Shown here: piece after piece, positions 1 through 64,000 of the stretch | How positions within the stretch are numbered: the stretch's first letter is position 1 | How the letters are laid out: every line of letters starts with the position of its first letter | IMG/VR virus record: IMGVR_UViG_3300021960_000026 | DNA length: 64,000 nt | DNA from: an uncultured virus (IMG/VR IMGVR_UViG_3300021960_000026) | Lineage: Duplodnaviria > Heunggongvirae > Uroviricota > Caudoviricetes | Reading direction: 5' to 3' (one strand) | Translations under genes and position numbers: made by a program | The notes under the pieces: generated by a model | The model's input: only the letters and a program-made list of their open reading frames with translations | Database searches by the model: none | What the model was told of the DNA's origin: nothing

Positions 1-114
1 ATAATATTTCTCCTTGTTAAGATTAAATTATGTAAACAGATCGTGGGTGAGTAAAAATTACAAGTCCCACTTGAGTCTACAACGTAAGAATGTTCTTACA
101 CTCTTACTTATAAT

Positions 115-143
115 ATTATATGATACTGTTATAAAAAAATCAA
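115..143 (-). promoter_or_regulatory. sigma70-like promoter TTGATT-17-TATAAT for a gene starting at the left window edge
   Basis: Minus strand reads TTGATT (138-143), 17 nt, TATAAT (115-120); an AGGAGA ribosome-binding site follows near positions 9-14. Confidence 0.6.
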
Positions 144-163
144 TACAGAAAATCATTAATTTA

Positions 164-775
164 CTATGCAGATATTCCTGCCGGTGTCCACTCCGGAGGC
201 CATGTCCACGATATGATAGAATATTTGATTCCTGATTTTAAAGGTGTAGAGTAATGCGGATGACTAACTGTGCTAGGCCATATCATTGCATGACCTATCG
301 GAACGTTTCTACTATTAAAATTTTGTCTTGGAAATATTAAATCACATCCGTCGTAATCGTTATTCAATTTAATATTAAATGTAAGATAACTAGCATCGTT
401 ATGTAAATCAGCGCATTGGTCAACTTTATCGTATCTAATGATGTAAGGCGAAAACCATCCCTTAATATCTGCAGAAGCATCTGTAAACACTTCTGAAATT
501 ATGGGTAATGCAAATTTTTTATACTGACTAACAAAATATTCTGATATGCTAGGATCTATATCGTCAAACTTTATATCATTCCAGCCAATATTTTTTCCGG
601 ACTTACCATACCAAACAATATCTTTTGAAAAATTATTTCTGTATTCTTCTGCTACTGATATTAAATCATTACAGAATTCCTGAGTCCAAAAAGGAGTAAT
701 GATTATATCATTTTCTACTTTATAATCTTTACCGCAGTTTGGATCAAGTGATTTATTAAAATCTAAAACAACCAT
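164..775 (-). CDS. 2OG-Fe(II) dioxygenase, lysyl-hydroxylase (PLOD C-terminal)-like
   Basis: IIRY...HNDAS (HxD)...LNNDYDG..L.FP...G.A.IWP...H.H...G.KY motifs; start moved to ATG 775, 5 nt after TAAATA (781-786). Confidence 0.8.
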   Translation of the reverse strand: MVVLDFNKSLDPNCGKDYKVENDIIITPFWTQEFCNDLISVAEEYRNNFSKDIVWYGKSGKNIGWNDIKFDDIDPSISEYFVSQYKKFALPIISEVFTDASADIKGWFSPYIIRYDKVDQCADLHNDASYLTFNIKLNNDYDGCDLIFPRQNFNSRNVPIGHAMIWPSTVSHPHYSTPLKSGIKYSIISWTWPPEWTPAGISA

Positions 776-821
776 GCACATATTTACATGATTGTTTTAG
801 AATTAATTTATTTTGTGAGTT

Positions 822-2813
822 TTATTGAAATGCTAAATTTTTGATACGTTCTAATTCTTCTAGCTCTTCAGCACCTTGTTCTTGGTGTGGAGCCATTCTT
901 TCTACAAATTTACGTGCTACTGATTCAGCCTGTTCGCCAAATTTCTTGCCTACCATTGTACATACGCCTTCTGGACCTTTTGGAAATGTTCCTGAATTTT
1001 TATCATAGAATGAATTAATAAACTCAGCAACAGCCTCTAATGTGTGTTCTTCACCATCAGAAGTTTTAAACTTAGTTCCTTTCTTAGCGCCTTGTGCCTT
1101 AAGGTCTTGAACTTTCTTAGAAAATTCATTACCTTCTCTCATATCAAGTTCGTGTTGAACTCTTTCAAGTCCGTGCTTCTTAACCTGTTCGATCATGTCG
1201 TCGATAACTTTATTAGCATATTGTTCGTCATCGTTTGCGCCATCGCCGTATTTTAAATCTTCAAGACCTTTAATTGCTTCCTCTTCTGATCCTGCATCTA
1301 GTACTACGCCTTCGCTATCAGTGATTGCCATATCCCAAGCATTACCGCCTTCCTTGACATTGTCTTCTTCTTGTTGTGGTTCAACTTCGTCTGCACCAAC
1401 TGCTGGAGCATCAGCCATGTCTCCAAAGTCCAATTGGTCAAGTACATCAGGAGCATTTTCTTCTACCCAAGACTTGACCAACGGACGAATGTCTGAGTTA
1501 GCATCTTCGGTTGCCTTTTTCTTAATGTCTTGTTCTAGTTTAGGATCTTCGATAATGCCTTCTAAACTTGAGATAGCATTCGTGCCATCCACGCCTGCTG
1601 AAAAATCTTGGCCTACTAGTTCATTTAACTTCTTAATTAAGTCTGCCTTTTCTTCGTCGTCGGCTATTACAATTGGAGATTCCTCTCCTAGTGTATCAAC
1701 CCATGCTTCGAATTTCGCCATTGGGTGTTCTGCTTCTACAGTACCTTGAGTTACCTCTGCTTCTTCTGTACCTATCATTCCGACTATGTCGTCATAGCCT
1801 ACACTCTCTTCTTCTTTCATTAATCTGTATAATACTGGAAATACTGAAGTTAGGTCTTCCTTGAAATTTTTGACTGTGAATTTTTCTTTGTATTCTTCCA
1901 TTACATCATCTGGGACTTCCATTGCCTCAGGTGCCTGGAATTCTGCTACATAGTTTTCATAATGTGCCTGCTTGGATAGTCTAGCAATTCTTTCTCTTAA
2001 TCCATCCAATTGTGCCTTGCTGCGCTCAACGATATTATTTGTGTCGGAGTTCATTAAATCGTTACGCACACAGTAGTTTGTAAAACTTTTTAGTTGGGCA
2101 ATCTCTTCACTCATTCTAATAATGCTTTCACCAATAGTGTCATATGGTAACCCGCCGTTAGCCACGTGACGCTGCATTGCTCTAGCACCCGCTAAGTGAA
2201 TGAAAGGATACTTAAATCTTTCTCCATCTTGGTTTTCAACGAACAATGCGGAAATATTTCTTGCTCTGTCTCCTGGCTTTTGTTCGTGATCATCAGCAAG
2301 TGTCTTGCTGTGTTTAATAATTAATCTTGTATCTAATAACTTCTGGAAACTCTGTGTCTTGGTTCCATAAAGGTTGCTCTCATTCATTACTGTTTCTCCG
2401 ACGGGTTTTGTGATTGTATCGCTATCTGACTTTGGTGTAGAATGTTGGCTAAGGAATGCATAATCTCTCTTGTCCAAATTATCCTTGGCAATGTCTCTGG
2501 TGTCAAATGCTAATAATCTACGTTTTGCAAACATTCTTAATTCTTTAAGAAAATCATACCAGTTGTTCTTTTGATCTGAATCCATTCCTTCGGTAATACC
2601 GTTTGAAAAGTATACCTTCATTGAATTAGGTTCTGCTAGGCTAATGCTAACATGACCTATGTTTTTATCACCTTCAGTGTAGTCAAAATCAAAGAAACGA
2701 GCGTCCTCAGGGTTAATTGTAATTTGCCCTGTTGATTCTCCTAGTTTTAAACCTGTAAATCTACTTCTAATTTTGTAGAATAGATCCGTTGCTATATTAT
2801 TGGTTGCATCCAT
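822..2813 (-). CDS. Large acidic phage protein, possibly head-associated
   Basis: 663-aa ORF directly downstream of terminase, with its own TAAATA box (2821-2826); acidic C-terminal half ending ELERIKNLAFQ. Confidence 0.55.
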   Translation of the reverse strand: MDATNNIATDLFYKIRSRFTGLKLGESTGQITINPEDARFFDFDYTEGDKNIGHVSISLAEPNSMKVYFSNGITEGMDSDQKNNWYDFLKELRMFAKRRLLAFDTRDIAKDNLDKRDYAFLSQHSTPKSDSDTITKPVGETVMNESNLYGTKTQSFQKLLDTRLIIKHSKTLADDHEQKPGDRARNISALFVENQDGERFKYPFIHLAGARAMQRHVANGGLPYDTIGESIIRMSEEIAQLKSFTNYCVRNDLMNSDTNNIVERSKAQLDGLRERIARLSKQAHYENYVAEFQAPEAMEVPDDVMEEYKEKFTVKNFKEDLTSVFPVLYRLMKEEESVGYDDIVGMIGTEEAEVTQGTVEAEHPMAKFEAWVDTLGEESPIVIADDEEKADLIKKLNELVGQDFSAGVDGTNAISSLEGIIEDPKLEQDIKKKATEDANSDIRPLVKSWVEENAPDVLDQLDFGDMADAPAVGADEVEPQQEEDNVKEGGNAWDMAITDSEGVVLDAGSEEEAIKGLEDLKYGDGANDDEQYANKVIDDMIEQVKKHGLERVQHELDMREGNEFSKKVQDLKAQGAKKGTKFKTSDGEEHTLEAVAEFINSFYDKNSGTFPKGPEGVCTMVGKKFGEQAESVARKFVERMAPHQEQGAEELEELERIKNLAFQ

Positions 2814-2826
2814 AGTAAAGTATTTA

Positions 2827-4416
2827 TCAAAAACCTCCTGATACGAATATTGGCATTGGGAACTGGTCTTCCGTCATTCTTTCGGTCATTTTTTCGTATA
2901 TTTTTGGATCCCAGTTAGCCAACTGATTAGCCATACGCACAATTAGCAGTGTTGCCGACACTAGATCGTCATGTTCTCCCGTTTTGGCACTGTAGCCCAA
3001 TCCTGTTGCTACAAATGTTTTTAATTCTGATATTAAGGGCTTGCTGTGCAATTTCATCTTATCACGCTCAATTGCATTTTTAAGTCCACTACAAGCAGTT
3101 ATCTTTGTTTTGTGTGTAGTGTTAAATCCTTTTCTATATTTTCTAACGTGTCCCTTTCTAATTGGCTCGCTAAGGAATAATCCGTGGAAATTTTCTTCGC
3201 CGATATCATTAATAACGACCAATGCTGCTTCACCGATTGTGTTATTTTCACAACTGTAATAGATTGTAGGAGTTTGGTTTCCACCTTCAACTGCTTCGTC
3301 GTGTATGTATTTTAAGATGTCCTTAAGGATTCTTATTTGTTGTTGAATTGGAGTTAGGTTATGTCTCCATTCACCGACCTGTTCCATAGATGGCATTTCA
3401 AATATCTGAATGGCTGCGTAGTCACCTCCGGTTCCTAAACTAGGATCAAGAGAAACAAGATAGGTTGCTCTAGGATCAATTTTCTTATACCAGCGTGTTT
3501 GTCCTGTGTTGTGTGTTGGTTCATTACCTTCGAGTGCTGCAAGTTTAATACTGTTTATGAGCGTTTCATCAAAGATTAAAAACTCACAATCAAACTCTCG
3601 ACGGAATCTTTCCTCTCCGATCTTAGCACGTTCCTCATTTGCCCATGCTTCGTCTCTGTCAGGGTGTTCGTCCCAATGCGCGAAGAAAGGATAAAATCCG
3701 TTAGTACCTACTTTCTGATCGTTTCCGTGTTCATCAAACTTTTTATTTGCTTCAGTCCAGATCATGGCAAACTGATCTTCATCCGAGTTTGGTGTTGATG
3801 TTACGATCGCTTTACCACCTGTTGACAGTGTGGGCGAAAGTGCAGTCCAAAATTCTTTGGCTTTTTCGGGTGGTTGCACGAATGCAAACTCGTCACAGTA
3901 TATTAATGAAAGTGACTTACCTCGTCCAGTGTCTTCTGTCGTTGTGGTTGCTTGTATTCGACTACCATTATCAAATTCAATTGTATTTCTGTTGTATGTA
4001 TAGATACCAGCACGAATAAAGTCAGGCAAGTTTTCATAACCGAATCTATATCTATTCATGATGTCCTGGGCACCTGTGTACTTGTGTGCTGCAATTAATA
4101 CCTGTGCTTCTGGCGTGAACATACAATACCATAAGAGATACGCTGCCGCACAAGTTGTCTTGCCCATCTGTCTCGGTAGCATGGCAATGGTATATCTATA
4201 ATCGTGATATGCTCTTAAAAGATCTTCCTGATAGCCATAAGGAACAAATTTCATAGAACCCTTAGTAGGGTGTTGGATCTTGATAAAGTTCTTAGCAAAG
4301 TATAGTGGACCGTCAACAGGATCCATGCATGCTTCTAGATGCTTAACTTCTTCTAATGTATATTTTTGTTTGCTATGGGCCTTCTTAATCTGAACGCCAT
4401 CTAAACTCTTTGCCAT
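2827..4416 (-). CDS. gp17: Terminase large subunit
   Basis: Walker A PRQMGKTT, GRGKS, Walker B LIYCDEFAFV, TSTPN coupling motif, RuvC-like LDPSLG..GDY and HDDLV. Confidence 0.97.
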   Translation of the reverse strand: MAKSLDGVQIKKAHSKQKYTLEEVKHLEACMDPVDGPLYFAKNFIKIQHPTKGSMKFVPYGYQEDLLRAYHDYRYTIAMLPRQMGKTTCAAAYLLWYCMFTPEAQVLIAAHKYTGAQDIMNRYRFGYENLPDFIRAGIYTYNRNTIEFDNGSRIQATTTTEDTGRGKSLSLIYCDEFAFVQPPEKAKEFWTALSPTLSTGGKAIVTSTPNSDEDQFAMIWTEANKKFDEHGNDQKVGTNGFYPFFAHWDEHPDRDEAWANEERAKIGEERFRREFDCEFLIFDETLINSIKLAALEGNEPTHNTGQTRWYKKIDPRATYLVSLDPSLGTGGDYAAIQIFEMPSMEQVGEWRHNLTPIQQQIRILKDILKYIHDEAVEGGNQTPTIYYSCENNTIGEAALVVINDIGEENFHGLFLSEPIRKGHVRKYRKGFNTTHKTKITACSGLKNAIERDKMKLHSKPLISELKTFVATGLGYSAKTGEHDDLVSATLLIVRMANQLANWDPKIYEKMTERMTEDQFPMPIFVSGGF

Positions 4417-4435
4417 ACTAGTATTTACCCAAGAA

Positions 4436-4457
4436 AATAGGGCCTTGCGGCCCTATT
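4436..4457 (-). terminator. Rho-independent terminator
   Basis: AATAGGGCC-GCAA-GGCCCTATT followed by TTCTT on the minus strand, after the 142-aa ORF. Confidence 0.8.
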
Positions 4458-4478
4458 GGATAGATATGAAATTGTTTA

Positions 4479-4907
4479 TTATGCTAGATTGAAACTTGTT
4501 TTTACTGTGCAAGTAACTGCTGTCATATCAAATGAATTATTACCATATGTAGCACCTAATGCAATAATTTCATCTTCAATTTGTTCTACTAGTGTTTCTG
4601 CACCTGCTCCATCCCAATTTTGTGTATCATTTGCCATTTCCACAGCAAATGCCATTACTTGGTTAGTGGAGTGTAAGTCGCCTCTAATAACGATAGTAGC
4701 ATACTTACCAATGATTTCAACAACTGCTTGAATTGCTTCATTAGCACCAACTTCTGCGTCTGCTGCTGCACCAAAGTCAACTTCAAATAATGTTAAATCT
4801 TTATTTCCAGCATAATCAATTGTAGAAACGCTTGAGGCTGGTTTACGATTTTCTGCAACTAATACTGAGCTGCCGCCACCGATTGTTGTTGTTAATAAGT
4901 TTGCCAT
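4479..4907 (-). CDS. Putative small virion structural protein
   Basis: 142 aa, AGGAG RBS, followed by a terminator; Ala/Thr/Val-rich; no family recognised. Confidence 0.5.
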   Translation of the reverse strand: MANLLTTTIGGGSSVLVAENRKPASSVSTIDYAGNKDLTLFEVDFGAAADAEVGANEAIQAVVEIIGKYATIVIRGDLHSTNQVMAFAVEMANDTQNWDGAGAETLVEQIEDEIIALGATYGNNSFDMTAVTCTVKTSFNLA

Positions 4908-5674
4908 TATTTCGCTCCTTTAGTTTCTGCTAATGCTCTCATTAATTCTGCTTTGATAGAAGCACGAAGATCTTCACCTTCTTTGACACGCTGCATAGGA
5001 TTGTCTCCACCAGCAACTTTAGGATGGGTGGCCTTCATTCTGTTCATGCCGCCTGACATTTTCTTAGTCATGAATTCGATGTCTCTTTCATCTTCATCTG
5101 GCTCATTAGCGTATGCTTCGTCTTTTTCTTTTTTCTCCATGTCATGATCATCCATGTCATGGTCACCGTCGTCATCTCTGTCAACAGTCTTGTGTAATTT
5201 TTCTTCTTCGTCGTGATCTTTTTCGTGACGGTCTAGTTTGCCATCATCGTCATAATCGTTGTCTTCACCTTCGTCGCCCATTGCCTTGATGGAAACCATA
5301 TCCTTTTCACCGCCTGGCATGTCATCATTGTCTCCGTCAAAGTCTGGTAACAATTTGTTAATTGGCTTAGGCATCATAGGACCTTCTGGTGCATCCAATC
5401 CGCCCATTGGTGGAATAATACTCATAGTTGGCATTTCTGGTTTGTCGCTGCCACCCATCTTTTTAATGAGTGCCATTACGTCATCAATGGCATCGCCTTG
5501 TGCATTAATGTTAATGCTCATTGAAGCCTTGTCCTTAGGCTCTGGTGCCGGCATTCCCATTGGCATTGGGTTTTCTGGCATCATGCCGCACTCATCTGTT
5601 TGCGCATCTACAGGTGCTTCAGTCTTTACTGCGTCTAGTTCCTGCATTTTGGCTAATAGTTCTTGAAAGTTCAT
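4907..5674 (-). CDS. Low-complexity Asp/Met/Pro-rich protein, possible internal head protein
   Basis: 255 aa; DxDxD(G) motifs; N-terminus MNFQELL. Confidence 0.55.
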   Translation of the reverse strand: MNFQELLAKMQELDAVKTEAPVDAQTDECGMMPENPMPMGMPAPEPKDKASMSININAQGDAIDDVMALIKKMGGSDKPEMPTMSIIPPMGGLDAPEGPMMPKPINKLLPDFDGDNDDMPGGEKDMVSIKAMGDEGEDNDYDDDGKLDRHEKDHDEEEKLHKTVDRDDDGDHDMDDHDMEKKEKDEAYANEPDEDERDIEFMTKKMSGGMNRMKATHPKVAGGDNPMQRVKEGEDLRASIKAELMRALAETKGAK

Positions 5675-5675
5675 A

Positions 5676-6266
5676 TTAGTTACTCCCTACAGGACTTTTT
5701 GCGCCTGCTTTATCTTGTTTTAATTTTGGTGTGTCTTGATAAACATCTGCTTTTAGTTTATCATGACCCAGTTCTTTTTTTCTTTCTTTTGCTTCCTTAG
5801 AAAGTTCCTTTAGGAAACTCTTATTGAAGTCATCGCCAAAATACTCTTTGTGCTTGACTTTCATACCGTCCTTGTATTCGTTATCGTGCAGTAATGCGCC
5901 TTCATAACTTGCATTATCGCCTGCTGTAATTTGATCAATTTCGCTAGGACTTGCACTGTTACGCACCTTGTAGTAACCTGGTTGGCAACAGCCCATTTCA
6001 AAAATCTCTTTTTCAATTTCAGTGGTAGTTAAAGGATACTCAGTCATTACATCAAATGTATGAACTTCCATGTTTTTTAATTCTGGAAATTCATGTGGTG
6101 ATTCTGTAACAGGAGTAGATTTCATCTGCTCAAAATTCATAACACCGCGATTTTCAAGCCTTGCTTTTAAATCGTCAGCAAACCCTTCTGGTAAATCACC
6201 AGCGAGTTTTACCTTAAAACTGTATGTTTTCTTGCTCTCTGACAAGTATTCTTTAAACGTCTTCAT
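5676..6266 (-). CDS. Putative head protein with capsid-targeting-like N-terminus
   Basis: Starts MKTFKEYLSE (compare T4 internal-protein MKTYQEFIAE); TAAATA 5 nt upstream. Confidence 0.55.
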   Translation of the reverse strand: MKTFKEYLSESKKTYSFKVKLAGDLPEGFADDLKARLENRGVMNFEQMKSTPVTESPHEFPELKNMEVHTFDVMTEYPLTTTEIEKEIFEMGCCQPGYYKVRNSASPSEIDQITAGDNASYEGALLHDNEYKDGMKVKHKEYFGDDFNKSFLKELSKEAKERKKELGHDKLKADVYQDTPKLKQDKAGAKSPVGSN

Positions 6267-6274
6267 ATGTATAT

Positions 6275-6784
6275 TTATTCCTTTCCGCTCAATTTCTTAA
6301 TTAATTCATTGCGATCTAGCATTACATAACCCTTTCCATCTAGCACATCATTAGGATCTTCTGGGCTATCTTGGTCAATTTTGAGTTTTTTCAACTGTAA
6401 ATCAACTGCTTTTAACTTCTTATCAACCTTTGCTGTTTTTGCATCTATTGCATTTTTGAGCATGCTACTCGCAACTTCAAAAATACGGCCACTGTATCTA
6501 ACTTCTACATTCATGCCCAAATCCATTAGATCGTCATAGGCTTGTTCTGCCTTAGAGGCTAGATGATCAAGATCCTTTTCCTCTAGGCCATCTAATTCTC
6601 TTATTTGTGGCAAATCCTTAGTAATATTTTGCACTGCTTCAAGACTATCATTTAGATTTCGAATTTCTCGATGCTTTTCGTCATCGGTACTATCAGCAAC
6701 AACTTCGGTCTCCACAGGTGTGGGATTTTCAGTTACTTCTTCTTTATCTTCCAAATTAAATAGTTCTTCTAATTTCTTAGTCAT
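6275..6784 (-). CDS. gp16: Probable terminase small subunit
   Basis: 169 aa, helical; DLMDLG...RIFEVASSML..A resembles the gp16 PR.(Y/F)EV core; upstream of gp17 on the same strand. Confidence 0.55.
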   Translation of the reverse strand: MTKKLEELFNLEDKEEVTENPTPVETEVVADSTDDEKHREIRNLNDSLEAVQNITKDLPQIRELDGLEEKDLDHLASKAEQAYDDLMDLGMNVEVRYSGRIFEVASSMLKNAIDAKTAKVDKKLKAVDLQLKKLKIDQDSPEDPNDVLDGKGYVMLDRNELIKKLSGKE

Positions 6785-6792
6785 AATATTAC

Positions 6793-7233
6793 TTATCGTC
6801 TCTTTGAGCCAGTGTGAAAAATATCATCTTCGCTTACGATTCTAAATCTAAGTCTTTTTTGTTTACACCAAGCAGCAGCCGCTTCCCACTTTGCTTGATT
6901 CTTTATGTATTGTTCTTGATTATATCTACTCTTTCCAACCTTCTCTCTTAGAGTTTGATTGGCTGGTTTTACTTCTACTACCTCAGCATTTTTCTTGCCA
7001 TTCCTGTCTTGGTACACTATAAAAAAATCAGGAACATATATTGTGTATTTGCCAGTAAGCGGATCTCTATAAGGTATCTGTATACTTTCGCTGGCCCAAC
7101 TCTGTACTCCTGGGTGTTCGTCAAGCATTCTCATAAAAACAAATTCCCAACTACTCCTAGCAAGTGGTTTTTTTGTACCTACATACTTGCTCGGGTTTTT
7201 CATTTCAAATCGACCCTGTGCAAATTTAGGCAT
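6793..7233 (-). CDS. gp4: Head completion protein (TnsA-like PD-(D/E)xK nuclease fold)
   Basis: KNP.KY.G, RSSWE, W.SE...IPY, YVPDF, EVKP, N.AKW.AA..WC motifs of T4-like gp4. Confidence 0.9.
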   Translation of the reverse strand: MPKFAQGRFEMKNPSKYVGTKKPLARSSWEFVFMRMLDEHPGVQSWASESIQIPYRDPLTGKYTIYVPDFFIVYQDRNGKKNAEVVEVKPANQTLREKVGKSRYNQEQYIKNQAKWEAAAAWCKQKRLRFRIVSEDDIFHTGSKRR

Positions 7234-7604
7234 TATGGTACCACGTTACGTTGTTTGGATACAGTTGATATCTCTTGTCTATATCCCAGTGTCGACGTTG
7301 CTGGTCTATTATTGTTTAATATTTCTCCGACAAGAGCACTTATATCTATATCATCTAATCCTCTCAGATCATCCAGTATTGTAAAAATGTTCAAGCCTTC
7401 CAACTTAGCCTGTTTCAATAGGCTCAGCGAAGTAACTCTTGCCGCATCATCGGAAAATCCTTTTGAGGTAAAAAATCCTATAGTTGTGTCTACTTCGGTT
7501 GCATTGAATTGCAATGGCTCTTGGCCATACGTGTCAAAAAATAATCTCGTTCTCGCTGCGCTGTCTTGAATTAATTTTTCTGGTAAGTTGGTTTTTGCTG
7601 TCAT
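7233..7604 (-). CDS. Hypothetical protein
   Basis: 123-aa ORF, translationally coupled to gp4. Confidence 0.6.
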   Translation of the reverse strand: MTAKTNLPEKLIQDSAARTRLFFDTYGQEPLQFNATEVDTTIGFFTSKGFSDDAARVTSLSLLKQAKLEGLNIFTILDDLRGLDDIDISALVGEILNNNRPATSTLGYRQEISTVSKQRNVVP

Positions 7605-7614
7605 AATCTTTACC

Positions 7615-8709
7615 TTATGAGAAATTTACTGGAGGTACAACAGTTTTTTGAGATCCTGATGTAGTTGAATTATTAGTATCGTTCTTCTTAAATATTGCTC
7701 CAGCAACTCCGCTAATGGTATTGGCAACTGCTGCGGCCCCTGCCGGGCTTGAAAGAATATTAATTGCTTCACCCTTCAATCCAGCCTTGGATAATCCTTT
7801 AAAATTCTTATAGGTATTTACTGCCTTGATTGCTGTTCCTAAAAAGTTTTGACCTGAACTAAATGCGGATCCATCTCCAACTGCACCAAATACTTGTTCG
7901 AGACCGTCGAGCACACCACCGGAACCAAGCAATGCTCCTGTGCCGCCGCCGGCCATATCAAGTGGTGAAGGTGAACGATCATAATGTAGTGTTGCGAACC
8001 CTTTGGGCGTTCCTTCAAAAACTCTTCCGGCACTGTAAACAACAGCCTCGTATTCTAATGTCATTTTTGACTCAGCCGGAGTTGAAGCATCGGCATAGTC
8101 CATGCTGCCATGATCCCAGTTTGTAATCTTAGGATTGATTAGTGTGTATCCAATGAAGCGTCTTCTACCCATTGTATAAATTGTTACTGACTTGAACAGG
8201 GGTGTGCTTATATCGTTGTCTAAACCGTATCTAAAATTATCAGAAAGTGTTCCGGCGTTTCTATAATGATTTGCGTCCCATGCAGCCGGTTCTGTGTTTG
8301 CTCTATCTCTAACATAATAACCATAATAGATTGCCCACAATGCACTAACTATTCCTTGGTTATCATCATGGAATGTTAAACTTACAGGATCGTAGTTAAT
8401 CATCTTGTACACTATTTTCTTTCTATTGTACTGATTAAAAGTTTCCGTTGTAAAATTAAATTTTGGTAGATCGGCTGTTTTTACTAGTAATCCAACTTCA
8501 TTAGTATGCTTGGCAGTAAAGTTGGCTGCTTTATGTGCTGAATTATCTAATTCAATTCTTAAATAATAATTAAATTTCGTCTTTGGAGCAAGACGCATGT
8601 TATCATCGATGAACAAGCGTGTAGCGTGTGTATAGTTTGCTACTCTGCCCTTGGGATTTGTTATTCCCGTAAAGATATCTGTCAAAAATCTAGTGAATTT
8701 GTTTGCCAT
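7615..8709 (-). CDS. Tail-tube-like / baseplate-tube junction protein (gp19/gp54-like)
   Basis: DLPKF..ET.NQYNRK...Y.PV.LTFHDD...L.NP.IT..D...DY...MTL.YE tube-fold pattern; adjacent to gp19. Confidence 0.65.
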   Translation of the reverse strand: MANKFTRFLTDIFTGITNPKGRVANYTHATRLFIDDNMRLAPKTKFNYYLRIELDNSAHKAANFTAKHTNEVGLLVKTADLPKFNFTTETFNQYNRKKIVYKMINYDPVSLTFHDDNQGIVSALWAIYYGYYVRDRANTEPAAWDANHYRNAGTLSDNFRYGLDNDISTPLFKSVTIYTMGRRRFIGYTLINPKITNWDHGSMDYADASTPAESKMTLEYEAVVYSAGRVFEGTPKGFATLHYDRSPSPLDMAGGGTGALLGSGGVLDGLEQVFGAVGDGSAFSSGQNFLGTAIKAVNTYKNFKGLSKAGLKGEAINILSSPAGAAAVANTISGVAGAIFKKNDTNNSTTSGSQKTVVPPVNFS

Positions 8710-8725
8710 ACTATTATTTAGCCAT

Positions 8726-8756
8726 AAAAAAAGCCCGGAAAAAATCCGGGCTTTTT
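8726..8756. terminator. Rho-independent terminator (bidirectional form) after tail tube
   Basis: AAAAAAAGCCCGGA-AAAAA-TCCGGGCTTTTT. Confidence 0.85.
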
Positions 8757-8778
8757 AATTTGTGTACTAAGACTAGTA

Positions 8779-9420
8779 TTAGCCTTGTGCTGTACCAGCA
8801 CCAGTAACACCAGAACCAATAGTTCTTTCTACTGCTGCACCGATACCAACACCAACGCCAGTTTCGCCAGCGCCCCATTGTACCATGTTATCAAAGCGGA
8901 TTGTTAGTGCAACCTGCATTGCTTCGTTGGTAGCATAGTTAGCATCACCGTAGTCAACGTTAGTTAGGAAACATCCATACATGTTAGCAGTTTCTAAAAC
9001 GTTAACACCTGCTGGATTGTTACCATTACCACCGTCTAGTACTTCGATCTTAGTAGTAAATTTATAGTCAATACCTGATCTTGCAGAAGCCTGCTCAACA
9101 AAGTCGAACTGTTTCTGAACCTGCTGTCCAACAAGTTTTTGAACCTCACCACTAGCATCGTCACGTAAGTTAAGAGTTAGTGTTTCAAAGGTATACTTAC
9201 CTGCTAGATAAACCTTTGAGTTGTAAACGTCCAGCGTCATTTCTTCAAAACCAACTTTCGGTCTTGAAACATCGACAACCTGTTTTGTAAGTTCAGTAGC
9301 AGCCGCAACTCCGAATCCAAGTAAAGTAACGCGGAAGCGATACTTTAACTTAGGCATCAAGAGCACTTGGTTGCCTGCGTCTGTGGGTACTGAAAAGTTA
9401 TTTAATGATGTAATAGGCAT
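8779..9420 (-). CDS. gp19: Tail tube protein
   Basis: PKLKYRFRV, RP.V.FEE, Y.AGK..F..LTLN.RDD, GCF...VDYGD..Y; directly after the sheath gene. Confidence 0.9.
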   Translation of the reverse strand: MPITSLNNFSVPTDAGNQVLLMPKLKYRFRVTLLGFGVAAATELTKQVVDVSRPKVGFEEMTLDVYNSKVYLAGKYTFETLTLNLRDDASGEVQKLVGQQVQKQFDFVEQASARSGIDYKFTTKIEVLDGGNGNNPAGVNVLETANMYGCFLTNVDYGDANYATNEAMQVALTIRFDNMVQWGAGETGVGVGIGAAVERTIGSGVTGAGTAQG

Positions 9421-9423
9421 TTT

Positions 9424-12400
9424 TTATATCTCCCCTGTGTTCTTGACACGCAACGGTATGTAGATAAACTCAATAGCCTTGACTGGTTCAATAGCAATGT
9501 CTACGTATAGTTCATTTCTATCGATTCTAGCCGGAGTATTGTTTGTATCATCACAAACTACTGCGAAATCGTAAAGGGCTCTTAAACCAACTAATTCAAG
9601 TAGTAATGATTCTACTGCTTGTTTAATTTCGTCCCTTGTGATTTTATCATTTGGTTCGAAGATATATGGACGAGCCAATTTATTAAGTTGGCTACGTAGA
9701 TATACAACCAAACGTGCTACGTTGATTCTGTCTAGTGCAGAAGCATTTCTTGCACGAGTCTTTTGACCGTAGTTGACCAATCCAACTCCATTAAAGAATG
9801 TAATTGGGTTAATCTTTAGATCATACAACGTATCTCTTTGACCTTCGTTTAACGCTACTGTTTGGAATTCACCTGTTGCAGCATCAATGTATCCTACTGC
9901 TGTAGCATTTGAAATTCCACCACGTCTTGTACCTGCTGGTGCAAACCATGGAAACGAAACTTGATCGCTTAGTGCAATCGTTCTCATCATCATGTGTGAA
10001 CTTGGAACAACTGCGTTTGATCCGCCTAGGTCAGTTGTAAATCCGTTTGGATAGAAAGTACCTAAGTATTCATCATATGTTACTAAACCTTCGTCACCGT
10101 TATCAGTAACTAGGCCAGCATTTGAACCCCAGTTAGTTAAAGTTGTAGCGTCTGCTGCCAATCTTAATGGTGTATCACCAATAACAAATGCTGTTAAGCC
10201 TCTGTCAATGTTAAGATTAACAAGGTTGCTCATAAGTTCTGGATATCCAGGAGCAGCAATGATGTTGAAGTTACGTCTTTCTTCATCACGTATTTGGCTG
10301 CTTGTGTCAACCGCACTCTTCATTCTTTGTACAACAACTTTACGTTGTGCTTTTCTACCGAATGAACCTGATCCGTCTTCGTTGTTACCTGATTCAGTAA
10401 CCCAACGATCAGTTGCATATGGACCCATTGCTTCGCCTGGTGCTGCACCAAAGCGTGGATTGTCTGCTGTTGTGTCGATGTAGTTGTTAGCATAACGCTT
10501 AACGTTACCGCCACTTCTACGCAAGTTCCATAACAGCATACCTTGTGGATACAGTGCAGGGTCTGGAGCATCTGGATCTAGGAAGTCTGCCTTCATTAAA
10601 TCCTTAATAGTTGCTGCTGTGTTACCAGTAGCACCTGTTGAACCATAACGTGCATCTGCAAACAGTACACCGTCTTCAGTTGTTTGGTCAGTCTTATCAA
10701 CTAATACCCATCTTTCTGAAGCAGGACCTGATTGGAGGCTGTCATACTTGTAAATTGTTGGATAGTTTTCAATGTCTGTTGTTGAAATCCAAAGGTCTCC
10801 GTCTACTGTAGTTCCTGAAACATATGGATTTGATGCAGCAACGATTGGTGTGTAACCAACTCTATCGCTAGCCGCTTCAACATATGGACTTGTTGTACTT
10901 CTGTAACCTACCCAAGTAGTACCATCGTGTATCATCATGTCCACATCTGAAAACTCTGGATTGTACCAAAGTTGTCCATTTGCAGGTTCTGCTTCTGGAT
11001 TGTTTGAACTAGCATAAAAGTCACTTGCTGAAAGTGGTTGCCAGTTAGAAGCAAGATATCTATTCTCAGCAGTTGAATCATCAACACCAGGCGCTAATTG
11101 ACTGCGTCCTGTGCTGTATGAAGCATCTGATAAGTTATAGAAGTTAGCAGATCCTTCTGCTGTGTCAATGTTGTAAGGTGTAAACAATGCACCAACGGCA
11201 TCTCTACCAACATCACGCATTCTGAAATCACCACCTGTCTTGTGTGAAATTGTGATTTCATTATTTGCTGTTACTGCTGCAACAATGTTAGTAAGTCCTG
11301 CTGCGTTAATGGCTGCTGCCATTGTGTTAGCATCTGAACTTGCACCTGAACTTGTAAATGTTACTCTTACTGGACTGTTAAGTGCTTCCTGATTTAGGAT
11401 GGACTCTTCAATTTCAAAGGAGTAATCATCTGCTGTAAGTTGAGTTGCAACAACCGCTGACTTAATTGTTGTATTGCCTGTAGCAGCTCTGCGCCATACG
11501 CGGAACACTGCTGTTGCAGGTGAATCGTCATATAGGCTGTGCTCAAAAGCATTCGTTTGAACAAATAAACTATCAACAGGAAGATTTTTACCTGCTCCGC
11601 TTCTATCTAATGAATAGATTGCAGAGTGTCCTGTTGCATATAATGGAGCGTCCTTAGCAACCCAAGTTGATGTTGCAGAATCCCATCTCTTTGCTCTCCA
11701 ACGTGCACCGTTGTTTGGTTCTGTTGTTTTGATCCATACAGAGCCTGTTGGTCTTGCATTTGCATCCGAACCCATTGTACCTTTCCATTGTGGAACAAGT
11801 GTGTGTGGGTTTTGATACAATTCTGGACCTTTATAAGTCGCTGCGCTGATACCAAACTCAGTTAAGTCTGCTGTACCTGCACCAATTGTAATTGTGTTTG
11901 CGTTAGAGTTTGATGTACCGTCTGTGTAAATTCTAATTGTTGAATTAACATTTTTAGCAGTAACACCAGTTATACCATAACCATTAATTTGACTTACAAT
12001 TTCATCAACTGTATCACCGCTAGTAATAGTAACTGTAGTTCCATTAATAGTAAAGTTACCTGCACCTGCTGTGATTTTGGCACTTGTTAATTGAGCTGAA
12101 ATAATTGTAGGATGGCTTGCTCTCCATTCTGGTGAACCAACTAGTACCCAATCACCTGATGCAACGCCTGCCGCTGTGTTGCCTGATGATTTGTAGTACA
12201 TTCTTGCTGCTTCTTTAGAAAATGTAAATGTTCCTGTTGCTGCTGTTCCAACTGTTTCAAATACAACTGCGTAGTCGCCGATTGAACCAACTGAACCTAG
12301 TGGAGCATTGTTTGAAACTTTTGCTGCATCATCGTCTGTTAAAACGATAGGCAGTTTGTTTGCAAACTTTTGTCCACCTGTTGTGCTAATTGCAGCACTA

Positions 12401-12849
12401 TTCCATTCTTGAATACCCCATGTAGTGGAGCCGGTGTCTATCCACCATGTACCATCCGCTGGATTCGCTCCCGGAGCCTCTGAAGTTCCTGATAATTGGG
12501 ACATATCAACGTTTGCTCTAACTACGAAAGCAGCGTTGGATACTCCTAATAAACTGTATGCTGCTAATAAACCGTATTCATTTAATTCGCTACCATGAAT
12601 TGGTGTATTGCTCGCTGTCTTTTCGAAGTTTGGTACTCCAAAAAGATCTACTAATTCTTTTTGACTTGTCACTTTAAATGCAGATCCTGCATTCGCCGCC
12701 GTAGTTGCAGAAGCAACCCCTGTGCCTGCGGCATTTGTTTTGTCTTGGGCTGTTGCCACAACAATTAATGGAGTCGTGCCCGGTTCAGCGGGTGTATAAA
12801 AACTCTCATCAATTACCGTAACTTCTACGCCGGGTGATGTAAGTGCCAT
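9424..12849 (-). CDS. gp18: Tail sheath protein (enlarged, 1141 aa)
   Basis: N-terminal SPGVEV..IDES; C-terminal PWFAPAG..RG, INPI, GQKT, LDRINVARL, FEPND, P.KA.EFIYI. Confidence 0.96.
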   Translation of the reverse strand: MALTSPGVEVTVIDESFYTPAEPGTTPLIVVATAQDKTNAAGTGVASATTAANAGSAFKVTSQKELVDLFGVPNFEKTASNTPIHGSELNEYGLLAAYSLLGVSNAAFVVRANVDMSQLSGTSEAPGANPADGTWWIDTGSTTWGIQEWNSAAISTTGGQKFANKLPIVLTDDDAAKVSNNAPLGSVGSIGDYAVVFETVGTAATGTFTFSKEAARMYYKSSGNTAAGVASGDWVLVGSPEWRASHPTIISAQLTSAKITAGAGNFTINGTTVTITSGDTVDEIVSQINGYGITGVTAKNVNSTIRIYTDGTSNSNANTITIGAGTADLTEFGISAATYKGPELYQNPHTLVPQWKGTMGSDANARPTGSVWIKTTEPNNGARWRAKRWDSATSTWVAKDAPLYATGHSAIYSLDRSGAGKNLPVDSLFVQTNAFEHSLYDDSPATAVFRVWRRAATGNTTIKSAVVATQLTADDYSFEIEESILNQEALNSPVRVTFTSSGASSDANTMAAAINAAGLTNIVAAVTANNEITISHKTGGDFRMRDVGRDAVGALFTPYNIDTAEGSANFYNLSDASYSTGRSQLAPGVDDSTAENRYLASNWQPLSASDFYASSNNPEAEPANGQLWYNPEFSDVDMMIHDGTTWVGYRSTTSPYVEAASDRVGYTPIVAASNPYVSGTTVDGDLWISTTDIENYPTIYKYDSLQSGPASERWVLVDKTDQTTEDGVLFADARYGSTGATGNTAATIKDLMKADFLDPDAPDPALYPQGMLLWNLRRSGGNVKRYANNYIDTTADNPRFGAAPGEAMGPYATDRWVTESGNNEDGSGSFGRKAQRKVVVQRMKSAVDTSSQIRDEERRNFNIIAAPGYPELMSNLVNLNIDRGLTAFVIGDTPLRLAADATTLTNWGSNAGLVTDNGDEGLVTYDEYLGTFYPNGFTTDLGGSNAVVPSSHMMMRTIALSDQVSFPWFAPAGTRRGGISNATAVGYIDAATGEFQTVALNEGQRDTLYDLKINPITFFNGVGLVNYGQKTRARNASALDRINVARLVVYLRSQLNKLARPYIFEPNDKITRDEIKQAVESLLLELVGLRALYDFAVVCDDTNNTPARIDRNELYVDIAIEPVKAIEFIYIPLRVKNTGEI

Positions 12850-12988
12850 TCCTTTATCTCCTGGTAATGTATAAACTCTTTTTTCAAAACATTACGTAAT
12901 GTATGTTATACTGTATTTAGTTGTTTGGCTTAAAAAAGGTGCTTTAAGACCAATAATATAAAGGGGACGAAAAGGTGTAAATATATGC

Positions 12989-13324
12989 ATGAGACCACTA
13001 TGTAAATGCGGTTTGCGGCCACGAGCAGTAAATTACAGGAAAGGCGAAAGAACCTACTATAGGAGCCTATGCGAAGCCTGCATGACTCACGGAGTATATC
13101 ACGGAATACCTAGGTGGTATCGAGCCGGTTATAGGACAAAGGATACCTGTGATAAGTGTGGTTTTAAATCAAAACACAGTGAAGTTTTTAGAGTATTTCA
13201 TGTGGATCAAAACTTAGATAACTGTAGGCATGCTAATTTAAAAACAGTTTGTGCTAATTGTAGGACAGTGTTAGCCAAAGAAGGCATACGCTGGAAACAA
13301 GGAGATTTAGTTCCCGACTATTGA
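12989..13324 (+). CDS. Zn-finger / HNH-like protein
   Basis: CxC, CxxC, CDKCGF...HVD.N..N...NL..VCANC. Confidence 0.7.
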   Translation: MRPLCKCGLRPRAVNYRKGERTYYRSLCEACMTHGVYHGIPRWYRAGYRTKDTCDKCGFKSKHSEVFRVFHVDQNLDNCRHANLKTVCANCRTVLAKEGIRWKQGDLVPDY

Positions 13325-13924
13325 TGCTATTTTCTTATACAGATCATCAATAGTTGAATCATTAGTTATTTCGTGATCAAACTCGGTACCTACCCAAGCC
13401 CATTCTGAAGCATGGATTTTCTTATCTTTCATTTCATTGATGAACAAGTTTGCACCAGCATTTGCTTGAACAGCAGCATCATACCATTCGGGTAATTCCC
13501 CTCTTTTAACCCAAATAATTTTGCCGCCAAGTTCCTTAATTGCTTTAATTTCGTTAGGAAAACGCACATCACTAACCACCACATTATCTCTACTTTGACG
13601 CAGTTTATTTTCTAAAGAAGCAATCCAAATATCATCGTGAAACGTTCTACGACAAACTTCCGTACCCCAGTATTGTAAAACCCAACGAGGTGTAAGGGTT
13701 GGCATTGTTAAGCGTTTTGCCCACCATTCGTCTACCTGTTCTCTCCATTCTCTTGATTCCTTTGTTCGCCCTTCCAGCATGGTTCTATCCCAGCCAAAAA
13801 CAGCAGCAACAGAATCCTTTAGAGAATCTGCGAAACTTTCTCTACGGTACTCATGGAAGTTTACAAGGTAATCAGCAACTGTATCTTTACCGCAGCCGAT
13901 AAATCCGCAAACGCCTATAATCAT
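13307..13924 (-). CDS. gp1: Deoxynucleoside monophosphate kinase
   Basis: IIGVCGFIGCGKDT P-loop, SFAD.LK, TPR.VLQ.WGTE, SDVRFPNE, H.SE. Confidence 0.93.
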   Translation of the reverse strand: MIIGVCGFIGCGKDTVADYLVNFHEYRRESFADSLKDSVAAVFGWDRTMLEGRTKESREWREQVDEWWAKRLTMPTLTPRWVLQYWGTEVCRRTFHDDIWIASLENKLRQSRDNVVVSDVRFPNEIKAIKELGGKIIWVKRGELPEWYDAAVQANAGANLFINEMKDKKIHASEWAWVGTEFDHEITNDSTIDDLYKKIASIVGN

Positions 13925-13945
13925 ATAACTCTCCTTTAAAGTTAT

Positions 13946-13973
13946 ATTATAGCGTCTTTAGATTAAATGTCAA
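13946..13973 (-). promoter_or_regulatory. Consensus sigma70 promoter for dNMP kinase
   Basis: TTGACA (13968-13973), 16 nt, TATAAT (13946-13951), then AAGGAG RBS. Confidence 0.85.
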
Positions 13974-13977
13974 GTGT

Positions 13978-14316
13978 TTAATAGAAGGGTTTTGGTTGTC
14001 CTGGCTTGCCCGTGTTAAGTTTTCTAGCCAAAACGCTCGCTGTATTAATTGATTTGGTTCTTTGCTGCCTGCGAGCCTGAGTGGGTGATGTTCTTGCTCT
14101 GGTCGTTTTCATTTTTTGAGCCCTAGCAACATTGTATTGCTGAACGCATTTTGAAGGATGGCTCACTTGCCTACCTGCTCTTGGACCCGTCGAACAGCGG
14201 AATCTTAATTTGGTTTTTCCACCTTTGGCTGTGCCAGCGGTTCTGCCCCATACCATCTTGGCAACCTCATTATAGATTTCTTCGTGTTCTTCTGTGATAA
14301 ATTCTGATGCTTTCAT
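13978..14316 (-). CDS. Small basic protein
   Basis: Likely start MKASEFITE overlapping the gp13 stop (TAATG); very Lys/Arg-rich. Confidence 0.6.
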   Translation of the reverse strand: MKASEFITEEHEEIYNEVAKMVWGRTAGTAKGGKTKLRFRCSTGPRAGRQVSHPSKCVQQYNVARAQKMKTTRARTSPTQARRQQRTKSINTASVLARKLNTGKPGQPKPFY

Positions 14317-15074
14317 TAGCCTATGATCCAACTGTATCCTTGTCCGCCAGCAACCTGGGTTCCAAGTTCCATGGTAAGTCTTTCAATGTCATTGAAACCT
14401 TCCTGCTTGATGCTTGCACCATTAAGTGCTGTACCGCCCTGTGGTCCTGCAATAGAAGCAAACTTCTCACGTGCCTGTCCTAGCATTACCTTACAGTTTG
14501 CAAGTGTGTAATCCTTGATCCACTGTCCAGCATACACATCCTCTATGATTACGAAATCTGGTTTTTCGTTGTATGCCCAAAGAAGTACTTCCTCGGTGCC
14601 TCTTGGACGTTGCATGATAATTAGTTTCTTGCTCTGTGGATTAAATGTAAAGTTGATGAATGATCCAAACATCTTTCCAACAAGTTCTTGGTACTGTGAA
14701 AATAATTCATATGTGGCAAGTCCACCCATGTTGGTTGAACTTAACAAGTATGTATTTGTGTATGCAAGATTGAAAGGTTCAAACACTGTACCTCCCGTAC
14801 CACTTCCTGTTCTAGATCCAACGCTTCTTCTATAAATCTGTCTTACCTGTTGTATTTCTTTAGGCAGAATATATTCATTCTGATCCTGTTCAAGAGAAAG
14901 TGTAATGTAACTTTCCTCAACAGAATTGTCCGATCGTTGTCTAAAAACGCCCAAGGAACGCTGAAGTGCTGTTTCATAGTGTGCAGGGTCGAGTTCCACG
15001 TCGATCATGCCATCACCTAGCATTAATCTAACGTAGTCGAATACTTGTTGTTTTGCTTTGTCAATTTGGCTCAT
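14316..15074 (-). CDS. gp13: Neck / head-tail adaptor protein
   Basis: LG..MIDVEL, WIKDY.LA.CK..LG.AR.KF..I.GP.GG..LNG motifs; start moved to MSQIDK, 5 nt after TAAATA. Confidence 0.85.
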   Translation of the reverse strand: MSQIDKAKQQVFDYVRLMLGDGMIDVELDPAHYETALQRSLGVFRQRSDNSVEESYITLSLEQDQNEYILPKEIQQVRQIYRRSVGSRTGSGTGGTVFEPFNLAYTNTYLLSSTNMGGLATYELFSQYQELVGKMFGSFINFTFNPQSKKLIIMQRPRGTEEVLLWAYNEKPDFVIIEDVYAGQWIKDYTLANCKVMLGQAREKFASIAGPQGGTALNGASIKQEGFNDIERLTMELGTQVAGGQGYSWIIG

Positions 15075-15118
15075 ATAACTATTTATGCCTTGTGCTAGAA
15101 ACGGTAAATACATATGTT

Positions 15119-16447
15119 ATGCCAAGACTAAGTTTATATCGCCCAGAAAAGGGCAACGATTACAAATTCATCGACAGAACTGCATGGGAGATGTTCCAAG
15201 TGGGTGGTACCGACGTGCTTATGCACAAGTACCTAGGAGCCGTAGCGACCGCAAAAACTGCAACTCCTAGTGAGCCCAGTTATAGCACACTAAGCCCTAC
15301 AAACATACAGGACATGTTGTTTCTTGAGAATAGAGATAGAAAATACGATCCTGATGTATATGTTATGCGTGGTGTTTATAACGTACAGGACATAGATTTT
15401 AATCTAAGCCAGTTTGGTTTGTTCCTGCAGAATGACACTATCTTTATTACTTTCCACATCAATGATACTGTGGAAAAACTTGGTAGAAAAATTATACCAG
15501 GTGATGTTATCGAACTACCGCACCTAAAGGACGAATACGCACTCAACGATTTAAATTATGCATTAAAGAGATTTTATGTTGTTGAAGATGTAAATCGTGC
15601 TGCTGAAGGATTTTCGGTAACGTGGTATCCACATTTGTATCGTGCAAAGTGTAAACCACTTGTGGATTCACAGGAGTTCAAGGACATCCTGGATCAAATT
15701 GCAGATTCGGAAAACTTCAAGGGTGCGTGGAACCCAGATTCCACATACTATCCAGGCGATACAGTTACGGCGCCTAATGGAGAGAAATACACAGTAATAA
15801 GAGAAGTAGCAGGTATTGCTCCGCCAGATACGACTTACTATAAACTTGCAGATACTCTCAAGGATATTATGTCCACATACGAGAAAGAAATGCAAATTAC
15901 ACAGGCTGTGCTTAACCAAGCAGAAGCAGATGCTCCTCAGAGTGGATATGATACGACTAAACTTTATACTTTACAAAGAGATGAAACAGGCAAGGCTGAA
16001 CTAGTATCTGCAGATACCACACTCGACGATGCAACGCTTGAATCTGTTACTGCTGATACTGTATTCCAATCTGCCGAAGCCAACGGTTACAAAGGATACC
16101 TACTCGAAGATGGTATTCCACCTAACGGTGCTCCGTTTACACAGGGCATAGCATTCCCAATAGGGCCTGCAGAAGGACAATTCCATTTACGAACAGATTA
16201 CAAGCCAACAAGATTGTTCCGTTATGCAAAAGGAAGATGGAGCAAGGTAGAGGATGATGTGAGAACAAATATTACTAACCTTGGTTCTAGTGATGTTGCG
16301 GCAGGAGCAACATTTGCTGGAAAAGTTGAAAAAGAAAATCTTAAGAGTTCGTTTATCAATAATACAAACGAAACAGTCATTGATGGACAAACAGTCAAAG
16401 AAAAACAGAGCTTGTCCAAGGCACTTAAACCCGAGGCAGATGATTAA
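15119..16447 (+). CDS. gp14: Neck protein (gp14-like) with inserted module
   Basis: LSQFGLF..ND..FITFH...GDVIELPH...FYVVEDV; located between gp13 and gp15; start MPRLSLY after TAAATA at 15105. Confidence 0.7.
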   Translation: MPRLSLYRPEKGNDYKFIDRTAWEMFQVGGTDVLMHKYLGAVATAKTATPSEPSYSTLSPTNIQDMLFLENRDRKYDPDVYVMRGVYNVQDIDFNLSQFGLFLQNDTIFITFHINDTVEKLGRKIIPGDVIELPHLKDEYALNDLNYALKRFYVVEDVNRAAEGFSVTWYPHLYRAKCKPLVDSQEFKDILDQIADSENFKGAWNPDSTYYPGDTVTAPNGEKYTVIREVAGIAPPDTTYYKLADTLKDIMSTYEKEMQITQAVLNQAEADAPQSGYDTTKLYTLQRDETGKAELVSADTTLDDATLESVTADTVFQSAEANGYKGYLLEDGIPPNGAPFTQGIAFPIGPAEGQFHLRTDYKPTRLFRYAKGRWSKVEDDVRTNITNLGSSDVAAGATFAGKVEKENLKSSFINNTNETVIDGQTVKEKQSLSKALKPEADD

Positions 16448-16617
16448 TGCGCATTAATGAAATATTAGGATTTGCAAGAACAAGCGGAAAAAAGTTTACG
16501 GTTAAAAAACGTCCTCCTGAAAAGTTTGACGAACCTGTTGCACTAAAAATTAAGAATAGACGAGCAGATGCTGCCAAGGGCAAGGATGATGCTTGGAAGA
16601 ATAAGGTATCTAAATAA
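16447..16617 (+). CDS. Small basic protein (56 aa, MRINEILG...), not in the supplied ORF track
   Basis: ATG overlaps the gp14 stop and its TAA overlaps the gp15 ATG (TAATG coupling at both ends). Confidence 0.65.
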   Translation: MRINEILGFARTSGKKFTVKKRPPEKFDEPVALKIKNRRADAAKGKDDAWKNKVSK

Positions 16618-18041
16618 TGGATTTTTTCTACGACGGACAGATTAGAAGATATGTAACACAGTTTATGAGAATCTTCATTGGCTTTAAATATGAAGCCGGC
16701 AATGGGGATCAGCAATCTGTACCGGTCATGTATGGAGATTTGACAAGACAGGTTGCAAACATCATTAGAGAAAATTCAGAAAACAAACTTCCAACTGTTC
16801 CTAGAATGGCTTGCTATGTTACCGGTCTTGAAATGGATCAATCTAGATTGTCTGATCCTACATTTATCAGTAAGGTAAACATTAGAGAAAGAGACTCCTA
16901 TATCGATGCTAGTGGAGAAAGAGTATATACCGGTGCTCCTGGTAAGAGCGTTACCGTTGAGAGATTAATGCCAACGCCATACAAGTTAACGATGAAGTGT
17001 GATATATGGACTTCCAACACTGATCAAAAGTTACAACTACTCGAGCAAATTTTAGTCTTGTTTAATCCAGCATTAGAAATACAAACAACAGACAACTACA
17101 TTGATTGGACTAGTCTGAGTGTTGTTTATATGACGGGCATGAACTTTACTTCTAGATCGATTCCGGCAGGAGTTGATTCAGATATTGATATTTGTTCGGT
17201 AGATTTTGAAATCCCTTGTTGGATTTCACCGCCAGCAAAAGTTAAAAAACTTGGTATTGTTCGTAGCATTATTGCAAATATATTTACGGAAGATGGAGAC
17301 ATTGCTAATATTTCCACACTCATTTACAATCAAAATACATCAAATACTGTATATGTTAATGCAAGATATCCTGTATTATTGTTCAAAGCAAATAATGGTC
17401 AGGACTATGATTATGAGCTAACGATACTTGATCAAAATGCAGCAATACAGTTCTTAGGTCTCGATGAAAAAGATTATGTTAATGGTAGAAAACTAGATTG
17501 GAATGCTGTTCTAGCAACACTAGGAAACTTTACTCCGGGTACAAGTATGGTGCATTTTAGACAACCCGACGGATCGGAAATATCAGGAACCATAGCGATT
17601 AATCCTGTTGATCCTTTTATATTGTTGGTTAGCATTGATCGTGACACTCTAAATCAAAACACATTAATAAACAGTTCTCAATATCCAACTGGTAGGGGAA
17701 CCATTGACGCAATTGTTGATCCAACAAGATACAATCCAATAGGAAAATTAGGTACAATTCCCACAGGACATAGATTCCTTGTGTTAGAAGATGTGGCCGA
17801 AGATGCCGCTGGATGGGAAAACAATGACGGAACAAATACCACAATAAAAACAAATTCAATAGTAGAATGGAATGGTAATTCTTGGAACGTTATATTTGAT
17901 CCGGCAACAGCATTGTCAACCACATATGTTTCTAATTTAACCACAGGCATACAGTACAAATGGGATGGTATACAATGGCTTAAATCCTTTGAAGGCGAAT
18001 ATGCACCAGGATATTGGAGATTTGATCCAGAAGGCGCATAA
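16617..18041 (+). CDS. gp15: Tail terminator / sheath stabiliser with C-terminal extension
   Basis: FFYD.QIRRY...F, VPV.YG, PRM, P.PY.L....IW..N..Q.LQ.LEQIL..FNP motifs. Confidence 0.85.
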   Translation: MDFFYDGQIRRYVTQFMRIFIGFKYEAGNGDQQSVPVMYGDLTRQVANIIRENSENKLPTVPRMACYVTGLEMDQSRLSDPTFISKVNIRERDSYIDASGERVYTGAPGKSVTVERLMPTPYKLTMKCDIWTSNTDQKLQLLEQILVLFNPALEIQTTDNYIDWTSLSVVYMTGMNFTSRSIPAGVDSDIDICSVDFEIPCWISPPAKVKKLGIVRSIIANIFTEDGDIANISTLIYNQNTSNTVYVNARYPVLLFKANNGQDYDYELTILDQNAAIQFLGLDEKDYVNGRKLDWNAVLATLGNFTPGTSMVHFRQPDGSEISGTIAINPVDPFILLVSIDRDTLNQNTLINSSQYPTGRGTIDAIVDPTRYNPIGKLGTIPTGHRFLVLEDVAEDAAGWENNDGTNTTIKTNSIVEWNGNSWNVIFDPATALSTTYVSNLTTGIQYKWDGIQWLKSFEGEYAPGYWRFDPEGA

Positions 18042-18049
18042 GTATTCGT

Positions 18050-18436
18050 ATGCAAAAACGTGTAGGTCTATTATATCTTTCCTTATCAACAAGAAGAATC
18101 TTGCTTATCCTTGAAAATGATAAGTGGACAGTTCCTACATTTTCAAAAGAAAAATCAGTAATCGAAGACAGCAAGGATGTGCAGAAAAAGTTTGCTGAGG
18201 GTAAAATTTTACCTATAGAACTTTATCTTTCTAAGGACAAAGGGTTCGAATACGGAACATATATTTGCCTAGTAAATGATGAGTTTTTAACAAAAACTGT
18301 GGCAACATTTTGTTGGGCTGATTTGGATTATCTCCCCAAGAATGTTCATGTGGGATTAAAGAGCACGTTAAATAATAATCTAATCAGAACCAAGATTGAA
18401 ACAGTATTGGAGTTAGAGGATGCTATCACTATATAA
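18050..18436 (+). CDS. Hypothetical protein, possibly degenerate NUDIX-like fold
   Basis: VG.LY......R.LLIL...W..P...F.Y.TY.C.V..EF...W..L..LP...H.GL pattern, but no Nudix box. Confidence 0.45.
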   Translation: MQKRVGLLYLSLSTRRILLILENDKWTVPTFSKEKSVIEDSKDVQKKFAEGKILPIELYLSKDKGFEYGTYICLVNDEFLTKTVATFCWADLDYLPKNVHVGLKSTLNNNLIRTKIETVLELEDAITI

Positions 18437-18704
18437 ATCAGAAAAATTTCAGAACGAAGTTCGTTCCTTTAGAGACAGAATTTCTAAGGTCGATGACTTA
18501 AAATTAAAAACTAATTTAGAAAATCAAATTAATAAATTAGAATCCATAGTTAAATCTTTGGACTCGCAGTTTGAAGAAATGATTTATAGTAAACAGATAG
18601 GATCTAACAGCAACGATTCTAGAACCAAAATATCCGACATACGAAAATTTGTGGATTCTAAGTTATTAGACTTTGAAAAATCAAAAAAACTTTCTATTAA
18701 ATAG
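18420..18704 (+). CDS. Small coiled-coil protein
   Basis: 94 aa, GAGG RBS, heptad-like pattern. Confidence 0.55.
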   Translation: MLSLYKSEKFQNEVRSFRDRISKVDDLKLKTNLENQINKLESIVKSLDSQFEEMIYSKQIGSNSNDSRTKISDIRKFVDSKLLDFEKSKKLSIK

Positions 18705-19809
18705 AATTGAAATCTTTAATTGTTATACTACCCACCATGGCAGCATGGTTTTGACATTGATATCTATAGCCTCCTGATATAGCAGAAGGTATTCTCCAAT
18801 ATAAGGTACCGGAATCTTTTCCTTGTGCATTAGGACCAGTAGAAACAGTTCCGTCTGTTGCAACGTGAACTAGTCCTGTGTTGTATGCAACTCCTGCTCC
18901 TGTTTGTATTTCAAAAGGATGTCCTGTGGCATTTAATTTAAAAGCCATAGTAGTTCTATTGATTGCATATATTGTAGGATTATTTCCTGAATAATGACTG
19001 TTAAACAGGTAAGCACTAGTACCAGTATTAGTTACTTCTAAGGTAAACATCGCAGGCATGTATATTTCGTCAATTGTTAATCCTGCGGCAACAGCATCTG
19101 TTAACAAAGAAAAATTAGGGACACCAGAAACCACTGTGCTGGCAATAGTTATTGTGTCTGTTCCGGCATTGGTTGTAATGTTCATTCCAGCGCCAGCAAC
19201 AATTGTTAGGGTATCGGTAGTGGAATCCGCTACAATATTATCCTGCCCTCCAACTGCTATTGTGTTGAAAGAATTTGTGGAACCTCCAGCGGATGCGGCA
19301 ATAGTAATTGTGTTTGTTGCATTATCCGTTGTTATGATAACGTTTGATCCTTGTGCAAAGGTTACACTATCTGACAGTTGTGATGCAGTTACATCAGACT
19401 GACCGCTAACACTAAAGGTAGAAAAACTGTTGTTTGTGTTTGTGACAGTTAAAGCACCTTCATCGTTAGTGGTGGTTGATATTCCATCACCTCCTAAGAT
19501 AGAAAGTACTTCTCCTGATTGAAGTATTCTCTGTGTTGAGTCGTCCGCAGCGATAGTAATCTCACTACTTCCTCCTGCTCCTCCACCAACACCCGCGGAT
19601 GATGCTTTTGCTAAAAAGTCAGCATTTGAAACATTATCAAGATCACTTCTAGCAAGTGTATGCCCGCCGGTAGTATTCCCGTCATATAGCCTTAAGGAAT
19701 TGGTATCTCTATCAAAGAATATTTCACCACTGGTTCCGGACTTTCTTCCAAGATAGTCCGTTTCTCTGGGTATTAATCTAACTGCGGTTAAAACTGGAAT
19801 TTTCGACAT
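18697..19809 (-). CDS. Virion fibre-like protein with C-terminal cupredoxin-like domain
   Basis: N-terminal GEIFFD.DT..LR.YDG.T.GG, Thr-rich internal repeats, C-terminal GHPF...YQC..H..M.G.I. Confidence 0.65.
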   Translation of the reverse strand: MSKIPVLTAVRLIPRETDYLGRKSGTSGEIFFDRDTNSLRLYDGNTTGGHTLARSDLDNVSNADFLAKASSAGVGGGAGGSSEITIAADDSTQRILQSGEVLSILGGDGISTTTNDEGALTVTNTNNSFSTFSVSGQSDVTASQLSDSVTFAQGSNVIITTDNATNTITIAASAGGSTNSFNTIAVGGQDNIVADSTTDTLTIVAGAGMNITTNAGTDTITIASTVVSGVPNFSLLTDAVAAGLTIDEIYMPAMFTLEVTNTGTSAYLFNSHYSGNNPTIYAINRTTMAFKLNATGHPFEIQTGAGVAYNTGLVHVATDGTVSTGPNAQGKDSGTLYWRIPSAISGGYRYQCQNHAAMVGSITIKDFNSI

Positions 19810-19838
19810 ACTGTATTTATGCGATAAGTAATAGAGTT

Positions 19839-20090
19839 ATGTTTGACGCGACAAAAGAAATAAACATTAAATTTGAGAACAAATACAACAGCACATTTGT
19901 TAGAGCTAATCATTGGTTAATTACTGCTAACAAGGAAGACATATATTCTAACGAAGATCCTGAAAAAGCCTTGGCCGATCTTTGGCAGTCTCATTTTAAT
20001 GCTAGGATTATAAAGCAGGACGGAAAGCCCTATAAACTATCGTTTGACAGCCAGGAAGATCTTACTGTGTTTATGCTAAAGTGGGGGTAA
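19839..20090 (+). CDS. Hypothetical protein
   Basis: 83 aa ending F...ED...F.LKW; TAAGTA upstream. Confidence 0.55.
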   Translation: MFDATKEINIKFENKYNSTFVRANHWLITANKEDIYSNEDPEKALADLWQSHFNARIIKQDGKPYKLSFDSQEDLTVFMLKWG

Positions 20091-20430
20091 CTTTCCAGAG
20101 CTTCTTGAGTTCGATTTCCACACCTAATTTTCTAGCCCTATCATATACTTCGTCAGCAGCATTTTCACCGTAAAAAATTTCGCAGTAATTTTTATCAAGA
20201 TATAGGTCGTGTGTGATTATGTACATTTCATACATAGGATTGTGTGCAGCGTAGATTCCGATACTACCAGGAGTGTATGAAATTTGTTCCCATAGACTAA
20301 TATCGTCGATAGAAGGAACTTGTGGATCTTTCCAATCCATAAACATTGGTCTATTGTTTACTGCTGCTACCTTTACTGCAAGGTCCCAAGGATTGTTGAA
20401 TATTTCCTCAGTGTCTTTAAACAGAGACAT
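20071..20430 (-). CDS. Hypothetical protein, paralog of 25297-25731
   Basis: Shared DW....SIDD..LWE.I......G.YAA..P..E.Y motif. Confidence 0.65.
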   Translation of the reverse strand: MSLFKDTEEIFNNPWDLAVKVAAVNNRPMFMDWKDPQVPSIDDISLWEQISYTPGSIGIYAAHNPMYEMYIITHDLYLDKNYCEIFYGENAADEVYDRARKLGVEIELKKLWKVTPTLA

Positions 20431-20431
20431 A

Positions 20432-20965
20432 CTAGGTATCTAATTTTGGATTTTTTGCGTCTGGATCTTTATAATCGGTTGCCCAAGCAACATTATCAAT
20501 TTTAACCCATGATGTAGATGCTTCGTCCCATTTATAAAATGTATCTTCGGTTGCAGGGGATGGTGTTGGTGCAACCCATGTGTTTCCGTCCCAAGTCCAA
20601 CTTGGATAAGGTTTTTCAGGCTTTGGTTTTTTATAATCAAATGTTCCTGTGATCCTATCAGATGTATCGTTAATGCTTGCCCAAGTTGTTATTACATAAT
20701 CAGTGTCAGCAACTAGGTCAAGATGCATGTTTGTAATAGGAGTTTTGTCGGTTGTTTCCCATTTTGCACCTTCTGGAGGCCAGGATGTTTCGGCAACGAC
20801 ACCCTCTTTATTAGACACAGAAATACCAAATTTTACGTGTGTTACAAATGTTACTTCAGCATCTGATGCTAGAATTGCATCCAATCTTTCTGCAAGACCG
20901 TTATCGTTAACTGTTTCAAAAACCCATTTAAGTTTTACTGTATCAAATATTGCTTTGATTATCAT
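20432..20965 (-). CDS. Phage protein with Pro/Trp-rich C-terminal motif
   Basis: KPYPSWTWD...W.AP.P.P....Y.WDE...SW; start moved to MIIK after a GGAG RBS because TAAATA lies in the longer ORF's 5' extension. Confidence 0.6.
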   Translation of the reverse strand: MIIKAIFDTVKLKWVFETVNDNGLAERLDAILASDAEVTFVTHVKFGISVSNKEGVVAETSWPPEGAKWETTDKTPITNMHLDLVADTDYVITTWASINDTSDRITGTFDYKKPKPEKPYPSWTWDGNTWVAPTPSPATEDTFYKWDEASTSWVKIDNVAWATDYKDPDAKNPKLDT

Positions 20966-21090
20966 GTTTTTTTTGGCTCCATAATATACTCTTTTATTTA
21001 TCACTATTTAATGATCAAGATTAAAAGTTATGAGCAAACCAGGCTATAAATATATGCATAGTTAATGCGAAGTTAGGAGATTAAGAATAC

Positions 21091-21726
21091 ATGGCTCAAT
21101 TTCAGGTAGGAGGGTTTTATCCTGGAGAAATAACACCCGATAGCGTAGTTGGTGGTTGTATCAGCATCTACGAAAAGTCTTGGCCCAACCCAATGGAAAC
21201 AATTAAACATATAGAGGCTGAAGTTTCAAATCCAGATACGGGCGTTCATTGGACAAAGGCTGAAACTTTTGGAAATGGACCCTTTAGCACACAGAGAACA
21301 AATATGGTTTTACCCGTTAGCCAAATGGCTACTATGGCTGAAAGCAAGGTTTGTCAGAATATACATAATCAAATGAGAATGAATCTTCTTGCTTCTAGTA
21401 TTCCTTATGCTAGAAGATATGGAATTGAGGAAGAAATGTATCATGAAGATTATCAACTATTAAGATATACCGGTGGACAGGAATACAAAAAACACTACGA
21501 CGGATCAACTGACATCGGAAGAGTTATTTCAGCATTAATATATCTAAACGACGATTACGAAGGCGGTGAACTAGAGTTTCCAAATTATGGAATTACAATT
21601 AAACCACAGGCAGGAATGATGATACTATTTCCGTCAAACTTTGCATATGCACATATCGCACATCCTGTAAGACAAGGCACCAAGTACGGTCTTGTAACTT
21701 GGATTAGAGATAGAAATAATTTTTAA
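21091..21726 (+). CDS. 2OG-Fe(II) oxygenase (prolyl-4-hydroxylase-like)
   Basis: LLRY..GQ.Y..HYD, YLNDDYEGGELEFP, LFPSN..Y.H..HPV..G.KY. Confidence 0.92.
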   Translation: MAQFQVGGFYPGEITPDSVVGGCISIYEKSWPNPMETIKHIEAEVSNPDTGVHWTKAETFGNGPFSTQRTNMVLPVSQMATMAESKVCQNIHNQMRMNLLASSIPYARRYGIEEEMYHEDYQLLRYTGGQEYKKHYDGSTDIGRVISALIYLNDDYEGGELEFPNYGITIKPQAGMMILFPSNFAYAHIAHPVRQGTKYGLVTWIRDRNNF

Positions 21727-22478
21727 TGTTTAGTTTCTTTTTTAAAAGATCAACAGTTACACTAGATTGCTTTACCAATCTACCATATGTCTATGATTTC
21801 GCAAAAATAGACAAGGCAGTTAAATTTATTCCTGACTGGTGGAAAAATACTCCTAGAACAGTTGAAGGAAAGGAACACGGAACAATTAAAAATTGTCCTG
21901 GATTTATTGATTACTATGCCACAGGTATCGTTATGCCTTCGTGGTTTGAAACTAATATTACGATACATTCGAAAAACGATCCAGAAGAAAGATGGTATAG
22001 TTTTCAGAGTTCAAACAACGATTTTGATGTTTCTAAATCGCATGCACCTTATCAGTTTGAAAACTTTGCAGGATTTGATGGAAAGAATATTAAGATCGAA
22101 ACTCCTTGGGTTCTTAAGACCAAACAGAAAGTAGATTTTTTAGTAACACAACCGACATGGAATCACAGAGATATGCTTACGCATTTTTCTGTACTACCGG
22201 CCGTTGTAAATTATAAATATCAACACTTTACAAATATCAATATGTTTGTAATCAATAAGGATGAAGAAAGGGTATTGAATATTCCACCGCTAATGCCTAT
22301 GATAATGTTGCATCCTTTGACTGACAAGAAAGTCGAAATAAAAACGCATCTTGTCGACGACAGAGAGTGGAATAGACTAACGGGTGTGTATAACCTAATA
22401 ATAAGAGATGATGAAGGATACAAGAAGAAAAAAGAAATTTATAAAAAAGTTTCAAAGTGTCCTTTCCATAGGGGGTAA
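21726..22478 (+). CDS. Hypothetical beta-rich protein of oxygenase cassette
   Basis: P.WWK..P...TIK.CPG..DY...G..MP.W; C-terminal KCPFH. Confidence 0.65.
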   Translation: MFSFFFKRSTVTLDCFTNLPYVYDFAKIDKAVKFIPDWWKNTPRTVEGKEHGTIKNCPGFIDYYATGIVMPSWFETNITIHSKNDPEERWYSFQSSNNDFDVSKSHAPYQFENFAGFDGKNIKIETPWVLKTKQKVDFLVTQPTWNHRDMLTHFSVLPAVVNYKYQHFTNINMFVINKDEERVLNIPPLMPMIMLHPLTDKKVEIKTHLVDDREWNRLTGVYNLIIRDDEGYKKKKEIYKKVSKCPFHRG

Positions 22479-22480
22479 GA

Positions 22481-23116
22481 ATGGAGAATGTAAAAGAGTT
22501 TAAAAACAAAGGATATACTAGAGTTAACGGAGTATTGACAAAAGATATTGTTGATATTGTTACCCAATATGCACTGTTTGACGAATTACAAAATTTATCT
22601 CCTGAAAAAAATGCAGCAGGTAATAATGCACAGGTTCCCGATGCACATTCTAAATATGCAGATCCTCTAATGGAAACTATTCTTTTACACGTTAGAACTG
22701 CGGTGGAAAAAAATACAGGACTAGAACTATCACCGACCTATTCATATTTTAGGGTATATAGAAACGGAGATGAACTAATTCCACACAAGGATAGACCAGC
22801 CTGTGAAATCTCAACAACTATTTGCTTTGGGTTTAGTTATGACGATTCCTATAATTGGCCTATATACATGGAAGGAGAATCAGTTGATTTAAAACCGGGA
22901 GATATGGTTGCTTATAGAGGATGTGATCTTAAACACTGGAGAGAAAAGTTTATGCCCAAGGAAAAGCATTACCATGTGCAGGGATTCTTTCATTATGTTG
23001 ATAAGAACGGACCACACGCTGATTGGAAATTTGATAAGAGAGATAATTTAGGAATCAATAAAAAGATGTTGGATAGAAAATCATACATCATTAGAACAGA
23101 AACAGATTGGTATTAA
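22481..23116 (+). CDS. 2OG-Fe(II) oxygenase-like protein
   Basis: PTYSY.RVY..G..L..HKDRP.CEIS.T, L.PGD...Y.G....HWRE, Q.F.HYV. Confidence 0.85.
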   Translation: MENVKEFKNKGYTRVNGVLTKDIVDIVTQYALFDELQNLSPEKNAAGNNAQVPDAHSKYADPLMETILLHVRTAVEKNTGLELSPTYSYFRVYRNGDELIPHKDRPACEISTTICFGFSYDDSYNWPIYMEGESVDLKPGDMVAYRGCDLKHWREKFMPKEKHYHVQGFFHYVDKNGPHADWKFDKRDNLGINKKMLDRKSYIIRTETDWY

Positions 23117-23129
23117 CAAGAGAGAATTT

Positions 23130-23828
23130 ATGGCAATTACAGTATATTGGGCAAGTTTAGAAAGAGAATGGATGTTAGCAAAAGAACCAGAATCTGTTGC
23201 TAAATTGTTCTATGAAAAAGACATGCACGACACAAACAATCTAAATGCACAATTAAACTATTGTCCATCGTTTAACAAGAATTTAAAAAACTTGTATGCG
23301 CTAAGATCTTTATATGATTATTCATTTAAGGTTGAGGGAGATAAAGTTTGGTCACCAGATAGAGATCAAGATTTTTTTGATATGCATGTAAATATAAGAG
23401 ACGTTAACAGACGATTATTTTCTTTTAAACAGTGTTTCTTATTCTTTACAGAAGAGGATAGCCTACCGGTTACTTTTTATGAGTATCCGTATTTAGAAGA
23501 CAACAATATCACAGAACGCTGTATGATAGTTGCGGGTCAATTTGATATCGGAAAATGGTTTAGAAACACAGAGTTTGCTTTTTATCTAAAAAAAGATTAC
23601 AATGAATTTAAAATAGAACAGGATGAAGTGTTTACATATCTTAGATTTCATACAGATGAGAAAATCAACTTCAAACAATTTAGGCCAACTCAGAGAATAT
23701 CAGAACTAATTGCTGACGGATTTGCCTGTAACCAAATATGGCAACCGTTAAGAAAATTAGAAAATTATTATAAGATTTTTAAAAATAAAAGACTTGCATT
23801 AAAAGAGATAAAGGAAAATTTACTATGA
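23130..23828 (+). CDS. Hypothetical protein of oxygenase cassette
   Basis: YCP.F motif and G.FDIG.WFR; loosely similar to 21726-22478. Confidence 0.6.
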   Translation: MAITVYWASLEREWMLAKEPESVAKLFYEKDMHDTNNLNAQLNYCPSFNKNLKNLYALRSLYDYSFKVEGDKVWSPDRDQDFFDMHVNIRDVNRRLFSFKQCFLFFTEEDSLPVTFYEYPYLEDNNITERCMIVAGQFDIGKWFRNTEFAFYLKKDYNEFKIEQDEVFTYLRFHTDEKINFKQFRPTQRISELIADGFACNQIWQPLRKLENYYKIFKNKRLALKEIKENLL

Positions 23829-25300
23829 AGAGTCCAAAAAGCGTATTAGTTGTAGGAGGGGGAACAGCAGGTTTAATTGCTGCAATAATCCTCAAGAAAG
23901 GACTTAACAATCTAAAGGTAGATGTAGTCCATTCAAAGAATATCGGTATTATAGGTGTGGGAGAAGGATCTACTGAACATTTTCGCAACTTTATGAATTT
24001 TGCAGGTATCAATCAACATCAGATCATCAAAGAATGTGATGCTACATATAAGTCTGGTATCATGTTTACTAATTGGGGTCCTAAAAATTATTTGCATAGT
24101 GTTGGCGAACCGTTTAACAACAAGATGGGATTATATCCTCACGTATATGCTAGGCAGATCGGAAACAATATTGACTACGTGAATAGCGGCTTATTGTGGA
24201 ATAATAAATTAGAACAGTTTTGGCTGAATAATAAAGAAAACCCACCGTTTAATCAGTTTCACTTTAACACACACAAACTTAATGATTTTATGATTAAACA
24301 TGCAAAGAAAAATGGCATTGGTATCTATGAAGACGATATCGAAGATGTTATGTTGAATCAAGAAGGAGAAATTGATAAACTAAAAGGCAACAATATGGAA
24401 TATGATTACGATTTCTATATTGATGCTACAGGATTTAAAAGATTGTTAATGGATAAACTAGGCGGAAAGTGGCAATCATTTGGTGATGTTCTAAAAATGA
24501 AAGCAGCAATTACATTCCAAACAGAAGACACATCAGAATATAATTTATGGACACTAGCACATGCAATGGATGCTGGATGGCTATTTAGAATTCCTGTTTG
24601 GGGTAGGCATGGCAATGGATACATTTACGATAGTGATTATATTGACAAGGATCAAGCAAAAGCAGAAGTTGAAAAACTTTACGGTAAAGAAATTAATATA
24701 GGAAAAGAATTTAAGTTTGACCCAGGGCATATTGATCGTGCATGGATCAAGAACTGTGTTGCAATCGGACTTAGTGGAAGTTTTGTTGAGCCGTTAGAGG
24801 CATCATCAATTGGAACTAGCATACAACAAGCATTTATACTGCTTTATAAAATTATCAATTATGACGAAAAAGTTATTGATACCTATAATCATTCGTTTGT
24901 AAAAATTATGGAAAACATAAGAGACTTTCTTGTGTTGCATTACATAACACCAAGACAGGATACTCCATTCTGGAAAAACTTACAAGATGCTCCAATACCC
25001 GATAGTCTCGGAAAGAAATTAGAAATTTGGAGGAATAAACTTCCTAATCCGGAAAACTTCAACGATCAAACAGACTATTGTTTATTCTGGCACGATAACT
25101 TTACCGTAGTGATGGAAGGTCTTAATTTATTCGATAGGAAAGCAATTTTAAATGAATACATGATGCAGAATCAAGATATCAAAGATGATGCTGACCGTGT
25201 TATTAAGGAAATTGCTCAGAAAGATGAAACCATGGAAACCATGGGGCATAAAAAGATGATCTCAATTATTAGAGATCACCTTGAATTAAGAGACAGTTAA
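23825..25300 (+). CDS. prnA: Flavin-dependent (tryptophan) halogenase family protein
   Basis: VVGGGTAG FAD motif, GVGEGS, AT.K.GI (catalytic Lys position), IDATGF, GW.(F).IP, GNGY, GLS..FVEPLEASSI. Confidence 0.88.
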   Translation: MKSPKSVLVVGGGTAGLIAAIILKKGLNNLKVDVVHSKNIGIIGVGEGSTEHFRNFMNFAGINQHQIIKECDATYKSGIMFTNWGPKNYLHSVGEPFNNKMGLYPHVYARQIGNNIDYVNSGLLWNNKLEQFWLNNKENPPFNQFHFNTHKLNDFMIKHAKKNGIGIYEDDIEDVMLNQEGEIDKLKGNNMEYDYDFYIDATGFKRLLMDKLGGKWQSFGDVLKMKAAITFQTEDTSEYNLWTLAHAMDAGWLFRIPVWGRHGNGYIYDSDYIDKDQAKAEVEKLYGKEINIGKEFKFDPGHIDRAWIKNCVAIGLSGSFVEPLEASSIGTSIQQAFILLYKIINYDEKVIDTYNHSFVKIMENIRDFLVLHYITPRQDTPFWKNLQDAPIPDSLGKKLEIWRNKLPNPENFNDQTDYCLFWHDNFTVVMEGLNLFDRKAILNEYMMQNQDIKDDADRVIKEIAQKDETMETMGHKKMISIIRDHLELRDS

Positions 25301-25731
25301 GAATATAACCACATTTTGTCGTTATCTACCCAATGCTTGTGCATTGCTAAATCAACACCAACTGATTTTGCTCTATTAACAACTCTTTGCAATGCTCCCT
25401 TCCCGTAAAATGTTTCTAGTTTAGGTGAGTCGCCTGGACGTTCGCTCCATCCAAACCTCATCAGATAAAACTCAGCATACGGAAGCCAGGCAGCATACAA
25501 TCCAAACGTTGCGGTATCTTCATAGATAACTTCCCAAAGATCAACATCGTCGATGCTTAATTCTCTGGAATAATCCCAATCCTGTTTAGGAGGTAGTTGA
25601 ACCTTGTTGGAATCCATCCATTTAGATTCAAAATATTCTCCGCTGTCTACTACAATATTGTAGGTTGTTTTAAAAAATGGCATACTGTTATTTAACTCCT
25701 TTTCCGTAGATATCATCGGTATAGATTGCAT
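25297..25731 (-). CDS. Hypothetical protein, paralog of 20071-20430
   Basis: DWDY...SIDDVDLWEVI...GLYAAW.PYAEFY; true start may be MPFFKT near 25683. Confidence 0.65.
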   Translation of the reverse strand: MQSIPMISTEKELNNSMPFFKTTYNIVVDSGEYFESKWMDSNKVQLPPKQDWDYSRELSIDDVDLWEVIYEDTATFGLYAAWLPYAEFYLMRFGWSERPGDSPKLETFYGKGALQRVVNRAKSVGVDLAMHKHWVDNDKMWLYS

Positions 25732-26248
25732 CTACATTAAATGATACGATTGTTTTTCTATTTACACTTGTATTAGGTAGTGTTTTGTGTAGTATAAAAC
25801 TTGGAAATACTACAATGTCACCTTCTTTTACATCTAGTGTTATTTTATTTCCCGTATACGGTTCGATTAATTGTGTTCTTGGCGAATCGTCTGGTAATTC
25901 GAGGTAATAAACATTAGTAAAATTAGCACTATGCGTGTGCCAACCATGCTCACTATTTTCCAAATATTGCTGAAACCAAATTTCATTTAGTTTATAACTT
26001 CCAAATCCTAATTCCTTGTACATATCAAGTACATGTTCGGTTAAGGAATTTTTGATGTATTTAAACCAAGGTCTTTCAAAATTTTGTGAATCAAACCAAT
26101 CAGTTTTAGTAATGTTAACTTCAGCAACTTCAACCATTGGAGATTTAAAAGGTGCATTGCCTAATAAATCAAGAAGAGTGCTTTTTATCTTTTCGTGTTC
26201 TGGAAATTTAGATTTTAAATAGACACACTCTAGTTTATTTTTTATCAT
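25688..26248 (-). CDS. 2OG-Fe(II) oxygenase-like protein
   Basis: WFQQY...HGWHTH..NF..VYYL, EGD.V.FPS...H...N....K..VSFN. Confidence 0.85.
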   Translation of the reverse strand: MIKNKLECVYLKSKFPEHEKIKSTLLDLLGNAPFKSPMVEVAEVNITKTDWFDSQNFERPWFKYIKNSLTEHVLDMYKELGFGSYKLNEIWFQQYLENSEHGWHTHSANFTNVYYLELPDDSPRTQLIEPYTGNKITLDVKEGDIVVFPSFILHKTLPNTSVNRKTIVSFNVDAIYTDDIYGKGVK

Positions 26249-26895
26249 AGAACAAAATTTCCACTTACGCTTATTCTAGTATGATCCGTCCAAAATGGCG
26301 GAACATAGTGTTTTAATCCTGCAGGAAATATAAGCATTAGATTATCAAAAGGATTGACCTTAAAATAATGATGCATGAAAGTGCATATCTTTTCACCGTA
26401 TTCAAAAACAATACTGCCTGCAACTGGTGTATTTGTGTCTGCTTGATTTTCTAAAATTTCTTGCGGAACACTACAGTATATTACGAATGATAAAACTCCC
26501 TTGTGATCGTGTGGGGGATTAAAATCGTGTTTTTTATTAAAGTTTACCCAAAGGCTTTCTAACTTAATATTTTTGTACTGTTCTACATCTACAGCACCCT
26601 TATACTGCATTCTTATCATGTCAAAGAATGTATTAACCTTATCCTTAAGAATGGGCTCCATCTCTGTTTTATACTGATCACTAAATGTATAACTCCTTCC
26701 ATACTTCAAATTACCAGCAAGTTTATGATTAAAATCATCCTTTACTGATAATTTTTTTGATTCATTAAGCAAGGATTGGACTATTTCATCTGTTAGTGTT
26801 GTTTGAAATATAGGTGGTCCAAAAGGATAAATTACCTTATCGTTTTTGGCATTGGCTGCGTATGCTGAATCCGTGACAAACTGTTTCCGTTCCAT
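26245..26895 (-). CDS. 2OG-Fe(II) oxygenase-like protein
   Basis: WVNF....DFNP.HDH.G.LSFVIY, IFPA.L.H.V.PF....RISVSGN. Confidence 0.85.
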   Translation of the reverse strand: MERKQFVTDSAYAANAKNDKVIYPFGPPIFQTTLTDEIVQSLLNESKKLSVKDDFNHKLAGNLKYGRSYTFSDQYKTEMEPILKDKVNTFFDMIRMQYKGAVDVEQYKNIKLESLWVNFNKKHDFNPPHDHKGVLSFVIYCSVPQEILENQADTNTPVAGSIVFEYGEKICTFMHHYFKVNPFDNLMLIFPAGLKHYVPPFWTDHTRISVSGNFVL

Positions 26896-26938
26896 ACAGA
26901 TATTTATTGTCAGCCGTTTTTGGATTTAGTTATTGTGA

Positions 26939-27964
26939 TTACAATAGATATCTTACAACAACAATTCCTGGACCGCCCGATGCTCCGTAGGAGTTGCCAC
27001 CTGGGTGTGAGTTACCATGTGATGGGTTTTCAGCACCACCACCTCCACCGCCACCGGTGTTAGTTCCACCTTGACCTCCGTTACCGTTGGTTCTGTGATC
27101 TCCACCTGCACCTGCGTTAAGTGCGGATCCGCCGCCGTTGTTTTGACCTGCTGGGCCGCCACCGCCGCCACCGCCGCCACCTAAGCCGCCAAAGCCTCCG
27201 TGTGGTTGTGGAGCATTACCTGGATGCCAGCCACCGCCTGCACCGCCTGCCCAATAGTAGTTTGTTCCTGTAATCGAACTTTGTCTTCCGTTACCGCCGT
27301 AGCCGCCGCCTGATGGTCCTGAGTTTTGTCCTCCGGCTCCGGCTCCACCTCCGCCAGCACCGTGTGGTCCTGACGAACCGCCGTGTCCACCATAGCCTGT
27401 TCCTGATAATGGTTGGCCGCCTTGGTTGTTACCACCACCACCGCCTAGGTGTGATGCGCCACCGCCTGATCCACCTGGGTGTCCTGGGCGATAGTTTCTG
27501 TGGTTACCACCACGTCCGCCACCGTTTGCAGTAATTGTTGAAATTGTTGGTCCTGAGAAAGTGGTATTTGCGGCCGTCGCGCTGTTAGAAACATCATCAG
27601 TTCCTGATTGGGCACCACCGCCTCCTCTGCTGATGCTAAAATCTCCTGCTGGTAGTGCTGCTCCGCCGGTAACGACCATGCCGCCTCCGCCGCCTCCGCC
27701 GCCGTGGCGTCCACCACCTGCTCCACCACCACCGATGAATATTCCTTCAATGGTTAGTGCGCCTTTGACTAATCCTAGCATTCCTTGTAGTGCTGGATCC
27801 TTAGGTCTTACGCTAAGTGTTCCGTCATCTGTAAACATGTGGATTCTGTATCCACCTGCTGTGTATACTTGATTACCGCCAGTAATCTCAAATTTGTCAA
27901 GGATACTCTCGCCATCTTTTTTTGGCGTGTCATAGTTTCCTCTAATACTACTAATAAATGGCAT
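26939..27964 (-). CDS. Glycine-rich fibre/adhesin-like protein
   Basis: GGY.IH.FT..GT, many GGGG/GGxG runs, C-terminal GG.GIVVVRY; locally high GC. Confidence 0.75.
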   Translation of the reverse strand: MPFISSIRGNYDTPKKDGESILDKFEITGGNQVYTAGGYRIHMFTDDGTLSVRPKDPALQGMLGLVKGALTIEGIFIGGGGAGGGRHGGGGGGGGMVVTGGAALPAGDFSISRGGGGAQSGTDDVSNSATAANTTFSGPTISTITANGGGRGGNHRNYRPGHPGGSGGGASHLGGGGGNNQGGQPLSGTGYGGHGGSSGPHGAGGGGAGAGGQNSGPSGGGYGGNGRQSSITGTNYYWAGGAGGGWHPGNAPQPHGGFGGLGGGGGGGGGPAGQNNGGGSALNAGAGGDHRTNGNGGQGGTNTGGGGGGGAENPSHGNSHPGGNSYGASGGPGIVVVRYLL

Positions 27965-27985
27965 TATGTTCTCCTGTATACATAT

Positions 27986-28867
27986 TTATTCTACGCTGTA
28001 TGACCCGTTACTATTAAACTGGCTAATTTGATAACCACCCGCTTGTGATTGAGATCCACCGCTTGCTGCTGTAAGTGGAATGTGGTCAACTACTATCCAA
28101 TTATTTGCTGCTCTTTTTCTCACTAATAATTCTTCGTTTGCGAACATTAAGCCTTCTTTGTTTACTGCAACACCTGCTTGTTTTGTTAACGTAACGTTTC
28201 CTGCACCTGTTCTGTTAATGTGTACCACTGATCCCACAGGAAAGTTTGTTGTTGAATCATTTGGAATAATTACCTGAACGTCCGTTCCGTTGTTCATGTT
28301 AACCACCTTGTCTCTATCAGACAACGCAATAGTATATGCTGTGGTTTGTGTTACTTCTGTTCTTAATGATCTTACAGTTCCATCTACTAGCATTGCATCA
28401 CAGTTAATTTCACCCGTGCTTGGAGTATATGTTAGTTTAGAACTTGATGTTGATACTTGAAGTAATGTTCCGCTTGTGGCAGTTCCGAAGATTAGGTATT
28501 CTGCTGAACTTCCTGAAGTATCATCTGTAATCTGTGCGCCAGTTGTTACCCAACTTAGCGTTCCTGATGCATCTGAAACCAATGATTGATTTGCTGCTGT
28601 TGCATCCGCATCTGGTAGTACCCAAGTTAAATCGCCTGTGATTGTTGCCGGTGCTTGAAAACCTACATAGTTAGTACTGTCAGCATCACCAAAACGCAAT
28701 GCGCTTTGATTCTTCATTAATGTATGACCGTCTAATTCAACTATACCTGTTCCTGTAGGATCAAGTGTAATATTTGCATTTTCTTGTGCAGTAAGAGTAG
28801 TATTAGATGCGCTTAATCCACCTAATCCCGATCCTCCTGCTACACCACCATGTACTTTTCTAGCCAT
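27986..28867 (-). CDS. Tail-fibre-like virion protein
   Basis: L.P.GTG, YVGF.AP....TW.LP..D...Q.L..D.SG.LSW, C-terminal IP......FP.G module. Confidence 0.65.
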   Translation of the reverse strand: MARKVHGGVAGGSGLGGLSASNTTLTAQENANITLDPTGTGIVELDGHTLMKNQSALRFGDADSTNYVGFQAPATITGDLTWVLPDADATAANQSLVSDASGTLSWVTTGAQITDDTSGSSAEYLIFGTATSGTLLQVSTSSSKLTYTPSTGEINCDAMLVDGTVRSLRTEVTQTTAYTIALSDRDKVVNMNNGTDVQVIIPNDSTTNFPVGSVVHINRTGAGNVTLTKQAGVAVNKEGLMFANEELLVRKRAANNWIVVDHIPLTAASGGSQSQAGGYQISQFNSNGSYSVE

Positions 28868-28887
28868 TTTTTACTTTCCTAATATCA

Positions 28888-29217
28888 TTATGCTGTAGAT
28901 GTTTCAATGCCCATACACACTGCTGAAATTCCAGTGTTACTAGCATAAACACTAATAATCTTTCCTGCATCCAAAACAATACCCGTTCTTTCTATAACAC
29001 CTTTTCCTGAAAGTGATACGTCGTATTCAATGAATTCGGCGGTACTTGGTGCTGAAGGAGGAGTTGTAGTAGTAATTGCAATTCTGCAAGTTACTGCTGT
29101 TGATCCTCTATTGAGCAGGTTGACACTTACTACTGAAAAAGTGTCTGCTGGAGCAGTATACAACGCAGTATAAGTTGTTGCTGCTAGATCCTGTGTTCCT
29201 AATCTTCCTGTTGCCAT
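28888..29217 (-). CDS. Small beta-rich virion protein (paralog family A)
   Basis: LYT.P......V...N......IEYD.......ERTGIVL; similar to 42980-43312 and 46598-46966. Confidence 0.65.
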   Translation of the reverse strand: MATGRLGTQDLAATTYTALYTAPADTFSVVSVNLLNRGSTAVTCRIAITTTTPPSAPSTAEFIEYDVSLSGKGVIERTGIVLDAGKIISVYASNTGISAVCMGIETSTA

Positions 29218-29238
29218 TTATTTGTTCTCCATAGTTAT

Positions 29239-32200
29239 TTATGTCAAAAAGTAATTAAACGCTAAAGGCATACCAACAACGCCACCTTGGAAGTTGAATT
29301 TACCTTTCATTTCAATTATACCACCGGTTGTAGTAGTAATTTCGTTATTTGCGATGTAGATAAAGCCCGCTGTTACGCTGTTAACGTTTAACGATGCACC
29401 ACCACCACCAATTTGTGAGCTAATGTATGCTTTAATTGCTCTTTGTGTTGGAACAATGCTATCACTGTTTTCAGTAAAGAATGGGTCAGTACTAAATTCA
29501 GTAATACTTGCGGATCCGCCACCTAATGTAACTTCTCCTAATGTAAGTTCCTGTAGTCCTGAAATATTGAATGCATCAGCGTTCAATGTTGCAACACCTG
29601 TTGACTGTTCAATACTAAACAGATCACCAACTCTAAAGTTACCATCTTGGTCAGTTGATGTGAAGAACACTCTACCGCCGCCATTGTCAACTGTCTCGTT
29701 GGCCTGTATTGGACTTTGTGTTGGTATTCCTGGATAGTTAGTTTCTGTGAAGTTACCTGTTCCAATATCTAGGAAGTCGTGTCCTGTCAATCTAACCTGA
29801 GAGTATCTAATTCTTGTTGTTATTGCTGTTCCATGCCCCGGTGAGTCAAACACTGTCATATCAGGTGATATTTGTAAGAATGCAGTGTATGAACCGTCGT
29901 ATGCTCCAAGCAGCGTCAATACCTGTACAAGTTTAAACACTCTGTTTGGTAGATGGCTAAACACTACGTTTGAACCAACTGCTGGAATTTTAGATAGTCT
30001 TCTAACAGCAATGAACGATCCGCTCTGATAGAAGTCTGCATATCCATCACCAACATCAATATCTGCACTTGCTGATATATAACCTGTTCCTCTATTTCTA
30101 AAGGACGGATTTGCTAATACTCCATCTGCTATTCTAACCTGTGTTGGAGCCTCAAACGTATTGTTTGGATCAGTGATAGTTAGAGTTGGTGCAGTCGTGT
30201 AACCTGAACCAGGTTCGTGTATTCTGATAGCAAATATTTTGTTTGATGCAACAAATGCTCTTGCTCTCGTCGTTGCGCCTGCATGTGTTTCACTGGCTAC
30301 AGTTCCTGATGTGTCGTCAATTGAAATAAACTTACCAGTTTGATCAGGATTACCAAACGCAGTTGCTATAAATCCGTTAGCACTTGTGCTCAGTGTTCTA
30401 GAAGTCCATGTAACACCATCTGGTGATGTAGCACCAACGTTGTCAGTGTCGTTTACTGCAAGGAATACACCTTGTCCGTATTCAATATGGCTCCAAGTTT
30501 TAGTTGCTGGAAGCGTAGTTTCAGTCCAGTTAGCACCCTTGTCTAATGAAATTGCTGCCTTAGTTCCTGAAGTGTTTGAAACTGCAACAAATCTATTGTT
30601 ACCGTATGTTACAGATTTCCAATTTGAGCTAGAAAGTCCGGTTCCTGCTGTCCAAGTAGTTCCGTTGTCCAAAGAATAAGCAACATTTGATCCGCCGCTT
30701 GCAATTGCTACCCAATAGCCGCCACCGTAGGCAATACTTTCCCAAGTTGTAGAAGCAGGTAAATTACCTCCGGATGTCCATGTTGCTCCGCCGTTTGTAG
30801 TAACAGCAGTTGCATTGCTTCCTGTCTTAATTGCTACCCACTTGCTGTCGCCATATGCAACGTCAACCCAGTCGCCTGTGCTAGGTAAATTACCTCCAGC
30901 AGTCCATGTTAAGCCGCCGTCTTCTGAGTATGCAGTATCGTCAATTCCTGTGCCGCCTGCAATTGCAATTATTCTTGCTGCATTTGGTGTTGCTTTACCT
31001 GCTACAGATGTAAATGTTCCAGGGCCAGTTGCAACGAATGTTGTTCCTGCGATAATTGAACTTGATCCAATACTTAACCATGGCGTGTCACCTGAATCTG
31101 TAATTGTGTATGATCTACCAGTTACAAAAGTTCCTGCAAGTTCTTGTGTTGCAATTCTACCGCCTGCAAGTGAAACCCAAGTAGTTGAAACCGGAAGTGT
31201 TGTTACTGCTGCCCATGTAATGCCATCTTTACTGTAGTTTACAGTGTTTCCGCTGGCACTTGGAAGTGCAACAAAGTTACCGCCTGATCCAAAACCTTCT
31301 TTATCAAATGCTGTAATAGCGCCTGTAACGGAGTTTATGCTAGTAACTGTTATCACAAAATTGTTTGTTGATGTACCGTTCAACGAAGTACCATTAAATG
31401 TTAATGTATCGTTGACTGCATAACCCGTTCCGCCACTATCTAATCTTATTAGATACTTCGATCCTTTCTTAGTGATGTCAAATACTGCTCCTGTTCCAGA
31501 ACCAGAAGTTGAGTCAGCACTAATATTTTCAAAACTTTGGTAAATGTTGCTATACGCAATATCTGCCCAAGTTGTTGACGTTGCTAGTGTTCTAGCAGTC
31601 GTCGTAAACGGAGGTGCTGTAAATGCTAATTTTGGTTCAATAGTATATGTTGTAGAAGCATCTGGTGCAGCAAGTGTTGTTCCTTGAATTAGGTGATCAA
31701 ATCCTGCTGAACCATCACTTGGTTTTACTACCGTTGCAACCTTAGTACCTGAGTTATAAGTGGTAATATCACCAAACTGTCCAACACCAGTACCGCCTGT
31801 TAGGTAAATTCTCATACCAATGTATGCTGTCGATGTTTCTGAATCAGTTGCTGCAATTGTAATTTGTGTTGTAGTACCGCCCTGTGCTGTGTTTGAATTA
31901 GTAACATATCCAAAACCGCCAAAGTTTCCTTCTGCTTCAGGTGCTGTTGTTGAATCATCAACATTGTCTAATAGTCTTACGTTATGAACTGCTCCGTCTC
32001 TAAGTTCTTTATCGACTTCTGCAGAAGCATTGGATCCTGCTCCAAATACACCAAAAGTTGTTTCAGTGTACTGTTCTCCAGCGTTTCCATATTCAAACTG
32101 TAGAACCTGGTTGGCACCATCAGTAAACACTGATCCAATAGTTGCTTCGTATTGGAATTTGTTATCAACTATTGCAGTTCCTTCTACTTCAGTTGTATCA

Positions 32201-35200
32201 AATCCTTCTGCAACAGAACCAAAGTCACCGTATGAGTTGTTACCGTTAGTTCCTCTAATTCTACCACCATTGGTTGCTAGATAACCAACGTGTGAGTAGT
32301 AAGTAAACACAGACACAAGTTCAGCTCTACCATTGTTATCTACCCAAGCACCGATACCGTCGGAAATAACCTGTGTAAAGTCGTTTGACACCATCGAGTC
32401 ATTACCGCCGTTGTGTAGGGTACCGTCGATCTTCTGACCAATCGCTGCATAACCAAACGTTGTACAGTTTTGAGTGTATGGTGAACGTGCAATAATCCAT
32501 GTACGGAAATCATCTGGTCCCCAACCTGGATCAAGCGAAACGTAAGCACCAGCGGAAACTCTTGATGTTCCATAACTGTTTGGAGGTAACAGATCACCAT
32601 TCAATCCATCGAGTGTTTGGTTTCTAATACCAGTACCATTTCTTACATAATAGAAGTCTTCTTCGTGACTTCCTGTTGCTGCGTTAACATAGTATCTTGC
32701 AACATATCTTGATTTGTAGTTAGATACCCATTCAAGATCCCATTTAATTGCATCAATGTATGTGTCAACATCTCTCATACATAACGCTTCGTTGTAGTAC
32801 ATAGCAACAGTCATGCTGCCGGAAGCAGTTGAAAGTGTTAATGATGTTGTTGCATATCTTGTTGTGGCAATTGTAAATGTCGTTGTGTTAACAACATCTT
32901 GAACATAGTAAGTCGTATCTGCACTTATACCGCCAAATACTGTTCCTGAAAATCTAACTGCCGTGTTTCTTTTTAACCAACTCGTATCACTAATTGTAAT
33001 TGCGTTTCCAGAAATTGATGTGTTGGTTACTGTATCTGTAAACTGATCATCGATGTAAGCACTAACTTCTGCTTTCAAGAATGCTCTGTTCTGTTCTAAT
33101 TTTAGTCTAGCATAGTATGCCATTCTAGAATCAGTTGCACAAACAGCACCCTCATTTGATGCTCCGTAGAATACACTGTCTAACATGTCCATTAGAGAAG
33201 CAACTCTTGATGCTGCCGTAGCATCACTGTTTAAGTATGTTGCTGTATCACCTGCAATAACACTTGCCAAATACTGGAATGATGCTCTAGTTGCTGCTTT
33301 TTGGTTTAGGTCAAACACATCACTTGCGCTTGATCTTAGATATGAATTTCCAGCAATAAGTGTCGCAAAGTTAGAATTTAATTGGAAGTCAAACATTACT
33401 GCTTCTAAAATTAATCTAGTATCTCTTTCACACTTAGCAACATTGTATGTTAAAGTAGGATATGTTGTAGAAATATAGTTAGTAACTAGCGTTACAAGGG
33501 CCTCTTGCTGCGCATCTAAGGTCTCTGCAGCGGTGATCAATGCCGTTGTACTACTTACGGAGTCCGTTGCTGCTGGCATGTCAACTTTGTGTGCAGGAAT
33601 GCTTAATCCCGAACCGTTTGTTAAAGTAGCAGCACTTCCGCCATAGGTTGTGCTAATTGTTAATTGGTTTGAAGCCGGTATTGATTCAACCCAATATGTT
33701 AGATCTTTTGTCATTCCGTTTGAAGTTTCTAAAGGAATGAAAATGTCTCCAACTTGTAAACCGTGATCGACTAGGGTCGTAATTGTATTTGAAGAAATTG
33801 TTGTAATTGTAGAATTTGGTAAATCAGCACCAGTCGAGTCTCCTCCAACTGCGTTTGTAACTATGTCCAAATGTCCTGTTACAAAATCTCTTGCTGTAGA
33901 GTTTGCTACATTACTGTTTCTATATTGATTGATTGTTGTGTTCTTTTTCGTAATTGCAGTATTATTTACAATGTCGATCAAAAGAGTTCTTAAGAATGCA
34001 TGAGACTCTAGCGTTTCTCCCTTAATGCTTGCTGGAATCAACGAAGAATTTCCTTCTCCGTCCCAATATGCCTTAGCAGCATTTAGAGTTTGATAGTAGC
34101 CACCGTAGGTTAAGTCATACACTAATGCATCAACAATGTGTCCTACATCTTCTCTGGTATCTGTTTTACCAAATTTTAAGTTAGGATAGTTTTCAGCAAA
34201 CCAAGCAATTATTTCTTCCTGCAAGAATTTTTTATTTTCTTGAATTAATTTTCTTGCATTTCCAAAAGTTGCTAGATATGATGAGTTATAACCTGTTGGG
34301 TCTGTATATGAAGCGGTATGTTTAGTACCAAGTCTATAGTCTACTTGATGTTTCATTACATCAACTAACTTGCTTACTTGGGCACCTGTCACAACATCGT
34401 CAGCCAACGGCCATGATATGTCTTGTGTTTCTGTATTTCCAGATGTTGGAGTTACAGAATTTCCGCTTACGATGCCTCTTGCAACACTGCTAAAGTGAGC
34501 GAGTGTTTGAATTGAATAATAAGAGTCTGATATGTCAAGTGGTCTATCTGTTGCAGATGCTGCTCTTACCTTGGTAGTTCTTAATTCGTCACCTAGGATA
34601 CAAGTTTCTGCAGGAACGATGATCGGTAATACTTCTCTATATTCGCCTGCTTTAACATTAACGATGTTGTTAGGAACAACCCTTCCTGGGATAGCACTGT
34701 TATCTCCTGCAGAAATTGTATTAGTTACAATTGCTAACAATGAAGTAACACTTGCATAAACTCCTGATTCAACAACAACGTCAGCATCTTTATATTGTAA
34801 AGCAACAGCAGTTGAGTCTGACCCACCTGGTGTTTGATATGCAGTTGTTGGATCTGTTTGATTTAAAACGTTTCCAATGATTGTTAATAGGTGACCATAT
34901 GCTGCTAAACTTTCGTCTTTTTCTGCAGAAAGGTTAGCGTACGGAACATCTTCTGACTCTGCAGAGTATGGACCATCACCTAGTGCATCAACAAATGTTT
35001 GTGCTGCGGCTCTTATCTTTAGGTTGCCGCCGTGACCAATGTCCCAAATTAATCTATCAATGATCCAACCAACATCTCTCTCACATTTGTGTTCGTCATA
35101 ATCAAATGCGCTTGTAAATGGAGAAATGTTATTAATTACATTGTATTCGATGAAACTAGTGACTTCTCTTTGTAAGAACACTCTGTTCATTTCAAGTAGA

Positions 35201-36939
35201 CGTTGAGCATTAGGGTTTAAAGCACCTTTTTCAATTTGCTCGCACGCATATCTAATTGTTGCCCAAGGCATATCTAGTGTAGCACCATGAATTGGAGCAG
35301 GTAAATCTGTTCCGCCAGGAGCAACATAATACACATGATCAACTTTTCCTAGTGTAGTCCATTGTGGAATAGTTCCTGATGATGTTAGTACTTGACCTTG
35401 GATACCGATAGGTAATCTTGTTGGACCTGCACCTGAATAGTAAACCAAATCACCTGTGGTTGTAAGTACGTCGATATCACTACCAATGGATAATACATTC
35501 CAGTATGTTCCTGAAGTATCCTGATCTGGTCTTGAATTAGCAGCACCGCCGCCTTCTGCACCAATGGATGATCCGTCATCGCCTTCTGCTCTGTGATTTT
35601 GAATACAGATGTAAGCATTAGATCCGTATCTAACAGAATCGCCTAGGAAGTATTCAGTATCGTCAGTCCACTCGCCTCTCCAAAGTATACCACTGTTTAA
35701 TCTATCCCAGTATACTACGTTTCCAGGTAATGATCCTGCATCGACAGTCATTGTTCCTGAAGCAGAGGTAGGAGTGAATACTGTTCCGCCTGGTGTTTCT
35801 GTAATTGTAAATTCTGTTGCACTAACTACCTGTTTAATGTAGTAGTGATTTCCTGATGCTACATTTCCAAAAGTTGAACCTGTAAATTTAACAGCCCATC
35901 CTACAACTAGTGTTGATGTATCTGTAACTGTAAAATAATTTGTTCCAGCATTGGTTGCTGTTACGGTATCAGAAAAATTAGGAGCATCAATTTTTGCTCT
36001 GTATGTATAGCCGTTTAAATTAACAACATCACCAATCTTGTATGAAGTTGCAACATCCCAGTCTGACTGGAATGTCATGTTCTCTGTATATAAACTCCAA
36101 TCTGTCTGACCTGCGGCAGTAGGTAATGTGTCGTCGTGAATTGTTCTAGCAATGTATTGGTTACCACCGTAACGCACAATGTCGCCTGGTTGGTAAACTG
36201 TTACACTACTCCATGTGTTTTCATACTCAAATCCTTTTACGAACACACTCCAGTATGAAGAAAGATCATTTCCAAAAACTGATGTTGCTGTGTGATGTGC
36301 TGTACAAACATATAAGTTTGCACCTTCCTTAACAACATCATTTACTTTATATCTAGTTAGAGCGGTCCAGTCAGCCTTGTATTCAAAACCTTGGTTCCAT
36401 GTATCCCAGTAACTGCTCTGTCCTTCTAATCCAGTTGATGCTAGAGTTTCTGATGTATGACCCACATTTGCAACGTAGGTAGTACCACCGTATCTGACAA
36501 TGTCATTTTTCTTATAGCGTGTGGAAATTGTCCAATTGTTTTTCCATTCAAATCCTTCAGCAAACAGATCCCATTTTGCTTGATCCGCTTCTAATCCTGT
36601 GGTTGTTTCTGTTCCTGGTGTTCCAGATCCAACGCTAGAGTTTGATGTATGTGGAGTGTTGGCAATGTATAAAAGTCCACCGTACTTGACAATGTCATTT
36701 ATTTTGTAAGTAGTGCTTACTGCCCAATCGTCTTTCCACGATTGACCATCACTCATTTGGTTCCATTTAGTTGGATTGTAGTTTAGATCTGTGTAAAATT
36801 CAGAATCTGAAACGTGTCCAACTGCACATATGTAAGTGCGGCCACCAAATCTTATAACGTCGTCAACGTAGTATTGAGTGGTTGAAGTCCAATCACCCTT
36901 CCATACAAATCTGATTCTTCCTAATTTAAATTCTGCCAT
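29239..36939 (-). CDS. Giant virion fibre/baseplate protein (2566 aa)
   Basis: N-terminal W...Y..DD.V.YGG..Y.C...H.S carbohydrate-binding-like repeats, YYVA..G.D..G...P..TI..A segment, S.DG.TW BNR-like repeats. Confidence 0.75.
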   Translation of the reverse strand: MAEFKLGRIRFVWKGDWTSTTQYYVDDVIRFGGRTYICAVGHVSDSEFYTDLNYNPTKWNQMSDGQSWKDDWAVSTTYKINDIVKYGGLLYIANTPHTSNSSVGSGTPGTETTTGLEADQAKWDLFAEGFEWKNNWTISTRYKKNDIVRYGGTTYVANVGHTSETLASTGLEGQSSYWDTWNQGFEYKADWTALTRYKVNDVVKEGANLYVCTAHHTATSVFGNDLSSYWSVFVKGFEYENTWSSVTVYQPGDIVRYGGNQYIARTIHDDTLPTAAGQTDWSLYTENMTFQSDWDVATSYKIGDVVNLNGYTYRAKIDAPNFSDTVTATNAGTNYFTVTDTSTLVVGWAVKFTGSTFGNVASGNHYYIKQVVSATEFTITETPGGTVFTPTSASGTMTVDAGSLPGNVVYWDRLNSGILWRGEWTDDTEYFLGDSVRYGSNAYICIQNHRAEGDDGSSIGAEGGGAANSRPDQDTSGTYWNVLSIGSDIDVLTTTGDLVYYSGAGPTRLPIGIQGQVLTSSGTIPQWTTLGKVDHVYYVAPGGTDLPAPIHGATLDMPWATIRYACEQIEKGALNPNAQRLLEMNRVFLQREVTSFIEYNVINNISPFTSAFDYDEHKCERDVGWIIDRLIWDIGHGGNLKIRAAAQTFVDALGDGPYSAESEDVPYANLSAEKDESLAAYGHLLTIIGNVLNQTDPTTAYQTPGGSDSTAVALQYKDADVVVESGVYASVTSLLAIVTNTISAGDNSAIPGRVVPNNIVNVKAGEYREVLPIIVPAETCILGDELRTTKVRAASATDRPLDISDSYYSIQTLAHFSSVARGIVSGNSVTPTSGNTETQDISWPLADDVVTGAQVSKLVDVMKHQVDYRLGTKHTASYTDPTGYNSSYLATFGNARKLIQENKKFLQEEIIAWFAENYPNLKFGKTDTREDVGHIVDALVYDLTYGGYYQTLNAAKAYWDGEGNSSLIPASIKGETLESHAFLRTLLIDIVNNTAITKKNTTINQYRNSNVANSTARDFVTGHLDIVTNAVGGDSTGADLPNSTITTISSNTITTLVDHGLQVGDIFIPLETSNGMTKDLTYWVESIPASNQLTISTTYGGSAATLTNGSGLSIPAHKVDMPAATDSVSSTTALITAAETLDAQQEALVTLVTNYISTTYPTLTYNVAKCERDTRLILEAVMFDFQLNSNFATLIAGNSYLRSSASDVFDLNQKAATRASFQYLASVIAGDTATYLNSDATAASRVASLMDMLDSVFYGASNEGAVCATDSRMAYYARLKLEQNRAFLKAEVSAYIDDQFTDTVTNTSISGNAITISDTSWLKRNTAVRFSGTVFGGISADTTYYVQDVVNTTTFTIATTRYATTSLTLSTASGSMTVAMYYNEALCMRDVDTYIDAIKWDLEWVSNYKSRYVARYYVNAATGSHEEDFYYVRNGTGIRNQTLDGLNGDLLPPNSYGTSRVSAGAYVSLDPGWGPDDFRTWIIARSPYTQNCTTFGYAAIGQKIDGTLHNGGNDSMVSNDFTQVISDGIGAWVDNNGRAELVSVFTYYSHVGYLATNGGRIRGTNGNNSYGDFGSVAEGFDTTEVEGTAIVDNKFQYEATIGSVFTDGANQVLQFEYGNAGEQYTETTFGVFGAGSNASAEVDKELRDGAVHNVRLLDNVDDSTTAPEAEGNFGGFGYVTNSNTAQGGTTTQITIAATDSETSTAYIGMRIYLTGGTGVGQFGDITTYNSGTKVATVVKPSDGSAGFDHLIQGTTLAAPDASTTYTIEPKLAFTAPPFTTTARTLATSTTWADIAYSNIYQSFENISADSTSGSGTGAVFDITKKGSKYLIRLDSGGTGYAVNDTLTFNGTSLNGTSTNNFVITVTSINSVTGAITAFDKEGFGSGGNFVALPSASGNTVNYSKDGITWAAVTTLPVSTTWVSLAGGRIATQELAGTFVTGRSYTITDSGDTPWLSIGSSSIIAGTTFVATGPGTFTSVAGKATPNAARIIAIAGGTGIDDTAYSEDGGLTWTAGGNLPSTGDWVDVAYGDSKWVAIKTGSNATAVTTNGGATWTSGGNLPASTTWESIAYGGGYWVAIASGGSNVAYSLDNGTTWTAGTGLSSSNWKSVTYGNNRFVAVSNTSGTKAAISLDKGANWTETTLPATKTWSHIEYGQGVFLAVNDTDNVGATSPDGVTWTSRTLSTSANGFIATAFGNPDQTGKFISIDDTSGTVASETHAGATTRARAFVASNKIFAIRIHEPGSGYTTAPTLTITDPNNTFEAPTQVRIADGVLANPSFRNRGTGYISASADIDVGDGYADFYQSGSFIAVRRLSKIPAVGSNVVFSHLPNRVFKLVQVLTLLGAYDGSYTAFLQISPDMTVFDSPGHGTAITTRIRYSQVRLTGHDFLDIGTGNFTETNYPGIPTQSPIQANETVDNGGGRVFFTSTDQDGNFRVGDLFSIEQSTGVATLNADAFNISGLQELTLGEVTLGGGSASITEFSTDPFFTENSDSIVPTQRAIKAYISSQIGGGGASLNVNSVTAGFIYIANNEITTTTGGIIEMKGKFNFQGGVVGMPLAFNYFLT

Positions 36940-36990
36940 TGTCGTTTCCGTTTGTTGTGTAGTATTTATCCATGTTGATCATCATCACTC

Positions 36991-39900
36991 CTAATCATTA
37001 AACGAATCGTAGAACATTGTTTGGGCTAACATGCTTCCGCTGATTTGCCCTCCCTTAATAAATTCAGCTCTTACCGGTATTTTAATCTCTAAACTGGCAA
37101 CATTATCCATTAAGTTAGGACCAACTTTCACTGTTCCTGCAATGAAACTTGCTGTTAATAGATCTGAACCACCAACGTTTAATCTGTTTTGTAAATACGC
37201 TTTGATTGCTCTCTGCGTAGGAATAACGTTATTACTATCCTGAGTAAATGCAGGATCAGTTGAGAACTCTCTAATAACCGTACCTGATCCACCCAATCTT
37301 ACACCACCAAGTGCAAGTTCTGTTAGACCTCCTAAGTCAAAGAAATCAGCACTAATTGTAACAATACCAGTTGCTTGTTCTACCGCAAATAATTCACCGC
37401 AGCGGAAGTTACCACTTTGGTCTGTACTTGTGTAGAATACCCTACCACCATTGGCTTCAACTACTTCATTTTCTGGAGCAGAATTAAATTCGCCAGTTGT
37501 GTATATTGTAGGATAATTTGTTTCCGTAAAGTTACCCGTTCCGATATCTAGGAAGTCGTGTCCACTAATTCTAACTTGAGAATATCTTTCTCTAATTTCC
37601 ACCTGTGATGAGTGTTCTAAATAATCATCAAGTGTTAGTTCTGGACTAATTCTAAACGTACCTACATAGGTTCCGTCAACATTTCTACTTACAATTGCTG
37701 ATGTAGCAACAGTATAGTAATTAACAGTATCACCTCTGAATCTAAACTGTGTACCAGGTCCTGGAAGTACATTGAATCCACCGACAACAACATCTTTACC
37801 TTTAGGAATCACATCAGCAAATCCATCACCTAGTATGGTTACCTGTGTAGTACTGGTTCTATAACCAGCGCCTCTGTTAATCCAACCTGGCTGCGCTAGA
37901 GCGGCATCGCCTAATCTAACTTCAACATAAGCAGGATCGGTTACATTAGGATCCGTTAGCGTAACAGTTGGATTAGATTTATATCCACTGCCTGGCTCCC
38001 ATAGTCTAATATGCTTAACGCTTCCGGCTTCAACTATTGCTCTACCAAGAGCTCGACAACCTGTTTCAATCTTACACGCATGATCAAAATTGTCTGCAAC
38101 AGTAATGAACATTGGTGTGCTGTTTGATTGTTGTGTTGAGTCTCCCAATGATATGTCAGGATTACCAAATCCTAAACTTACCCAGTAAGAAGCCTGCGAT
38201 AATAATCTGTCCTGCCATAACACACCATCGTATGATGTTGCACAGAATGCTGACTGTCCAGGTGTTGGATCATCTCCAACATTTCTCGAACCAGTGTCAC
38301 CAATAGCAAAGAAAACACCCTGTCCGTATCTAATTTTTTTCCAAGCATGAGCAGTTGATCCATCCTGTGTTGGCATGGTTCCCGCTAACCAATTCGTTCC
38401 ATCGAAACTGTAACTAACATCGCCCGTTGTGGATACCGCTACCCATCTGTTGTTACCGTAGGCAATGCTGATCCAGTCTCTGGTAGATGAGTCGTCACTA
38501 ACATCCATGATGTGTGCTTCCCAAGTCCATGTATCGGTATTGCTGTTGTATTCTCCAACTGCTGCAAAGTTACCACTGTTCGCAACCGCAACAAATTTGC
38601 CTTTGCCGTATGTGATATCGATCCACTGGTTGAATGTAGAATCTCCAATATCTGGTAATGTTGTGGCCTTCCATGTTGTGCCGCCATCTGTGCTGTATGC
38701 TGCGGCATCAAGATTGGATGCAATTGTAAGGAACACACCGTCACCGTTTCCTGAATTTGATTTTCCGTAAACTATTGCTGACCAGTTTCTAGAAGATGGA
38801 AGGGTAGATGTACTCCAGTTAATTCCATCTTCTGAATGTATTGCTTGTGTGCTTAATTGTTTAATTGCAACAAATTTATGTCCGCCTGCGGCAATCATAT
38901 TCCAGTTTCCGGCAGATGGAAGTGTTGCCTGAGTCCAGTTTGTTCCATCTTCCGAGTAGGAATAATTATCTGTTCCAGAAGCCACCGCAACGAACCTTCC
39001 GCTGGTTGCTGTGCCCTCGTATCTAAATCCTGTGATTGTATTCGTGCTATCTTCACTAACTGCTGTTACTGTTATAACGATATCATGCTCTCCGTCAGTG
39101 CCGCCAACATCCGCTCCAGAAATTGTTATTACCTGACCTACTTCGTACAATGCTCCTTCAAATGTCATTGTAACTGCATATTTTCTTCCATTCTTCACTG
39201 CACTAAATGTTGCAGAGATTGGTGTTGATGCTCCGCCGGTAACAGTTCCTTGTAGGCTTGTATAAGTTTCTTTTGTTTCTCCGTATGCAATGTCTTTCCA
39301 ATTTAGTGTTTGGCCCATGTTGGGAATTGATCTGTCAAAAGGTGGTTCACTAAATGTAACTCTAGGTTCAAATCTATAGGTATTGTCAGTGAACAGCAAA
39401 GGCTGTATCGGAGTTCCGGGAATAACGTGATCCCATCCTAGAGTATTATCTGATTCTTTTCTAACCTGACAAACTTTTGTTAGTGTATTGTATGCAACTA
39501 CGTATCCGTATTGTCCTGCGCCCTTACCCGAAGTAATGATTAATCTCATGCCTAAGAGTTTTGCTTCCGTATTATCGTCGTTGGATGCTAATGTAAGGCT
39601 TGTAGTATTTCCTTCCTGTGCGTTATTACCTACCAATGTATAACCTAGGCCGCCTTCTGTTGCGCCAGCATCGCCGGGTGCGTTCTTAACCAATGCTTCA
39701 AATACAGCATCGTCTCTAATTTCTTCGTGCACCACACTTGCATTAACACCAGAACCCGTAAATGTATAATTTGCAGTTGAATAATTTTGTCCTGCATTTC
39801 TATATTCTAATATTAGAATCTCGTCGTTGACCTCACCGGCAAACGCTGATTCAATATATGCTTGTCCTGTTCTAGTGTTAACTTCTGCATAAACAGGAGT

Positions 39901-42606
39901 TTCTGTAGGATCGTTGCCGTCTGCTACCGCACCAAAGTTACCATAGGATGAGTTACCATTAGTTGCTCTAATAACTCCTCCCTGTCTTGCGAACATACCA
40001 ATCTGTGCATAGTAGGTAAACACAGACACAAGTTCTGCTCTACCGTTGTTCTGCACCCATGCGCCTACGCCATCACTAATGACCTGTGTAAAGTCATTGG
40101 ATACTATTGATTTAACTCCACCGTTGTGTAGGTTACCGTCAATCTTCTGGCCAACACAGTTGTCACCAAAAGTTGTAACGTTCTGAATGTAAGGAGATCT
40201 ATTAATGATCCAACACTCTCTGTGATCAGGACCAAAGCCCGGATCCAATGAACAGAATGCTCCTCCAGTTGGTAACTGATACAATTCGTATACGTTAGGT
40301 GGATTCAATGTTCCATTTAGTCCCTTAACAGTCATGTCCTTAAGTGATGTTGTATCTCTCAAATAGAACATGTCGTCGTTTTGAGAACCTAGAATTAAAT
40401 TTCTATAGTATCTTGCATTTAGAAGAGATCTGTAATTTCCTGGATATCTTAAATCAAAAATAAATCCTTCAACAGCATTTCTCAAAAGGTATCTATATCT
40501 TGCTTCGTTAATTGTGTACACACCAGCATTTTGCAATTTAACATATTGGAGTGCTTCCTCAGCAATGAAGTTTCTATTTTGTCTTATGATTGTGTGAGTA
40601 TTTCTAGCCGCCGGTCCTGTTATTTCGGTTGCAAGGGAAAGAGTTGTTACTTCGGTACCAATGCTGTTTAATTCAAAATCTATGTATTGGCCCATCTGTA
40701 AAATTCTTGCGGAAATATCAGCACCTGCCGAATCAAGTATATCCGAATCTTCTTCGATAGGTAATCCAGTAATTGCATCAAGTGTTTCTGGAACCACATA
40801 TACTTTTTCTAAATTACTAAACTGAGTTACTTGATTGTATGTGTTTGTTACTGTCTTAGTAATTGGTGTTCTATTAATAATTTCCTGTATGATGTCAGAA
40901 ACTCTGTCCAACGCTTCCTTATAGTAGGAAGTGTCAACAGTTGGCAACTCTAATGGTTTATTTGGCCATATTGTTGTTGATCGTAATTCGCTACCAACTA
41001 ATGATACATTCTTAGGAATGCTCATTGGTAAAATTTCATAATAGTTTCCTGGAGCAACCCTAACCGTGTTCAATACACTGTCTTCTCCCAGTTCCATTAT
41101 TCTGTCAAGTGCAAATTTTACTGTTCTGTATGGTTTGTTTGGATCTTTACCTCTATAAACATCCTCATCATCATCGAGTGCAACTGCAGGATCAGCACTC
41201 ACGTACCAAACCTTGTTAATAATTCCAACTCTTCCATAGTCAACAGTATGATCTGATTGAACTATTAGTGAGTCTGATGCATTACCAATTGCTAAATTTG
41301 TAGTTCCTAGTGTTGATCCATCTCCTGCAAGCTCTCTTGATAGACCGTAAGTTAATATGTCACCAACATTGCTTAAAGCAACATTTGGACCCGCTAATAA
41401 TAGAACATCCCAATAATAAAAACCCGAACCGTTGTCGCCTGGATAATTGTCATTGCCACTTGTGTGCTGATAATTACATTTGTATGTGGTTCCTCTGTAT
41501 AAAACTACATCCCCAATCGCATATGATGCACCAGTTACCCAACTGTTTTTCCAATAGGTACCAGTAACTACTATTTCCCAGTTTGATGCATCTAGATAAT
41601 CAAGTGTCGATCCGTCTGCTGAAATATCAGTGTCAATTAATGCTCTGTATAGATAGCCACCTCTAGTTACTATGTCGCCTGTTTGATAACTTGTTCCACT
41701 GTTCCATATTCCAGAATATCTAATACCATTCTGCAATAATGACCAGTTCATGTCTAGTTGTGGTTGATTATAAATGCTTGTTACAGGATTTATATTTCGA
41801 TGATTAGTGTTGGAAATATAGAGGAAACCTCCATGTTTTACAACATCACCTATTGCATAGAATATAGAAGAAGACCATTCATTTCTAAAATTGTAACCTG
41901 GAAACTCAACATCAAAATATTGTGCTTGTATGTCTTCGTGATTTGAAACGTGTCCTTCATTACAACGAAGTATGCTTCCTCCGTACAATACTAAATCATT
42001 CTTAATGTATCGATAATTTCCTGTTTGGAATGCTCCAGTGTAATTAATACCTTCGTAAAGTGTTTCCCATAGTTCGCCTGTGCTGTCATCTTGGCTATCG
42101 GCATTACCAACTTCAGGACCAACTTCACTTGTATCTGATGTATGTTCTGCAATACATCTATAAACATAGCCTCCGTATTTTACAACATCACCGATACCGT
42201 ATCTAGTTACCGGTTGCCAATTTGTTGCCCAGTTAAATCCTGTGGTGTATTCGGCCCATTTTTCTGCATTAGCAATAAAGGTAAAACCTGAAATATGTCC
42301 CTGTAAAGCAATATATAGTACACCTCCATATAGAGCAAGATCGCCTGGTGCATATGTTATTGATGAATTCCAGTCACCTCTAAAGGCATAACCATCGGTC
42401 ATTTTTACCCATGCTGGTGTTGGATCAGTGTCTCCAGGATTTGCTAGATAAGCCTGATCAGTAATAAAAGATGACGATGTATGTTTTCTAACACAGACAT
42501 AGGTAACACCTCCATATCTTATAACATCATCTTTGTTATAAGCGGTGGCTCCTAACCATGCTCCGCGCCATGTATATCTAATTCGACTTATCTTAAATTC
42601 TGCCAT
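36991..42606 (-). CDS. Giant virion fibre/baseplate protein (1871 aa), paralog of 29239-36939
   Basis: Same start MAEFK..R.R..W.G.W and shared blocks SNDFTQVISDG.GAWV.NNGRAELVSVFTYY and GHDFLDIGTGNFTETNYP. Confidence 0.75.
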   Translation of the reverse strand: MAEFKISRIRYTWRGAWLGATAYNKDDVIRYGGVTYVCVRKHTSSSFITDQAYLANPGDTDPTPAWVKMTDGYAFRGDWNSSITYAPGDLALYGGVLYIALQGHISGFTFIANAEKWAEYTTGFNWATNWQPVTRYGIGDVVKYGGYVYRCIAEHTSDTSEVGPEVGNADSQDDSTGELWETLYEGINYTGAFQTGNYRYIKNDLVLYGGSILRCNEGHVSNHEDIQAQYFDVEFPGYNFRNEWSSSIFYAIGDVVKHGGFLYISNTNHRNINPVTSIYNQPQLDMNWSLLQNGIRYSGIWNSGTSYQTGDIVTRGGYLYRALIDTDISADGSTLDYLDASNWEIVVTGTYWKNSWVTGASYAIGDVVLYRGTTYKCNYQHTSGNDNYPGDNGSGFYYWDVLLLAGPNVALSNVGDILTYGLSRELAGDGSTLGTTNLAIGNASDSLIVQSDHTVDYGRVGIINKVWYVSADPAVALDDDEDVYRGKDPNKPYRTVKFALDRIMELGEDSVLNTVRVAPGNYYEILPMSIPKNVSLVGSELRSTTIWPNKPLELPTVDTSYYKEALDRVSDIIQEIINRTPITKTVTNTYNQVTQFSNLEKVYVVPETLDAITGLPIEEDSDILDSAGADISARILQMGQYIDFELNSIGTEVTTLSLATEITGPAARNTHTIIRQNRNFIAEEALQYVKLQNAGVYTINEARYRYLLRNAVEGFIFDLRYPGNYRSLLNARYYRNLILGSQNDDMFYLRDTTSLKDMTVKGLNGTLNPPNVYELYQLPTGGAFCSLDPGFGPDHRECWIINRSPYIQNVTTFGDNCVGQKIDGNLHNGGVKSIVSNDFTQVISDGVGAWVQNNGRAELVSVFTYYAQIGMFARQGGVIRATNGNSSYGNFGAVADGNDPTETPVYAEVNTRTGQAYIESAFAGEVNDEILILEYRNAGQNYSTANYTFTGSGVNASVVHEEIRDDAVFEALVKNAPGDAGATEGGLGYTLVGNNAQEGNTTSLTLASNDDNTEAKLLGMRLIITSGKGAGQYGYVVAYNTLTKVCQVRKESDNTLGWDHVIPGTPIQPLLFTDNTYRFEPRVTFSEPPFDRSIPNMGQTLNWKDIAYGETKETYTSLQGTVTGGASTPISATFSAVKNGRKYAVTMTFEGALYEVGQVITISGADVGGTDGEHDIVITVTAVSEDSTNTITGFRYEGTATSGRFVAVASGTDNYSYSEDGTNWTQATLPSAGNWNMIAAGGHKFVAIKQLSTQAIHSEDGINWSTSTLPSSRNWSAIVYGKSNSGNGDGVFLTIASNLDAAAYSTDGGTTWKATTLPDIGDSTFNQWIDITYGKGKFVAVANSGNFAAVGEYNSNTDTWTWEAHIMDVSDDSSTRDWISIAYGNNRWVAVSTTGDVSYSFDGTNWLAGTMPTQDGSTAHAWKKIRYGQGVFFAIGDTGSRNVGDDPTPGQSAFCATSYDGVLWQDRLLSQASYWVSLGFGNPDISLGDSTQQSNSTPMFITVADNFDHACKIETGCRALGRAIVEAGSVKHIRLWEPGSGYKSNPTVTLTDPNVTDPAYVEVRLGDAALAQPGWINRGAGYRTSTTQVTILGDGFADVIPKGKDVVVGGFNVLPGPGTQFRFRGDTVNYYTVATSAIVSRNVDGTYVGTFRISPELTLDDYLEHSSQVEIRERYSQVRISGHDFLDIGTGNFTETNYPTIYTTGEFNSAPENEVVEANGGRVFYTSTDQSGNFRCGELFAVEQATGIVTISADFFDLGGLTELALGGVRLGGSGTVIREFSTDPAFTQDSNNVIPTQRAIKAYLQNRLNVGGSDLLTASFIAGTVKVGPNLMDNVASLEIKIPVRAEFIKGGQISGSMLAQTMFYDSFND

Positions 42607-42611
42607 GTCTT

Positions 42612-42980
42612 TTATCCGTTACTAGAAGTTCCTGTTGGGTATTCATAATTTTGATTAATACGTTGTACTAACATACCTTCATTATTTACATAATATAATA
42701 TGCTTCTGTTATCCCATCTGTATTGAGTGTAATACATATTATCATATTCCTTTTCATGATCAGCCTTGATGCCTTCAAAGTAATCAATCCCTGGTTCAAA
42801 ATCTTCAAATGTTTCGTTAGGCGGTCCAGGTAGATTTATATCAACACCATCCTTATCAATAATGTTATCAACTCTTCTTAAAAATATTTCACCGTCATCA
42901 TTACGTCTAACGAGATATAGATAACGAGGGCTATCACCTAGTGCGTTATCTGGGTTCTGTCCAAAATAATATGTACTCAT
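42612..42980 (-). CDS. Hypothetical protein
   Basis: 122 aa, Tyr/Asp-rich, coupled (TAATG) to the upstream gene. Confidence 0.6.
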   Translation of the reverse strand: MSTYYFGQNPDNALGDSPRYLYLVRRNDDGEIFLRRVDNIIDKDGVDINLPGPPNETFEDFEPGIDYFEGIKADHEKEYDNMYYTQYRWDNRSILYYVNNEGMLVQRINQNYEYPTGTSSNG

Positions 42981-43312
42981 TATGATATCTCCACGTAACT
43001 TACTGTGACATCAATGCTGTCTTCAGTATCTGTTTCTAATCGTAAACCTGCCGTTGCAGGTAAAATTAACCTTTCGCCGTTAGTAATAACTTTTGCACTC
43101 GACCCGGGAGGTATTGGAATTTGTCTTGCATAATTTCCTTGCGTAGAATTTTCATCTATCACATAAAGATTTGCAATTACCATATCGTAATCGGAAGTAT
43201 TTGATAAGTTACATCCGACAACGGTTGCTCTAACACCTTCACCAATCTGAAGAATGTCTACCGGTGTTGTTCCTACTCCTGTTACTACTTCTTGTTTAAA
43301 TACCGTTGGCAT
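42980..43312 (-). CDS. Small beta-rich virion protein (paralog family A)
   Basis: T.V.G.NL.N...IP.G....I..GE.L.L...D..VSY.EI. Confidence 0.65.
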   Translation of the reverse strand: MPTVFKQEVVTGVGTTPVDILQIGEGVRATVVGCNLSNTSDYDMVIANLYVIDENSTQGNYARQIPIPPGSSAKVITNGERLILPATAGLRLETDTEDSIDVTVSYVEIS

Positions 43313-43316
43313 AATT

Positions 43317-44384
43317 TTATCCTAACATTAATGCAAATGAGGCCGCAATATCATTTGCTACAATTTCTGAAACAGCACCAGACGAACCTGCTGGAGATGC
43401 CCATGCTGTACCGTCCCAAACTTCAATTGCTTTTGAAGTTGTGTTATATCTTGTCATACCTACAACAGCATAAGCACTTGGTCTTTGTGCATCAGTTCCT
43501 CTAGGAGGAACAAAACCGTTTGTGGTATCGATCTTAAAATAACCTGTTCCTGTTTGTAAAATTTGTGTAATTGCTCCGTTAGACACGTTTTCAATTACGT
43601 TATCAGTTATTTTAAAATTTCCTAATCTCACACCGCCGGCTCCGTTACCGTCAATGTATAAATCTAAACCTGTTGTTGTTGTAATTTCGTTATCACGGAA
43701 CATTAAATTGCCAACGTCGAGTGTACTTACTGTTAAATTATCAGTAACAACATTGTTGACAAAAATTTCTTTCCATCTAAAACTTGCACTACCTAAATTG
43801 TATGTGTTATCCGTTTCTGGAATTAAGTCACTCTTGATAGCAGCATTAATTTGAATTGTATCTGTTAATGCATCACCAATCGTAATGTTACCGCCAATGG
43901 TAACGTTTCCGTCTGCATTAATATTCCCGCTAACATATAAGTTACCGTCGATGTTTGTTGATGCAAAAACTTCTAGAGTTCCAGTTCCGTTTGGTCTTAG
44001 TTCCAGCGTAGCATTTGAATTTGTAGTCGAAATTGTATTACCTTCGACTTCAATGTCGTCAATTTGTAATCTTGAATGATAGATAACCGGATCTGCTCCT
44101 GACGGAACAAAACTAATGGTATCTAAATCACTGGAGATTGTATTGCCGGTAATGTGTAAGTTACCAACATCTATTTGATTATCTACTGTAAGAGTTGTTG
44201 TTCTTGTAGATCCCGTGACGTGTAAATCAGTTGTCGGAGCAGAGTTGTTTACACCAATGCGAGCGTTGCTTACATCAAGATATAAAATGTCAGGGTCACT
44301 CGCTCCATTTCTAAAGGACAACGGTACATTATCACGTACCAAATTTGCCTTCAAGAGCGGCCCAGATATACGACCTATTGCCAT
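43317..44384 (-). CDS. Virion fibre-like protein
   Basis: GRISGPLL..NL.RD start, P.G...QRP....G..RYNT motif; ATG 44384 follows AAGGAG. Confidence 0.65.
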   Translation of the reverse strand: MAIGRISGPLLKANLVRDNVPLSFRNGASDPDILYLDVSNARIGVNNSAPTTDLHVTGSTRTTTLTVDNQIDVGNLHITGNTISSDLDTISFVPSGADPVIYHSRLQIDDIEVEGNTISTTNSNATLELRPNGTGTLEVFASTNIDGNLYVSGNINADGNVTIGGNITIGDALTDTIQINAAIKSDLIPETDNTYNLGSASFRWKEIFVNNVVTDNLTVSTLDVGNLMFRDNEITTTTGLDLYIDGNGAGGVRLGNFKITDNVIENVSNGAITQILQTGTGYFKIDTTNGFVPPRGTDAQRPSAYAVVGMTRYNTTSKAIEVWDGTAWASPAGSSGAVSEIVANDIAASFALMLG

Positions 44385-44390
44385 CTGCAC

Positions 44391-44487
44391 TCCTTTTTAC
44401 ACGGGGATCCTGTCCCTCCAACCACCTTACATTGCGGGTTGACCACAGTAATAGATTAACGTTGGCATACGTTAACACAAGTATTTA
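44391..44487 (-). promoter_or_regulatory. Late promoter plus structured 5' leader
   Basis: TAAATA at 44482-44487; stems 44456-44475, 44419-44441 and 44404-44416. Confidence 0.5.
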
Positions 44488-44501
44488 GCCAAAAGGAGAA
44501 A

Positions 44502-45905
44502 TTAGCCAAGCATTAGGCTATAAACGTCACCTAGATCTTCCATGAGTTCTATGTCAACTTCAGCACCACCACCTGTGGAAAGTTCATAGCCATCATCTGT
44601 CTGTGCGCCTACTGTAACAGTAATATCGTTTGCTGGAGTTGAACCTCCAGTAAATGCTGTTCCTAGTATAGTTATGATATCATTTTGGACATATCCTTGC
44701 CCTTGATTAGTAATTGCTATTCCTGTTATTGATCCGGATGTAATTGTGACTGTAAATGTGGCATTTTGTCCATATCCGTCTGTAGCACCTGATAGCCCTG
44801 TGCGTGTCTGCGTGGGTATTCCTGTAACATTACCAACTGCTGTTACTACATTAATTTTTCCAGAGAATGATTCTAGATATTTTTCGTCAGTGTTCCAGCG
44901 AGTATCGCCTAGTTCAGGACGTATAGGAGTACCTAAATTTTGTGGCCTAGCAGTATTAGGACCTGCAGGAATAACAAAACCATTATCTCCCATAAATCTT
45001 AAATAACCAATGCCGGTGCTTCTAAACCGCAGCGGAGTATCTACTAGATTAGTGATATTGTTTGTTTCCCATTTAGTATTTTCGATATAGACTATACCAG
45101 TATCTGGATTCAATAGGATATCTTCGTTTGATTGCATGCCAAAGATTTGATTATCAATACCATTAAGATGCATCTGATCACTGACATACACATTAAGAGG
45201 ATTAACTCTATCGGCATTTACTAGGTTATCTGTTATATATAAATCAGACCAGCGTCTTGGACTAGAGTCTAATTGATCTCTACCTAAATCCCAAAGATTA
45301 TCGTCCCCTGGAATAATCGATTGTGTAAAATCAGGAACGATCTCAACCGTGTCACCTAATCCTGTATCAGGATCATATAATTCATCACCAACGATTAAAT
45401 TTCCTAACTTTGTTAGATTTCCATCTATTGTGATGTTTCCAGTTACTCCTAGGTTACCGTAAATGTTAGTTGACGACGAAACTTCTACAGTGCCGGTGCC
45501 ACTGGGTTTTAACTCGATAGTTTGATTTGAAGTGGTTCCTGAAATTGTATTATCATTGAATTGAAGATCATCGGATCTCATTCTTTGTAAATTAATGTAA
45601 CTTCCTGCAGTCTGTGGTAATATGTGAATAGGTCCAACAACAGTGGAAAAAGAACTAGGTGCTACTGCAATAATATTATCAATTTTTGCACGCTCGTCAA
45701 CGATCATGTTTGTTGTGCGAACATCACTGTTAATGTCTAAATCGAATGTAGGAGTGTCATCCTTGATTCCAATTCTACCATTATTAACATCAATATAAAG
45801 TAATGATGTTGAATCGTATATTGTATTGGAAATTTTGATATCTACGCCGTCTCTGCGTAAATTTTGCTCTAGTAACGGTCCGCCAATTCGCCCCAATTGA
45901 GCCAT
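44502..45905 (-). CDS. Virion fibre-like protein, paralog of 43317-44384
   Basis: GRIGGPLL..NL.RDG start, LY.DV.N.RIG, shared C-terminal ..L.LG. Confidence 0.65.
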   Translation of the reverse strand: MAQLGRIGGPLLEQNLRRDGVDIKISNTIYDSTSLLYIDVNNGRIGIKDDTPTFDLDINSDVRTTNMIVDERAKIDNIIAVAPSSFSTVVGPIHILPQTAGSYINLQRMRSDDLQFNDNTISGTTSNQTIELKPSGTGTVEVSSSTNIYGNLGVTGNITIDGNLTKLGNLIVGDELYDPDTGLGDTVEIVPDFTQSIIPGDDNLWDLGRDQLDSSPRRWSDLYITDNLVNADRVNPLNVYVSDQMHLNGIDNQIFGMQSNEDILLNPDTGIVYIENTKWETNNITNLVDTPLRFRSTGIGYLRFMGDNGFVIPAGPNTARPQNLGTPIRPELGDTRWNTDEKYLESFSGKINVVTAVGNVTGIPTQTRTGLSGATDGYGQNATFTVTITSGSITGIAITNQGQGYVQNDIITILGTAFTGGSTPANDITVTVGAQTDDGYELSTGGGAEVDIELMEDLGDVYSLMLG

Positions 45906-45915
45906 CTGTTACCTC

Positions 45916-46587
45916 CTAGTTTGCAAATCCAAAGAACACTGTCACATATTTTGCTAATGGAACTGCTGATGTAAATGTTAGATACCAACCTGTTGGTCTT
46001 GCCAGTCCGGTAGGATCTGATGCTCCAGCGCCGGTTGCTGTAAAGACTGTTCCGGGATTACTGTCAGCAGCACCAATTGTTGTAAAGTCAGTTGAGCCTG
46101 TTGCAGTAATAATATATTCAACACCTATGCTAAAACTTCCAGCGGCAACTTCTTGCCCTGTTGCAGTTGATGTTGGATTTTGATTCAATGTAAAGTTTGT
46201 TGTCGGAATTTGTAAAACGTTTTCGACTAGCACTAAAATATTATTTGCACTTGCCGGAACATTATTCAAAGGACCAAAGATAGTATCCGATGCATCGCCA
46301 GGTCCAAACGTTTCGATTGAAATAGCCGATGCTCCCGGAGCTCTAACTGTTTCCCAATTGCCTCCAACATATGCTTCGATCTCATTTAGATCTGTGTTAT
46401 ATCTAATAGTACCGTTTGCATCAGTAGGTTGTCTTACTGATGTAAGTTGAGGACGCTGTGCTGTTGTTCCTTTAGGTAACAATACTCCACCGTTAAAATC
46501 CATAACTGCTCTGCCATAGGTGTTTACCCTAATGGTATTATCGCTAGGACTATAACGTGATGTGTATTGTGTTTTTAAAAACTTCAT
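45916..46587 (-). CDS. Virion structural protein
   Basis: LPKGTTAQRP...G.IRYNTD...EAY, V.VENV.Q.P, AG.F.IG.EY.I...G.TDFT.IGA module. Confidence 0.6.
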   Translation of the reverse strand: MKFLKTQYTSRYSPSDNTIRVNTYGRAVMDFNGGVLLPKGTTAQRPQLTSVRQPTDANGTIRYNTDLNEIEAYVGGNWETVRAPGASAISIETFGPGDASDTIFGPLNNVPASANNILVLVENVLQIPTTNFTLNQNPTSTATGQEVAAGSFSIGVEYIITATGSTDFTTIGAADSNPGTVFTATGAGASDPTGLARPTGWYLTFTSAVPLAKYVTVFFGFAN

Positions 46588-46597
46588 CTATCTATCC

Positions 46598-46966
46598 TTA
46601 TACAGGCAGCGAACTAACAGTAACGGTAATCAAGTTAGCATCGTCAGCCTTTACGTGTATTTCATCTCCACCATCTAGAATGATTTTTTCATCGCTGAAA
46701 AATACAGTTTCACCTGCTGGTATCGCTAAATTTGCTACAATTTGATTTCCAACAACCGGAGTATTACCTTGTTTAACGAGATAGATATCAACTTCAGTTC
46801 TGTTGGCCGTTTCGTCTGTGATAGTTACAGCGCCAGTATTACACAGTATAATGTTTGTAACTGCTCTATCCTGTGCTGATACAGCACCGCCGACTGATGC
46901 ACCGGTTGTTGAAGCAGTAAAAACTTTTGTTACACTTGTGGTTGTTAGTTGTTGGCTCGTAATCAT
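46598..46966 (-). CDS. Small beta-rich virion protein (paralog family A)
   Basis: A.T.I.LCN...IP.GET.F...EK.IL..GD. Confidence 0.65.
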   Translation of the reverse strand: MITSQQLTTTSVTKVFTASTTGASVGGAVSAQDRAVTNIILCNTGAVTITDETANRTEVDIYLVKQGNTPVVGNQIVANLAIPAGETVFFSDEKIILDGGDEIHVKADDANLITVTVSSLPV

Positions 46967-46975
46967 CTTTTTCCC

Positions 46976-47959
46976 TTAAAATATCATGCTAAACAGCAAT
47001 GCTTTATTTTTACTTATCAATTCATCGGTGCTGTTATTACTATTTCTGTAAAACAAACCTGTATCACCTATGCTTGGTTCTTTTGCATAAGCAATTGTCG
47101 ATCCTGAAACATATGCAGGATCAACCGATATTTCTTCTAATTGTAATCCATAATTAGTTCTTAATTTACCTGTACCGTTGGTTTGAAGATATATGTTATC
47201 GTTGGTATTATTAACAGTAATGGTTGGATTATTTGGCTCATTTTGATTAAACTCTAACCCTTGTATCAATGCTCTATTGGTGTAAAACTGTGTGTTAAGA
47301 GTTCCGTCAACTAAAACCGAAACAGCACTTTCACCAAATGTGCTATATCCAGTATTGGAAGTAAGGTATGCTAATGAACCAGCAACTTCCTTGTCCGTTA
47401 CAATTACTCTGGTATTGTCGTCGATGATCTGGAAAGTTGGATTGTCTCTAATTGAATCATCAACATATTTTTTATTTGGAATATCGTCATCGTTAGTAAC
47501 TTGATTCTCGTAATCATTTGTTCCTGCTACGGTAATAACACCATCCCCGTATCCAATTAATACTAAATCTGGACTGGCAGTATCTGTTGTAATTGTTTTT
47601 AATCTAAGAGTAGAATTACTATAGTTGAAAGCCGATTCTGGAGAACCAGTTGCCAAGTTAAACGAATCGTCATTTTCATCCCAGAAAAACGAAGCAGGGG
47701 AAAGTGTTCCTCTATCAATCTGTAAACCAGAATATCTTAGAGATACACCGGCCCCTGTCTCGCCATAGTTTAACTGTATGATATTGTCTTTAACATTTAA
47801 GTTTTCTGCTTCTACCGTTAATGTATCACCTTCAACGATTAAGTTGGCAGTTACAATAACTTGTCCGCCGGAAGTAGGAGGTCCAACATCAAGTTTGATG
47901 ATGCCACCTTCTTTGGTTTTGACGTTATAGTCACCGTTGGTTTGTAGAAACTCAGACAT
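46976..47959 (-). CDS. Virion structural protein (baseplate/fibre-associated)
   Basis: L.V.DNII.LN.GE.G.G....G..IDRG and IPNKKYVD motifs. Confidence 0.6.
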   Translation of the reverse strand: MSEFLQTNGDYNVKTKEGGIIKLDVGPPTSGGQVIVTANLIVEGDTLTVEAENLNVKDNIIQLNYGETGAGVSLRYSGLQIDRGTLSPASFFWDENDDSFNLATGSPESAFNYSNSTLRLKTITTDTASPDLVLIGYGDGVITVAGTNDYENQVTNDDDIPNKKYVDDSIRDNPTFQIIDDNTRVIVTDKEVAGSLAYLTSNTGYSTFGESAVSVLVDGTLNTQFYTNRALIQGLEFNQNEPNNPTITVNNTNDNIYLQTNGTGKLRTNYGLQLEEISVDPAYVSGSTIAYAKEPSIGDTGLFYRNSNNSTDELISKNKALLFSMIF

Positions 47960-47973
47960 TATTCAATTACCTA

Positions 47974-48366
47974 TTAACTAATTGGTGTTAAAACAATGTA
48001 GTCTGCAGATGAGTCGTTTTCTAGATACCAAGTATACTTGTTTCCAGAAAAGTCAGTTGCAACACGTTTTGTAATTTTAGCAATTGCAACTAGATCTGCA
48101 TCAAGGTTACCTGTTGTAGAACCTTGCAACAACATTTCGCCTTCTGCGTTTGGTGTAGAACTTTGCAATGTGCAAATACGATATGTTGAAGTTGTACCAA
48201 TTTCACCTCTACGTGTTACTGTGAAACTGTCCGATCCTCTTTGTTTAATGATAACACCATCAGTTTGATTTGAACTGCGATAAAACTGAACAGTGATTCC
48301 TGTGTTTGATGCAGGTGTTCCGATTACGTCTACACCGTTTACATCTTTTCTAAGTGGTCTTCCCAT
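47974..48366 (-). CDS. Small structural-region protein (MGRPL...)
   Basis: 130 aa; strong AGGAGA RBS; I.KQ.G...F.V motif. Confidence 0.65.
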   Translation of the reverse strand: MGRPLRKDVNGVDVIGTPASNTGITVQFYRSSNQTDGVIIKQRGSDSFTVTRRGEIGTTSTYRICTLQSSTPNAEGEMLLQGSTTGNLDADLVAIAKITKRVATDFSGNKYTWYLENDSSADYIVLTPIS

Positions 48367-48377
48367 TTGTTTTCTCC

Positions 48378-48472
48378 TATATTTAGAAGTCCGATGCGGG
48401 TTCTAGCCGCTACGAGGTTGGTTCCCCATAAGTCCACCACCTTGGTGGCACACTATCTGACACAAGTATTTA
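48378..48472 (-). promoter_or_regulatory. Late promoter plus structured multi-stem 5' leader
   Basis: TAAATA at 48467-48472; three hairpins enclosed by GUCAGAU/AUCGGAC. Confidence 0.55.
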
Positions 48473-48742
48473 TCCTTTCGAAAGCAAAGCCATAAGTTCT
48501 ATCTTGCTTATAGTAGTTAATATGCGATTAATATGATCCAGTTCTTCTTGTGCTTTTTCTAAACAGGATCGTTTTTTTGATTGTTTGTATCTAATCAAAT
48601 GTTCCATGTGCTGTTTCATGTGTTCTTCAAGACTAGTTTCAAATGATTTGACATCGTGTTTGAACATAGGAAATCTTCGTTTCCATCTTTCTAATTGATC
48701 ACGCAACTTAGAAAAGTCCTCGTATGTTTCAATCTCTTCCAT
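48470..48742 (-). CDS. Small helical hypothetical protein
   Basis: 90 aa; TAAATA 5 nt upstream of ATG. Confidence 0.6.
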   Translation of the reverse strand: MEEIETYEDFSKLRDQLERWKRRFPMFKHDVKSFETSLEEHMKQHMEHLIRYKQSKKRSCLEKAQEELDHINRILTTISKIELMALLSKG

Positions 48743-48761
48743 AACTGTATTTAACAGTCAT

Positions 48762-48791
48762 AAAAAAAGGGCGGTATAAAACCGCCCTTTT
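48762..48791 (-). terminator. Rho-independent terminator after the major capsid gene
   Basis: Minus strand AAAAGGGCGGT-TTTAT-ACCGCCCTTTTTTT. Confidence 0.88.
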
Positions 48792-48816
48792 CTATACTCG
48801 AAAGTATTGTTATTGC

Positions 48817-49998
48817 TTACGCAAAACGTAGGTTCGCTGATGTAACAGCAACTTTACCCAAGTAGTCTGCCGCATTACCAAGAGATGATGCAGTGTTTGT
48901 TAACTCTACATAACCATATCTTGTCATGAACGAAACTACTGGTTCAAATGTTGCTGGATCAAGAACCACACCGCTTGACATTAATGGAATGTATGGGCAG
49001 TAGAACGCTGCTGCGTCTGATTCTGATGAACCTTTGTAACCAATGATTACATCGTCTGATGTAGCATAACCGTTAACATAAACTTTCATTGCACTGTTAA
49101 GAGTACCTACAAACTTAGTGTTTGTTGGTGCTTCAAAAGTACCTTCAGTTGTGCGAGCAAATGCAGAAGTTGTTGCAGACTGTAATAGTGTTAATACAGT
49201 TGGTGAAACAACAGCCCAGTTACCTGCGCCACGACGTGTACGCTGTGCAATCAAGTTAGCAACACGGTTGATTTGAACTGCTAATGCAGCATGTTCATCA
49301 CCAACGAATGTAGCAGTACCTGACACTGCGCCTTGGTCGTATGTTAAAGCGGCTGTACCAGCCAATGTGCTTAAAGAACCAATTACTTCTTGATCGATCT
49401 CAGCAGTAATCTCTTGTGCAAGAGCTGCCATGATCTCAGCCTCGATGTCAATGCCCTGTTGAGCTTGTGCATCTTGAGCTGCTTCAAAAGTCCAACGAGC
49501 TGACAATTTACGTGTCTTCGCTTCGACTGTTTGTTTCAAGATTTGAATTGATAATCTGTTTCCAGCAGTACCTTCAAGTGCAGCAGTTGAACCAGGCTTA
49601 GTACCAGTAGCGGTATCATTTCCTGAATAACCTTCTGCGATCTTGAATGGTGATAATGCTTCTTCACCTGCTGTTACTGTAGTACCAGCACTTGGTGCAA
49701 AAGCGTCAGCATAACGCACACGTAAAGTGTGAATTTGGCCAACTGGTCCAGTCATTGGTTGAACACCAACAAGTTCGTTTGCGATAACTGTTGGCATTAC
49801 ACGTCTGATTACTGGAAGAATGACGCGGTTTAGTGTTGCGACGTTGCCGGCAGATGTGGCGCCTGCTGTAGCACTCTCTGACAAATACTTACGGGTATTT
49901 TCCAGAGTCGTTGCCATAACAGTACGCTTGTTACCTTGAAGACCTTCTAAAAGGGCGTCTTTGGTTTCTGACCAGCGTGACTCTAATAGTTGTGACAT
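48817..49998 (-). CDS. gp23: Major capsid protein
   Basis: RRVMP..IA.ELVGVQPM.GP.GQI..LR..Y, VEAKTRKL.A.WT.E..QD, FYCPYIPL, F.TRYG. Confidence 0.97.
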   Translation of the reverse strand: MSQLLESRWSETKDALLEGLQGNKRTVMATTLENTRKYLSESATAGATSAGNVATLNRVILPVIRRVMPTVIANELVGVQPMTGPVGQIHTLRVRYADAFAPSAGTTVTAGEEALSPFKIAEGYSGNDTATGTKPGSTAALEGTAGNRLSIQILKQTVEAKTRKLSARWTFEAAQDAQAQQGIDIEAEIMAALAQEITAEIDQEVIGSLSTLAGTAALTYDQGAVSGTATFVGDEHAALAVQINRVANLIAQRTRRGAGNWAVVSPTVLTLLQSATTSAFARTTEGTFEAPTNTKFVGTLNSAMKVYVNGYATSDDVIIGYKGSSESDAAAFYCPYIPLMSSGVVLDPATFEPVVSFMTRYGYVELTNTASSLGNAADYLGKVAVTSANLRFA

Positions 49999-50010
49999 TT
50001 GTTGTTCTCC

Positions 50011-51111
50011 TTAAACTTTTAGTCCCGCAAGCCTGCGGATGTCAAATATCTCAGCGGTTTTTTGCTCCGAACCACCGATTTGTGCTGCCTGTTTATCGCC
50101 TGTTATTTCTTTGCCTTCAGTCAACGCTACCTTGTCCTTCTTAGGCACATTTCCTTCCATCACGGCTGGAATGTATTTGTCAAAGGCTGCGTGTAATTTA
50201 TTTGTTTGAACTGATTCTAAGAGTTCGCTCATTACTTCACGCTTTTCTTTAGAAAGAGGTGACATTAATTCTGCCATCACTTCTTTTCTTTCGGAAAGGT
50301 CTTTCATGCGCTTGATCTCAGCATCTTTGCTCTCAACTAGTTTCTTAACTTCTTCCGCTTGCGCTTCTGCTTCAGCAACTGCTGCTTCTTTCTGTTTTAC
50401 AACTTTAAGAAGTTTTGCTGTTTCTGATTTTTCATTAAGATGGCTAGTTGCATATTCACTTGCGAAACTTTCAAAGATTCTGCGTCCAAAGTCATTGCGA
50501 CGAGCGTCTTCGATGTCTTCTTTTAACTGACTCATTTCAGATTTAATACCTTTCGATACTGTTTCTGAAACAATCTGCGATGCTTTAGCAATGAAGTCTT
50601 TTTTCACTGCTTCAAATTTAGCCTTGCTATCTCTAACAAGTTTAACTTTGGTTTCTGCAAGATCTTTTTTGTCAGAGTGGAATTCTGCGATTTCTTTCGC
50701 TAATGCATCCACAATAAAAGATTCAAGTTTTGCAACATTATTTGCTACGTTTTTACGATCTTCACGAAGCTCACCAAGTTCCTTTTTGAGGTTGTTAAGA
50801 ACGAAAGATTCCATTGCTTTGGAATCGTTTTTCATTTTCTTAGCATACTTGGCTCTTGCCTCGATAAGTCCTTGGCGGTCTTCAGCAAATTCAGATAGCT
50901 CAGCAGTGATTCTGTCTGAAAGCATCTTTTCTACTGCTTCAACCATCGCGGTCTTATCGTGCTCATACTTCTGTGCAAATTCTTCACGTAATTGTGTAGA
51001 AATAGTGTCACGGTTTTCTTGAACGGCAGTTTCCCAAGCGGATTCAATCTCCGACTTAGTTTCTTCGGAAATCACGTTATTTTCAAATAACTGTTTTACG
51101 AAATCTAACAT
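50011..51111 (-). CDS. gp22: Prohead core / scaffold protein
   Basis: Long coiled coil between gp21 and gp23; FG..IFE.F..E motif. Confidence 0.8.
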   Translation of the reverse strand: MLDFVKQLFENNVISEETKSEIESAWETAVQENRDTISTQLREEFAQKYEHDKTAMVEAVEKMLSDRITAELSEFAEDRQGLIEARAKYAKKMKNDSKAMESFVLNNLKKELGELREDRKNVANNVAKLESFIVDALAKEIAEFHSDKKDLAETKVKLVRDSKAKFEAVKKDFIAKASQIVSETVSKGIKSEMSQLKEDIEDARRNDFGRRIFESFASEYATSHLNEKSETAKLLKVVKQKEAAVAEAEAQAEEVKKLVESKDAEIKRMKDLSERKEVMAELMSPLSKEKREVMSELLESVQTNKLHAAFDKYIPAVMEGNVPKKDKVALTEGKEITGDKQAAQIGGSEQKTAEIFDIRRLAGLKV

Positions 51112-51122
51112 TTGTGATTCTC

Positions 51123-51752
51123 CTACGATTGTTTAAGACCTTGAATGATTTTCTTCAAGCTCTCTGCTATATAACGTTGTGCCTGTGAGTCGCCTTTAAC
51201 TTCTTGTGCTACCTTAAATGCCTGATAACCACCGTTACTGTTCATAAGGTGTTCATAAACTGGTGTTGGATAGGCGCCTGGAGCACTTGGTTGTGCAACC
51301 ACATCCACAGTAATAATCTCAAATCCATTGACATTACCACTTGGATCTACTTCGCCTGATCCGCGGCTTGAAACGCCTAGTTTTACTCCCGACTCCAACA
51401 TGGTCGTAACTAATTGACCCATTGGAGTTGGAAGCATCTTAAGTTTTCCGTAGCCGTTTGGACCGTCCATCCACATCTTTGTGATCATGTGGCTAACACG
51501 GTCGAGGTTAATACGTAAATCTTGAGGATGATCAACTTCACCAAGCACTGAATATCCCCCAGAAATCTGTTCGTTGAGCGTCTTGACAGCCCTATCAATT
51601 TCCTTAGAAGAATAAATGCGTTGGTTAGCATTACGAATGTCACCCTGAATACAGATGCCACTCAAGTGTAATGTTTTACCTTCGCCTTCATCACGCTCAA
51701 GGACGATTTTAGCCTGATCGAAACTCAGATGTTCTGCTAGTGATGTTTTCAA
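51123..51752 (-). CDS. gp21: Prohead protease
   Basis: GI.IQ....N.N.R.Y, GE.DHP, RVSH, TPMG, GVSSRG.G, D.V..PSAP.A. Confidence 0.95.
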   Translation of the reverse strand: MKTSLAEHLSFDQAKIVLERDEGEGKTLHLSGICIQGDIRNANQRIYSSKEIDRAVKTLNEQISGGYSVLGEVDHPQDLRINLDRVSHMITKMWMDGPNGYGKLKMLPTPMGQLVTTMLESGVKLGVSSRGSGEVDPSGNVNGFEIITVDVVAQPSAPGAYPTPVYEHLMNSNGGYQAFKVAQEVKGDSQAQRYIAESLKKIIQGLKQS

Positions 51753-51767
51753 CCTTTATACCCTCTG

Positions 51768-52694
51768 TTATCTACGACCACGGAAAATTGATTGTTTGTT
51801 GTCTGCTGTTTCTTTAGCACCCGCTTTTTCAGCACCGTGTCCGCCTTTTACTGCTGACATATCTGCTGCTTTCTTAGCGCCTGGAACATTAACGTTACCT
51901 GCATTGTCTTCTTTTGCGTTGATGTCTGCTAGTCCGCCGTTGTTCTTTTCGTTGCCTTCACCGCCTTTTGCGATGTTAGCACTTGTGCCGCCCATATCAT
52001 TCTTCATGTTGTCAACAACTGACTTTTTGTTGTCTGCAGATTCTGCGCCGCCTTTTTTCTCAGCACCGTGTCCACCTGCTACTTTTTCAACATACTCGCG
52101 CATAGTTGCTAATTCAGCGTCGCCTTCTGGGTCTGCAGATGCTTCTGGAGCAAAAGTTTCTTCTTCTTTTTCTGCGTCCATATCCATCTCATCGCCTTCT
52201 TCGCCACCTTTAATCTCGTCGAATTTTGCTTGTAGTTCATCAACGATAGCATCTAGATCTTGGAATAACTCTTCTGGCTCTTTTTCGCCTTCTGCGTCAT
52301 CGTCACCTTCGATGTCTGATTCTAGATCGTCTGTAGCGTCTCCGCCCATAGCGTCCATTTCGTCATCTGCTTCTACAGCAACTTCTTCAAATTCTTCGTC
52401 AACTTCTTCATCGTCTGAAGACTCATCAACTTCTTCATCATCTGCAGATTCGTCTACTTTGTCTTCTTCTGCGTCATCGTCTTTTGATGCTTCGTCTACT
52501 TTGTCTTCTTCGTCTTCGTCATCTTTTTTAGATGCTTCGTCAACTTCCTCATCTTTTACTTCTTCTTCGATAAGGTCTTCGTAAATTTCTCTTGATTTTG
52601 TAACCACGTACTCGTGGAATAATTCTTCTGCTTTTGCAGTGTCGTCATTTACCAAATGCTCAAGCATTTGTTCTAATGTTGTTTTGTCTGCCAT
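51768..52694 (-). CDS. Highly acidic prohead core-like protein
   Basis: Asp/Glu-rich with repeated VDE motifs and a duplicated GGHGAEK..ADNK motif; located between portal and protease. Confidence 0.65.
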   Translation of the reverse strand: MADKTTLEQMLEHLVNDDTAKAEELFHEYVVTKSREIYEDLIEEEVKDEEVDEASKKDDEDEEDKVDEASKDDDAEEDKVDESADDEEVDESSDDEEVDEEFEEVAVEADDEMDAMGGDATDDLESDIEGDDDAEGEKEPEELFQDLDAIVDELQAKFDEIKGGEEGDEMDMDAEKEEETFAPEASADPEGDAELATMREYVEKVAGGHGAEKKGGAESADNKKSVVDNMKNDMGGTSANIAKGGEGNEKNNGGLADINAKEDNAGNVNVPGAKKAADMSAVKGGHGAEKAGAKETADNKQSIFRGRR

Positions 52695-52762
52695 TTTATT
52701 CTCCTTTTATTGATGGTAAGGCTGTTTCGTAATGTATTTACATTTTACTTATAAAATCAGGG

Positions 52763-53449
52763 TTAAATGGTAGTATTTTGATTCATTTTGTCTTGATATA
52801 TAGTGCCCTCGAAGGTATTTTCAAAGTCTTGCTGTGAAATATGCTTTAAATTACCGTGCTGAGGACCTAATTTATCAGGTATAAATGCTCCTGATTGCAC
52901 TACCCTATAGAACTGTGTATGCGGAAATTCCTTAATTACACGTTCTGTTTGGCTTAACCAGTTGCCAAAAAACGTTGCACTATCCGATGATTTCTTATAA
53001 TTGTGTGTATCTGCATACACATTATTGAACTTTCCATTTAATCCTTGGTAGTCAAATCCGTGTATATAGATCATTTTGTGTCCGTTTGATGCAGCAAACC
53101 ACAGTGCTGTAGGACCACTAGACCAACCCTTGTGGGGATTAAAAAAATGAATTTTATCCTTGGTTTTTATTCCTTTGTTAGGATTTGTCCAAACTGTTCC
53201 TTTTTGATAATATCCAGAATCAATCAATTCGTTAACCATTTTAACATCGACTGCTACTAGATAATGAGGATCAAACTCTCTATATTGTGCGTTGCATCCG
53301 TAGACTGTGCCAATATCTAGGAGTTTTTCACAGTTAATCGCCAAGCGACTGTTTCCGTTGCCCAGAACAAACGCTATGTCTTTAAGAGTTGGGGTATTTT
53401 TATTCTTCTTGCTCAACTGGAGTTCCGTACATTTGTCTGATGAAGCCAA
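52763..53449 (-). CDS. DUF115/sialyltransferase-like Rossmann-fold protein (start uncertain)
   Basis: AFVLGNG.SR, YGCNA.YR...P..LVAVD, SSG..AL, IY..GFD, N.YADT.NY. Confidence 0.6.
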   Translation of the reverse strand: MASSDKCTELQLSKKNKNTPTLKDIAFVLGNGNSRLAINCEKLLDIGTVYGCNAQYREFDPHYLVAVDVKMVNELIDSGYYQKGTVWTNPNKGIKTKDKIHFFNPHKGWSSGPTALWFAASNGHKMIYIHGFDYQGLNGKFNNVYADTHNYKKSSDSATFFGNWLSQTERVIKEFPHTQFYRVVQSGAFIPDKLGPQHGNLKHISQQDFENTFEGTIYQDKMNQNTTI

Positions 53450-53639
53450 GTTCGGAATTTTTTTCCGCTTCGTGTGCTTCTGCTTGGAGTCGCAGTTGAT
53501 TAATTTGTCTTAAGGTGAGTCGGATCTTTCTAGTATCATCATAGTTGACAACAGAGGAATCCTTGCCGTTGTCGTATCTACGATCTACAGCAAAGTCGTT
53601 TATGTCGTCATTGAAATATAAAAATTCTCTAAGAAGCAT
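53400..53639 (-). CDS. Small head-region protein (MLLREF...)
   Basis: Start reassigned to ATG 53639, 4 nt after TAAATA; DTRK..LTL.QIN.LR...MYG. Confidence 0.65.
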   Translation of the reverse strand: MLLREFLYFNDDINDFAVDRRYDNGKDSSVVNYDDTRKIRLTLRQINQLRLQAEAHEAEKNSELGFIRQMYGTPVEQEE

Positions 53640-53649
53640 ACTGTATTTA

Positions 53650-55350
53650 TTACTGTGCAGGAGTTTCTGCCCCAGTGTCTCCCCCTGGTTGTTCAGCCGC
53701 TGCTGCGGCATCTGGCGATGCTTCTGCATCTTGCGTAGCGGCATCTGCTGCGATTCCACCAGGAGTAATTCCTGCTGTTCTCAATTCGCCCGCAGCATCA
53801 GTTGTTGCAGGCATTAAGTTACCTTCGTTTTCTTCTCTCCACAGTTTTTCGTTTTCCTTGATTTCCTCTTCAGTTAAACCAAGATAACGTTTAAGTGCAA
53901 AACGCTTGGATAGGTGTGGTACCTGTTGTAGTGTTCCAAAGATGTTTGCTCTTGTTGTATCAAGTTCTGCCTGTCTGTATGCGGCAAAGTTTTGTGGTGG
54001 ATTGAATTTTAGTTCAAATAGGCTAGAGTCAATGTTGTATCCATTGCTGAGCAACCATAACTTAAATTCCTTGTCAAAGGATTCCACTATATTGCTCTGT
54101 AGTCTTTCGCAGTATTTGTTGAATCTTAATTCCTGAATGTATGCAGTTCCTACTTTACCGTCGGATACTGTGTTTGCCTGTTCATCAATTGATGTTGGCA
54201 AATAAGACGCCGGAATTCTAAGTGCTCGGAATAATTTATTAGTAAAGTATTTTAAATCTGTAATTTCGCCTAGGTTAGTTCCACCCGGTAATGTTTCAAC
54301 CTTAGATCCTCTACCCTCTGCTGTTTGCGGAAAGAAGTAATCCTCGTTTGTTGATAATGGATTGTATGAAGCATCAATTACTGAAGTTCCGCCGCCTGTT
54401 GAACTTGGAATACGTCTCTGTTGAATTTCGTTCTTAACTTTTTCAACAAAGGTCATAGCCATGTGAGCAGGCATATTACCCACGTCAACATAAAAAATTC
54501 TTCTTTCAGGAGCTCTTTGAATTCTGTAAATGATGATTGCATCTTCAAGCAACTCCTTCTGTTTATAAACCTTGAATACTGATTCTAGTAGTGAATTACC
54601 AAAAGGATAATTGTTATCCAATCCTTCGCTTAGTGAAATGTGCATCACGTGTTCGGCATCAACAGTAATTTCATTCTGTGCATTCTGGAATCTAGTTCCT
54701 GGTGTCTGTGCAACATTTCCAACCATGCCTCGGCCAAAGCCGCCACCGCTTGTATATGATGAAGTACCACTAGGTGAAGTGTGTGTAGTTCCGTGCGGTG
54801 TTGTTGCTACTAGGTTCTTAAAGTTAAAATTAATGTCCTTTATAACATACTGCTCGGGAATCTTTCCTTCAGATTCGTTAACAATAATTTTGGAGACTTT
54901 TGCTTGATCCACATAAAGCAATTTCTTAGTTTCTGGATCACGGATGAAAAAACAATCGCCATATTTGAATGTGTTCCTTACAACTCTAAAAATTCTATTT
55001 TCAAATTGCTGAGTCTTGCTCCACTTTTGCAGTGCATCCTTGAGCATTTTGGTTTCAACACCTGTTGGTGACTGCCTAAAGAAACAATGGAATGGTGTTG
55101 CATTTTCCTTGTCCTTGCCTGTGCAAAACTCTGCTAGGATGTCAAGTGCAGCATTGACTTCTGAATCCATGTCCATTGTGTCATACTGCATGTATCTTTC
55201 AATTCGGTTTGGAGCACCTGCATAAACGTCTGGCAGATAGGATGAATAATTTGATCGTGCGGGACCAGGGCGGCCTCCTCCACTAATTGGACTGTACGAT
55301 CCGCTTTGGTTATCAGTGTTAACTGGTGTAAAGTATTTTTTCCAACTCAT
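53650..55350 (-). CDS. gp20: Portal protein
   Basis: LLEDA..IYR..RAPERRIFYVDVGNMP, EDYFFP...GRGS.VETLPGG.NLG.I.D..YF. Confidence 0.97.
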   Translation of the reverse strand: MSWKKYFTPVNTDNQSGSYSPISGGGRPGPARSNYSSYLPDVYAGAPNRIERYMQYDTMDMDSEVNAALDILAEFCTGKDKENATPFHCFFRQSPTGVETKMLKDALQKWSKTQQFENRIFRVVRNTFKYGDCFFIRDPETKKLLYVDQAKVSKIIVNESEGKIPEQYVIKDINFNFKNLVATTPHGTTHTSPSGTSSYTSGGGFGRGMVGNVAQTPGTRFQNAQNEITVDAEHVMHISLSEGLDNNYPFGNSLLESVFKVYKQKELLEDAIIIYRIQRAPERRIFYVDVGNMPAHMAMTFVEKVKNEIQQRRIPSSTGGGTSVIDASYNPLSTNEDYFFPQTAEGRGSKVETLPGGTNLGEITDLKYFTNKLFRALRIPASYLPTSIDEQANTVSDGKVGTAYIQELRFNKYCERLQSNIVESFDKEFKLWLLSNGYNIDSSLFELKFNPPQNFAAYRQAELDTTRANIFGTLQQVPHLSKRFALKRYLGLTEEEIKENEKLWREENEGNLMPATTDAAGELRTAGITPGGIAADAATQDAEASPDAAAAAEQPGGDTGAETPAQ

Positions 55351-55365
55351 CTCTTATCCTATATA

Positions 55366-58143
55366 TTATACACTAAACGCATCATTTGTCAACCCCGACG
55401 TAACACCAATGTGTCTCTGTGCCAATGCATTGCTCATTCTTGTTAATCCAACTAATTCTTGTATGCTACTATTTAACTCCGTCATCAGTTCTGTTGACGA
55501 CTTTGTGGATTCCATAGGCGATAATGCAGCAGTTTGCATTTCGGATTCTGTCATTGGTACTCCGGCCGTTGCTGCTGCCTTTTCTTCTGCCGTTAGCATA
55601 TTTTGGACGTTACCAATAAAGGACTGCATGGTTCCTCGCACACCGCCCACGACAACTTCTGCCATCTGTGCTGGTGTGAGCACTGCTTCCATTCCGTGCA
55701 GTGTTGCAGGAGTTCCCTCTCCAAAGTTTCCAAACAGTTTACCCAAAGCACCCAATGTACCACCACTAAACTGCGCTCCTGGCAATTGCGGTGCAATATC
55801 ACGGTCAGTATCGGCATTTTTTGCTGCTTCTAGTTCTTTTTCTTTGAGCTCCGCAATCTTCTTTTCCATCTCGAGGATTCTCATTCTGGATTTTTGCTGT
55901 CCAAAATCTTCTCTACCAAATCCACCGTCCATCATTCCGTATTCGTTTTCGCCGGCCAAACTTCTCTCGAGCCTTGCCTTTTCCTTGGCAATCTCCGCTT
56001 CCATTTCGTCCATGGTGTTGATGCCAGCGCCGGTTATGCTAATTAATTTTTCTGCAACGCCCTTACCATCAACCAACCCAAGTGTAAGGCTGTCCACGAT
56101 TCCACCAATAGTTGATGATGCCCTTTCTCCTGCGGTTGCTGCTTCACCTTCTTTTAATCCTAGATATTCTTCAGCATTGAATCCTGCCGATGCTCCCTGT
56201 AGTAGTGCATCTCCAATCATGTATGCAGTTCCTAGAACCGGAACCGCTTTTAGGGCAGTCTTTCCTACACCTTTCATTACAGCACCAGTGGTTCGTGCTG
56301 CACTGCTTGCTGCGGAACCTGCAGTTCTTGTTGCCGTTCCTGCTGCGGAACTTGCAGTTCTTGTTGCCGTTCCTGCTGCGCCCGTAGGAGGCTTCTTGCC
56401 TCTGAATAATTTACCTACCTTGCCTACTGCTCCGGCACCCTGTGCCAATGCAGCAAGTCCTGCCGCTGCCGCAAGTGCCATTAGGGCAATTTCCGCTCCT
56501 ATGGCCGCTGCTGCGACCTTTTTAAAATTATCTCCACGTGTTGCAGTTCCAAGTACAGTTTCGGAAAATGCCTGTGCTGCCTTGGATGCAGGCTCAAACA
56601 TATTTCTGAAACCAGTAATGGCTTCAGCACCAACAGCGTTCATAGTTTGAACCATTTCGCCGGCTGCGGTGTTAATTTGTAATCTAAATGATGCTATGGT
56701 TGCGGCATCAACCAACGGTTCACCATCTGGTGTTACTTTAATTCCCTTGGCCGCATCTTCGCGGGCCTTTTGCAATTCTGCTTCGGTCTTTTTAATGACT
56801 TCTGCAATTGTCTGCTGACGTGCTGCTACATCGTGTGCTGCCACAACGAATGCATTCATTTCCGGACCGCCAAATAAACCTAGCGTTTGTCCAATTGCTG
56901 AATTAGCAAATTCCTTGGCTTCCTTGGAATAGATGTCATAGAACCTATCGCTGAATCCTTCCTGCAGATCGCCGGCTTGTATTGCTCTGAAAATTCCCTG
57001 TGCTTCGCTACCTGATTCCTTCAGGTATGCCATTGCTCTGATACCTTCCTCGGAAGTTGCGGTACCAGTTGCTAAAATTTCCTTGAGGCCCGTTCTGTGA
57101 GCAGCAGGGATGGTCTCCATTAATTTTTCCATCTCCGCTTGTTGCTTCGGATTTAGTTTAGACATCATGATACGATACTGCGCATCCGCCTGTCTAGCAT
57201 CCGCTTCGGCCTGTAGTGCCTCCTTAGATTGTCCCGTTAACTTGGAAACTGCATCCAAGTTCTTCAAGTATGTTGCTGTTCCTTCTCTCAGTTCGGTATC
57301 GGTCATTCCCTGTAGGCGACCGTTCTTCTGCAACATTTTTGAATAATTTAGGAATCCTTCATTCATCTGGGTTGAAGTATAACCCAGTCTTGATAAATCT
57401 TCAAAGATCGGAGTATCTTTTAATTCTTTTCCGAATCTTGCTAATCTCTTGGCACCTTCTGCTGTGGTTCCGCCCAACAGCATCAATGCTTCGCTGTTCT
57501 TGCCTACTAGCCCTACGAAGTCGTCTAGGCTGATCCCCATCTTGGTTGCTGCTGAAACCGCACCATTAACGTTACCAGCAAAGTTAACACCAGCCTGTGA
57601 AGCCTTTGCGAACGCATCGTATGACTTGTCCAGTGCCTTCATCTGAGCACCGTACGCGGCTTCGAATGCCTCCGCAGACATTGTTAGGCCCTTGATTGCA
57701 CCTCCTGCTGATGCCATGGCAGACACTGCACTGGATAGGCTTCCGTCCATGGACATGAACGCAGTGGATACTTTATTGGCTGATTTGAGTAGTCCTAGAC
57801 CTGCTCCAGCAACTTTCTCAATGACGTTTCTGGCAAAATTTATGAAATTTGTGCTTCGTTTTTGGGCTGCTGTATTATCATCTACGGCATCAGTGTTTTC
57901 TTGCTGTGCTTTGTATGATCTTAGATTGGATTCTGTAAATTTCTTGCCTGATGCTGCTGCATCTTTGGTCTTTTTAGCCAAACCTTCAATGGCTGTGTTT
58001 AGATCCCCGCCGCTTTTAAAGCCCTGCGCTGCATTGGCAGCAATGACCTTTTGCATTGCCAAAATCTGCTTGAGCGTGGCTTCGGTCGCAGCATTATTAA
58101 GAATAATGTCTTCTTGTCCTAATTGTCCTGTTACGTCAGCCAT
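55366..58143 (-). CDS. Tape-measure-like protein
   Basis: 925 aa, Ala/Gly-rich helical with a hydrophobic segment and C-terminal F..G...LHG.EAV..P; divergent from the gp26-like gene. Confidence 0.7.
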   Translation of the reverse strand: MADVTGQLGQEDIILNNAATEATLKQILAMQKVIAANAAQGFKSGGDLNTAIEGLAKKTKDAAASGKKFTESNLRSYKAQQENTDAVDDNTAAQKRSTNFINFARNVIEKVAGAGLGLLKSANKVSTAFMSMDGSLSSAVSAMASAGGAIKGLTMSAEAFEAAYGAQMKALDKSYDAFAKASQAGVNFAGNVNGAVSAATKMGISLDDFVGLVGKNSEALMLLGGTTAEGAKRLARFGKELKDTPIFEDLSRLGYTSTQMNEGFLNYSKMLQKNGRLQGMTDTELREGTATYLKNLDAVSKLTGQSKEALQAEADARQADAQYRIMMSKLNPKQQAEMEKLMETIPAAHRTGLKEILATGTATSEEGIRAMAYLKESGSEAQGIFRAIQAGDLQEGFSDRFYDIYSKEAKEFANSAIGQTLGLFGGPEMNAFVVAAHDVAARQQTIAEVIKKTEAELQKAREDAAKGIKVTPDGEPLVDAATIASFRLQINTAAGEMVQTMNAVGAEAITGFRNMFEPASKAAQAFSETVLGTATRGDNFKKVAAAAIGAEIALMALAAAAGLAALAQGAGAVGKVGKLFRGKKPPTGAAGTATRTASSAAGTATRTAGSAASSAARTTGAVMKGVGKTALKAVPVLGTAYMIGDALLQGASAGFNAEEYLGLKEGEAATAGERASSTIGGIVDSLTLGLVDGKGVAEKLISITGAGINTMDEMEAEIAKEKARLERSLAGENEYGMMDGGFGREDFGQQKSRMRILEMEKKIAELKEKELEAAKNADTDRDIAPQLPGAQFSGGTLGALGKLFGNFGEGTPATLHGMEAVLTPAQMAEVVVGGVRGTMQSFIGNVQNMLTAEEKAAATAGVPMTESEMQTAALSPMESTKSSTELMTELNSSIQELVGLTRMSNALAQRHIGVTSGLTNDAFSV
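56308..56380. repeat. 33-bp tandem repeat (2.2 copies) inside the tape-measure gene
   Basis: TGCTGCGGAAC(C/T)TGCAGTTCTTGTTGCCGTTCC twice with one mismatch; encodes 11-aa AAGTATRTA(S/G)S. Confidence 0.9.
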
Positions 58144-58223
58144 TTATTATAATTCCCAGAAATATACGCATATAAATACAACATAGCAATTGCTTATTAA
58201 TATATTATTTATCGGAGATAAAA

Positions 58224-59120
58224 ATGGACGAAAATATCGAGTTACCAAAAGTAGACGTATCCGGACCAACTCCTGTTCAAGAAAAGAAACAGAGTCCGCT
58301 TACTGCCTACTACAGACAACCTAAAATTTACATGAAGTTACCTAGTAAAGGTGATTTCTACCCAGATGAAGCATTGGACAAGAGCGAGGATGGTCAGTAT
58401 CCTGTCTTTTCAATGACAGCAAAAGACGAACTGATTCTTAAAACTCCTGACGCCCTGTTAAGCGGTGCTTCAACAGTATCAGTGATCGAGAGCTGCATTC
58501 CTGCAATCAAGGATGGATGGAAGATGCCTTCCATTGATGTTGATGCTGCGTTGGTTGCCATTAGAATTGCAACCTACGGCGAAAAGATGGACATTGATTC
58601 CAATTGTCCGAAGTGTAGCGAAGAACTGAGGCACGAGTACGATCTAACAGACTTTTTAAATCAATTAAACAGTTTCAAATACACAAAGCAAATATCCGTT
58701 GGAGACTTGGTATTCAACATTCGTCCGTTTTCATACCGAGAAACCACAAAGAAAGCAATTACTAGAATTGAACAGGAAAAAATTTATGCAATCGTCAATG
58801 ACGAAAAGATGAGTGATGAAGAAAAGCTCGAAAGATTTGGCACAAGTTTCGTTAAGATTACGGAACTAACTGTTGAGTTGATTGCTGATGCAGTACACAG
58901 AATTGATACTCCGAACGGTTCTGAAACTGATCGTGATGCAATTAAAGCATTCATTCTAAACTCAGAGCATAAAATATTTGACACTATCAATACTAAATTG
59001 GTAGAGATGAAACAGACACTTGATTTAAAAGTAACTGGAGCAAAATGTGACAAGTGTGAACACACATTTGACATTGCGATAGGGATGGATCAAGCGGATT
59101 TTTTCGCCGCAAGATCTTAA
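58224..59120 (+). CDS. gp26: gp26-like baseplate hub / tail assembly protein
   Basis: LPS.G.FY, MTAKDE..L.TPDAL..G, D.D..L.AIR..TYG, CP.C, RP..Y.E, C.KC. Confidence 0.75.
   Translation: MDENIELPKVDVSGPTPVQEKKQSPLTAYYRQPKIYMKLPSKGDFYPDEALDKSEDGQYPVFSMTAKDELILKTPDALLSGASTVSVIESCIPAIKDGWKMPSIDVDAALVAIRIATYGEKMDIDSNCPKCSEELRHEYDLTDFLNQLNSFKYTKQISVGDLVFNIRPFSYRETTKKAITRIEQEKIYAIVNDEKMSDEEKLERFGTSFVKITELTVELIADAVHRIDTPNGSETDRDAIKAFILNSEHKIFDTINTKLVEMKQTLDLKVTGAKCDKCEHTFDIAIGMDQADFFAARS
59099..59105 (+). other. Candidate -1 ribosomal slippery heptamer T TTT TTC
   Basis: In phase with gp26 codons GAT TTT TTC; the -1 frame is open into ORF 59129-59332. Confidence 0.7.
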
Positions 59121-59128
59121 CCCTTCCT

Positions 59129-59332
59129 TTGCCGGAGATCTTGCAGGAAGTCAAGAAATTAGACAAAGAGGCAAGGAGCATAAAGAAAGACATTCTCAAA
59201 ATGTGTTGGTACATGAGAGGTCTTTCTTACACCGAAGGTATGAACCTAGGTCACGAGGAACGTGAAATCGTAAGTGAAATAATAAAAGAAAATCTAGAAA
59301 CTACCAAAAAAAGCGGACTGCCTTTTTTCTAG
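59129..59332 (+). CDS. Small gp51-like ORF, probably expressed as a frameshift extension of gp26
   Basis: TTG start without an SD; CWYMRG.SY....L...ER..I motif; lies in the -1 frame relative to gp26. Confidence 0.6.
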   Translation: MPEILQEVKKLDKEARSIKKDILKMCWYMRGLSYTEGMNLGHEEREIVSEIIKENLETTKKSGLPFF

Positions 59333-61800
59333 GCGGCCAATAACTTCTTAGCGTCCTCAACAGCATCAGGACCCAATTTTTTAAGTTCAGCAGCAAGTTT
59401 ATTAATATCAACCGGAGCCGCAGTTGTTCCTGTTGCTGCCGTATCCTGTCCTTGTCCTGCGCCTCTATTATCAGGTGCTGGTGTTTCTCCGCTTGTAGCG
59501 TCTGGTGCTACTGATTTTCCAGTTTGTGGATCAACTGTAGCGTTATCGTCCTGACCACCACTCGTTGACGCTGTATTCGTGTCTGTGGCGCCATCTGTAG
59601 GTGCTCCTACTGGATTGCCTGTCTTGTCAAGATTGTCTTCGGGTGAAGCATCGGGTGATCCTGCTTTTGGTTTGGCAATTGGTTTGCCAGTTTTATCCAT
59701 AAGCCCCGCTTTTGGAAAATTATAAGTTTTGTTCTTTTCGTCCTTGATTGACAGGTGGGTTTCACGACCATCTTCGGACGGGCCAACAATTGTTCCTTTC
59801 ATTTGTTGACCTTTACTTGTCTTGAATGTGACTTCGGTTCCCTTTTCAATGCCCTGCTTTTTCAATTCCTTGGCTGCTGTAAATTCTTTTTCTACCTGTT
59901 TTTCTTCCTGTGGAGAAAGACCTCTTCCAAGTCTTAGGGCTCTCTGTTCCTTTGCTTTTCCTAGATCATCATCCGTTGCTGATGCTGTTGCTGTAGCACC
60001 TGCATCGTCTGTTGCTGCTGGCTCATCGCCGCCTGCATTAGCATCTGCGGCTCCGGTAGTTGAAGTGTCAGAACCTGCATCGCCTGCTGTTGAATCGGTA
60101 GGTGCATCTGCGTTTGTATCTGCATCCGCTGCGCCTGCGTCTTTATCAGCATCCGGTGCATCCGTTGCTGCTGGTGGCTTGATCTGCATTGAGTCATAGG
60201 TACCCTTGATAACATCGTCGGATACTCCCATGCCCTTTATGACATTGTATATCTCATCTGAATCCGTTGGCGAACCCGCTTTCTTCCAGGCAGTGTTTAA
60301 TTTTTCAGCAGTAACCTTTGTGGTAACCTGTTTGGCTGCGCCCTTGATGGCACCGCCAATTGCCTTGGCACCTTTCTTGAGTGCATCAAGCGGTCCTTCG
60401 TTGATTGTTTGTCTGTTGTAGTGTGAAAGTGCATCAAACACGCTTTCAAACATTATTTTGTTTTCCAGCATGTGTGTGTTTACTTTTTCTAATCTGTTAA
60501 ACAGTAGATAAATTTGGCCTTCTGAAAGTTTCTTGCCCTTGATAATTCTGCTTTCATTTCCCTTGACAATGTTTGGATTTTCTTCTTCCTCACCTGCTTC
60601 GCCTTCCAGTTCTGCTTTTTGTTCAGGACTAATTGGTTTAGCCTTGTGCATTTCCTTGGCATCGCTATCAACAGTTTGTACAGCACCCTGTGCCGCTGCT
60701 CCTGCTGCTCCGCCAATACCTTGTATTGTTTCAATTGCTTCGTCTGCATTGTCAAGCACTGCAATAACTGCATCCAACTGATCACCTGTCAATGCATCTC
60801 TAGGAATGTCTGCTATGGTTCTTGCAAGTGCGGTTAGGTCTGCGTTTGCCTGTTGTGTTGTTGAGAGCCAACCGTGTAATTCGCCTGCCGCTTTGTAATA
60901 CTCCGGACTAAATGCTTTTGCGTTTGACGCCGCTGATGCTAACTGTTTGTATGTTGCAACCTGATCAGCAGTCATTGTCAAATCGTAGTTGTAATAAAAT
61001 GCATTGATGTTGCCTGATATTTCTAAATTCTGTGCTCCGTCCAACACACCTGTGCCCAATCCTGAATCTGCAACTGCCTTGTCCACTGCGGCCGTAAAGT
61101 TTGCCTTTTCAAAACCATCCATCATGGCATCTGCTTCTGCTTCACTACCAATTGCAATGTTGTCAATGATGTTATCAGTTATGCCCTTGATTGCCGCACC
61201 AGCAAGAGCACCATAGGCTGCTGTCTTGATTGACTTGCCTACTGCCGTTGAAAGTTTTTGTCCCTGTAATAAGTCCTTGGTTGCTCGTGCAAGGAAACCT
61301 GCAATGGCACCACCAAGTGGTCCACCAGCAACTGCTGCCGCTGCCGTTAGGATACCTACCGCAACTGAAGCCTTTCCTGGGTTTGCTTTTGCCCAATCCG
61401 AAACTGCCTTGACCGCATTGACTACCTTGCTGTCCTTTGAACCAATCTTTTGTTTTAGTTCCTCAAACTTAGCGTCTGCATTTTTTACTGGACCGGCCTT
61501 TTGTACCAATCCACCGAGCTTGTTAATTTGTGTATCAATCCACTTGACTGCCTCTACTGGAAGTTTTGCAACGTCAACGGCCTTGCCTGCCAACGTTCTG
61601 TTTCCACCTGCTGCATTTGAGCCCTGCTCAACGCTCGTGAATAACTGTTTGATCTGTTCAGGTGATAGGTTTGCTTCAAACACATACTGTTCAATTCTCG
61701 TAACCCAAGGATGGATTTCCTTCTGTTCAAACAGCGTCCATGCCGGATCGTTCCAGCCTTCAGTAACCAATTGTCTTTTTTGTATCTGTCCTAGTCTCAT
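59329..61800 (-). CDS. Large Ala-rich putative internal virion / ejection protein
   Basis: 823 aa; hydrophobic Gly/Ala hairpin; disordered C-terminus; several protease-like Glu sites. Confidence 0.55.
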   Translation of the reverse strand: MRLGQIQKRQLVTEGWNDPAWTLFEQKEIHPWVTRIEQYVFEANLSPEQIKQLFTSVEQGSNAAGGNRTLAGKAVDVAKLPVEAVKWIDTQINKLGGLVQKAGPVKNADAKFEELKQKIGSKDSKVVNAVKAVSDWAKANPGKASVAVGILTAAAAVAGGPLGGAIAGFLARATKDLLQGQKLSTAVGKSIKTAAYGALAGAAIKGITDNIIDNIAIGSEAEADAMMDGFEKANFTAAVDKAVADSGLGTGVLDGAQNLEISGNINAFYYNYDLTMTADQVATYKQLASAASNAKAFSPEYYKAAGELHGWLSTTQQANADLTALARTIADIPRDALTGDQLDAVIAVLDNADEAIETIQGIGGAAGAAAQGAVQTVDSDAKEMHKAKPISPEQKAELEGEAGEEEENPNIVKGNESRIIKGKKLSEGQIYLLFNRLEKVNTHMLENKIMFESVFDALSHYNRQTINEGPLDALKKGAKAIGGAIKGAAKQVTTKVTAEKLNTAWKKAGSPTDSDEIYNVIKGMGVSDDVIKGTYDSMQIKPPAATDAPDADKDAGAADADTNADAPTDSTAGDAGSDTSTTGAADANAGGDEPAATDDAGATATASATDDDLGKAKEQRALRLGRGLSPQEEKQVEKEFTAAKELKKQGIEKGTEVTFKTSKGQQMKGTIVGPSEDGRETHLSIKDEKNKTYNFPKAGLMDKTGKPIAKPKAGSPDASPEDNLDKTGNPVGAPTDGATDTNTASTSGGQDDNATVDPQTGKSVAPDATSGETPAPDNRGAGQGQDTAATGTTAAPVDINKLAAELKKLGPDAVEDAKKLLAA

Positions 61801-62696
61801 TATAGCATCTTCATCAGTTGTTGTTTATCTCTTGCTGGAAGTTGTTCCAACTGTTTCTTTAATTCTGGTGGTAGCGTTGATCCAGGTTCAGCAAATTGAT
61901 CCTTTGCTGCCTGACCCGCTGCCTTAAATGCTCCTCCAATGCCTCCGCCCTGTGCGTCTGCTGGAGCAACACCTGTTCCTGTATCCTTTTGTCCGCCTTC
62001 GTCACGTGCAACTGCCTGTCTTACCGCTGCCATGAATATGTTGTCCAATTGTCCTCTTGATAGGGTAACTGCACCATCCTCAAATATAAATTCTGCTTCG
62101 CTCCAATCAATGGACGCTGCCTGCATTGTTTTGTTTTGCTGGCTTGGTGGAACTATTTTCTTTCCTTTCTGGCTCTTGATAGCAACGTTATTGGTCGGAG
62201 TGGGTTGTGGTTTTTCTTGATCCTGTGATGTAGTTTGTTGTGTGTTAGTGGGTGCATTTGCATCCTTGGCACCTGCTACGGCACCCTTTGCAACATCCGC
62301 CACGCCCTTTGCCACTGCTCCAACGCCCTTGGCTATTCCGCCTGCAACCTTGCCTACGCCCTTAGCAGCCGCGCCAGCGGCCGTCCCTACGGCGGCTCCA
62401 ACTTTTTGACCAGCAGTCATCTTGGTCATTTCCTTTTCGGCATCTCCCGTAGGATAGTTGTTCTTTCTTAGAAAATCTATTACTGTCTGTGGTGTTGGCT
62501 TTCCGCCAACCTTGCCCATGAATGTATCAAATTGTTTGATTAACCAGTTGGCTTCCTTGCCAACTTCAAGATTGCCCTTTGCTTGTCTACCAGTAGCACC
62601 CGGAACGAATGATTTTGCCTTGTTAGCAAATCGTGATAGCATGCCCTGTGGTGCTTCATCTAATTGTTGTTCGATCAGAATTTCGTTTAAACGCAT
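61800..62696 (-). CDS. Putative internal virion protein
   Basis: MRLNEILIE..LDEAP start; amphipathic Ala/Gly/Lys repeats; TAAATA at 62727-62732. Confidence 0.55.
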   Translation of the reverse strand: MRLNEILIEQQLDEAPQGMLSRFANKAKSFVPGATGRQAKGNLEVGKEANWLIKQFDTFMGKVGGKPTPQTVIDFLRKNNYPTGDAEKEMTKMTAGQKVGAAVGTAAGAAAKGVGKVAGGIAKGVGAVAKGVADVAKGAVAGAKDANAPTNTQQTTSQDQEKPQPTPTNNVAIKSQKGKKIVPPSQQNKTMQAASIDWSEAEFIFEDGAVTLSRGQLDNIFMAAVRQAVARDEGGQKDTGTGVAPADAQGGGIGGAFKAAGQAAKDQFAEPGSTLPPELKKQLEQLPARDKQQLMKML

Positions 62697-62744
62697 TGAT
62701 AAATGTCCATTACTTTATTAATGTAGTATTTATGTTCGAAAGAC

Positions 62745-63326
62745 TGTAAAGAGAGATCTAAAGATCTCTTGCACTTTCGCTGTCGCTCAGTGCATTTTTC
62801 TCCTCACGAACTTTTAAGACACTTATTATATAGTGAACAATAACTGCGAAGCAGTTTTAGCATCATCTAGATTGTATGGTCACAATTAGCCCGTCTCCGG
62901 GCCAAAGGTGTGTTTTGAACATCATCTGAGTTCGCACAGTCACAATAGCATTAGAACTACAAGATTGTATAATTTACAATATTTTACACAAAATTTTAAT
63001 ATATTTTGTATATTGTACAACCTAGCGCAGGCGGTTATCCGGTACCTACTCATTCCGTCTTAGTATCTTATGTACAACGGCAGTTATACTTGAAATGCTA
63101 TCTCCAAGTATAACCTGTGGGAATGACCCACTCTTTTAGCCTATTCGTTACTTTATTATTACACAGCAAACCGGTTGTTTTAGGCATATCCGATCGTCGT
63201 CCTGTTAAGGATAGTGCTGTTGCCACTCCGCCGTTACCCAGAGAATTCCTTACCGTGCGACATCACCACGGATTTCGGGCACCATACCAGTTGCCGGTGC
63301 AGGCTTAATTAACGGTTTATACTGCC
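62745..63326 (-). ncRNA. Candidate large structured non-coding RNA / DNA element
   Basis: About 580 nt without a credible ORF in a gene-dense genome; more than 10 hairpins, several needing G-U pairs on the minus strand; GAGA tetraloop. Confidence 0.6.
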
Positions 63327-63761
63327 TTAGAGTATTGTTTTGAGGTGTTCTTTTAGAATTTTGGAACCGCCCACTCGCACGTTGATTATTCCATTGTAAT
63401 AATCGTCTGTTTCCAGCACCCTGCGATCAAACTGTTCCTTTGCCTCTAGATAACTTAGTATGCCTTTGCTTGGACAATAGTGAAGAATTTCTCTTGTAAA
63501 CTTTTCTTCGCCTAGTTTTGCAACGTCTTCCAGAAGATTGTCCGAGGAGCCCCAATAGTCTCTCCAATCGCTTTCAACTGTTGAACGTCTTTTATTTTTT
63601 CTGCCTTTTAAAGGTGGTCTAGTTTTTTTGAATTGAGCAAGTTTCTTGCCTATGTATTTTCGCCCGTTTGTGAGATTTGTGATCAAATAGACAAAGCCAA
63701 TGCATCCCTCCGGAATTTCATCAACAATTTTGTTATTATGTGTCCATTTGTGAGTCGTCAT
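63327..63761 (-). CDS. Minimal GIY-YIG family nuclease
   Basis: GFVYLITN..NGRKYIGKK, YWGSS, F.REIL, LE..EQ, YYN; no C-terminal DNA-binding domain. Confidence 0.85.
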   Translation of the reverse strand: MTTHKWTHNNKIVDEIPEGCIGFVYLITNLTNGRKYIGKKLAQFKKTRPPLKGRKNKRRSTVESDWRDYWGSSDNLLEDVAKLGEEKFTREILHYCPSKGILSYLEAKEQFDRRVLETDDYYNGIINVRVGGSKILKEHLKTIL

Positions 63762-63993
63762 CAGTCTTACTTACTTTCGACGGTCGACCCACCATGCCTT
63801 TTCTGGCTTCCTTCCTATCTGATCTCTTATTTTGGATTTCTAATCTGCGTGTGCTTGCGTGCCTTCTTATTTCACTTAGCCAAAATCTTGCCTTTATTCC
63901 TGCCTCGTCTGATTCCTTGTATTCAAAACGTTCCTGCCACTTGAAGTAGTTTTGGAACGCTTCTATCATTTGATCATGTGAATCAGTACTCAT
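63736..63993 (-). CDS. Hypothetical basic helical protein
   Basis: 85 aa; A..KAR..L.EI......RR.EIQ. Confidence 0.6.
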   Translation of the reverse strand: MSTDSHDQMIEAFQNYFKWQERFEYKESDEAGIKARFWLSEIRRHASTRRLEIQNKRSDRKEARKGMVGRPSKVSKTDDDSQMDT

Positions 63994-64000
63994 GCTTTCT

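What the first reader, a model, noticed from the sequence alone, without database searches (positions are those of the whole stretch)
62745..63761. Minimal GIY-YIG nuclease immediately followed by a ~600-nt ornate structured RNA: candidate nuclease-RNA system
Seen: the largest intergenic gap in the window starts at the GIY-YIG stop codon (63327) and is packed with stems (minus-strand reading). They include GCACC..GGUGC (63279-63300), CCGUG..CACGG (63253-63271), UCCU-UAAC-AGGA (63200-63211), GUGGG-UCAUU-CCCAC (63117-63131) and the 10-bp GUUAUACUUG/CAAGUAUAAC (63083-63114). Further stems are GUAGG..CGG-AUAA-CCG..CCUGC (63027-63048), a long AU-rich hairpin (~62961-63023) and UUGGCCCG-GAGA-CGGGCUAA (62886-62905). 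G-U pairs and the GNRA loop work only on the minus strand, co-directional with the nuclease. The 144-aa protein lacks the NUMOD/HTH DNA-recognition tail typical of GIY-YIG homing enzymes such as I-TevI, but has a Lys/Arg-rich insert (KKTRPPLKGRKNKRRS). Inference: the RNA may partner with the nuclease (guide or scaffold, analogous to HEARO/OMEGA RNAs beside compact nucleases), or may be an independent large phage ncRNA. I could not match it by eye to tRNA, tmRNA, RNase P or group I/II introns.
Basis: partly seen in the sequence, partly recalled or inferred. Interest (0 to 1): 0.9.

Follow-up and report, generated by a model that had tools for sequence, protein, structure and literature searches.

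The report
Large phage RNA beside nuclease gene
The long gap after a small nuclease gene in this T4-like freshwater phage holds a real folded RNA of about 570 bases, only the first quarter of which was already catalogued; the same RNA also occurs without the nuclease in a few bacteria, so it is probably the nuclease's neighbour and not its guide.

Summary
Window 62750-63318 (minus strand) is one ~570-nt structured RNA directly after a 144-aa SegE-type GIY-YIG gene. Rfam already holds its first 147 nt as Polynucleobacter-1 (RF01718, 62.2 bits, cut-off 37). The remaining ~420 nt match no Rfam family. They carry at least ten further helices, including a pseudoknot. On 25 phage copies, 89.8% of cells pair against 38-44% in slid controls, and 60 of 91 pairs show compensatory changes.

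The RNA follows a GIY-YIG gene on the same strand in 44 of 46 assessable freshwater contigs and 77 of 77 marine contigs.

The tie is one-sided:
- Fourteen close GIY-YIG loci and the six cultured T4-like phages examined lack the RNA.
- Two phage contigs carry a PD-(D/E)XK nuclease in the same slot.
- Full-length copies in small-genome Burkholderiales lie in chromosomal islands beside a DUF6641 gene, with no nuclease.

I read it as an independent mobile-element RNA of unknown function that rides on the nuclease gene's transcript, possibly SegB-like. A guide or scaffold role is unlikely but not excluded.

Two 12-nt boxes carry the same hexamer in 52 of 57 copies; this is unexplained.

The parts
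63327..63761 (-). 144-aa nuclease-domain-only GIY-YIG protein (SegE-type; PHROG 447, mislabelled 'NAD synthetase')
   Evidence: Pfam PF19835, E 9.8e-36. phrog_447, E 3.3e-38. AlphaFold2 model with mean pLDDT 90.5. The best sensible Foldseek hits are the I-TevI catalytic domain, TM 0.64-0.67 of target, but E 0.56-0.64.
63736..63993 (-). 85-aa upstream gene; its homologues (70-90 aa, 'cluster 1') precede the GIY-YIG gene in many contigs
   Evidence: ORF list. Clustering of upstream neighbours: 32 loci. No Pfam or PHROG hit.
62750..63318 (-). Whole structured RNA, about 570 nt in this phage and 430-490 nt in most relatives
   Evidence: nhmmer profile match 63318-62754, 266.8 bits. Alignment A1. 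Covariation counts.
63159..63305 (-). 5' domain = Rfam RF01718 Polynucleobacter-1 (helices P1-P6)
   Evidence: cmscan 62.2 bits against gathering score 37, model 1-141/141. Helices 1-7.
63117..63142 (-). Conserved single-stranded AGGCUAAAAGAG box followed by hairpin P7
   Evidence: Conserved columns in A1. P7: 6 of 6 pairs with compensatory change (helix 8).
63083..63114 (-). P8, long hairpin with a conserved purine-rich loop
   Evidence: 14 pairs, 12 with compensatory change, 92.8% of cells paired (helix 9).
63028..63077 (-). Pseudoknot core. UUGU (63074-63077) pairs with the AUAA loop (63035-63038) of hairpin P11 (CGG/CCG), which is nested in P10.
   Evidence: PK: 4 pairs, 3 with compensatory change, 100% paired. 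P10 95% and P11 97% paired (helices 10, 12, 13).
62953..63056 (-). P9 (63052-63056 with 62953-62957) closing the pseudoknot region. It encloses the lineage-specific AU-rich insert at about 62958-63027.
   Evidence: P9: 4 of 5 pairs with compensatory change, 92.8% paired (helix 11). The insert is absent in most rows of A1.
62920..62950 (-). Module 1: small hairpin P16 (62941-62950), GUGAC, spacer, box 1 ACUCAGAUGAUG (62920-62931)
   Evidence: P16 is 100% paired in A1 and 3 of 3 pairs show compensatory change in A4. Box table.
62861..62906 (-). Module 2: hairpin P12 (62885-62906), GUGAC, spacer, box 2 AUCUAGAUGAUG (62861-62872)
   Evidence: P12 is 96% paired with 6 of 8 pairs compensatory across phage and bacterial copies. 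Box hexamers are identical in 52 of 57 copies.
62842..62856 (-). Small GCUUCGC-loop hairpin (P13), present in most but not all copies
   Evidence: Seen in alignments A1 and A3. Not counted formally.
62771..62794 (-). P14 hairpin carrying the conserved GAGCGAnAGCGAA loop
   Evidence: 5 of 5 pairs with compensatory change, 83.6% paired in the CM alignment (helix 3). It is misaligned by MAFFT in A1, where only 62% pair.
62752..62769 (-). P15 terminal hairpin, presumed 3' end of the RNA
   Evidence: 7 of 7 pairs with compensatory change, 99% paired. It has no T-run, so the terminator scan did not call it.
62727..62734 (-). CATAAATA, resembling the T4 late-promoter core (recalled consensus TATAAATA), just after the RNA and before the next gene
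   Evidence: An NATAAATA motif lies within about 20 nt after P15 in 11 of 24 freshwater loci; by my reading of the tails these are co-oriented-gene cases (one such locus lacks it).
61800..62696 (-). 298-aa downstream gene, a neighbour and not part of the element
   Evidence: Homologues lie downstream in only 21 of 76 loci. In other loci the downstream gene is a convergent DUF6614 or T4 baseplate-hub gene.

Best explanation
The gap holds one gene for a large multi-domain RNA. What Rfam files as the 141-nt Polynucleobacter-1 motif is only its 5' domain.

Anatomy (shown). Downstream of that domain lie a long hairpin, an H-type pseudoknot, two copies of a 'hairpin, GUGAC, spacer, 12-nt box' module, a hairpin with a GAGCGAnAGCGAA loop, and a terminal hairpin.

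Distribution (shown). The RNA family lives on mobile DNA: uncultured T4-like myophages of fresh and salt water, and chromosomal islands of a few small-genome Burkholderiales. The bacterial copies have no nuclease gene beside them.

Mechanism (inferred). It is a trans-acting RNA whose job does not depend on the GIY-YIG protein. Its compact fold most likely displays the two identical single-stranded boxes to one partner that is bound twice; that partner is unknown.

Expression in phages (inferred). The RNA starts 2-76 nt after the stop codon of the nuclease gene, always on the same strand, with no promoter of its own detected. It is probably made as the tail of that early or middle transcript. 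It ends at the terminal hairpin, directly before a late-promoter-like motif where the next gene is co-oriented.

Why the two stay together (inferred). The GIY-YIG gene belongs to a nuclease-domain-only family that is widespread in T4-like phages and usually has no such RNA. The persistent pairing is best explained by a shared transcription unit and joint inheritance as a two-part cassette. This may be the way T4 SegB carries its neighbouring tRNA genes along.
For: RNA is real and larger than the Rfam entry:
- RF01718 covers 63159-63305 only.
- Conservation runs to about 62750.
- 17 helices with 91 pairs: 89.8% paired against 38-44% when slid, 60 pairs with compensatory change, 0 of 500 shuffles as high.
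- 3' domain on 57 phage and bacterial copies: 94.5% paired against 35-45% when slid, 21 of 23 pairs compensatory.

RNA does not need the nuclease:
- RF01718 scores above its cut-off in 3 of 151 sampled Burkholiales-order genomes (order Burkholderiales).
- Those loci carry the whole architecture, including both boxes, P12, P14 and P15. The phage-built model R1 matches them at E 1.5e-5 to 9e-4.
- There is no GIY-YIG hit in the 1.1-18 kb fetched around them.
- A divergent DUF6641 gene is the neighbour in 3 of 3 assessable loci, in islands with an integrase, SNF2-Mrr and ResIII genes.

Nuclease does not need the RNA:
- 14 GIY-YIG loci at 71-79% identity, placed after RNR or after a baseplate-hub gene, have no RNA. 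One of them, L061, gives a weak hit at E 0.0075.
- They nest inside the RNA-linked clade in a quick tree.
- The family occurs in 453 phage records. The six contexts examined have 0-206 nt after the gene and no profile or CM hit.
- Melnitz has the gene but no RNA.

Slot and cassette:
- GIY-YIG is upstream on the same strand in 44 of 46 and 77 of 77 loci.
- The pair keeps together behind at least 9 different upstream neighbour families.
- L100 and L134 have a PDDEXK_15 nuclease in the slot instead, and no GIY-YIG on their 89.5-kb and 17.7-kb contigs.
- L134 against L002/L003: the RNA is 96-97.6% identical but the flanking genes are only 75-78% identical.

Transcription:
- No sigma-70-like promoter is called on the minus strand in 62500-64000.
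- A late-promoter-like NATAAATA follows P15 in 11 of 24 loci.
- Contigs from four metatranscriptome studies cover the nuclease gene and the RNA, and two contigs bridge the stop codon.

Precedent: SegB, a GIY-YIG homing enzyme inside the T4 tRNA cluster, recognises a tRNA-gene motif and spreads the neighbouring tRNA genes (abstract of PMC2330249).
Against: - No phage copy without some nuclease gene upstream was found: 0 of 123 assessable loci. That is tighter than a sporadic selfish gene or plain synteny would predict.
- RNA and GIY-YIG diverge roughly in step (RNA 97/77/54% against protein 98/78/59% for L003, L007, L098).
- The protein has no DNA-binding tail, so classical seg-type site recognition is unexplained. 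A partner that gives specificity is conceivable.
- The two locus sets were drawn with exact sequence patterns and contain near-duplicates, so the counts are not independent events.
- The bacterial copies are few (3-4). Their 3' domain matches at modest E-values.
- The RNA-library contigs cannot show strand, ends or transcription, because DNA can be present in such libraries.
- The RNA's function and the partner of the boxes are not known.
Confidence: 0.55

Rival explanations
1. SegB-like homing. The GIY-YIG gene, and in two contigs the PD-(D/E)XK gene, is a free-standing homing endonuclease. Its cleavage site would lie in the highly conserved DNA of the RNA gene. The nuclease sits next to its target and co-converts it, which keeps the two together and moves them between phage backbones.
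For: - SegE-type Pfam family.
- Weak similarity to group-I-intron endonucleases: TIGR01453, 24.9 bits, below its cut-off of 56.05.
- Same-family copies occur in three genome contexts, with the RNA-less ones nested in the RNA-linked clade.
- Two unrelated nucleases alternate in exactly the same slot.
- There is a recombination-like break: the RNA is 96-98% identical between L134 and L002/L003 against 75-78% for the genes just upstream.
- Precedent: SegB and the tRNA genes (abstract).
Against: - No empty sites among 123 assessable RNA loci.
- No pseudogenised copies were noticed.
- There is one match place in each of the 453 cultured-phage records, and the sequence is conserved along its whole length. 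This looks like a maintained gene, not a transient selfish one.
- The protein has no DNA-recognition domain.
- The PDDEXK_15 family is labelled by PHROGs as a RusA-like resolvase, so it is not an evident homing enzyme.
Confidence: 0.2
2. Ribonucleoprotein. The RNA binds the domain-only GIY-YIG nuclease and gives it target choice, or acts as a scaffold or an on/off control.
For: - The adjacency is near universal and same-strand in phages, and is kept through many changes of both flanks.
- The nuclease lacks its own recognition domain.
- Two identical single-stranded boxes vary between lineages in concert. They could address something sequence-specifically.
- RNA and protein diverge in parallel.
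Against: - The RNA is complete in bacteria without the nuclease.
- Close homologues of the nuclease and the wider family work without the RNA.
- The basic insert is not specific to RNA-linked members.
- An unrelated nuclease fold sits in the slot in two loci, and other genes lie between nuclease and RNA in four loci.
- The boxes are 6-12 nt, which is short for a guide. No hypervariable end segment was seen.
- The literature search found no natural RNA-guided GIY-YIG enzyme among the 15 of 44 papers listed (listing and abstract starts only).
Confidence: 0.12
3. Cis-acting element. The RNA is a giant leader, 3' UTR or boundary element that controls neighbouring genes. This follows Weinberg 2010, which marked the motif as probably cis-regulatory. 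It could, for instance, stop or pass early transcription into the late structural genes, or stabilise the nuclease mRNA.
For: - The motif table in PMC2864571 lists cis-reg 'y' and switch '?'.
- The RNA lies at a module border, with a gp46/gp47-like recombination module upstream and baseplate or structural genes downstream.
- In bacterium G055 a 224-aa gene starts about 30 nt after the terminal hairpin.
Against: - Downstream genes differ and are often convergent.
- Where the downstream gene is co-oriented, a late-promoter-like motif lies after the RNA, so the RNA is not in that gene's leader.
- The upstream gene can be a GIY-YIG, a PD-(D/E)XK or another gene.
- More than 430 nt with a pseudoknot and 15 or more helices, conserved from phages to bacteria, is far more than a terminator or stabiliser needs.
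Confidence: 0.08

Closest known systems
Polynucleobacter-1 RNA motif (Rfam RF01718; Weinberg et al. 2010, PMC2864571)
   Same: The window's 63159-63305 matches the full 141-position model at 62.2 bits, and the helices co-vary. The habitat and Burkholderiales link are the same.
   Different: The filed motif stops at the 5' domain. Here about 300-420 further nucleotides are conserved and structured. Most copies are in T4-like phages behind a GIY-YIG gene, a context I did not find described in print; the one paper naming the motif was seen only as table rows and supplement passages. Marine phage copies keep the 3' domain but have another 5' domain: 0 Rfam hits in 20 marine loci.
Phage T4 SegB, a GIY-YIG homing endonuclease inside the tRNA gene cluster (PMC2330249; abstract read)
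   Same: A small phage GIY-YIG gene sits among structured-RNA genes in a T4-type genome. SegB recognises a conserved RNA-gene motif and spreads its neighbours. The slot swap and the identity break seen here fit that picture.
   Different: The SegB abstract reports a 27-bp recognition site; its DNA-binding part is recalled, not seen in a call. The protein here is the nuclease domain alone. segB is missing from related phages (abstract), whereas here no nuclease-free RNA locus was found in phages. Cleavage was not tested.
OMEGA/HEARO-type RNA-guided nucleases (IscB, TnpB with their omega RNAs; recalled, plus listings)
   Same: A compact nuclease gene sits next to a large structured RNA on mobile DNA.
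   Different: Different nuclease folds. Co-occurrence here is not obligatory in either direction. No terminal guide segment was seen, and no transposon ends were looked for or seen.
Large ornate RNAs of phages and bacteria such as GOLLD and ROOL (bioRxiv 10.1101/2024.12.08.627333; only the listing and the start of the abstract seen)
   Same: Several hundred nucleotides, many co-varying helices, found in phages and mobile regions, function unknown.
   Different: No Rfam match to any of them at E up to 5 over 62600-63450. Whether this RNA forms multimers is unknown.

Membership tests
Rfam RF01718 Polynucleobacter-1 | Covariance-model score at or above the curated gathering score (37 bits) over the whole model | tested here: met
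   62.2 bits, E 7.9e-11, model positions 1-141/141, window 63159-63305 minus strand.
Rfam RF01718 Polynucleobacter-1 | Model helices kept by compensatory change in relatives | tested here: met
   Helices 1-7. P1 is 98% paired with 4 of 5 pairs compensatory. P2, P3, P5 and P6 are 78-89% paired despite MAFFT shifts. P4 is invariant.
Rfam RF01718 Polynucleobacter-1 | The family as filed is a ~140-nt unit (sRNA or cis-regulatory) | tested here: not met
   Conservation and covariation continue for 300-420 nt in 25 phage copies and in the bacterial copies. The filed unit is one domain of a longer RNA.
GIY-YIG nuclease superfamily (Pfam PF19835 SegE_GIY-YIG) | Profile match above the curated cut-off | tested here: met
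   123.1 bits against cut-off 25, E 9.8e-36, full profile.
GIY-YIG nuclease superfamily (Pfam PF19835 SegE_GIY-YIG) | Conserved GIY and YIG tyrosines and the Arg/Glu/Asn of the active site (residue roles recalled from I-TevI) | tested here: met
   Invariant in 26 sequences: V24-Y25, Y36-G38, R90, E106, N123. The same columns are conserved in the 102-row alignment. Assigning catalytic roles to these residues is my inference.
GIY-YIG nuclease superfamily (Pfam PF19835 SegE_GIY-YIG) | GIY-YIG alpha/beta fold | tested here: inconclusive
   AlphaFold2 mean pLDDT 90.5. Foldseek ranks the I-TevI catalytic domain 2nd and 4th (TM 0.64-0.67 of target, probability 0.72-0.75), but E is 0.56-0.64 and no hit reaches E <= 0.001. 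There is no PDB hit by sequence or by profile.
Free-standing homing endonucleases of T-even phages (seg type) | Nuclease domain joined to a DNA-binding domain that sets the site (recalled) | tested here: not met
   144 aa in all; the Pfam domain spans residues 6-126 with no second domain. Family members are 140-160 aa.
Free-standing homing endonucleases of T-even phages (seg type) | Patchy presence among close relatives, with empty sites | tested here: not met
   0 nuclease-free sites among 46 plus 77 assessable RNA loci. Two loci have a different nuclease in the slot.
Free-standing homing endonucleases of T-even phages (seg type) | Site-specific cleavage and preferential inheritance | not testable with these tools
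   Needs purified protein and phage crosses. No cultured phage carries the cassette.
RNA-guided nuclease systems (OMEGA-like) | Nuclease and RNA always occur together | tested here: not met
   RNA without nuclease in bacteria and in L100 and L134. Nuclease without RNA in 14 loci and in the six cultured phage contexts examined.
RNA-guided nuclease systems (OMEGA-like) | A variable guide segment in an otherwise conserved RNA | tested here: inconclusive
   The only lineage-variable, unpaired, conserved-position elements are the two 12-nt boxes. Their hexamers agree in 52 of 57 copies. They are short, and no target was identified.

The most novel reading that the evidence does not exclude
In these phages the domain-only GIY-YIG nuclease may have recruited a pre-existing mobile-element RNA as its specificity or control subunit. 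The two identical boxes would be the addressing elements. That would make a natural RNA-directed GIY-YIG nuclease, a combination I found described in none of the listed papers of my two literature searches (listings and abstract starts only). The bacterial copies would then show the ancestral, nuclease-free state of the RNA.
Probability: 0.1. Interest if true: 0.95.

Novelty: new variant of a known kind. Interest (0 to 1): 0.62.

Why it matters
Large, highly structured non-coding RNAs are rare. Each well-supported one (OLE, GOLLD, ROOL, HEARO) has become a research subject. This finding adds several testable points:

- A motif filed since 2010 as a ~140-nt unit is the head of a multi-domain RNA of about 450-570 nt with a pseudoknot and a duplicated module.
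- It has a much wider home than was recorded: more than 120 uncultured T4-like phage contigs from fresh and salt water, plus bacterial islands.
- It has a strikingly constant neighbour in phages, the GIY-YIG gene.
- Two boxes change in concert without being complementary, which points to a partner bound twice.

The Rfam entry could be extended. The bacterial carriers offer a culturable system in which to ask what the RNA does.

Tried and rejected
- **Genome-contig scan.** All were chance matches, with 0 nhmmer hits, so it says nothing about bacteria. The bacterial copies came from the genome search instead.
- **Misreading of the upstream neighbour.** I first took it for a divergent gene (note). 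ORF and BLAST checks reversed this.
- **Internal complement for the boxes.** UCRGAURAU can pair with RUUGUUUGA at the end of the 5' domain (8-9 bp with G.U) in the main freshwater clade, but only 4-6 bp in the window's own type and four others. Not accepted.
- **Motif comparisons by eye.** I compared the modules with k-turn, C/D-box, hammerhead-core, group I/II intron and T-loop patterns. None fitted consistently, and Rfam gave nothing at E up to 5 beyond RF01718 and a chance-level row.
- **Specifier-like reading of the boxes.** Positions 3-5 read AUG, AUA or CGA, followed by A. This is speculation only.
- **Relation to T4 EndoII or solved GIY-YIG proteins by sequence.** No PDB hit.
- **DUF6641 against the phage 85-aa protein.** No similarity. 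DUF6641 is absent from 5 large phage contigs.
- **RNA-library contigs.** There is no cover over 62500-62907 in the four runs laid, and no ends or strand information. I draw no conclusion from that.
- **Cultured phages.** No blastn match for the window-type, freshwater-type or marine-type RNA among 50,697 phage records.
- **Papers.** One search each for 'Polynucleobacter-1' (1 paper), for GIY-YIG with ncRNA/covariation/phage, for RNA-guided with GIY-YIG and for DUF6641/DUF6876/PF20346 (0 papers). None describes the long RNA or the linkage. Additional file 1 of PMC2864571, which holds the motif descriptions as a .DOC file, could not be read and may bear on this.
Full report
**Setting.** The window is part of a T4-like myophage.
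- It encodes a T4-type portal (PF07230), major head protein, sheath, large terminase, prohead protease and baseplate hub.
- No tRNA gene is present.
- The finding lies at the window's right edge. On the minus strand the order is an 85-aa ORF (63736-63993), the 144-aa ORF (63327-63761), a 630-nt gap, then a 298-aa and an 823-aa ORF.
- The gap is the longest ORF-free stretch in the window.

**The protein.** The 144-aa ORF matches Pfam PF19835 (SegE_GIY-YIG) over the whole profile (E 9.8e-36, residues 6-126) and has no second domain.
- PHROG 447, its best PHROG, is labelled 'NAD synthetase'. The next PHROGs are homing endonucleases.
- NCBIfam gives only a sub-threshold match to group-I-intron endonucleases.
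- An AlphaFold2 model built on 26 relatives is confident (mean pLDDT 90.5). Its best sensible Foldseek hits are the I-TevI catalytic domain, but at E about 0.6.
- Neither the sequence nor a profile finds a solved structure.
- The GIY and YIG tyrosines and a conserved Arg, Glu and Asn are invariant in relatives. Their catalytic roles are my inference from I-TevI.
It is therefore not a mark of RNA binding.

**The RNA: what was known.** At gathering thresholds, Rfam finds Polynucleobacter-1 (RF01718) at 63159-63305 on the minus strand: 62.2 bits against a cut-off of 37, covering the full model.
- A permissive scan of 62600-63450 adds only a chance-level row.
- The one paper in the library that names the motif is Weinberg et al. 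2010. I saw the table row and supplement passages: 'RNA y, cis-reg y, switch ?', Burkholderiales and fresh water/estuary, 16 sequences, one RefSeq hit in NC_009379.
- That paper's descriptive supplement (a .DOC file) could not be read.

**The RNA: what is new.** I took a conserved 5'-domain pattern from the window and scanned viral contigs with it.
- An nhmmer profile built from 21 full-length copies recognises 50 of these loci as carrying the RNA.
- Aligning them shows that conservation does not stop at the end of the Rfam model. It continues to about 62750.
- RNAalifold on 25 distinct full-length copies predicts 67 pairs, 37 of them with compensatory changes.
- A hand-curated structure has 17 helices and 91 pairs, including a pseudoknot. 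On it, 89.8% of cells pair against 38-44% when partners are slid by 1-3 columns. Sixty pairs show changes on both sides. The covariation score is 0.427 against 0.167 in shuffles, and 0 of 500 shuffles reach it.
- Ten of these helices lie outside the Rfam model: P7, the 14-bp P8, the pseudoknot, P9-P12, P14-P16.
Seven recur in relatives. The AU-rich hairpin at about 62961-63023 is an insert found in only a few lineages.

**A shared 3' domain.** I built a covariance model of the 3' domain from freshwater phage copies only (167 positions).
- It finds the marine copies at E down to 1e-24 and three bacterial copies at E 1.5e-5 to 9e-4.
- It finds nothing in six cultured-phage loci or in 12 of 13 RNA-less GIY-YIG loci searched. 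L061 gives a weak hit at E 0.0075.
- On the resulting 57-row alignment, 94.5% of cells pair against 35-45% when slid, and 21 of 23 pairs show compensatory change. That alignment is fitted to the model's structure and so leans toward it.
- The marine copies have a different 5' domain. The freshwater profile matches only their 3' half, and Rfam finds nothing in 20 marine loci.

**Linkage with the nuclease gene in phages.** I first misread the upstream neighbour as a divergent gene. ORF calling and BLAST corrected that.

| Locus set | Result |
|---|---|
| 50 freshwater-type RNA loci found through the RNA alone | 38 have a GIY-YIG homologue (51-99% identity) ending 2 nt inside to 76 nt before the RNA, on the same strand |
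| | 6 have it further upstream: 4 with a 257-272-aa gene in between, 2 at 144-174 nt |
| | 2 have none |
| | 4 have too little flank to tell |
| 96 loci from a second RNA-only scan with a marine 3'-domain 20-mer | all 77 with enough flank have the gene 317-397 nt upstream, same strand |

- The pair stays together although the gene before it belongs to at least nine families: Rad50/gp46-like plus a small protein, two kinds of radical-SAM protein, and others.
- The gene after it is a co-oriented homologue of the 298-aa protein, a convergent DUF6614 gene, or a convergent baseplate-hub gene.
- Both locus sets were defined by exact patterns and contain near-duplicates, so these counts overstate the number of independent events.

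**The tie is one-sided.** A protein search returned 597 relatives, of which the best 80 loci were kept.
- Fourteen of those loci, each with at least 581 nt of downstream sequence, have no RNA by either nhmmer profile. Five follow a ribonucleotide-reductase gene, among them phage Melnitz. Nine follow a baseplate-hub gene.
- In all, 22 of 123 downstream segments had no hit. I did not inspect the other eight one by one; several have short flanks.
- In a quick tree (SH-aLRT support only, many open forks), these RNA-less copies sit inside the clade of marine RNA-linked copies. The freshwater RNA-linked proteins form their own clade with support 99.
- Melnitz has no RNA anywhere: best blastn E is 0.34, and there are no profile hits after its gp46-like gene.
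- The protein family occurs in 453 phage records, one place per record, mostly cyanophages. In S-SRM01, phiM12, ACP17, P-HM1 and Moby only 0-206 nt follow the gene. Neither these nor an unannotated Variovorax phage give a profile or CM hit.

**A second nuclease in the slot.** Contigs L100 and L134 carry the RNA directly behind a PD-(D/E)XK endonuclease gene (PF24608; PHROG 244, labelled RusA-like resolvase). They have no GIY-YIG gene anywhere on 89.5 kb and 17.7 kb.
- L134 is collinear with the window's closest relatives L002 and L003. The gp46-like gene is 76-78% identical and the small upstream gene 75-78%. The RNA is 96-97.6% identical, and the nuclease gene is exchanged.
- One salt-marsh RNA-library contig shows the same L134-type junction.

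**Bacterial copies.** In a sample of 151 genomes of one order (Burkholderiales, centred on a Comamonadaceae MAG), RF01718 scores above its cut-off in three genomes of 1.8-1.9 Mb and weakly in a fourth.
- It is found in 1 of 4 genomes of the genus and 1 of 33 of the family of one carrier. It is therefore an accessory element.
- The sequences show the full layout: 5' domain, pseudoknot hairpin, both boxes, P12, the GAGCGAnAGCGAA hairpin and a terminal hairpin.
- No GIY-YIG match lies in the fetched 1.1-18 kb.
- In all three loci with flanks, the divergent neighbour is a DUF6641 protein. Nearby lie a phage-type integrase, an SNF2-Mrr fusion, ResIII-type proteins and DUF6876.
- DUF6641 is absent from five large phage contigs that carry the RNA. 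It is unrelated to the phage 85-aa protein.

**Expression.** Twenty metatranscriptome runs hold 8-23% of the sampled words.
- Assembled contigs from four studies (fresh water, salt marsh) cover 62908-63999 at depth 3-11. Two contigs bridge the nuclease stop codon into the RNA.
- Contigs give no strand, ends or proof of transcription, so this is weak support only.
- No sigma-70-type promoter is called on the minus strand in 62500-64000.
- An NATAAATA motif resembling the T4 late-promoter core (consensus recalled) lies within about 20 nt after the terminal hairpin in 11 of 24 freshwater loci. By my reading of the printed tails these are loci whose next gene is co-oriented; one further co-oriented locus (L103) lacks it.
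- This places the RNA at the end of the upstream transcription unit and outside the leader of the next gene.

**An unexplained feature.** Each of two modules (hairpin, GUGAC, 6-8 nt spacer) ends in a 12-nt box. In the window these are ACUCAGAUGAUG at 62920-62931 and AUCUAGAUGAUG at 62861-62872.
- The central hexamer is the same in both boxes in 52 of 57 aligned copies, across ten hexamer types (for example ACAUGA, AGAUAA, GGCGAA). The five misses are low-scoring, poorly aligned rows.
- The variation is identical in the two boxes, not complementary. No consistent internal partner was found.
- This suggests that one partner recognises both boxes.

**Reading.** I weigh four explanations.
- *Best supported (0.55):* an independent, trans-acting mobile-element RNA. 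In phages it is expressed from, and inherited with, the neighbouring nuclease gene.
- *SegB-like homing (0.2):* the nuclease targets the conserved RNA gene. The slot swap and the identity break favour it. The absence of empty sites, the missing DNA-binding domain and the family's steady single-copy presence argue against it.
The tightness of the linkage and the domain-only protein keep it alive, but each component occurs without the other.
- *Purely cis-regulatory element (0.08):* the changing and often convergent neighbours argue against it.

**Novelty.** The 5' domain is known. I did not find the long RNA, its phage and bacterial distribution, its constant GIY-YIG neighbour or the concerted boxes in Rfam 15 or in the papers searched. 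The scan's earlier notes hold nothing on this RNA.

Noticed in passing
window 48364-48449 (-): A second Rfam match: freshwater-2 RNA (RF02980), 70.5 bits against a cut-off of 49.9. It lies in the 103-nt gap between ORFs 48470-48742 and 47974-48366, just downstream of the major head gene region.
   Followed up: no
window 6793-7233 (-): A 146-aa ORF with a TnsA-like endonuclease N-terminal domain (PF08722, E 4.9e-22). It is another small stand-alone nuclease gene in this phage.
   Followed up: no
window 21091-26895: A cluster with a tryptophan-halogenase-like gene (23825-25300, PF04820, E 5e-95) and three 2OG-Fe(II) oxygenase genes. This is unusual auxiliary metabolism for a T4-like phage.
   Followed up: no
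window 29239-42606 (-): Two giant tail-fibre-like ORFs of 2566 and 1871 aa. Both match PHROG 9851.
   Followed up: no
L437 8873-9340; L438 1466-1966; L439 7839-8273: In bacteria the RNA is always next to a divergent DUF6641 gene (also phrog_31551). The surrounding islands carry an integrase, an SNF2-Mrr fusion, ResIII and DUF6876 genes. DUF6641 may be the RNA's real partner there.
   Followed up: partly
L004-L081 and L337-L416 (marine viral contigs), about 160-400 nt after the GIY-YIG stop codon: Marine copies keep the 3' domain but carry a different, conserved 5' domain that matches no Rfam family. The RNA therefore appears modular.
   Followed up: partly
L098 (contig of 345,154 nt, 99% complete by CheckV): The GIY-YIG plus RNA cassette also occurs in a jumbo-sized phage genome, behind a B12-binding radical-SAM gene.
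   Followed up: no
L097, L145, L104, L159 (and probably L177): A 257-272-aa gene with no Pfam match is inserted between the GIY-YIG gene and the RNA. The junction is therefore itself an insertion site.
   Followed up: partly

What the first reader, a model, noticed from the sequence alone, without database searches (positions are those of the whole stretch)
62861..62949. Twin conserved-flank / variable-core units inside the non-coding tract
Seen: two direct repeats 59 nt apart, CATCATCT-AGATTGTATG-GTCACAATTAGC (62861-62890) and CATCATCT-GAGTTCGCACA-GTCACAATAGC (62920-62949), separated by the GNRA hairpin. On the minus strand each reads AUUGUGAC-N10/11-AGAUGAUG, with identical 8-nt flanks and unrelated cores. 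Inference: constant flanks around short variable segments is the layout of programmable guide loops (bridge RNA, TIGR, box C/D; AUGAUG is box-C-like). It could equally be a pair of protein-binding sites (iterons) in DNA.
Basis: partly seen in the sequence, partly recalled or inferred. Interest (0 to 1): 0.75.

Follow-up and report, generated by a model that had tools for sequence, protein, structure and literature searches.

The report
Twin docking motifs in phage RNA
The two repeats are real, but they are a duplicated piece of a large folded RNA carried by uncultured giant water phages, not re-programmable guides. Their short shared motif always changes in both copies together, which suggests that one unknown partner reads both.

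Summary
**Observation:** confirmed. The two units lie at 62861-62890 and 62920-62949 on either side of a GAGA hairpin. The composite pattern occurs twice in the window and in 0 of 100 shuffles.

**What it is:** part of a roughly 560-nt structured minus-strand RNA.
- The RNA begins with a Polynucleobacter-1 motif (RF01718, 62.2 bits).
- It is conserved in 141 fetched viral and metagenome loci of uncultured aquatic T4-like phages.
- It lies directly behind a minimal SegE-type GIY-YIG gene in 87 of 87 loci with enough flank.

**Guide-loop reading:**
- Cores are as conserved as flanks (mean top-base frequency 0.85 against 0.73-0.96).
- There are only two units.
- None of 57 ORFs in the window matches a Nop, IS110, Cas or RT family.

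**New result:** the 3' flank (RNA sense A-S-A-U-R-A-U-G) exists in three variants.
- Both units carry the same variant in 141 of 141 loci.
- There were at least five independent double switches.
- No complementary partner exists in cis.

**Best reading:** two equivalent exposed docking sites for one lineage-specific trans partner, probably a protein. The partner is unidentified. Neither neighbouring protein tracks the variants.

The parts
62861..62868 (-). Unit A 3' flank, RNA sense AGAUGAUG. It is part of the conserved element AUCUA-S-AU-R-AUGCU. The S and R positions switch in lockstep with unit B.
62869..62878 (-). Unit A core, RNA sense CAUACAAUCU. The 3' AUCU is invariant. The 5' six bases have 8 clade-specific variants.
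   Evidence: No second exact copy or complement in the window.
62879..62886 (-). Unit A 5' flank, RNA sense AUUGUGAC. It directly follows the GNRA hairpin. In single-sequence folds its GUG pairs with a CAC or CCAC in the linker 5' of that hairpin.
   Evidence: The extension of the helix is inferred from single-sequence folds, not from covariation.
62886..62906 (-). Hairpin H1 between the units (stem of about 8 bp, loop GAGA here).
   Evidence: Loops are GAGA, GUAA, GAAA and mostly GCAA in relatives. G-U pairs and compensatory changes are present.
62907..62919 (-). A-rich linker between unit B and H1 (RNA sense UUCAAAACACACC). Its length and sequence vary among relatives.
   Evidence: unit-to-unit spacing 51-67 nt.
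62920..62927 (-). Unit B 3' flank, RNA sense AGAUGAUG. It is part of the conserved element AACUCA-S-AU-R-A-W-G.
62928..62938 (-). Unit B core, RNA sense UGUGCGAACUC. The 3' ACUC is invariant. The 5' part has 11 variants, and in many relatives it pairs with bases just 3' of the motif.
   Evidence: flanks pair around the motif with mean z -1.44 over 28 variants; weak in the window itself, z -0.2.
62939..62946 (-). Unit B 5' flank, RNA sense AUUGUGAC. This is the least conserved of the six segments.
   Evidence: mean top-base frequency 0.73.
62842..62856 (-). Hairpin H2 just 3' of unit A (6-bp stem, invariant loop region CUUCG).
   Evidence: Three pairs with compensatory changes; 99.7% of cells paired.
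62752..62793 (-). Two further tail hairpins: 62771-62793 (with tandem G-A motif) and 62752-62769 (covarying, terminator-like).
   Evidence: (I8). The second hairpin shows 3-5 pair types at each of 6 pairs.
62963..63022 (-). AT-rich 60-nt variable insertion, seen only in the window, L021, L096 and L187 among aligned rows. Relatives have a short covarying hairpin here.
63023..63158 (-). Conserved central domain of the RNA (hairpins at 63117-63131 and 63083-63114, and a CUGCCG...ACGGA...CCGCCU block).
63159..63305 (-). Polynucleobacter-1 RNA motif (RF01718), the 5' domain of the same tract.
   Evidence: 62.2 bits (gathering score 37), E 2e-12, full model. Also found in L020, L021, L055, L134.
63327..63761 (-). 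Minimal SegE-type GIY-YIG gene (144 aa), a fixed upstream neighbour of the RNA.
   Evidence: PF19835, E 9.8e-36. Present in 87 of 87 loci with at least 700 nt upstream.

Best explanation
The twin units are two copies of an old tandem duplication. Each module runs: hairpin, UGUGRC, about 10 nt, conserved A-S-A-U-R-A-U-G element, A-rich linker. They sit in the 3' domain of a roughly 560-nt structured RNA read from the minus strand (about 63305 down to about 62750). The RNA starts with a Polynucleobacter-1 motif. It is fixed between a minimal GIY-YIG gene and a virion-module gene in a lineage of uncultured aquatic T4-like, probably jumbo, myophages.

Shown: the RNA structure and its strand, the conservation of the cores, and the lockstep change of the two 3' flanks.

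Inferred: the two 3' flanks are exposed single-stranded elements held between helices. They act as two equivalent docking sites for one trans-acting partner whose specificity differs between phage lineages. The partner is most likely a sequence-specific RNA-binding protein (a dimer or two copies, possibly a processing nuclease). Less likely it is a trans RNA. The cores are spacers and local stem material, not guides.
For: 1. RNA on the minus strand.
- RF01718 match in the same tract.
- Single-sequence fold z -4.8.
- H1 and H2: 96.5% of cells paired, against 89.3% in shuffles (0 of 500). Five pairs carry compensatory changes. Covariation score is 0.233, against 0.102 in shuffles and at most 0.066 in slid controls.
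- G-U and U-G pairs, and GNRA loops, exist only in minus-strand sense.
- The tail hairpin covaries.

2. Conservation.
- Both units are present in 141 of 141 fetched loci.
- The second unit was not part of the fetching pattern.

3. Lockstep change.
- Unit B and unit A classes are GG/GG in 48 loci, GA/GA in 36 and CG/CG in 57, with 0 discordant.
- On a tree of the tract with these columns masked, position 2 needs at least 2 changes and position 5 at least 3.
- The GA variant sits in three different sequence backgrounds.

4. No cis partner.
- No other column of -520..+260 reaches the same mutual information.
- The complement 7-mer is absent from the tract in all but a few loci, and there it lies at unrelated distances.

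5. Motifs unpaired.
- The motifs are unpaired in the consensus fold.
- Unit-specific neighbours (CUCA in B, UCUA in A) stay fixed right next to the switching base, which argues against gene conversion.
Against: - No partner has been identified.
- Neither adjacent protein tracks the variants. The GIY-YIG tree needs 8 class changes, and L144 (CG) and L173 (GG) have nearly identical GIY-YIG proteins. The tree of the downstream protein's N-terminus needs 7 changes.
- Five double switches is a small number. Block recombination could lower it, although the sequence between the units is background-specific.
- Transcription is not shown. Metatranscriptome contigs cover the tract only patchily and at depths like the flanking genes, and contigs give no strand or ends.
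- The single-stranded state is a prediction. In many relatives, though hardly in the window, unit B's motif is enclosed by a stem.
- The fetching pattern fixed most of unit A, so more divergent relatives that might be discordant were not sampled.
Confidence: 0.45

Rival explanations
1. Symmetric RNA-RNA contact. The two motifs touch each other, either within one molecule or between copies of the RNA in a homo-oligomer of the kind GOLLD, ROOL and OLE form. Pairing would run antiparallel around the self-complementary centre A-U, so that position 2 of one unit faces position 5 of the other.
For: - In this register the CG class gives C-A-U-G against C-A-U-G (4 Watson-Crick pairs), the GA class gives G.A-flanked A-U/U-A, and the never-seen C/A combination would give C.A (my reading of the variants).
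- In 14 of the 27 CG rows, unit B has A instead of U at position 7, which would add one more pair in that register.
- Large phage-associated RNAs are reported to form RNA-only multimers with kissing loops whose intermolecular contacts covary (abstract of 10.1101/2024.12.08.627333).
Against: - In the GG class, which includes the window, the register gives only two A-U pairs flanked by G.G, so there is almost no duplex.
- Such a contact does not require the two units to be identical. Single-unit intermediates would be as good as or better than the GG state, yet 0 of 141 loci are discordant.
- RNAalifold pairs neither motif.
Confidence: 0.2
2. Concerted evolution without function. The two short repeats are homogenised by gene conversion or template switching, so the identical letters reflect copying and not selection.
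For: The units are homologous direct repeats 51-67 nt apart. T4-like phages recombine intensely (established knowledge). The tract is mosaic with respect to its neighbours.
Against: - Homology around the switching bases is only about 8-16 nt.
- Unit-specific differences one to three bases away (CUCA against UCUA) are fixed in all rows. Unit B alone varies at position 7 (14 of 57 rows). Conversion tracts would therefore have to be about 6 nt or shorter.
- The 5' flanks of the two units do differ from each other in some rows (L149, L178, L249).
Confidence: 0.1
3. DNA-level sites. The repeats are two binding sites in double-stranded DNA (operators, iterons, or the -10-like N-A-T-N-A-T of tandem promoters) for a DNA-binding protein or polymerase factor.
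For: - Direct repeats with a constant 8-mer.
- The invariant bases A-T-.-A-T match the strongest positions of a sigma-70 -10 hexamer (recalled consensus).
- An AT-rich block lies next to them in the window.
- The lockstep change would also fit a co-evolving DNA-binding protein.
Against: - There are only two copies.
- Spacing varies from 51 to 67 bp with no helical phasing.
- No replication-initiator or repressor gene is found beside them.
- The promoter scan places no site on the units.
- The units are embedded between helices with strand-specific RNA covariation.
- The AT-rich block is absent from most relatives.
Confidence: 0.08
4. Programmable guide loops. The cores are guide segments, presented between constant flanks to an effector, that pair with nucleic-acid targets as in TIGR tigRNAs, IS110 bridge RNAs or box C/D RNAs. 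The always-adjacent minimal GIY-YIG nuclease could then be the effector.
For: - Two cores of 10 and 11 nt resemble the dual 8-9-nt spacers of tigRNAs (passages of PMC12045711).
- A nuclease without a DNA-binding domain lies next door in 87 of 87 loci.
- Core A has 15 matches with at most 1 mismatch in the window against 6.9 expected (0 of 100 shuffles).
- The cores do differ between clades.
Against: - Cores are as conserved as flanks.
- Their 3' four bases are invariant parts of the motif.
- Part of core B is stem material.
- There are two units, not an array.
- No Nop or IS110 protein is found.
- There is no exact target for either core in the window.
- GIY-YIG variants do not track the RNA variants.
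Confidence: 0.04

Closest known systems
Polynucleobacter-1 RNA motif (Rfam RF01718; Weinberg et al. 2010, PMC2864571. I saw only its table row: RNA 'y', cis-regulatory 'y', switch '?', 'Burkholderiales, fresh water/estuary')
   Same: The same non-coding tract holds a full-length match on the same strand, 62.2 bits against a gathering score of 37. Function is unknown for both.
   Different: The Rfam model covers 141 nt at the 5' end (63159-63305). The twin units lie 210-440 nt further 3' and match no Rfam family. In 12 of 16 related loci scanned, the 5' domain does not reach the family's threshold while the twin domain is conserved.
Large ornate phage-associated RNAs GOLLD and ROOL (10.1101/2024.12.08.627333, abstract and introduction seen; PMC5737381, search listing only)
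   Same: A several-hundred-nt, multi-hairpin non-coding RNA of unknown function carried by phages. Repeated exposed elements could mediate higher-order contacts.
   Different: There is no sequence or structure match to those families in Rfam. This RNA is smaller. No evidence of oligomerisation was obtained here.
TIGR arrays / tigRNAs with Tas (Nop-domain) proteins (PMC12045711, abstract and passages seen)
   Same: Two short segments (10 and 11 nt) lie between constant elements, with a box-C-like AUGAUG, in a phage.
   Different: TIGR has long arrays, variable spacers and an adjacent Nop-domain protein. Here there are two units, conserved cores and no Nop protein.
Tandem twin-element RNAs that read one ligand twice, such as the guanidine-II (mini-ykkC) twin hairpins
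   Same: Two near-identical short exposed elements a variable distance apart in one transcript, expected to keep the same recognition letters.
   Different: The elements here are not tetraloops on simple hairpins. They sit inside a large RNA, not a 5' leader of a regulated gene. No ligand is implied.
Plasmid or phage iterons (established knowledge)
   Same: Direct repeats with a constant short word. A co-evolving binding protein would explain lockstep change.
   Different: Only two copies, unphased 51-67 nt spacing, no initiator gene, and embedded in covarying RNA helices.

Membership tests
TIGR array / tigRNA | Adjacent gene for a Nop-domain Tas protein (PMC12045711, abstract) | tested here: not met
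   Pfam scan of 57 window ORFs (6, 51) finds no Nop family. The neighbours are SegE_GIY-YIG and unannotated proteins. Only 64 kb of a probably larger genome was available.
TIGR array / tigRNA | Long array: the dual-spacer unit repeated multiple times (PMC12045711, passages) | tested here: not met
   Exactly two units in the window and two in most relatives. The own-variant 7-mer occurs a third time at +88/89 nt in L134, L233 and L249 and at +204 nt in L159, L190 and L245.
TIGR array / tigRNA | Spacers variable while repeats are constant | tested here: not met
   Cores have mean top-base frequency 0.85, against flanks at 0.73-0.96. There are 8 and 11 core variants in 57 representatives.
TIGR array / tigRNA | Processing into 36-nt RNAs bound by the effector | not testable with these tools
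   Only assembled contigs of metatranscriptomes were available, so no read ends could be seen.
IS110 bridge RNA | Encoded beside an IS110-family recombinase | tested here: not met
   No IS110 or transposase family among 57 ORFs, apart from a TnsA-like endonuclease 55 kb away at 6793-7233.
Box C/D RNA | Box C (RUGAUGA) and box D (CUGA) forming a K-turn (motifs recalled) | tested here: not met
   The sequence reads GAUGAUG followed by U or C. The essential G-A is lost in the AGAUAAUG variant in 36 of 141 loci. I saw no CUGA in the twin region by eye.
Iterons / operator pair (DNA) | Several phased repeats next to an initiator or repressor gene | tested here: not met
   Two repeats, spacing 51-67 bp across loci, and no such gene beside them.
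Polynucleobacter-1 RNA (RF01718) | Covariance-model score at or above the gathering score | tested here: met
   62.2 bits against 37 at 63159-63305 on the minus strand. This holds for the 5' domain of the tract. The twin units lie outside the model.
Any Rfam 15 family (twin region itself) | Match up to E = 10 with lax filters | tested here: not met
   On 62740-62975 only two chance-level hits appeared (E 1.9 each, far below their gathering scores), and neither lies on the units.
tRNA / tmRNA | ARAGORN detection | tested here: not met
   0 genes in the whole window.

The most novel reading that the evidence does not exclude
The twin motifs are a two-letter 'address code' that matches this large phage RNA to a lineage-specific partner. 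The partner would be a phage protein, or the RNA's own copies in a multimer. RNA plus partner, possibly with the always-adjacent DNA-binding-domain-less GIY-YIG nuclease, would then form an undescribed ribonucleoprotein system of giant aquatic phages. The lockstep switches would mark changes of specificity, for example to avoid cross-talk between co-infecting relatives.
Probability: 0.15. Interest if true: 0.75.

Novelty: new variant of a known kind. Interest (0 to 1): 0.5.

Why it matters
Polynucleobacter-1 has been an orphan RNA motif since 2010. A full-text search found only the paper that listed it. Here it appears as only the 5' end of a much larger phage RNA, and the 3' domain carries a rare kind of evolutionary signal: two sites that must stay identical to each other while being free to change. 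That signal pinpoints eight nucleotides to mutate and to use as bait. This makes the function of this RNA family experimentally approachable. It also removes a tempting but wrong 'new guide RNA' reading.

Tried and rejected
- **RNA expression.** 19 metatranscriptome runs hold small shares of the stretch (at most 0.23). Contigs of four of them cover parts of the tract, including 62841-62962 in X3 and 62932-63087 in X1. Depths are low and similar to the flanking genes. Contigs give no strand, ends or level, and DNA carry-over is possible, so there is no verdict on transcription or processing.
- **Own genome.** The window's assembly is not held, and the nearest record, G001, is a 17.7-kb fragment without the motif.
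- **Cultured phages.** Only the GIY-YIG gene matches Methylophilales phage Melnitz, at 70% nucleotide identity and in another genomic context. Melnitz has no twin pattern. The 298-aa protein has no match in 50,697 phage records.
- **Bacterial and archaeal genomes.** The strict pattern gives 0 hits. A relaxed twin pattern gives 10 hits, all chance on inspection.
Of 119 stretches, 8 are true relatives with both exact units, 1 is a more distant relative (L048), and the other 110 are chance matches.
- **Small ORFs from the AUG-AUG.** Linker indels of 1, 2 and 3 nt break any frame, so this was rejected.
- **Partner candidates.** GIY-YIG and the downstream protein do not track the variants. No complement of the motif lies at a plausible target in the window; the other CATCATCT sites are coding or antisense.
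- **Stem around unit A's motif.** No support (mean z -0.41 over 19 variants).
- **K-turn and box C/D pairing of the two flanks.** Considered by hand and rejected, because the required G.A/A.G and Watson-Crick partners are missing.
- **Earlier notes of this scan.** No look-up by place or by sequence returned anything.

Full report
**1. Observation**

The + strand reads CATCATCT-AGATTGTATG-GTCACAAT at 62861-62886 and CATCATCT-GAGTTCGCACA-GTCACAAT at 62920-62946. The hairpin GCCCG-TCTC-CGGGC lies between them.
- The composite pattern occurs twice in the window and never in 100 shuffles.
- The repeat finder reports both halves (D3 and D9).
- Alone, GTCACAAT is at chance (3 found, 3.3 expected), and CATCATCT is mildly enriched (9 found, 2.85 expected).

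**2. Setting**

The units lie in a 630-nt ORF-free tract (62697-63326). On one side is a 144-aa SegE-type GIY-YIG gene (63327-63761, minus; PF19835, E 9.8e-36). On the other is a 298-aa Ala/Gly-rich gene of unknown family (61800-62696, minus).

The window is a T4-like virion module holding TerL, sheath, gp15, gp23, prohead protease, portal and baseplate hub.
- Its portal is about 50% identical to those of jumbo phages Atu_ph07, PA5oct and Phosso.
- Related metagenome contigs reach 341 kb.
- No cultured phage has the 298-aa protein.
- Only the GIY-YIG gene resembles Methylophilales phage Melnitz, where it sits elsewhere in the genome.

**3. It is RNA, on the minus strand**
- Rfam finds a full-length Polynucleobacter-1 motif (RF01718) at 63159-63305 on the minus strand, at 62.2 bits against a gathering score of 37.
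- The 331 nt 3' of it fold with z -4.8.
- On 57 representatives under 96% identical (alignment A3), the hairpin between the units (H1) and the one after unit A (H2) are 96.5% paired, against 89.3% in shuffles (0 of 500).
- Five of their pairs carry compensatory changes. Their covariation score is 0.233, against 0.102 in shuffles and at most 0.066 in slid controls.
- H1 contains G-U and U-G pairs. Its loop reads GAGA, GUAA, GAAA or mostly GCAA in minus-strand sense. The exceptions are L134, L197 and L233 and the L149/L154/L159 group.
- A further tail hairpin (62752-62769) covaries at all six pairs.
- The twin region itself matches no Rfam family, and there is no tRNA or tmRNA.
- The tract is therefore one structured RNA of about 560 nt, or closely packed RNAs. 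Its ends are not mapped.
- Earlier notes of this scan describe the same kind of large Polynucleobacter-1-type phage RNA beside a GIY-YIG gene. I confirmed the adjacency here: 87 of 87 loci with at least 700 nt upstream have the gene.

**4. The cores are not variable guides**

Across the 57 representatives the mean top-base frequencies are as follows:

| Segment | Unit B | Unit A |
|---|---|---|
| 5' flank | 0.73 | 0.96 |
| Core | 0.85 | 0.85 |
| 3' flank | 0.88 | 0.91 |

- Core A has 8 variants and core B has 11. All follow clades.
- The last four bases of each core (AUCU, ACUC) are invariant.
- Close relatives at 70-99% identity have identical cores.
- Part of core B pairs with bases just 3' of the motif in many relatives (mean z -1.44 over 28 variants).
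- Neither core has an exact second copy or complement in the window. Core A has 15 matches with at most 1 mismatch against 6.9 expected, which I did not follow up. Core B has 2 against 0.7.
- There are two units, not an array.
- None of 57 ORFs in the window carries a Nop, IS110, Cas or RT family.
- The defining features of TIGR systems, as given in PMC12045711 (abstract and passages), are not met.

**5. What the units are**

Each unit repeats the layout hairpin, UGUGRC, about 10 nt, conserved 3' element, A-rich linker, next hairpin. This indicates an old tandem duplication of a module of about 60 nt.
- Unit A's 5' flank continues the 3' strand of H1. In single-sequence folds its GUG pairs with a CAC or CCAC in the linker.
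- That linker can alternatively pair with unit B's 5' flank. I could not decide between the two pairings by covariation.
- RNAalifold leaves both 3' elements unpaired.

**6. The lockstep signal**

In RNA sense the 3' flank is A-S-A-U-R-A-U-G, with three variants: AGAUGAUG, AGAUAAUG and ACAUGAUG (ACAUGAAG in unit B of some loci).
- In all 141 loci the two units carry the same variant: 48 GG, 36 GA and 57 CG, with 0 discordant. That set contains 84 distinct sequence variants.
- Unit B was not constrained by the fetching pattern.
- In 63 unique full-length tracts, each switching column of unit A has full mutual information only with its counterpart in unit B. No other column between -520 and +260 reaches it.
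- The complement of a locus's own 7-mer is absent nearby in almost all loci.
- On a tree of the tract with the four columns masked, position 2 needs at least 2 changes and position 5 at least 3. The GA form sits in three different backgrounds.
- Unit-specific bases directly beside the switching position (CUCA against UCUA) never change, so gene conversion would need tracts of about 6 nt.
- Spacing between the motifs ranges from 51 to 67 nt. A flexible RNA tolerates that; phased DNA sites would not.

**7. Interpretation**

Identical, not complementary, co-variation without a cis partner is what two sites read by one trans factor would show, if that factor's specificity differs between lineages.
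- I favour a sequence-specific RNA-binding protein, as a dimer or two copies, possibly a processing enzyme.
- The factor is not either neighbour. The GIY-YIG tree needs 8 class changes, and nearly identical GIY-YIG proteins go with different classes (L144 and L173). The downstream protein's N-terminus needs 7 changes.
- A symmetric RNA-RNA contact around the self-complementary A-U centre is a real rival. It gives CAUG against CAUG in the CG class, and large phage RNAs are known to multimerise (abstract of 10.1101/2024.12.08.627333). It offers almost no pairing in the window's own GG class, and it does not require the units to be identical.
- DNA-level sites, functionless conversion and guide loops rank lower, for the reasons given under the rivals.

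**8. Limits**
- Transcription, strand and ends are not shown experimentally. Metatranscriptome contigs cover the tract only patchily.
- The window's genome is not held, so a genome-wide search for the partner was impossible.
- Relatives were fetched with patterns that fix much of unit A, so the most divergent members are missing.
- The only paper that a full-text search for 'Polynucleobacter-1' returned is the 2010 survey. I saw its table row only, and its supplements were not consulted.

**9. Verdict**

This is a real, conserved feature, but not a programmable guide. It is a duplicated module of an under-described large phage RNA, and its two exposed motifs evolve in lockstep. It is moderately interesting, mainly because that signal gives a precise handle on an orphan RNA family.

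Noticed in passing
window 62963-63022: A 60-nt AT-rich insertion inside the RNA tract, seen only in the window, L021, L096 and L187 among aligned rows. Relatives carry a short covarying hairpin there, and a metatranscriptome contig of run X3 shows the short form (18 other letters in its place).
   Followed up: partly
window 63327-63761 (minus): The minimal SegE-type GIY-YIG gene (144 aa, almost no extension beyond the catalytic domain) sits directly upstream of the RNA in 87 of 87 loci with enough flank. It behaves as a fixed neighbour and not as a sporadic homing endonuclease.
   Followed up: partly
window 61800-62696 (minus); L021/L132: The downstream 298-aa Ala/Gly-rich gene is strongly mosaic. 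A contig whose RNA tract is 96% identical to the window encodes a protein only 39% identical. The RNA is therefore better conserved than its neighbouring gene.
   Followed up: no
window 62869-62878 and 13 other places: The core-A 10-mer has 15 matches with at most one mismatch in the window, against 6.9 expected (0 of 100 shuffles reach 15). One of them lies at 62962-62971 inside the AT-rich insertion. No exact second copy exists.
   Followed up: no
window 62727-62733 and about 62812-62822 (minus): An ATAAATA box about 30 nt before the ATG at 62696 resembles the T4 late-promoter consensus (recalled). A TATATAAT-like box conserved in many relatives lies between hairpin H2 and the next hairpin. 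The RNA and the downstream gene may therefore have separate promoters.
   Followed up: no
window 23825-25300 (+), 21091-21726 (+), 25688-26895 (minus): A tryptophan-halogenase-family gene (PF04820, E 5e-95) and three 2OG-Fe(II) oxygenase genes sit inside the virion-gene region of this phage.
   Followed up: no
window 29239-42606 (minus): Two giant ORFs (2566 and 1871 aa) with CBM_5_12 carbohydrate-binding repeats, probably fibres or host-recognition proteins.
   Followed up: no
L134, L233, L249 (+88/89 nt from the unit-A pattern start); L159, L190, L245 (+204 nt): Some relatives carry a third same-sense copy of their own variant of the 7-mer further 3' in the tract.
   Followed up: no
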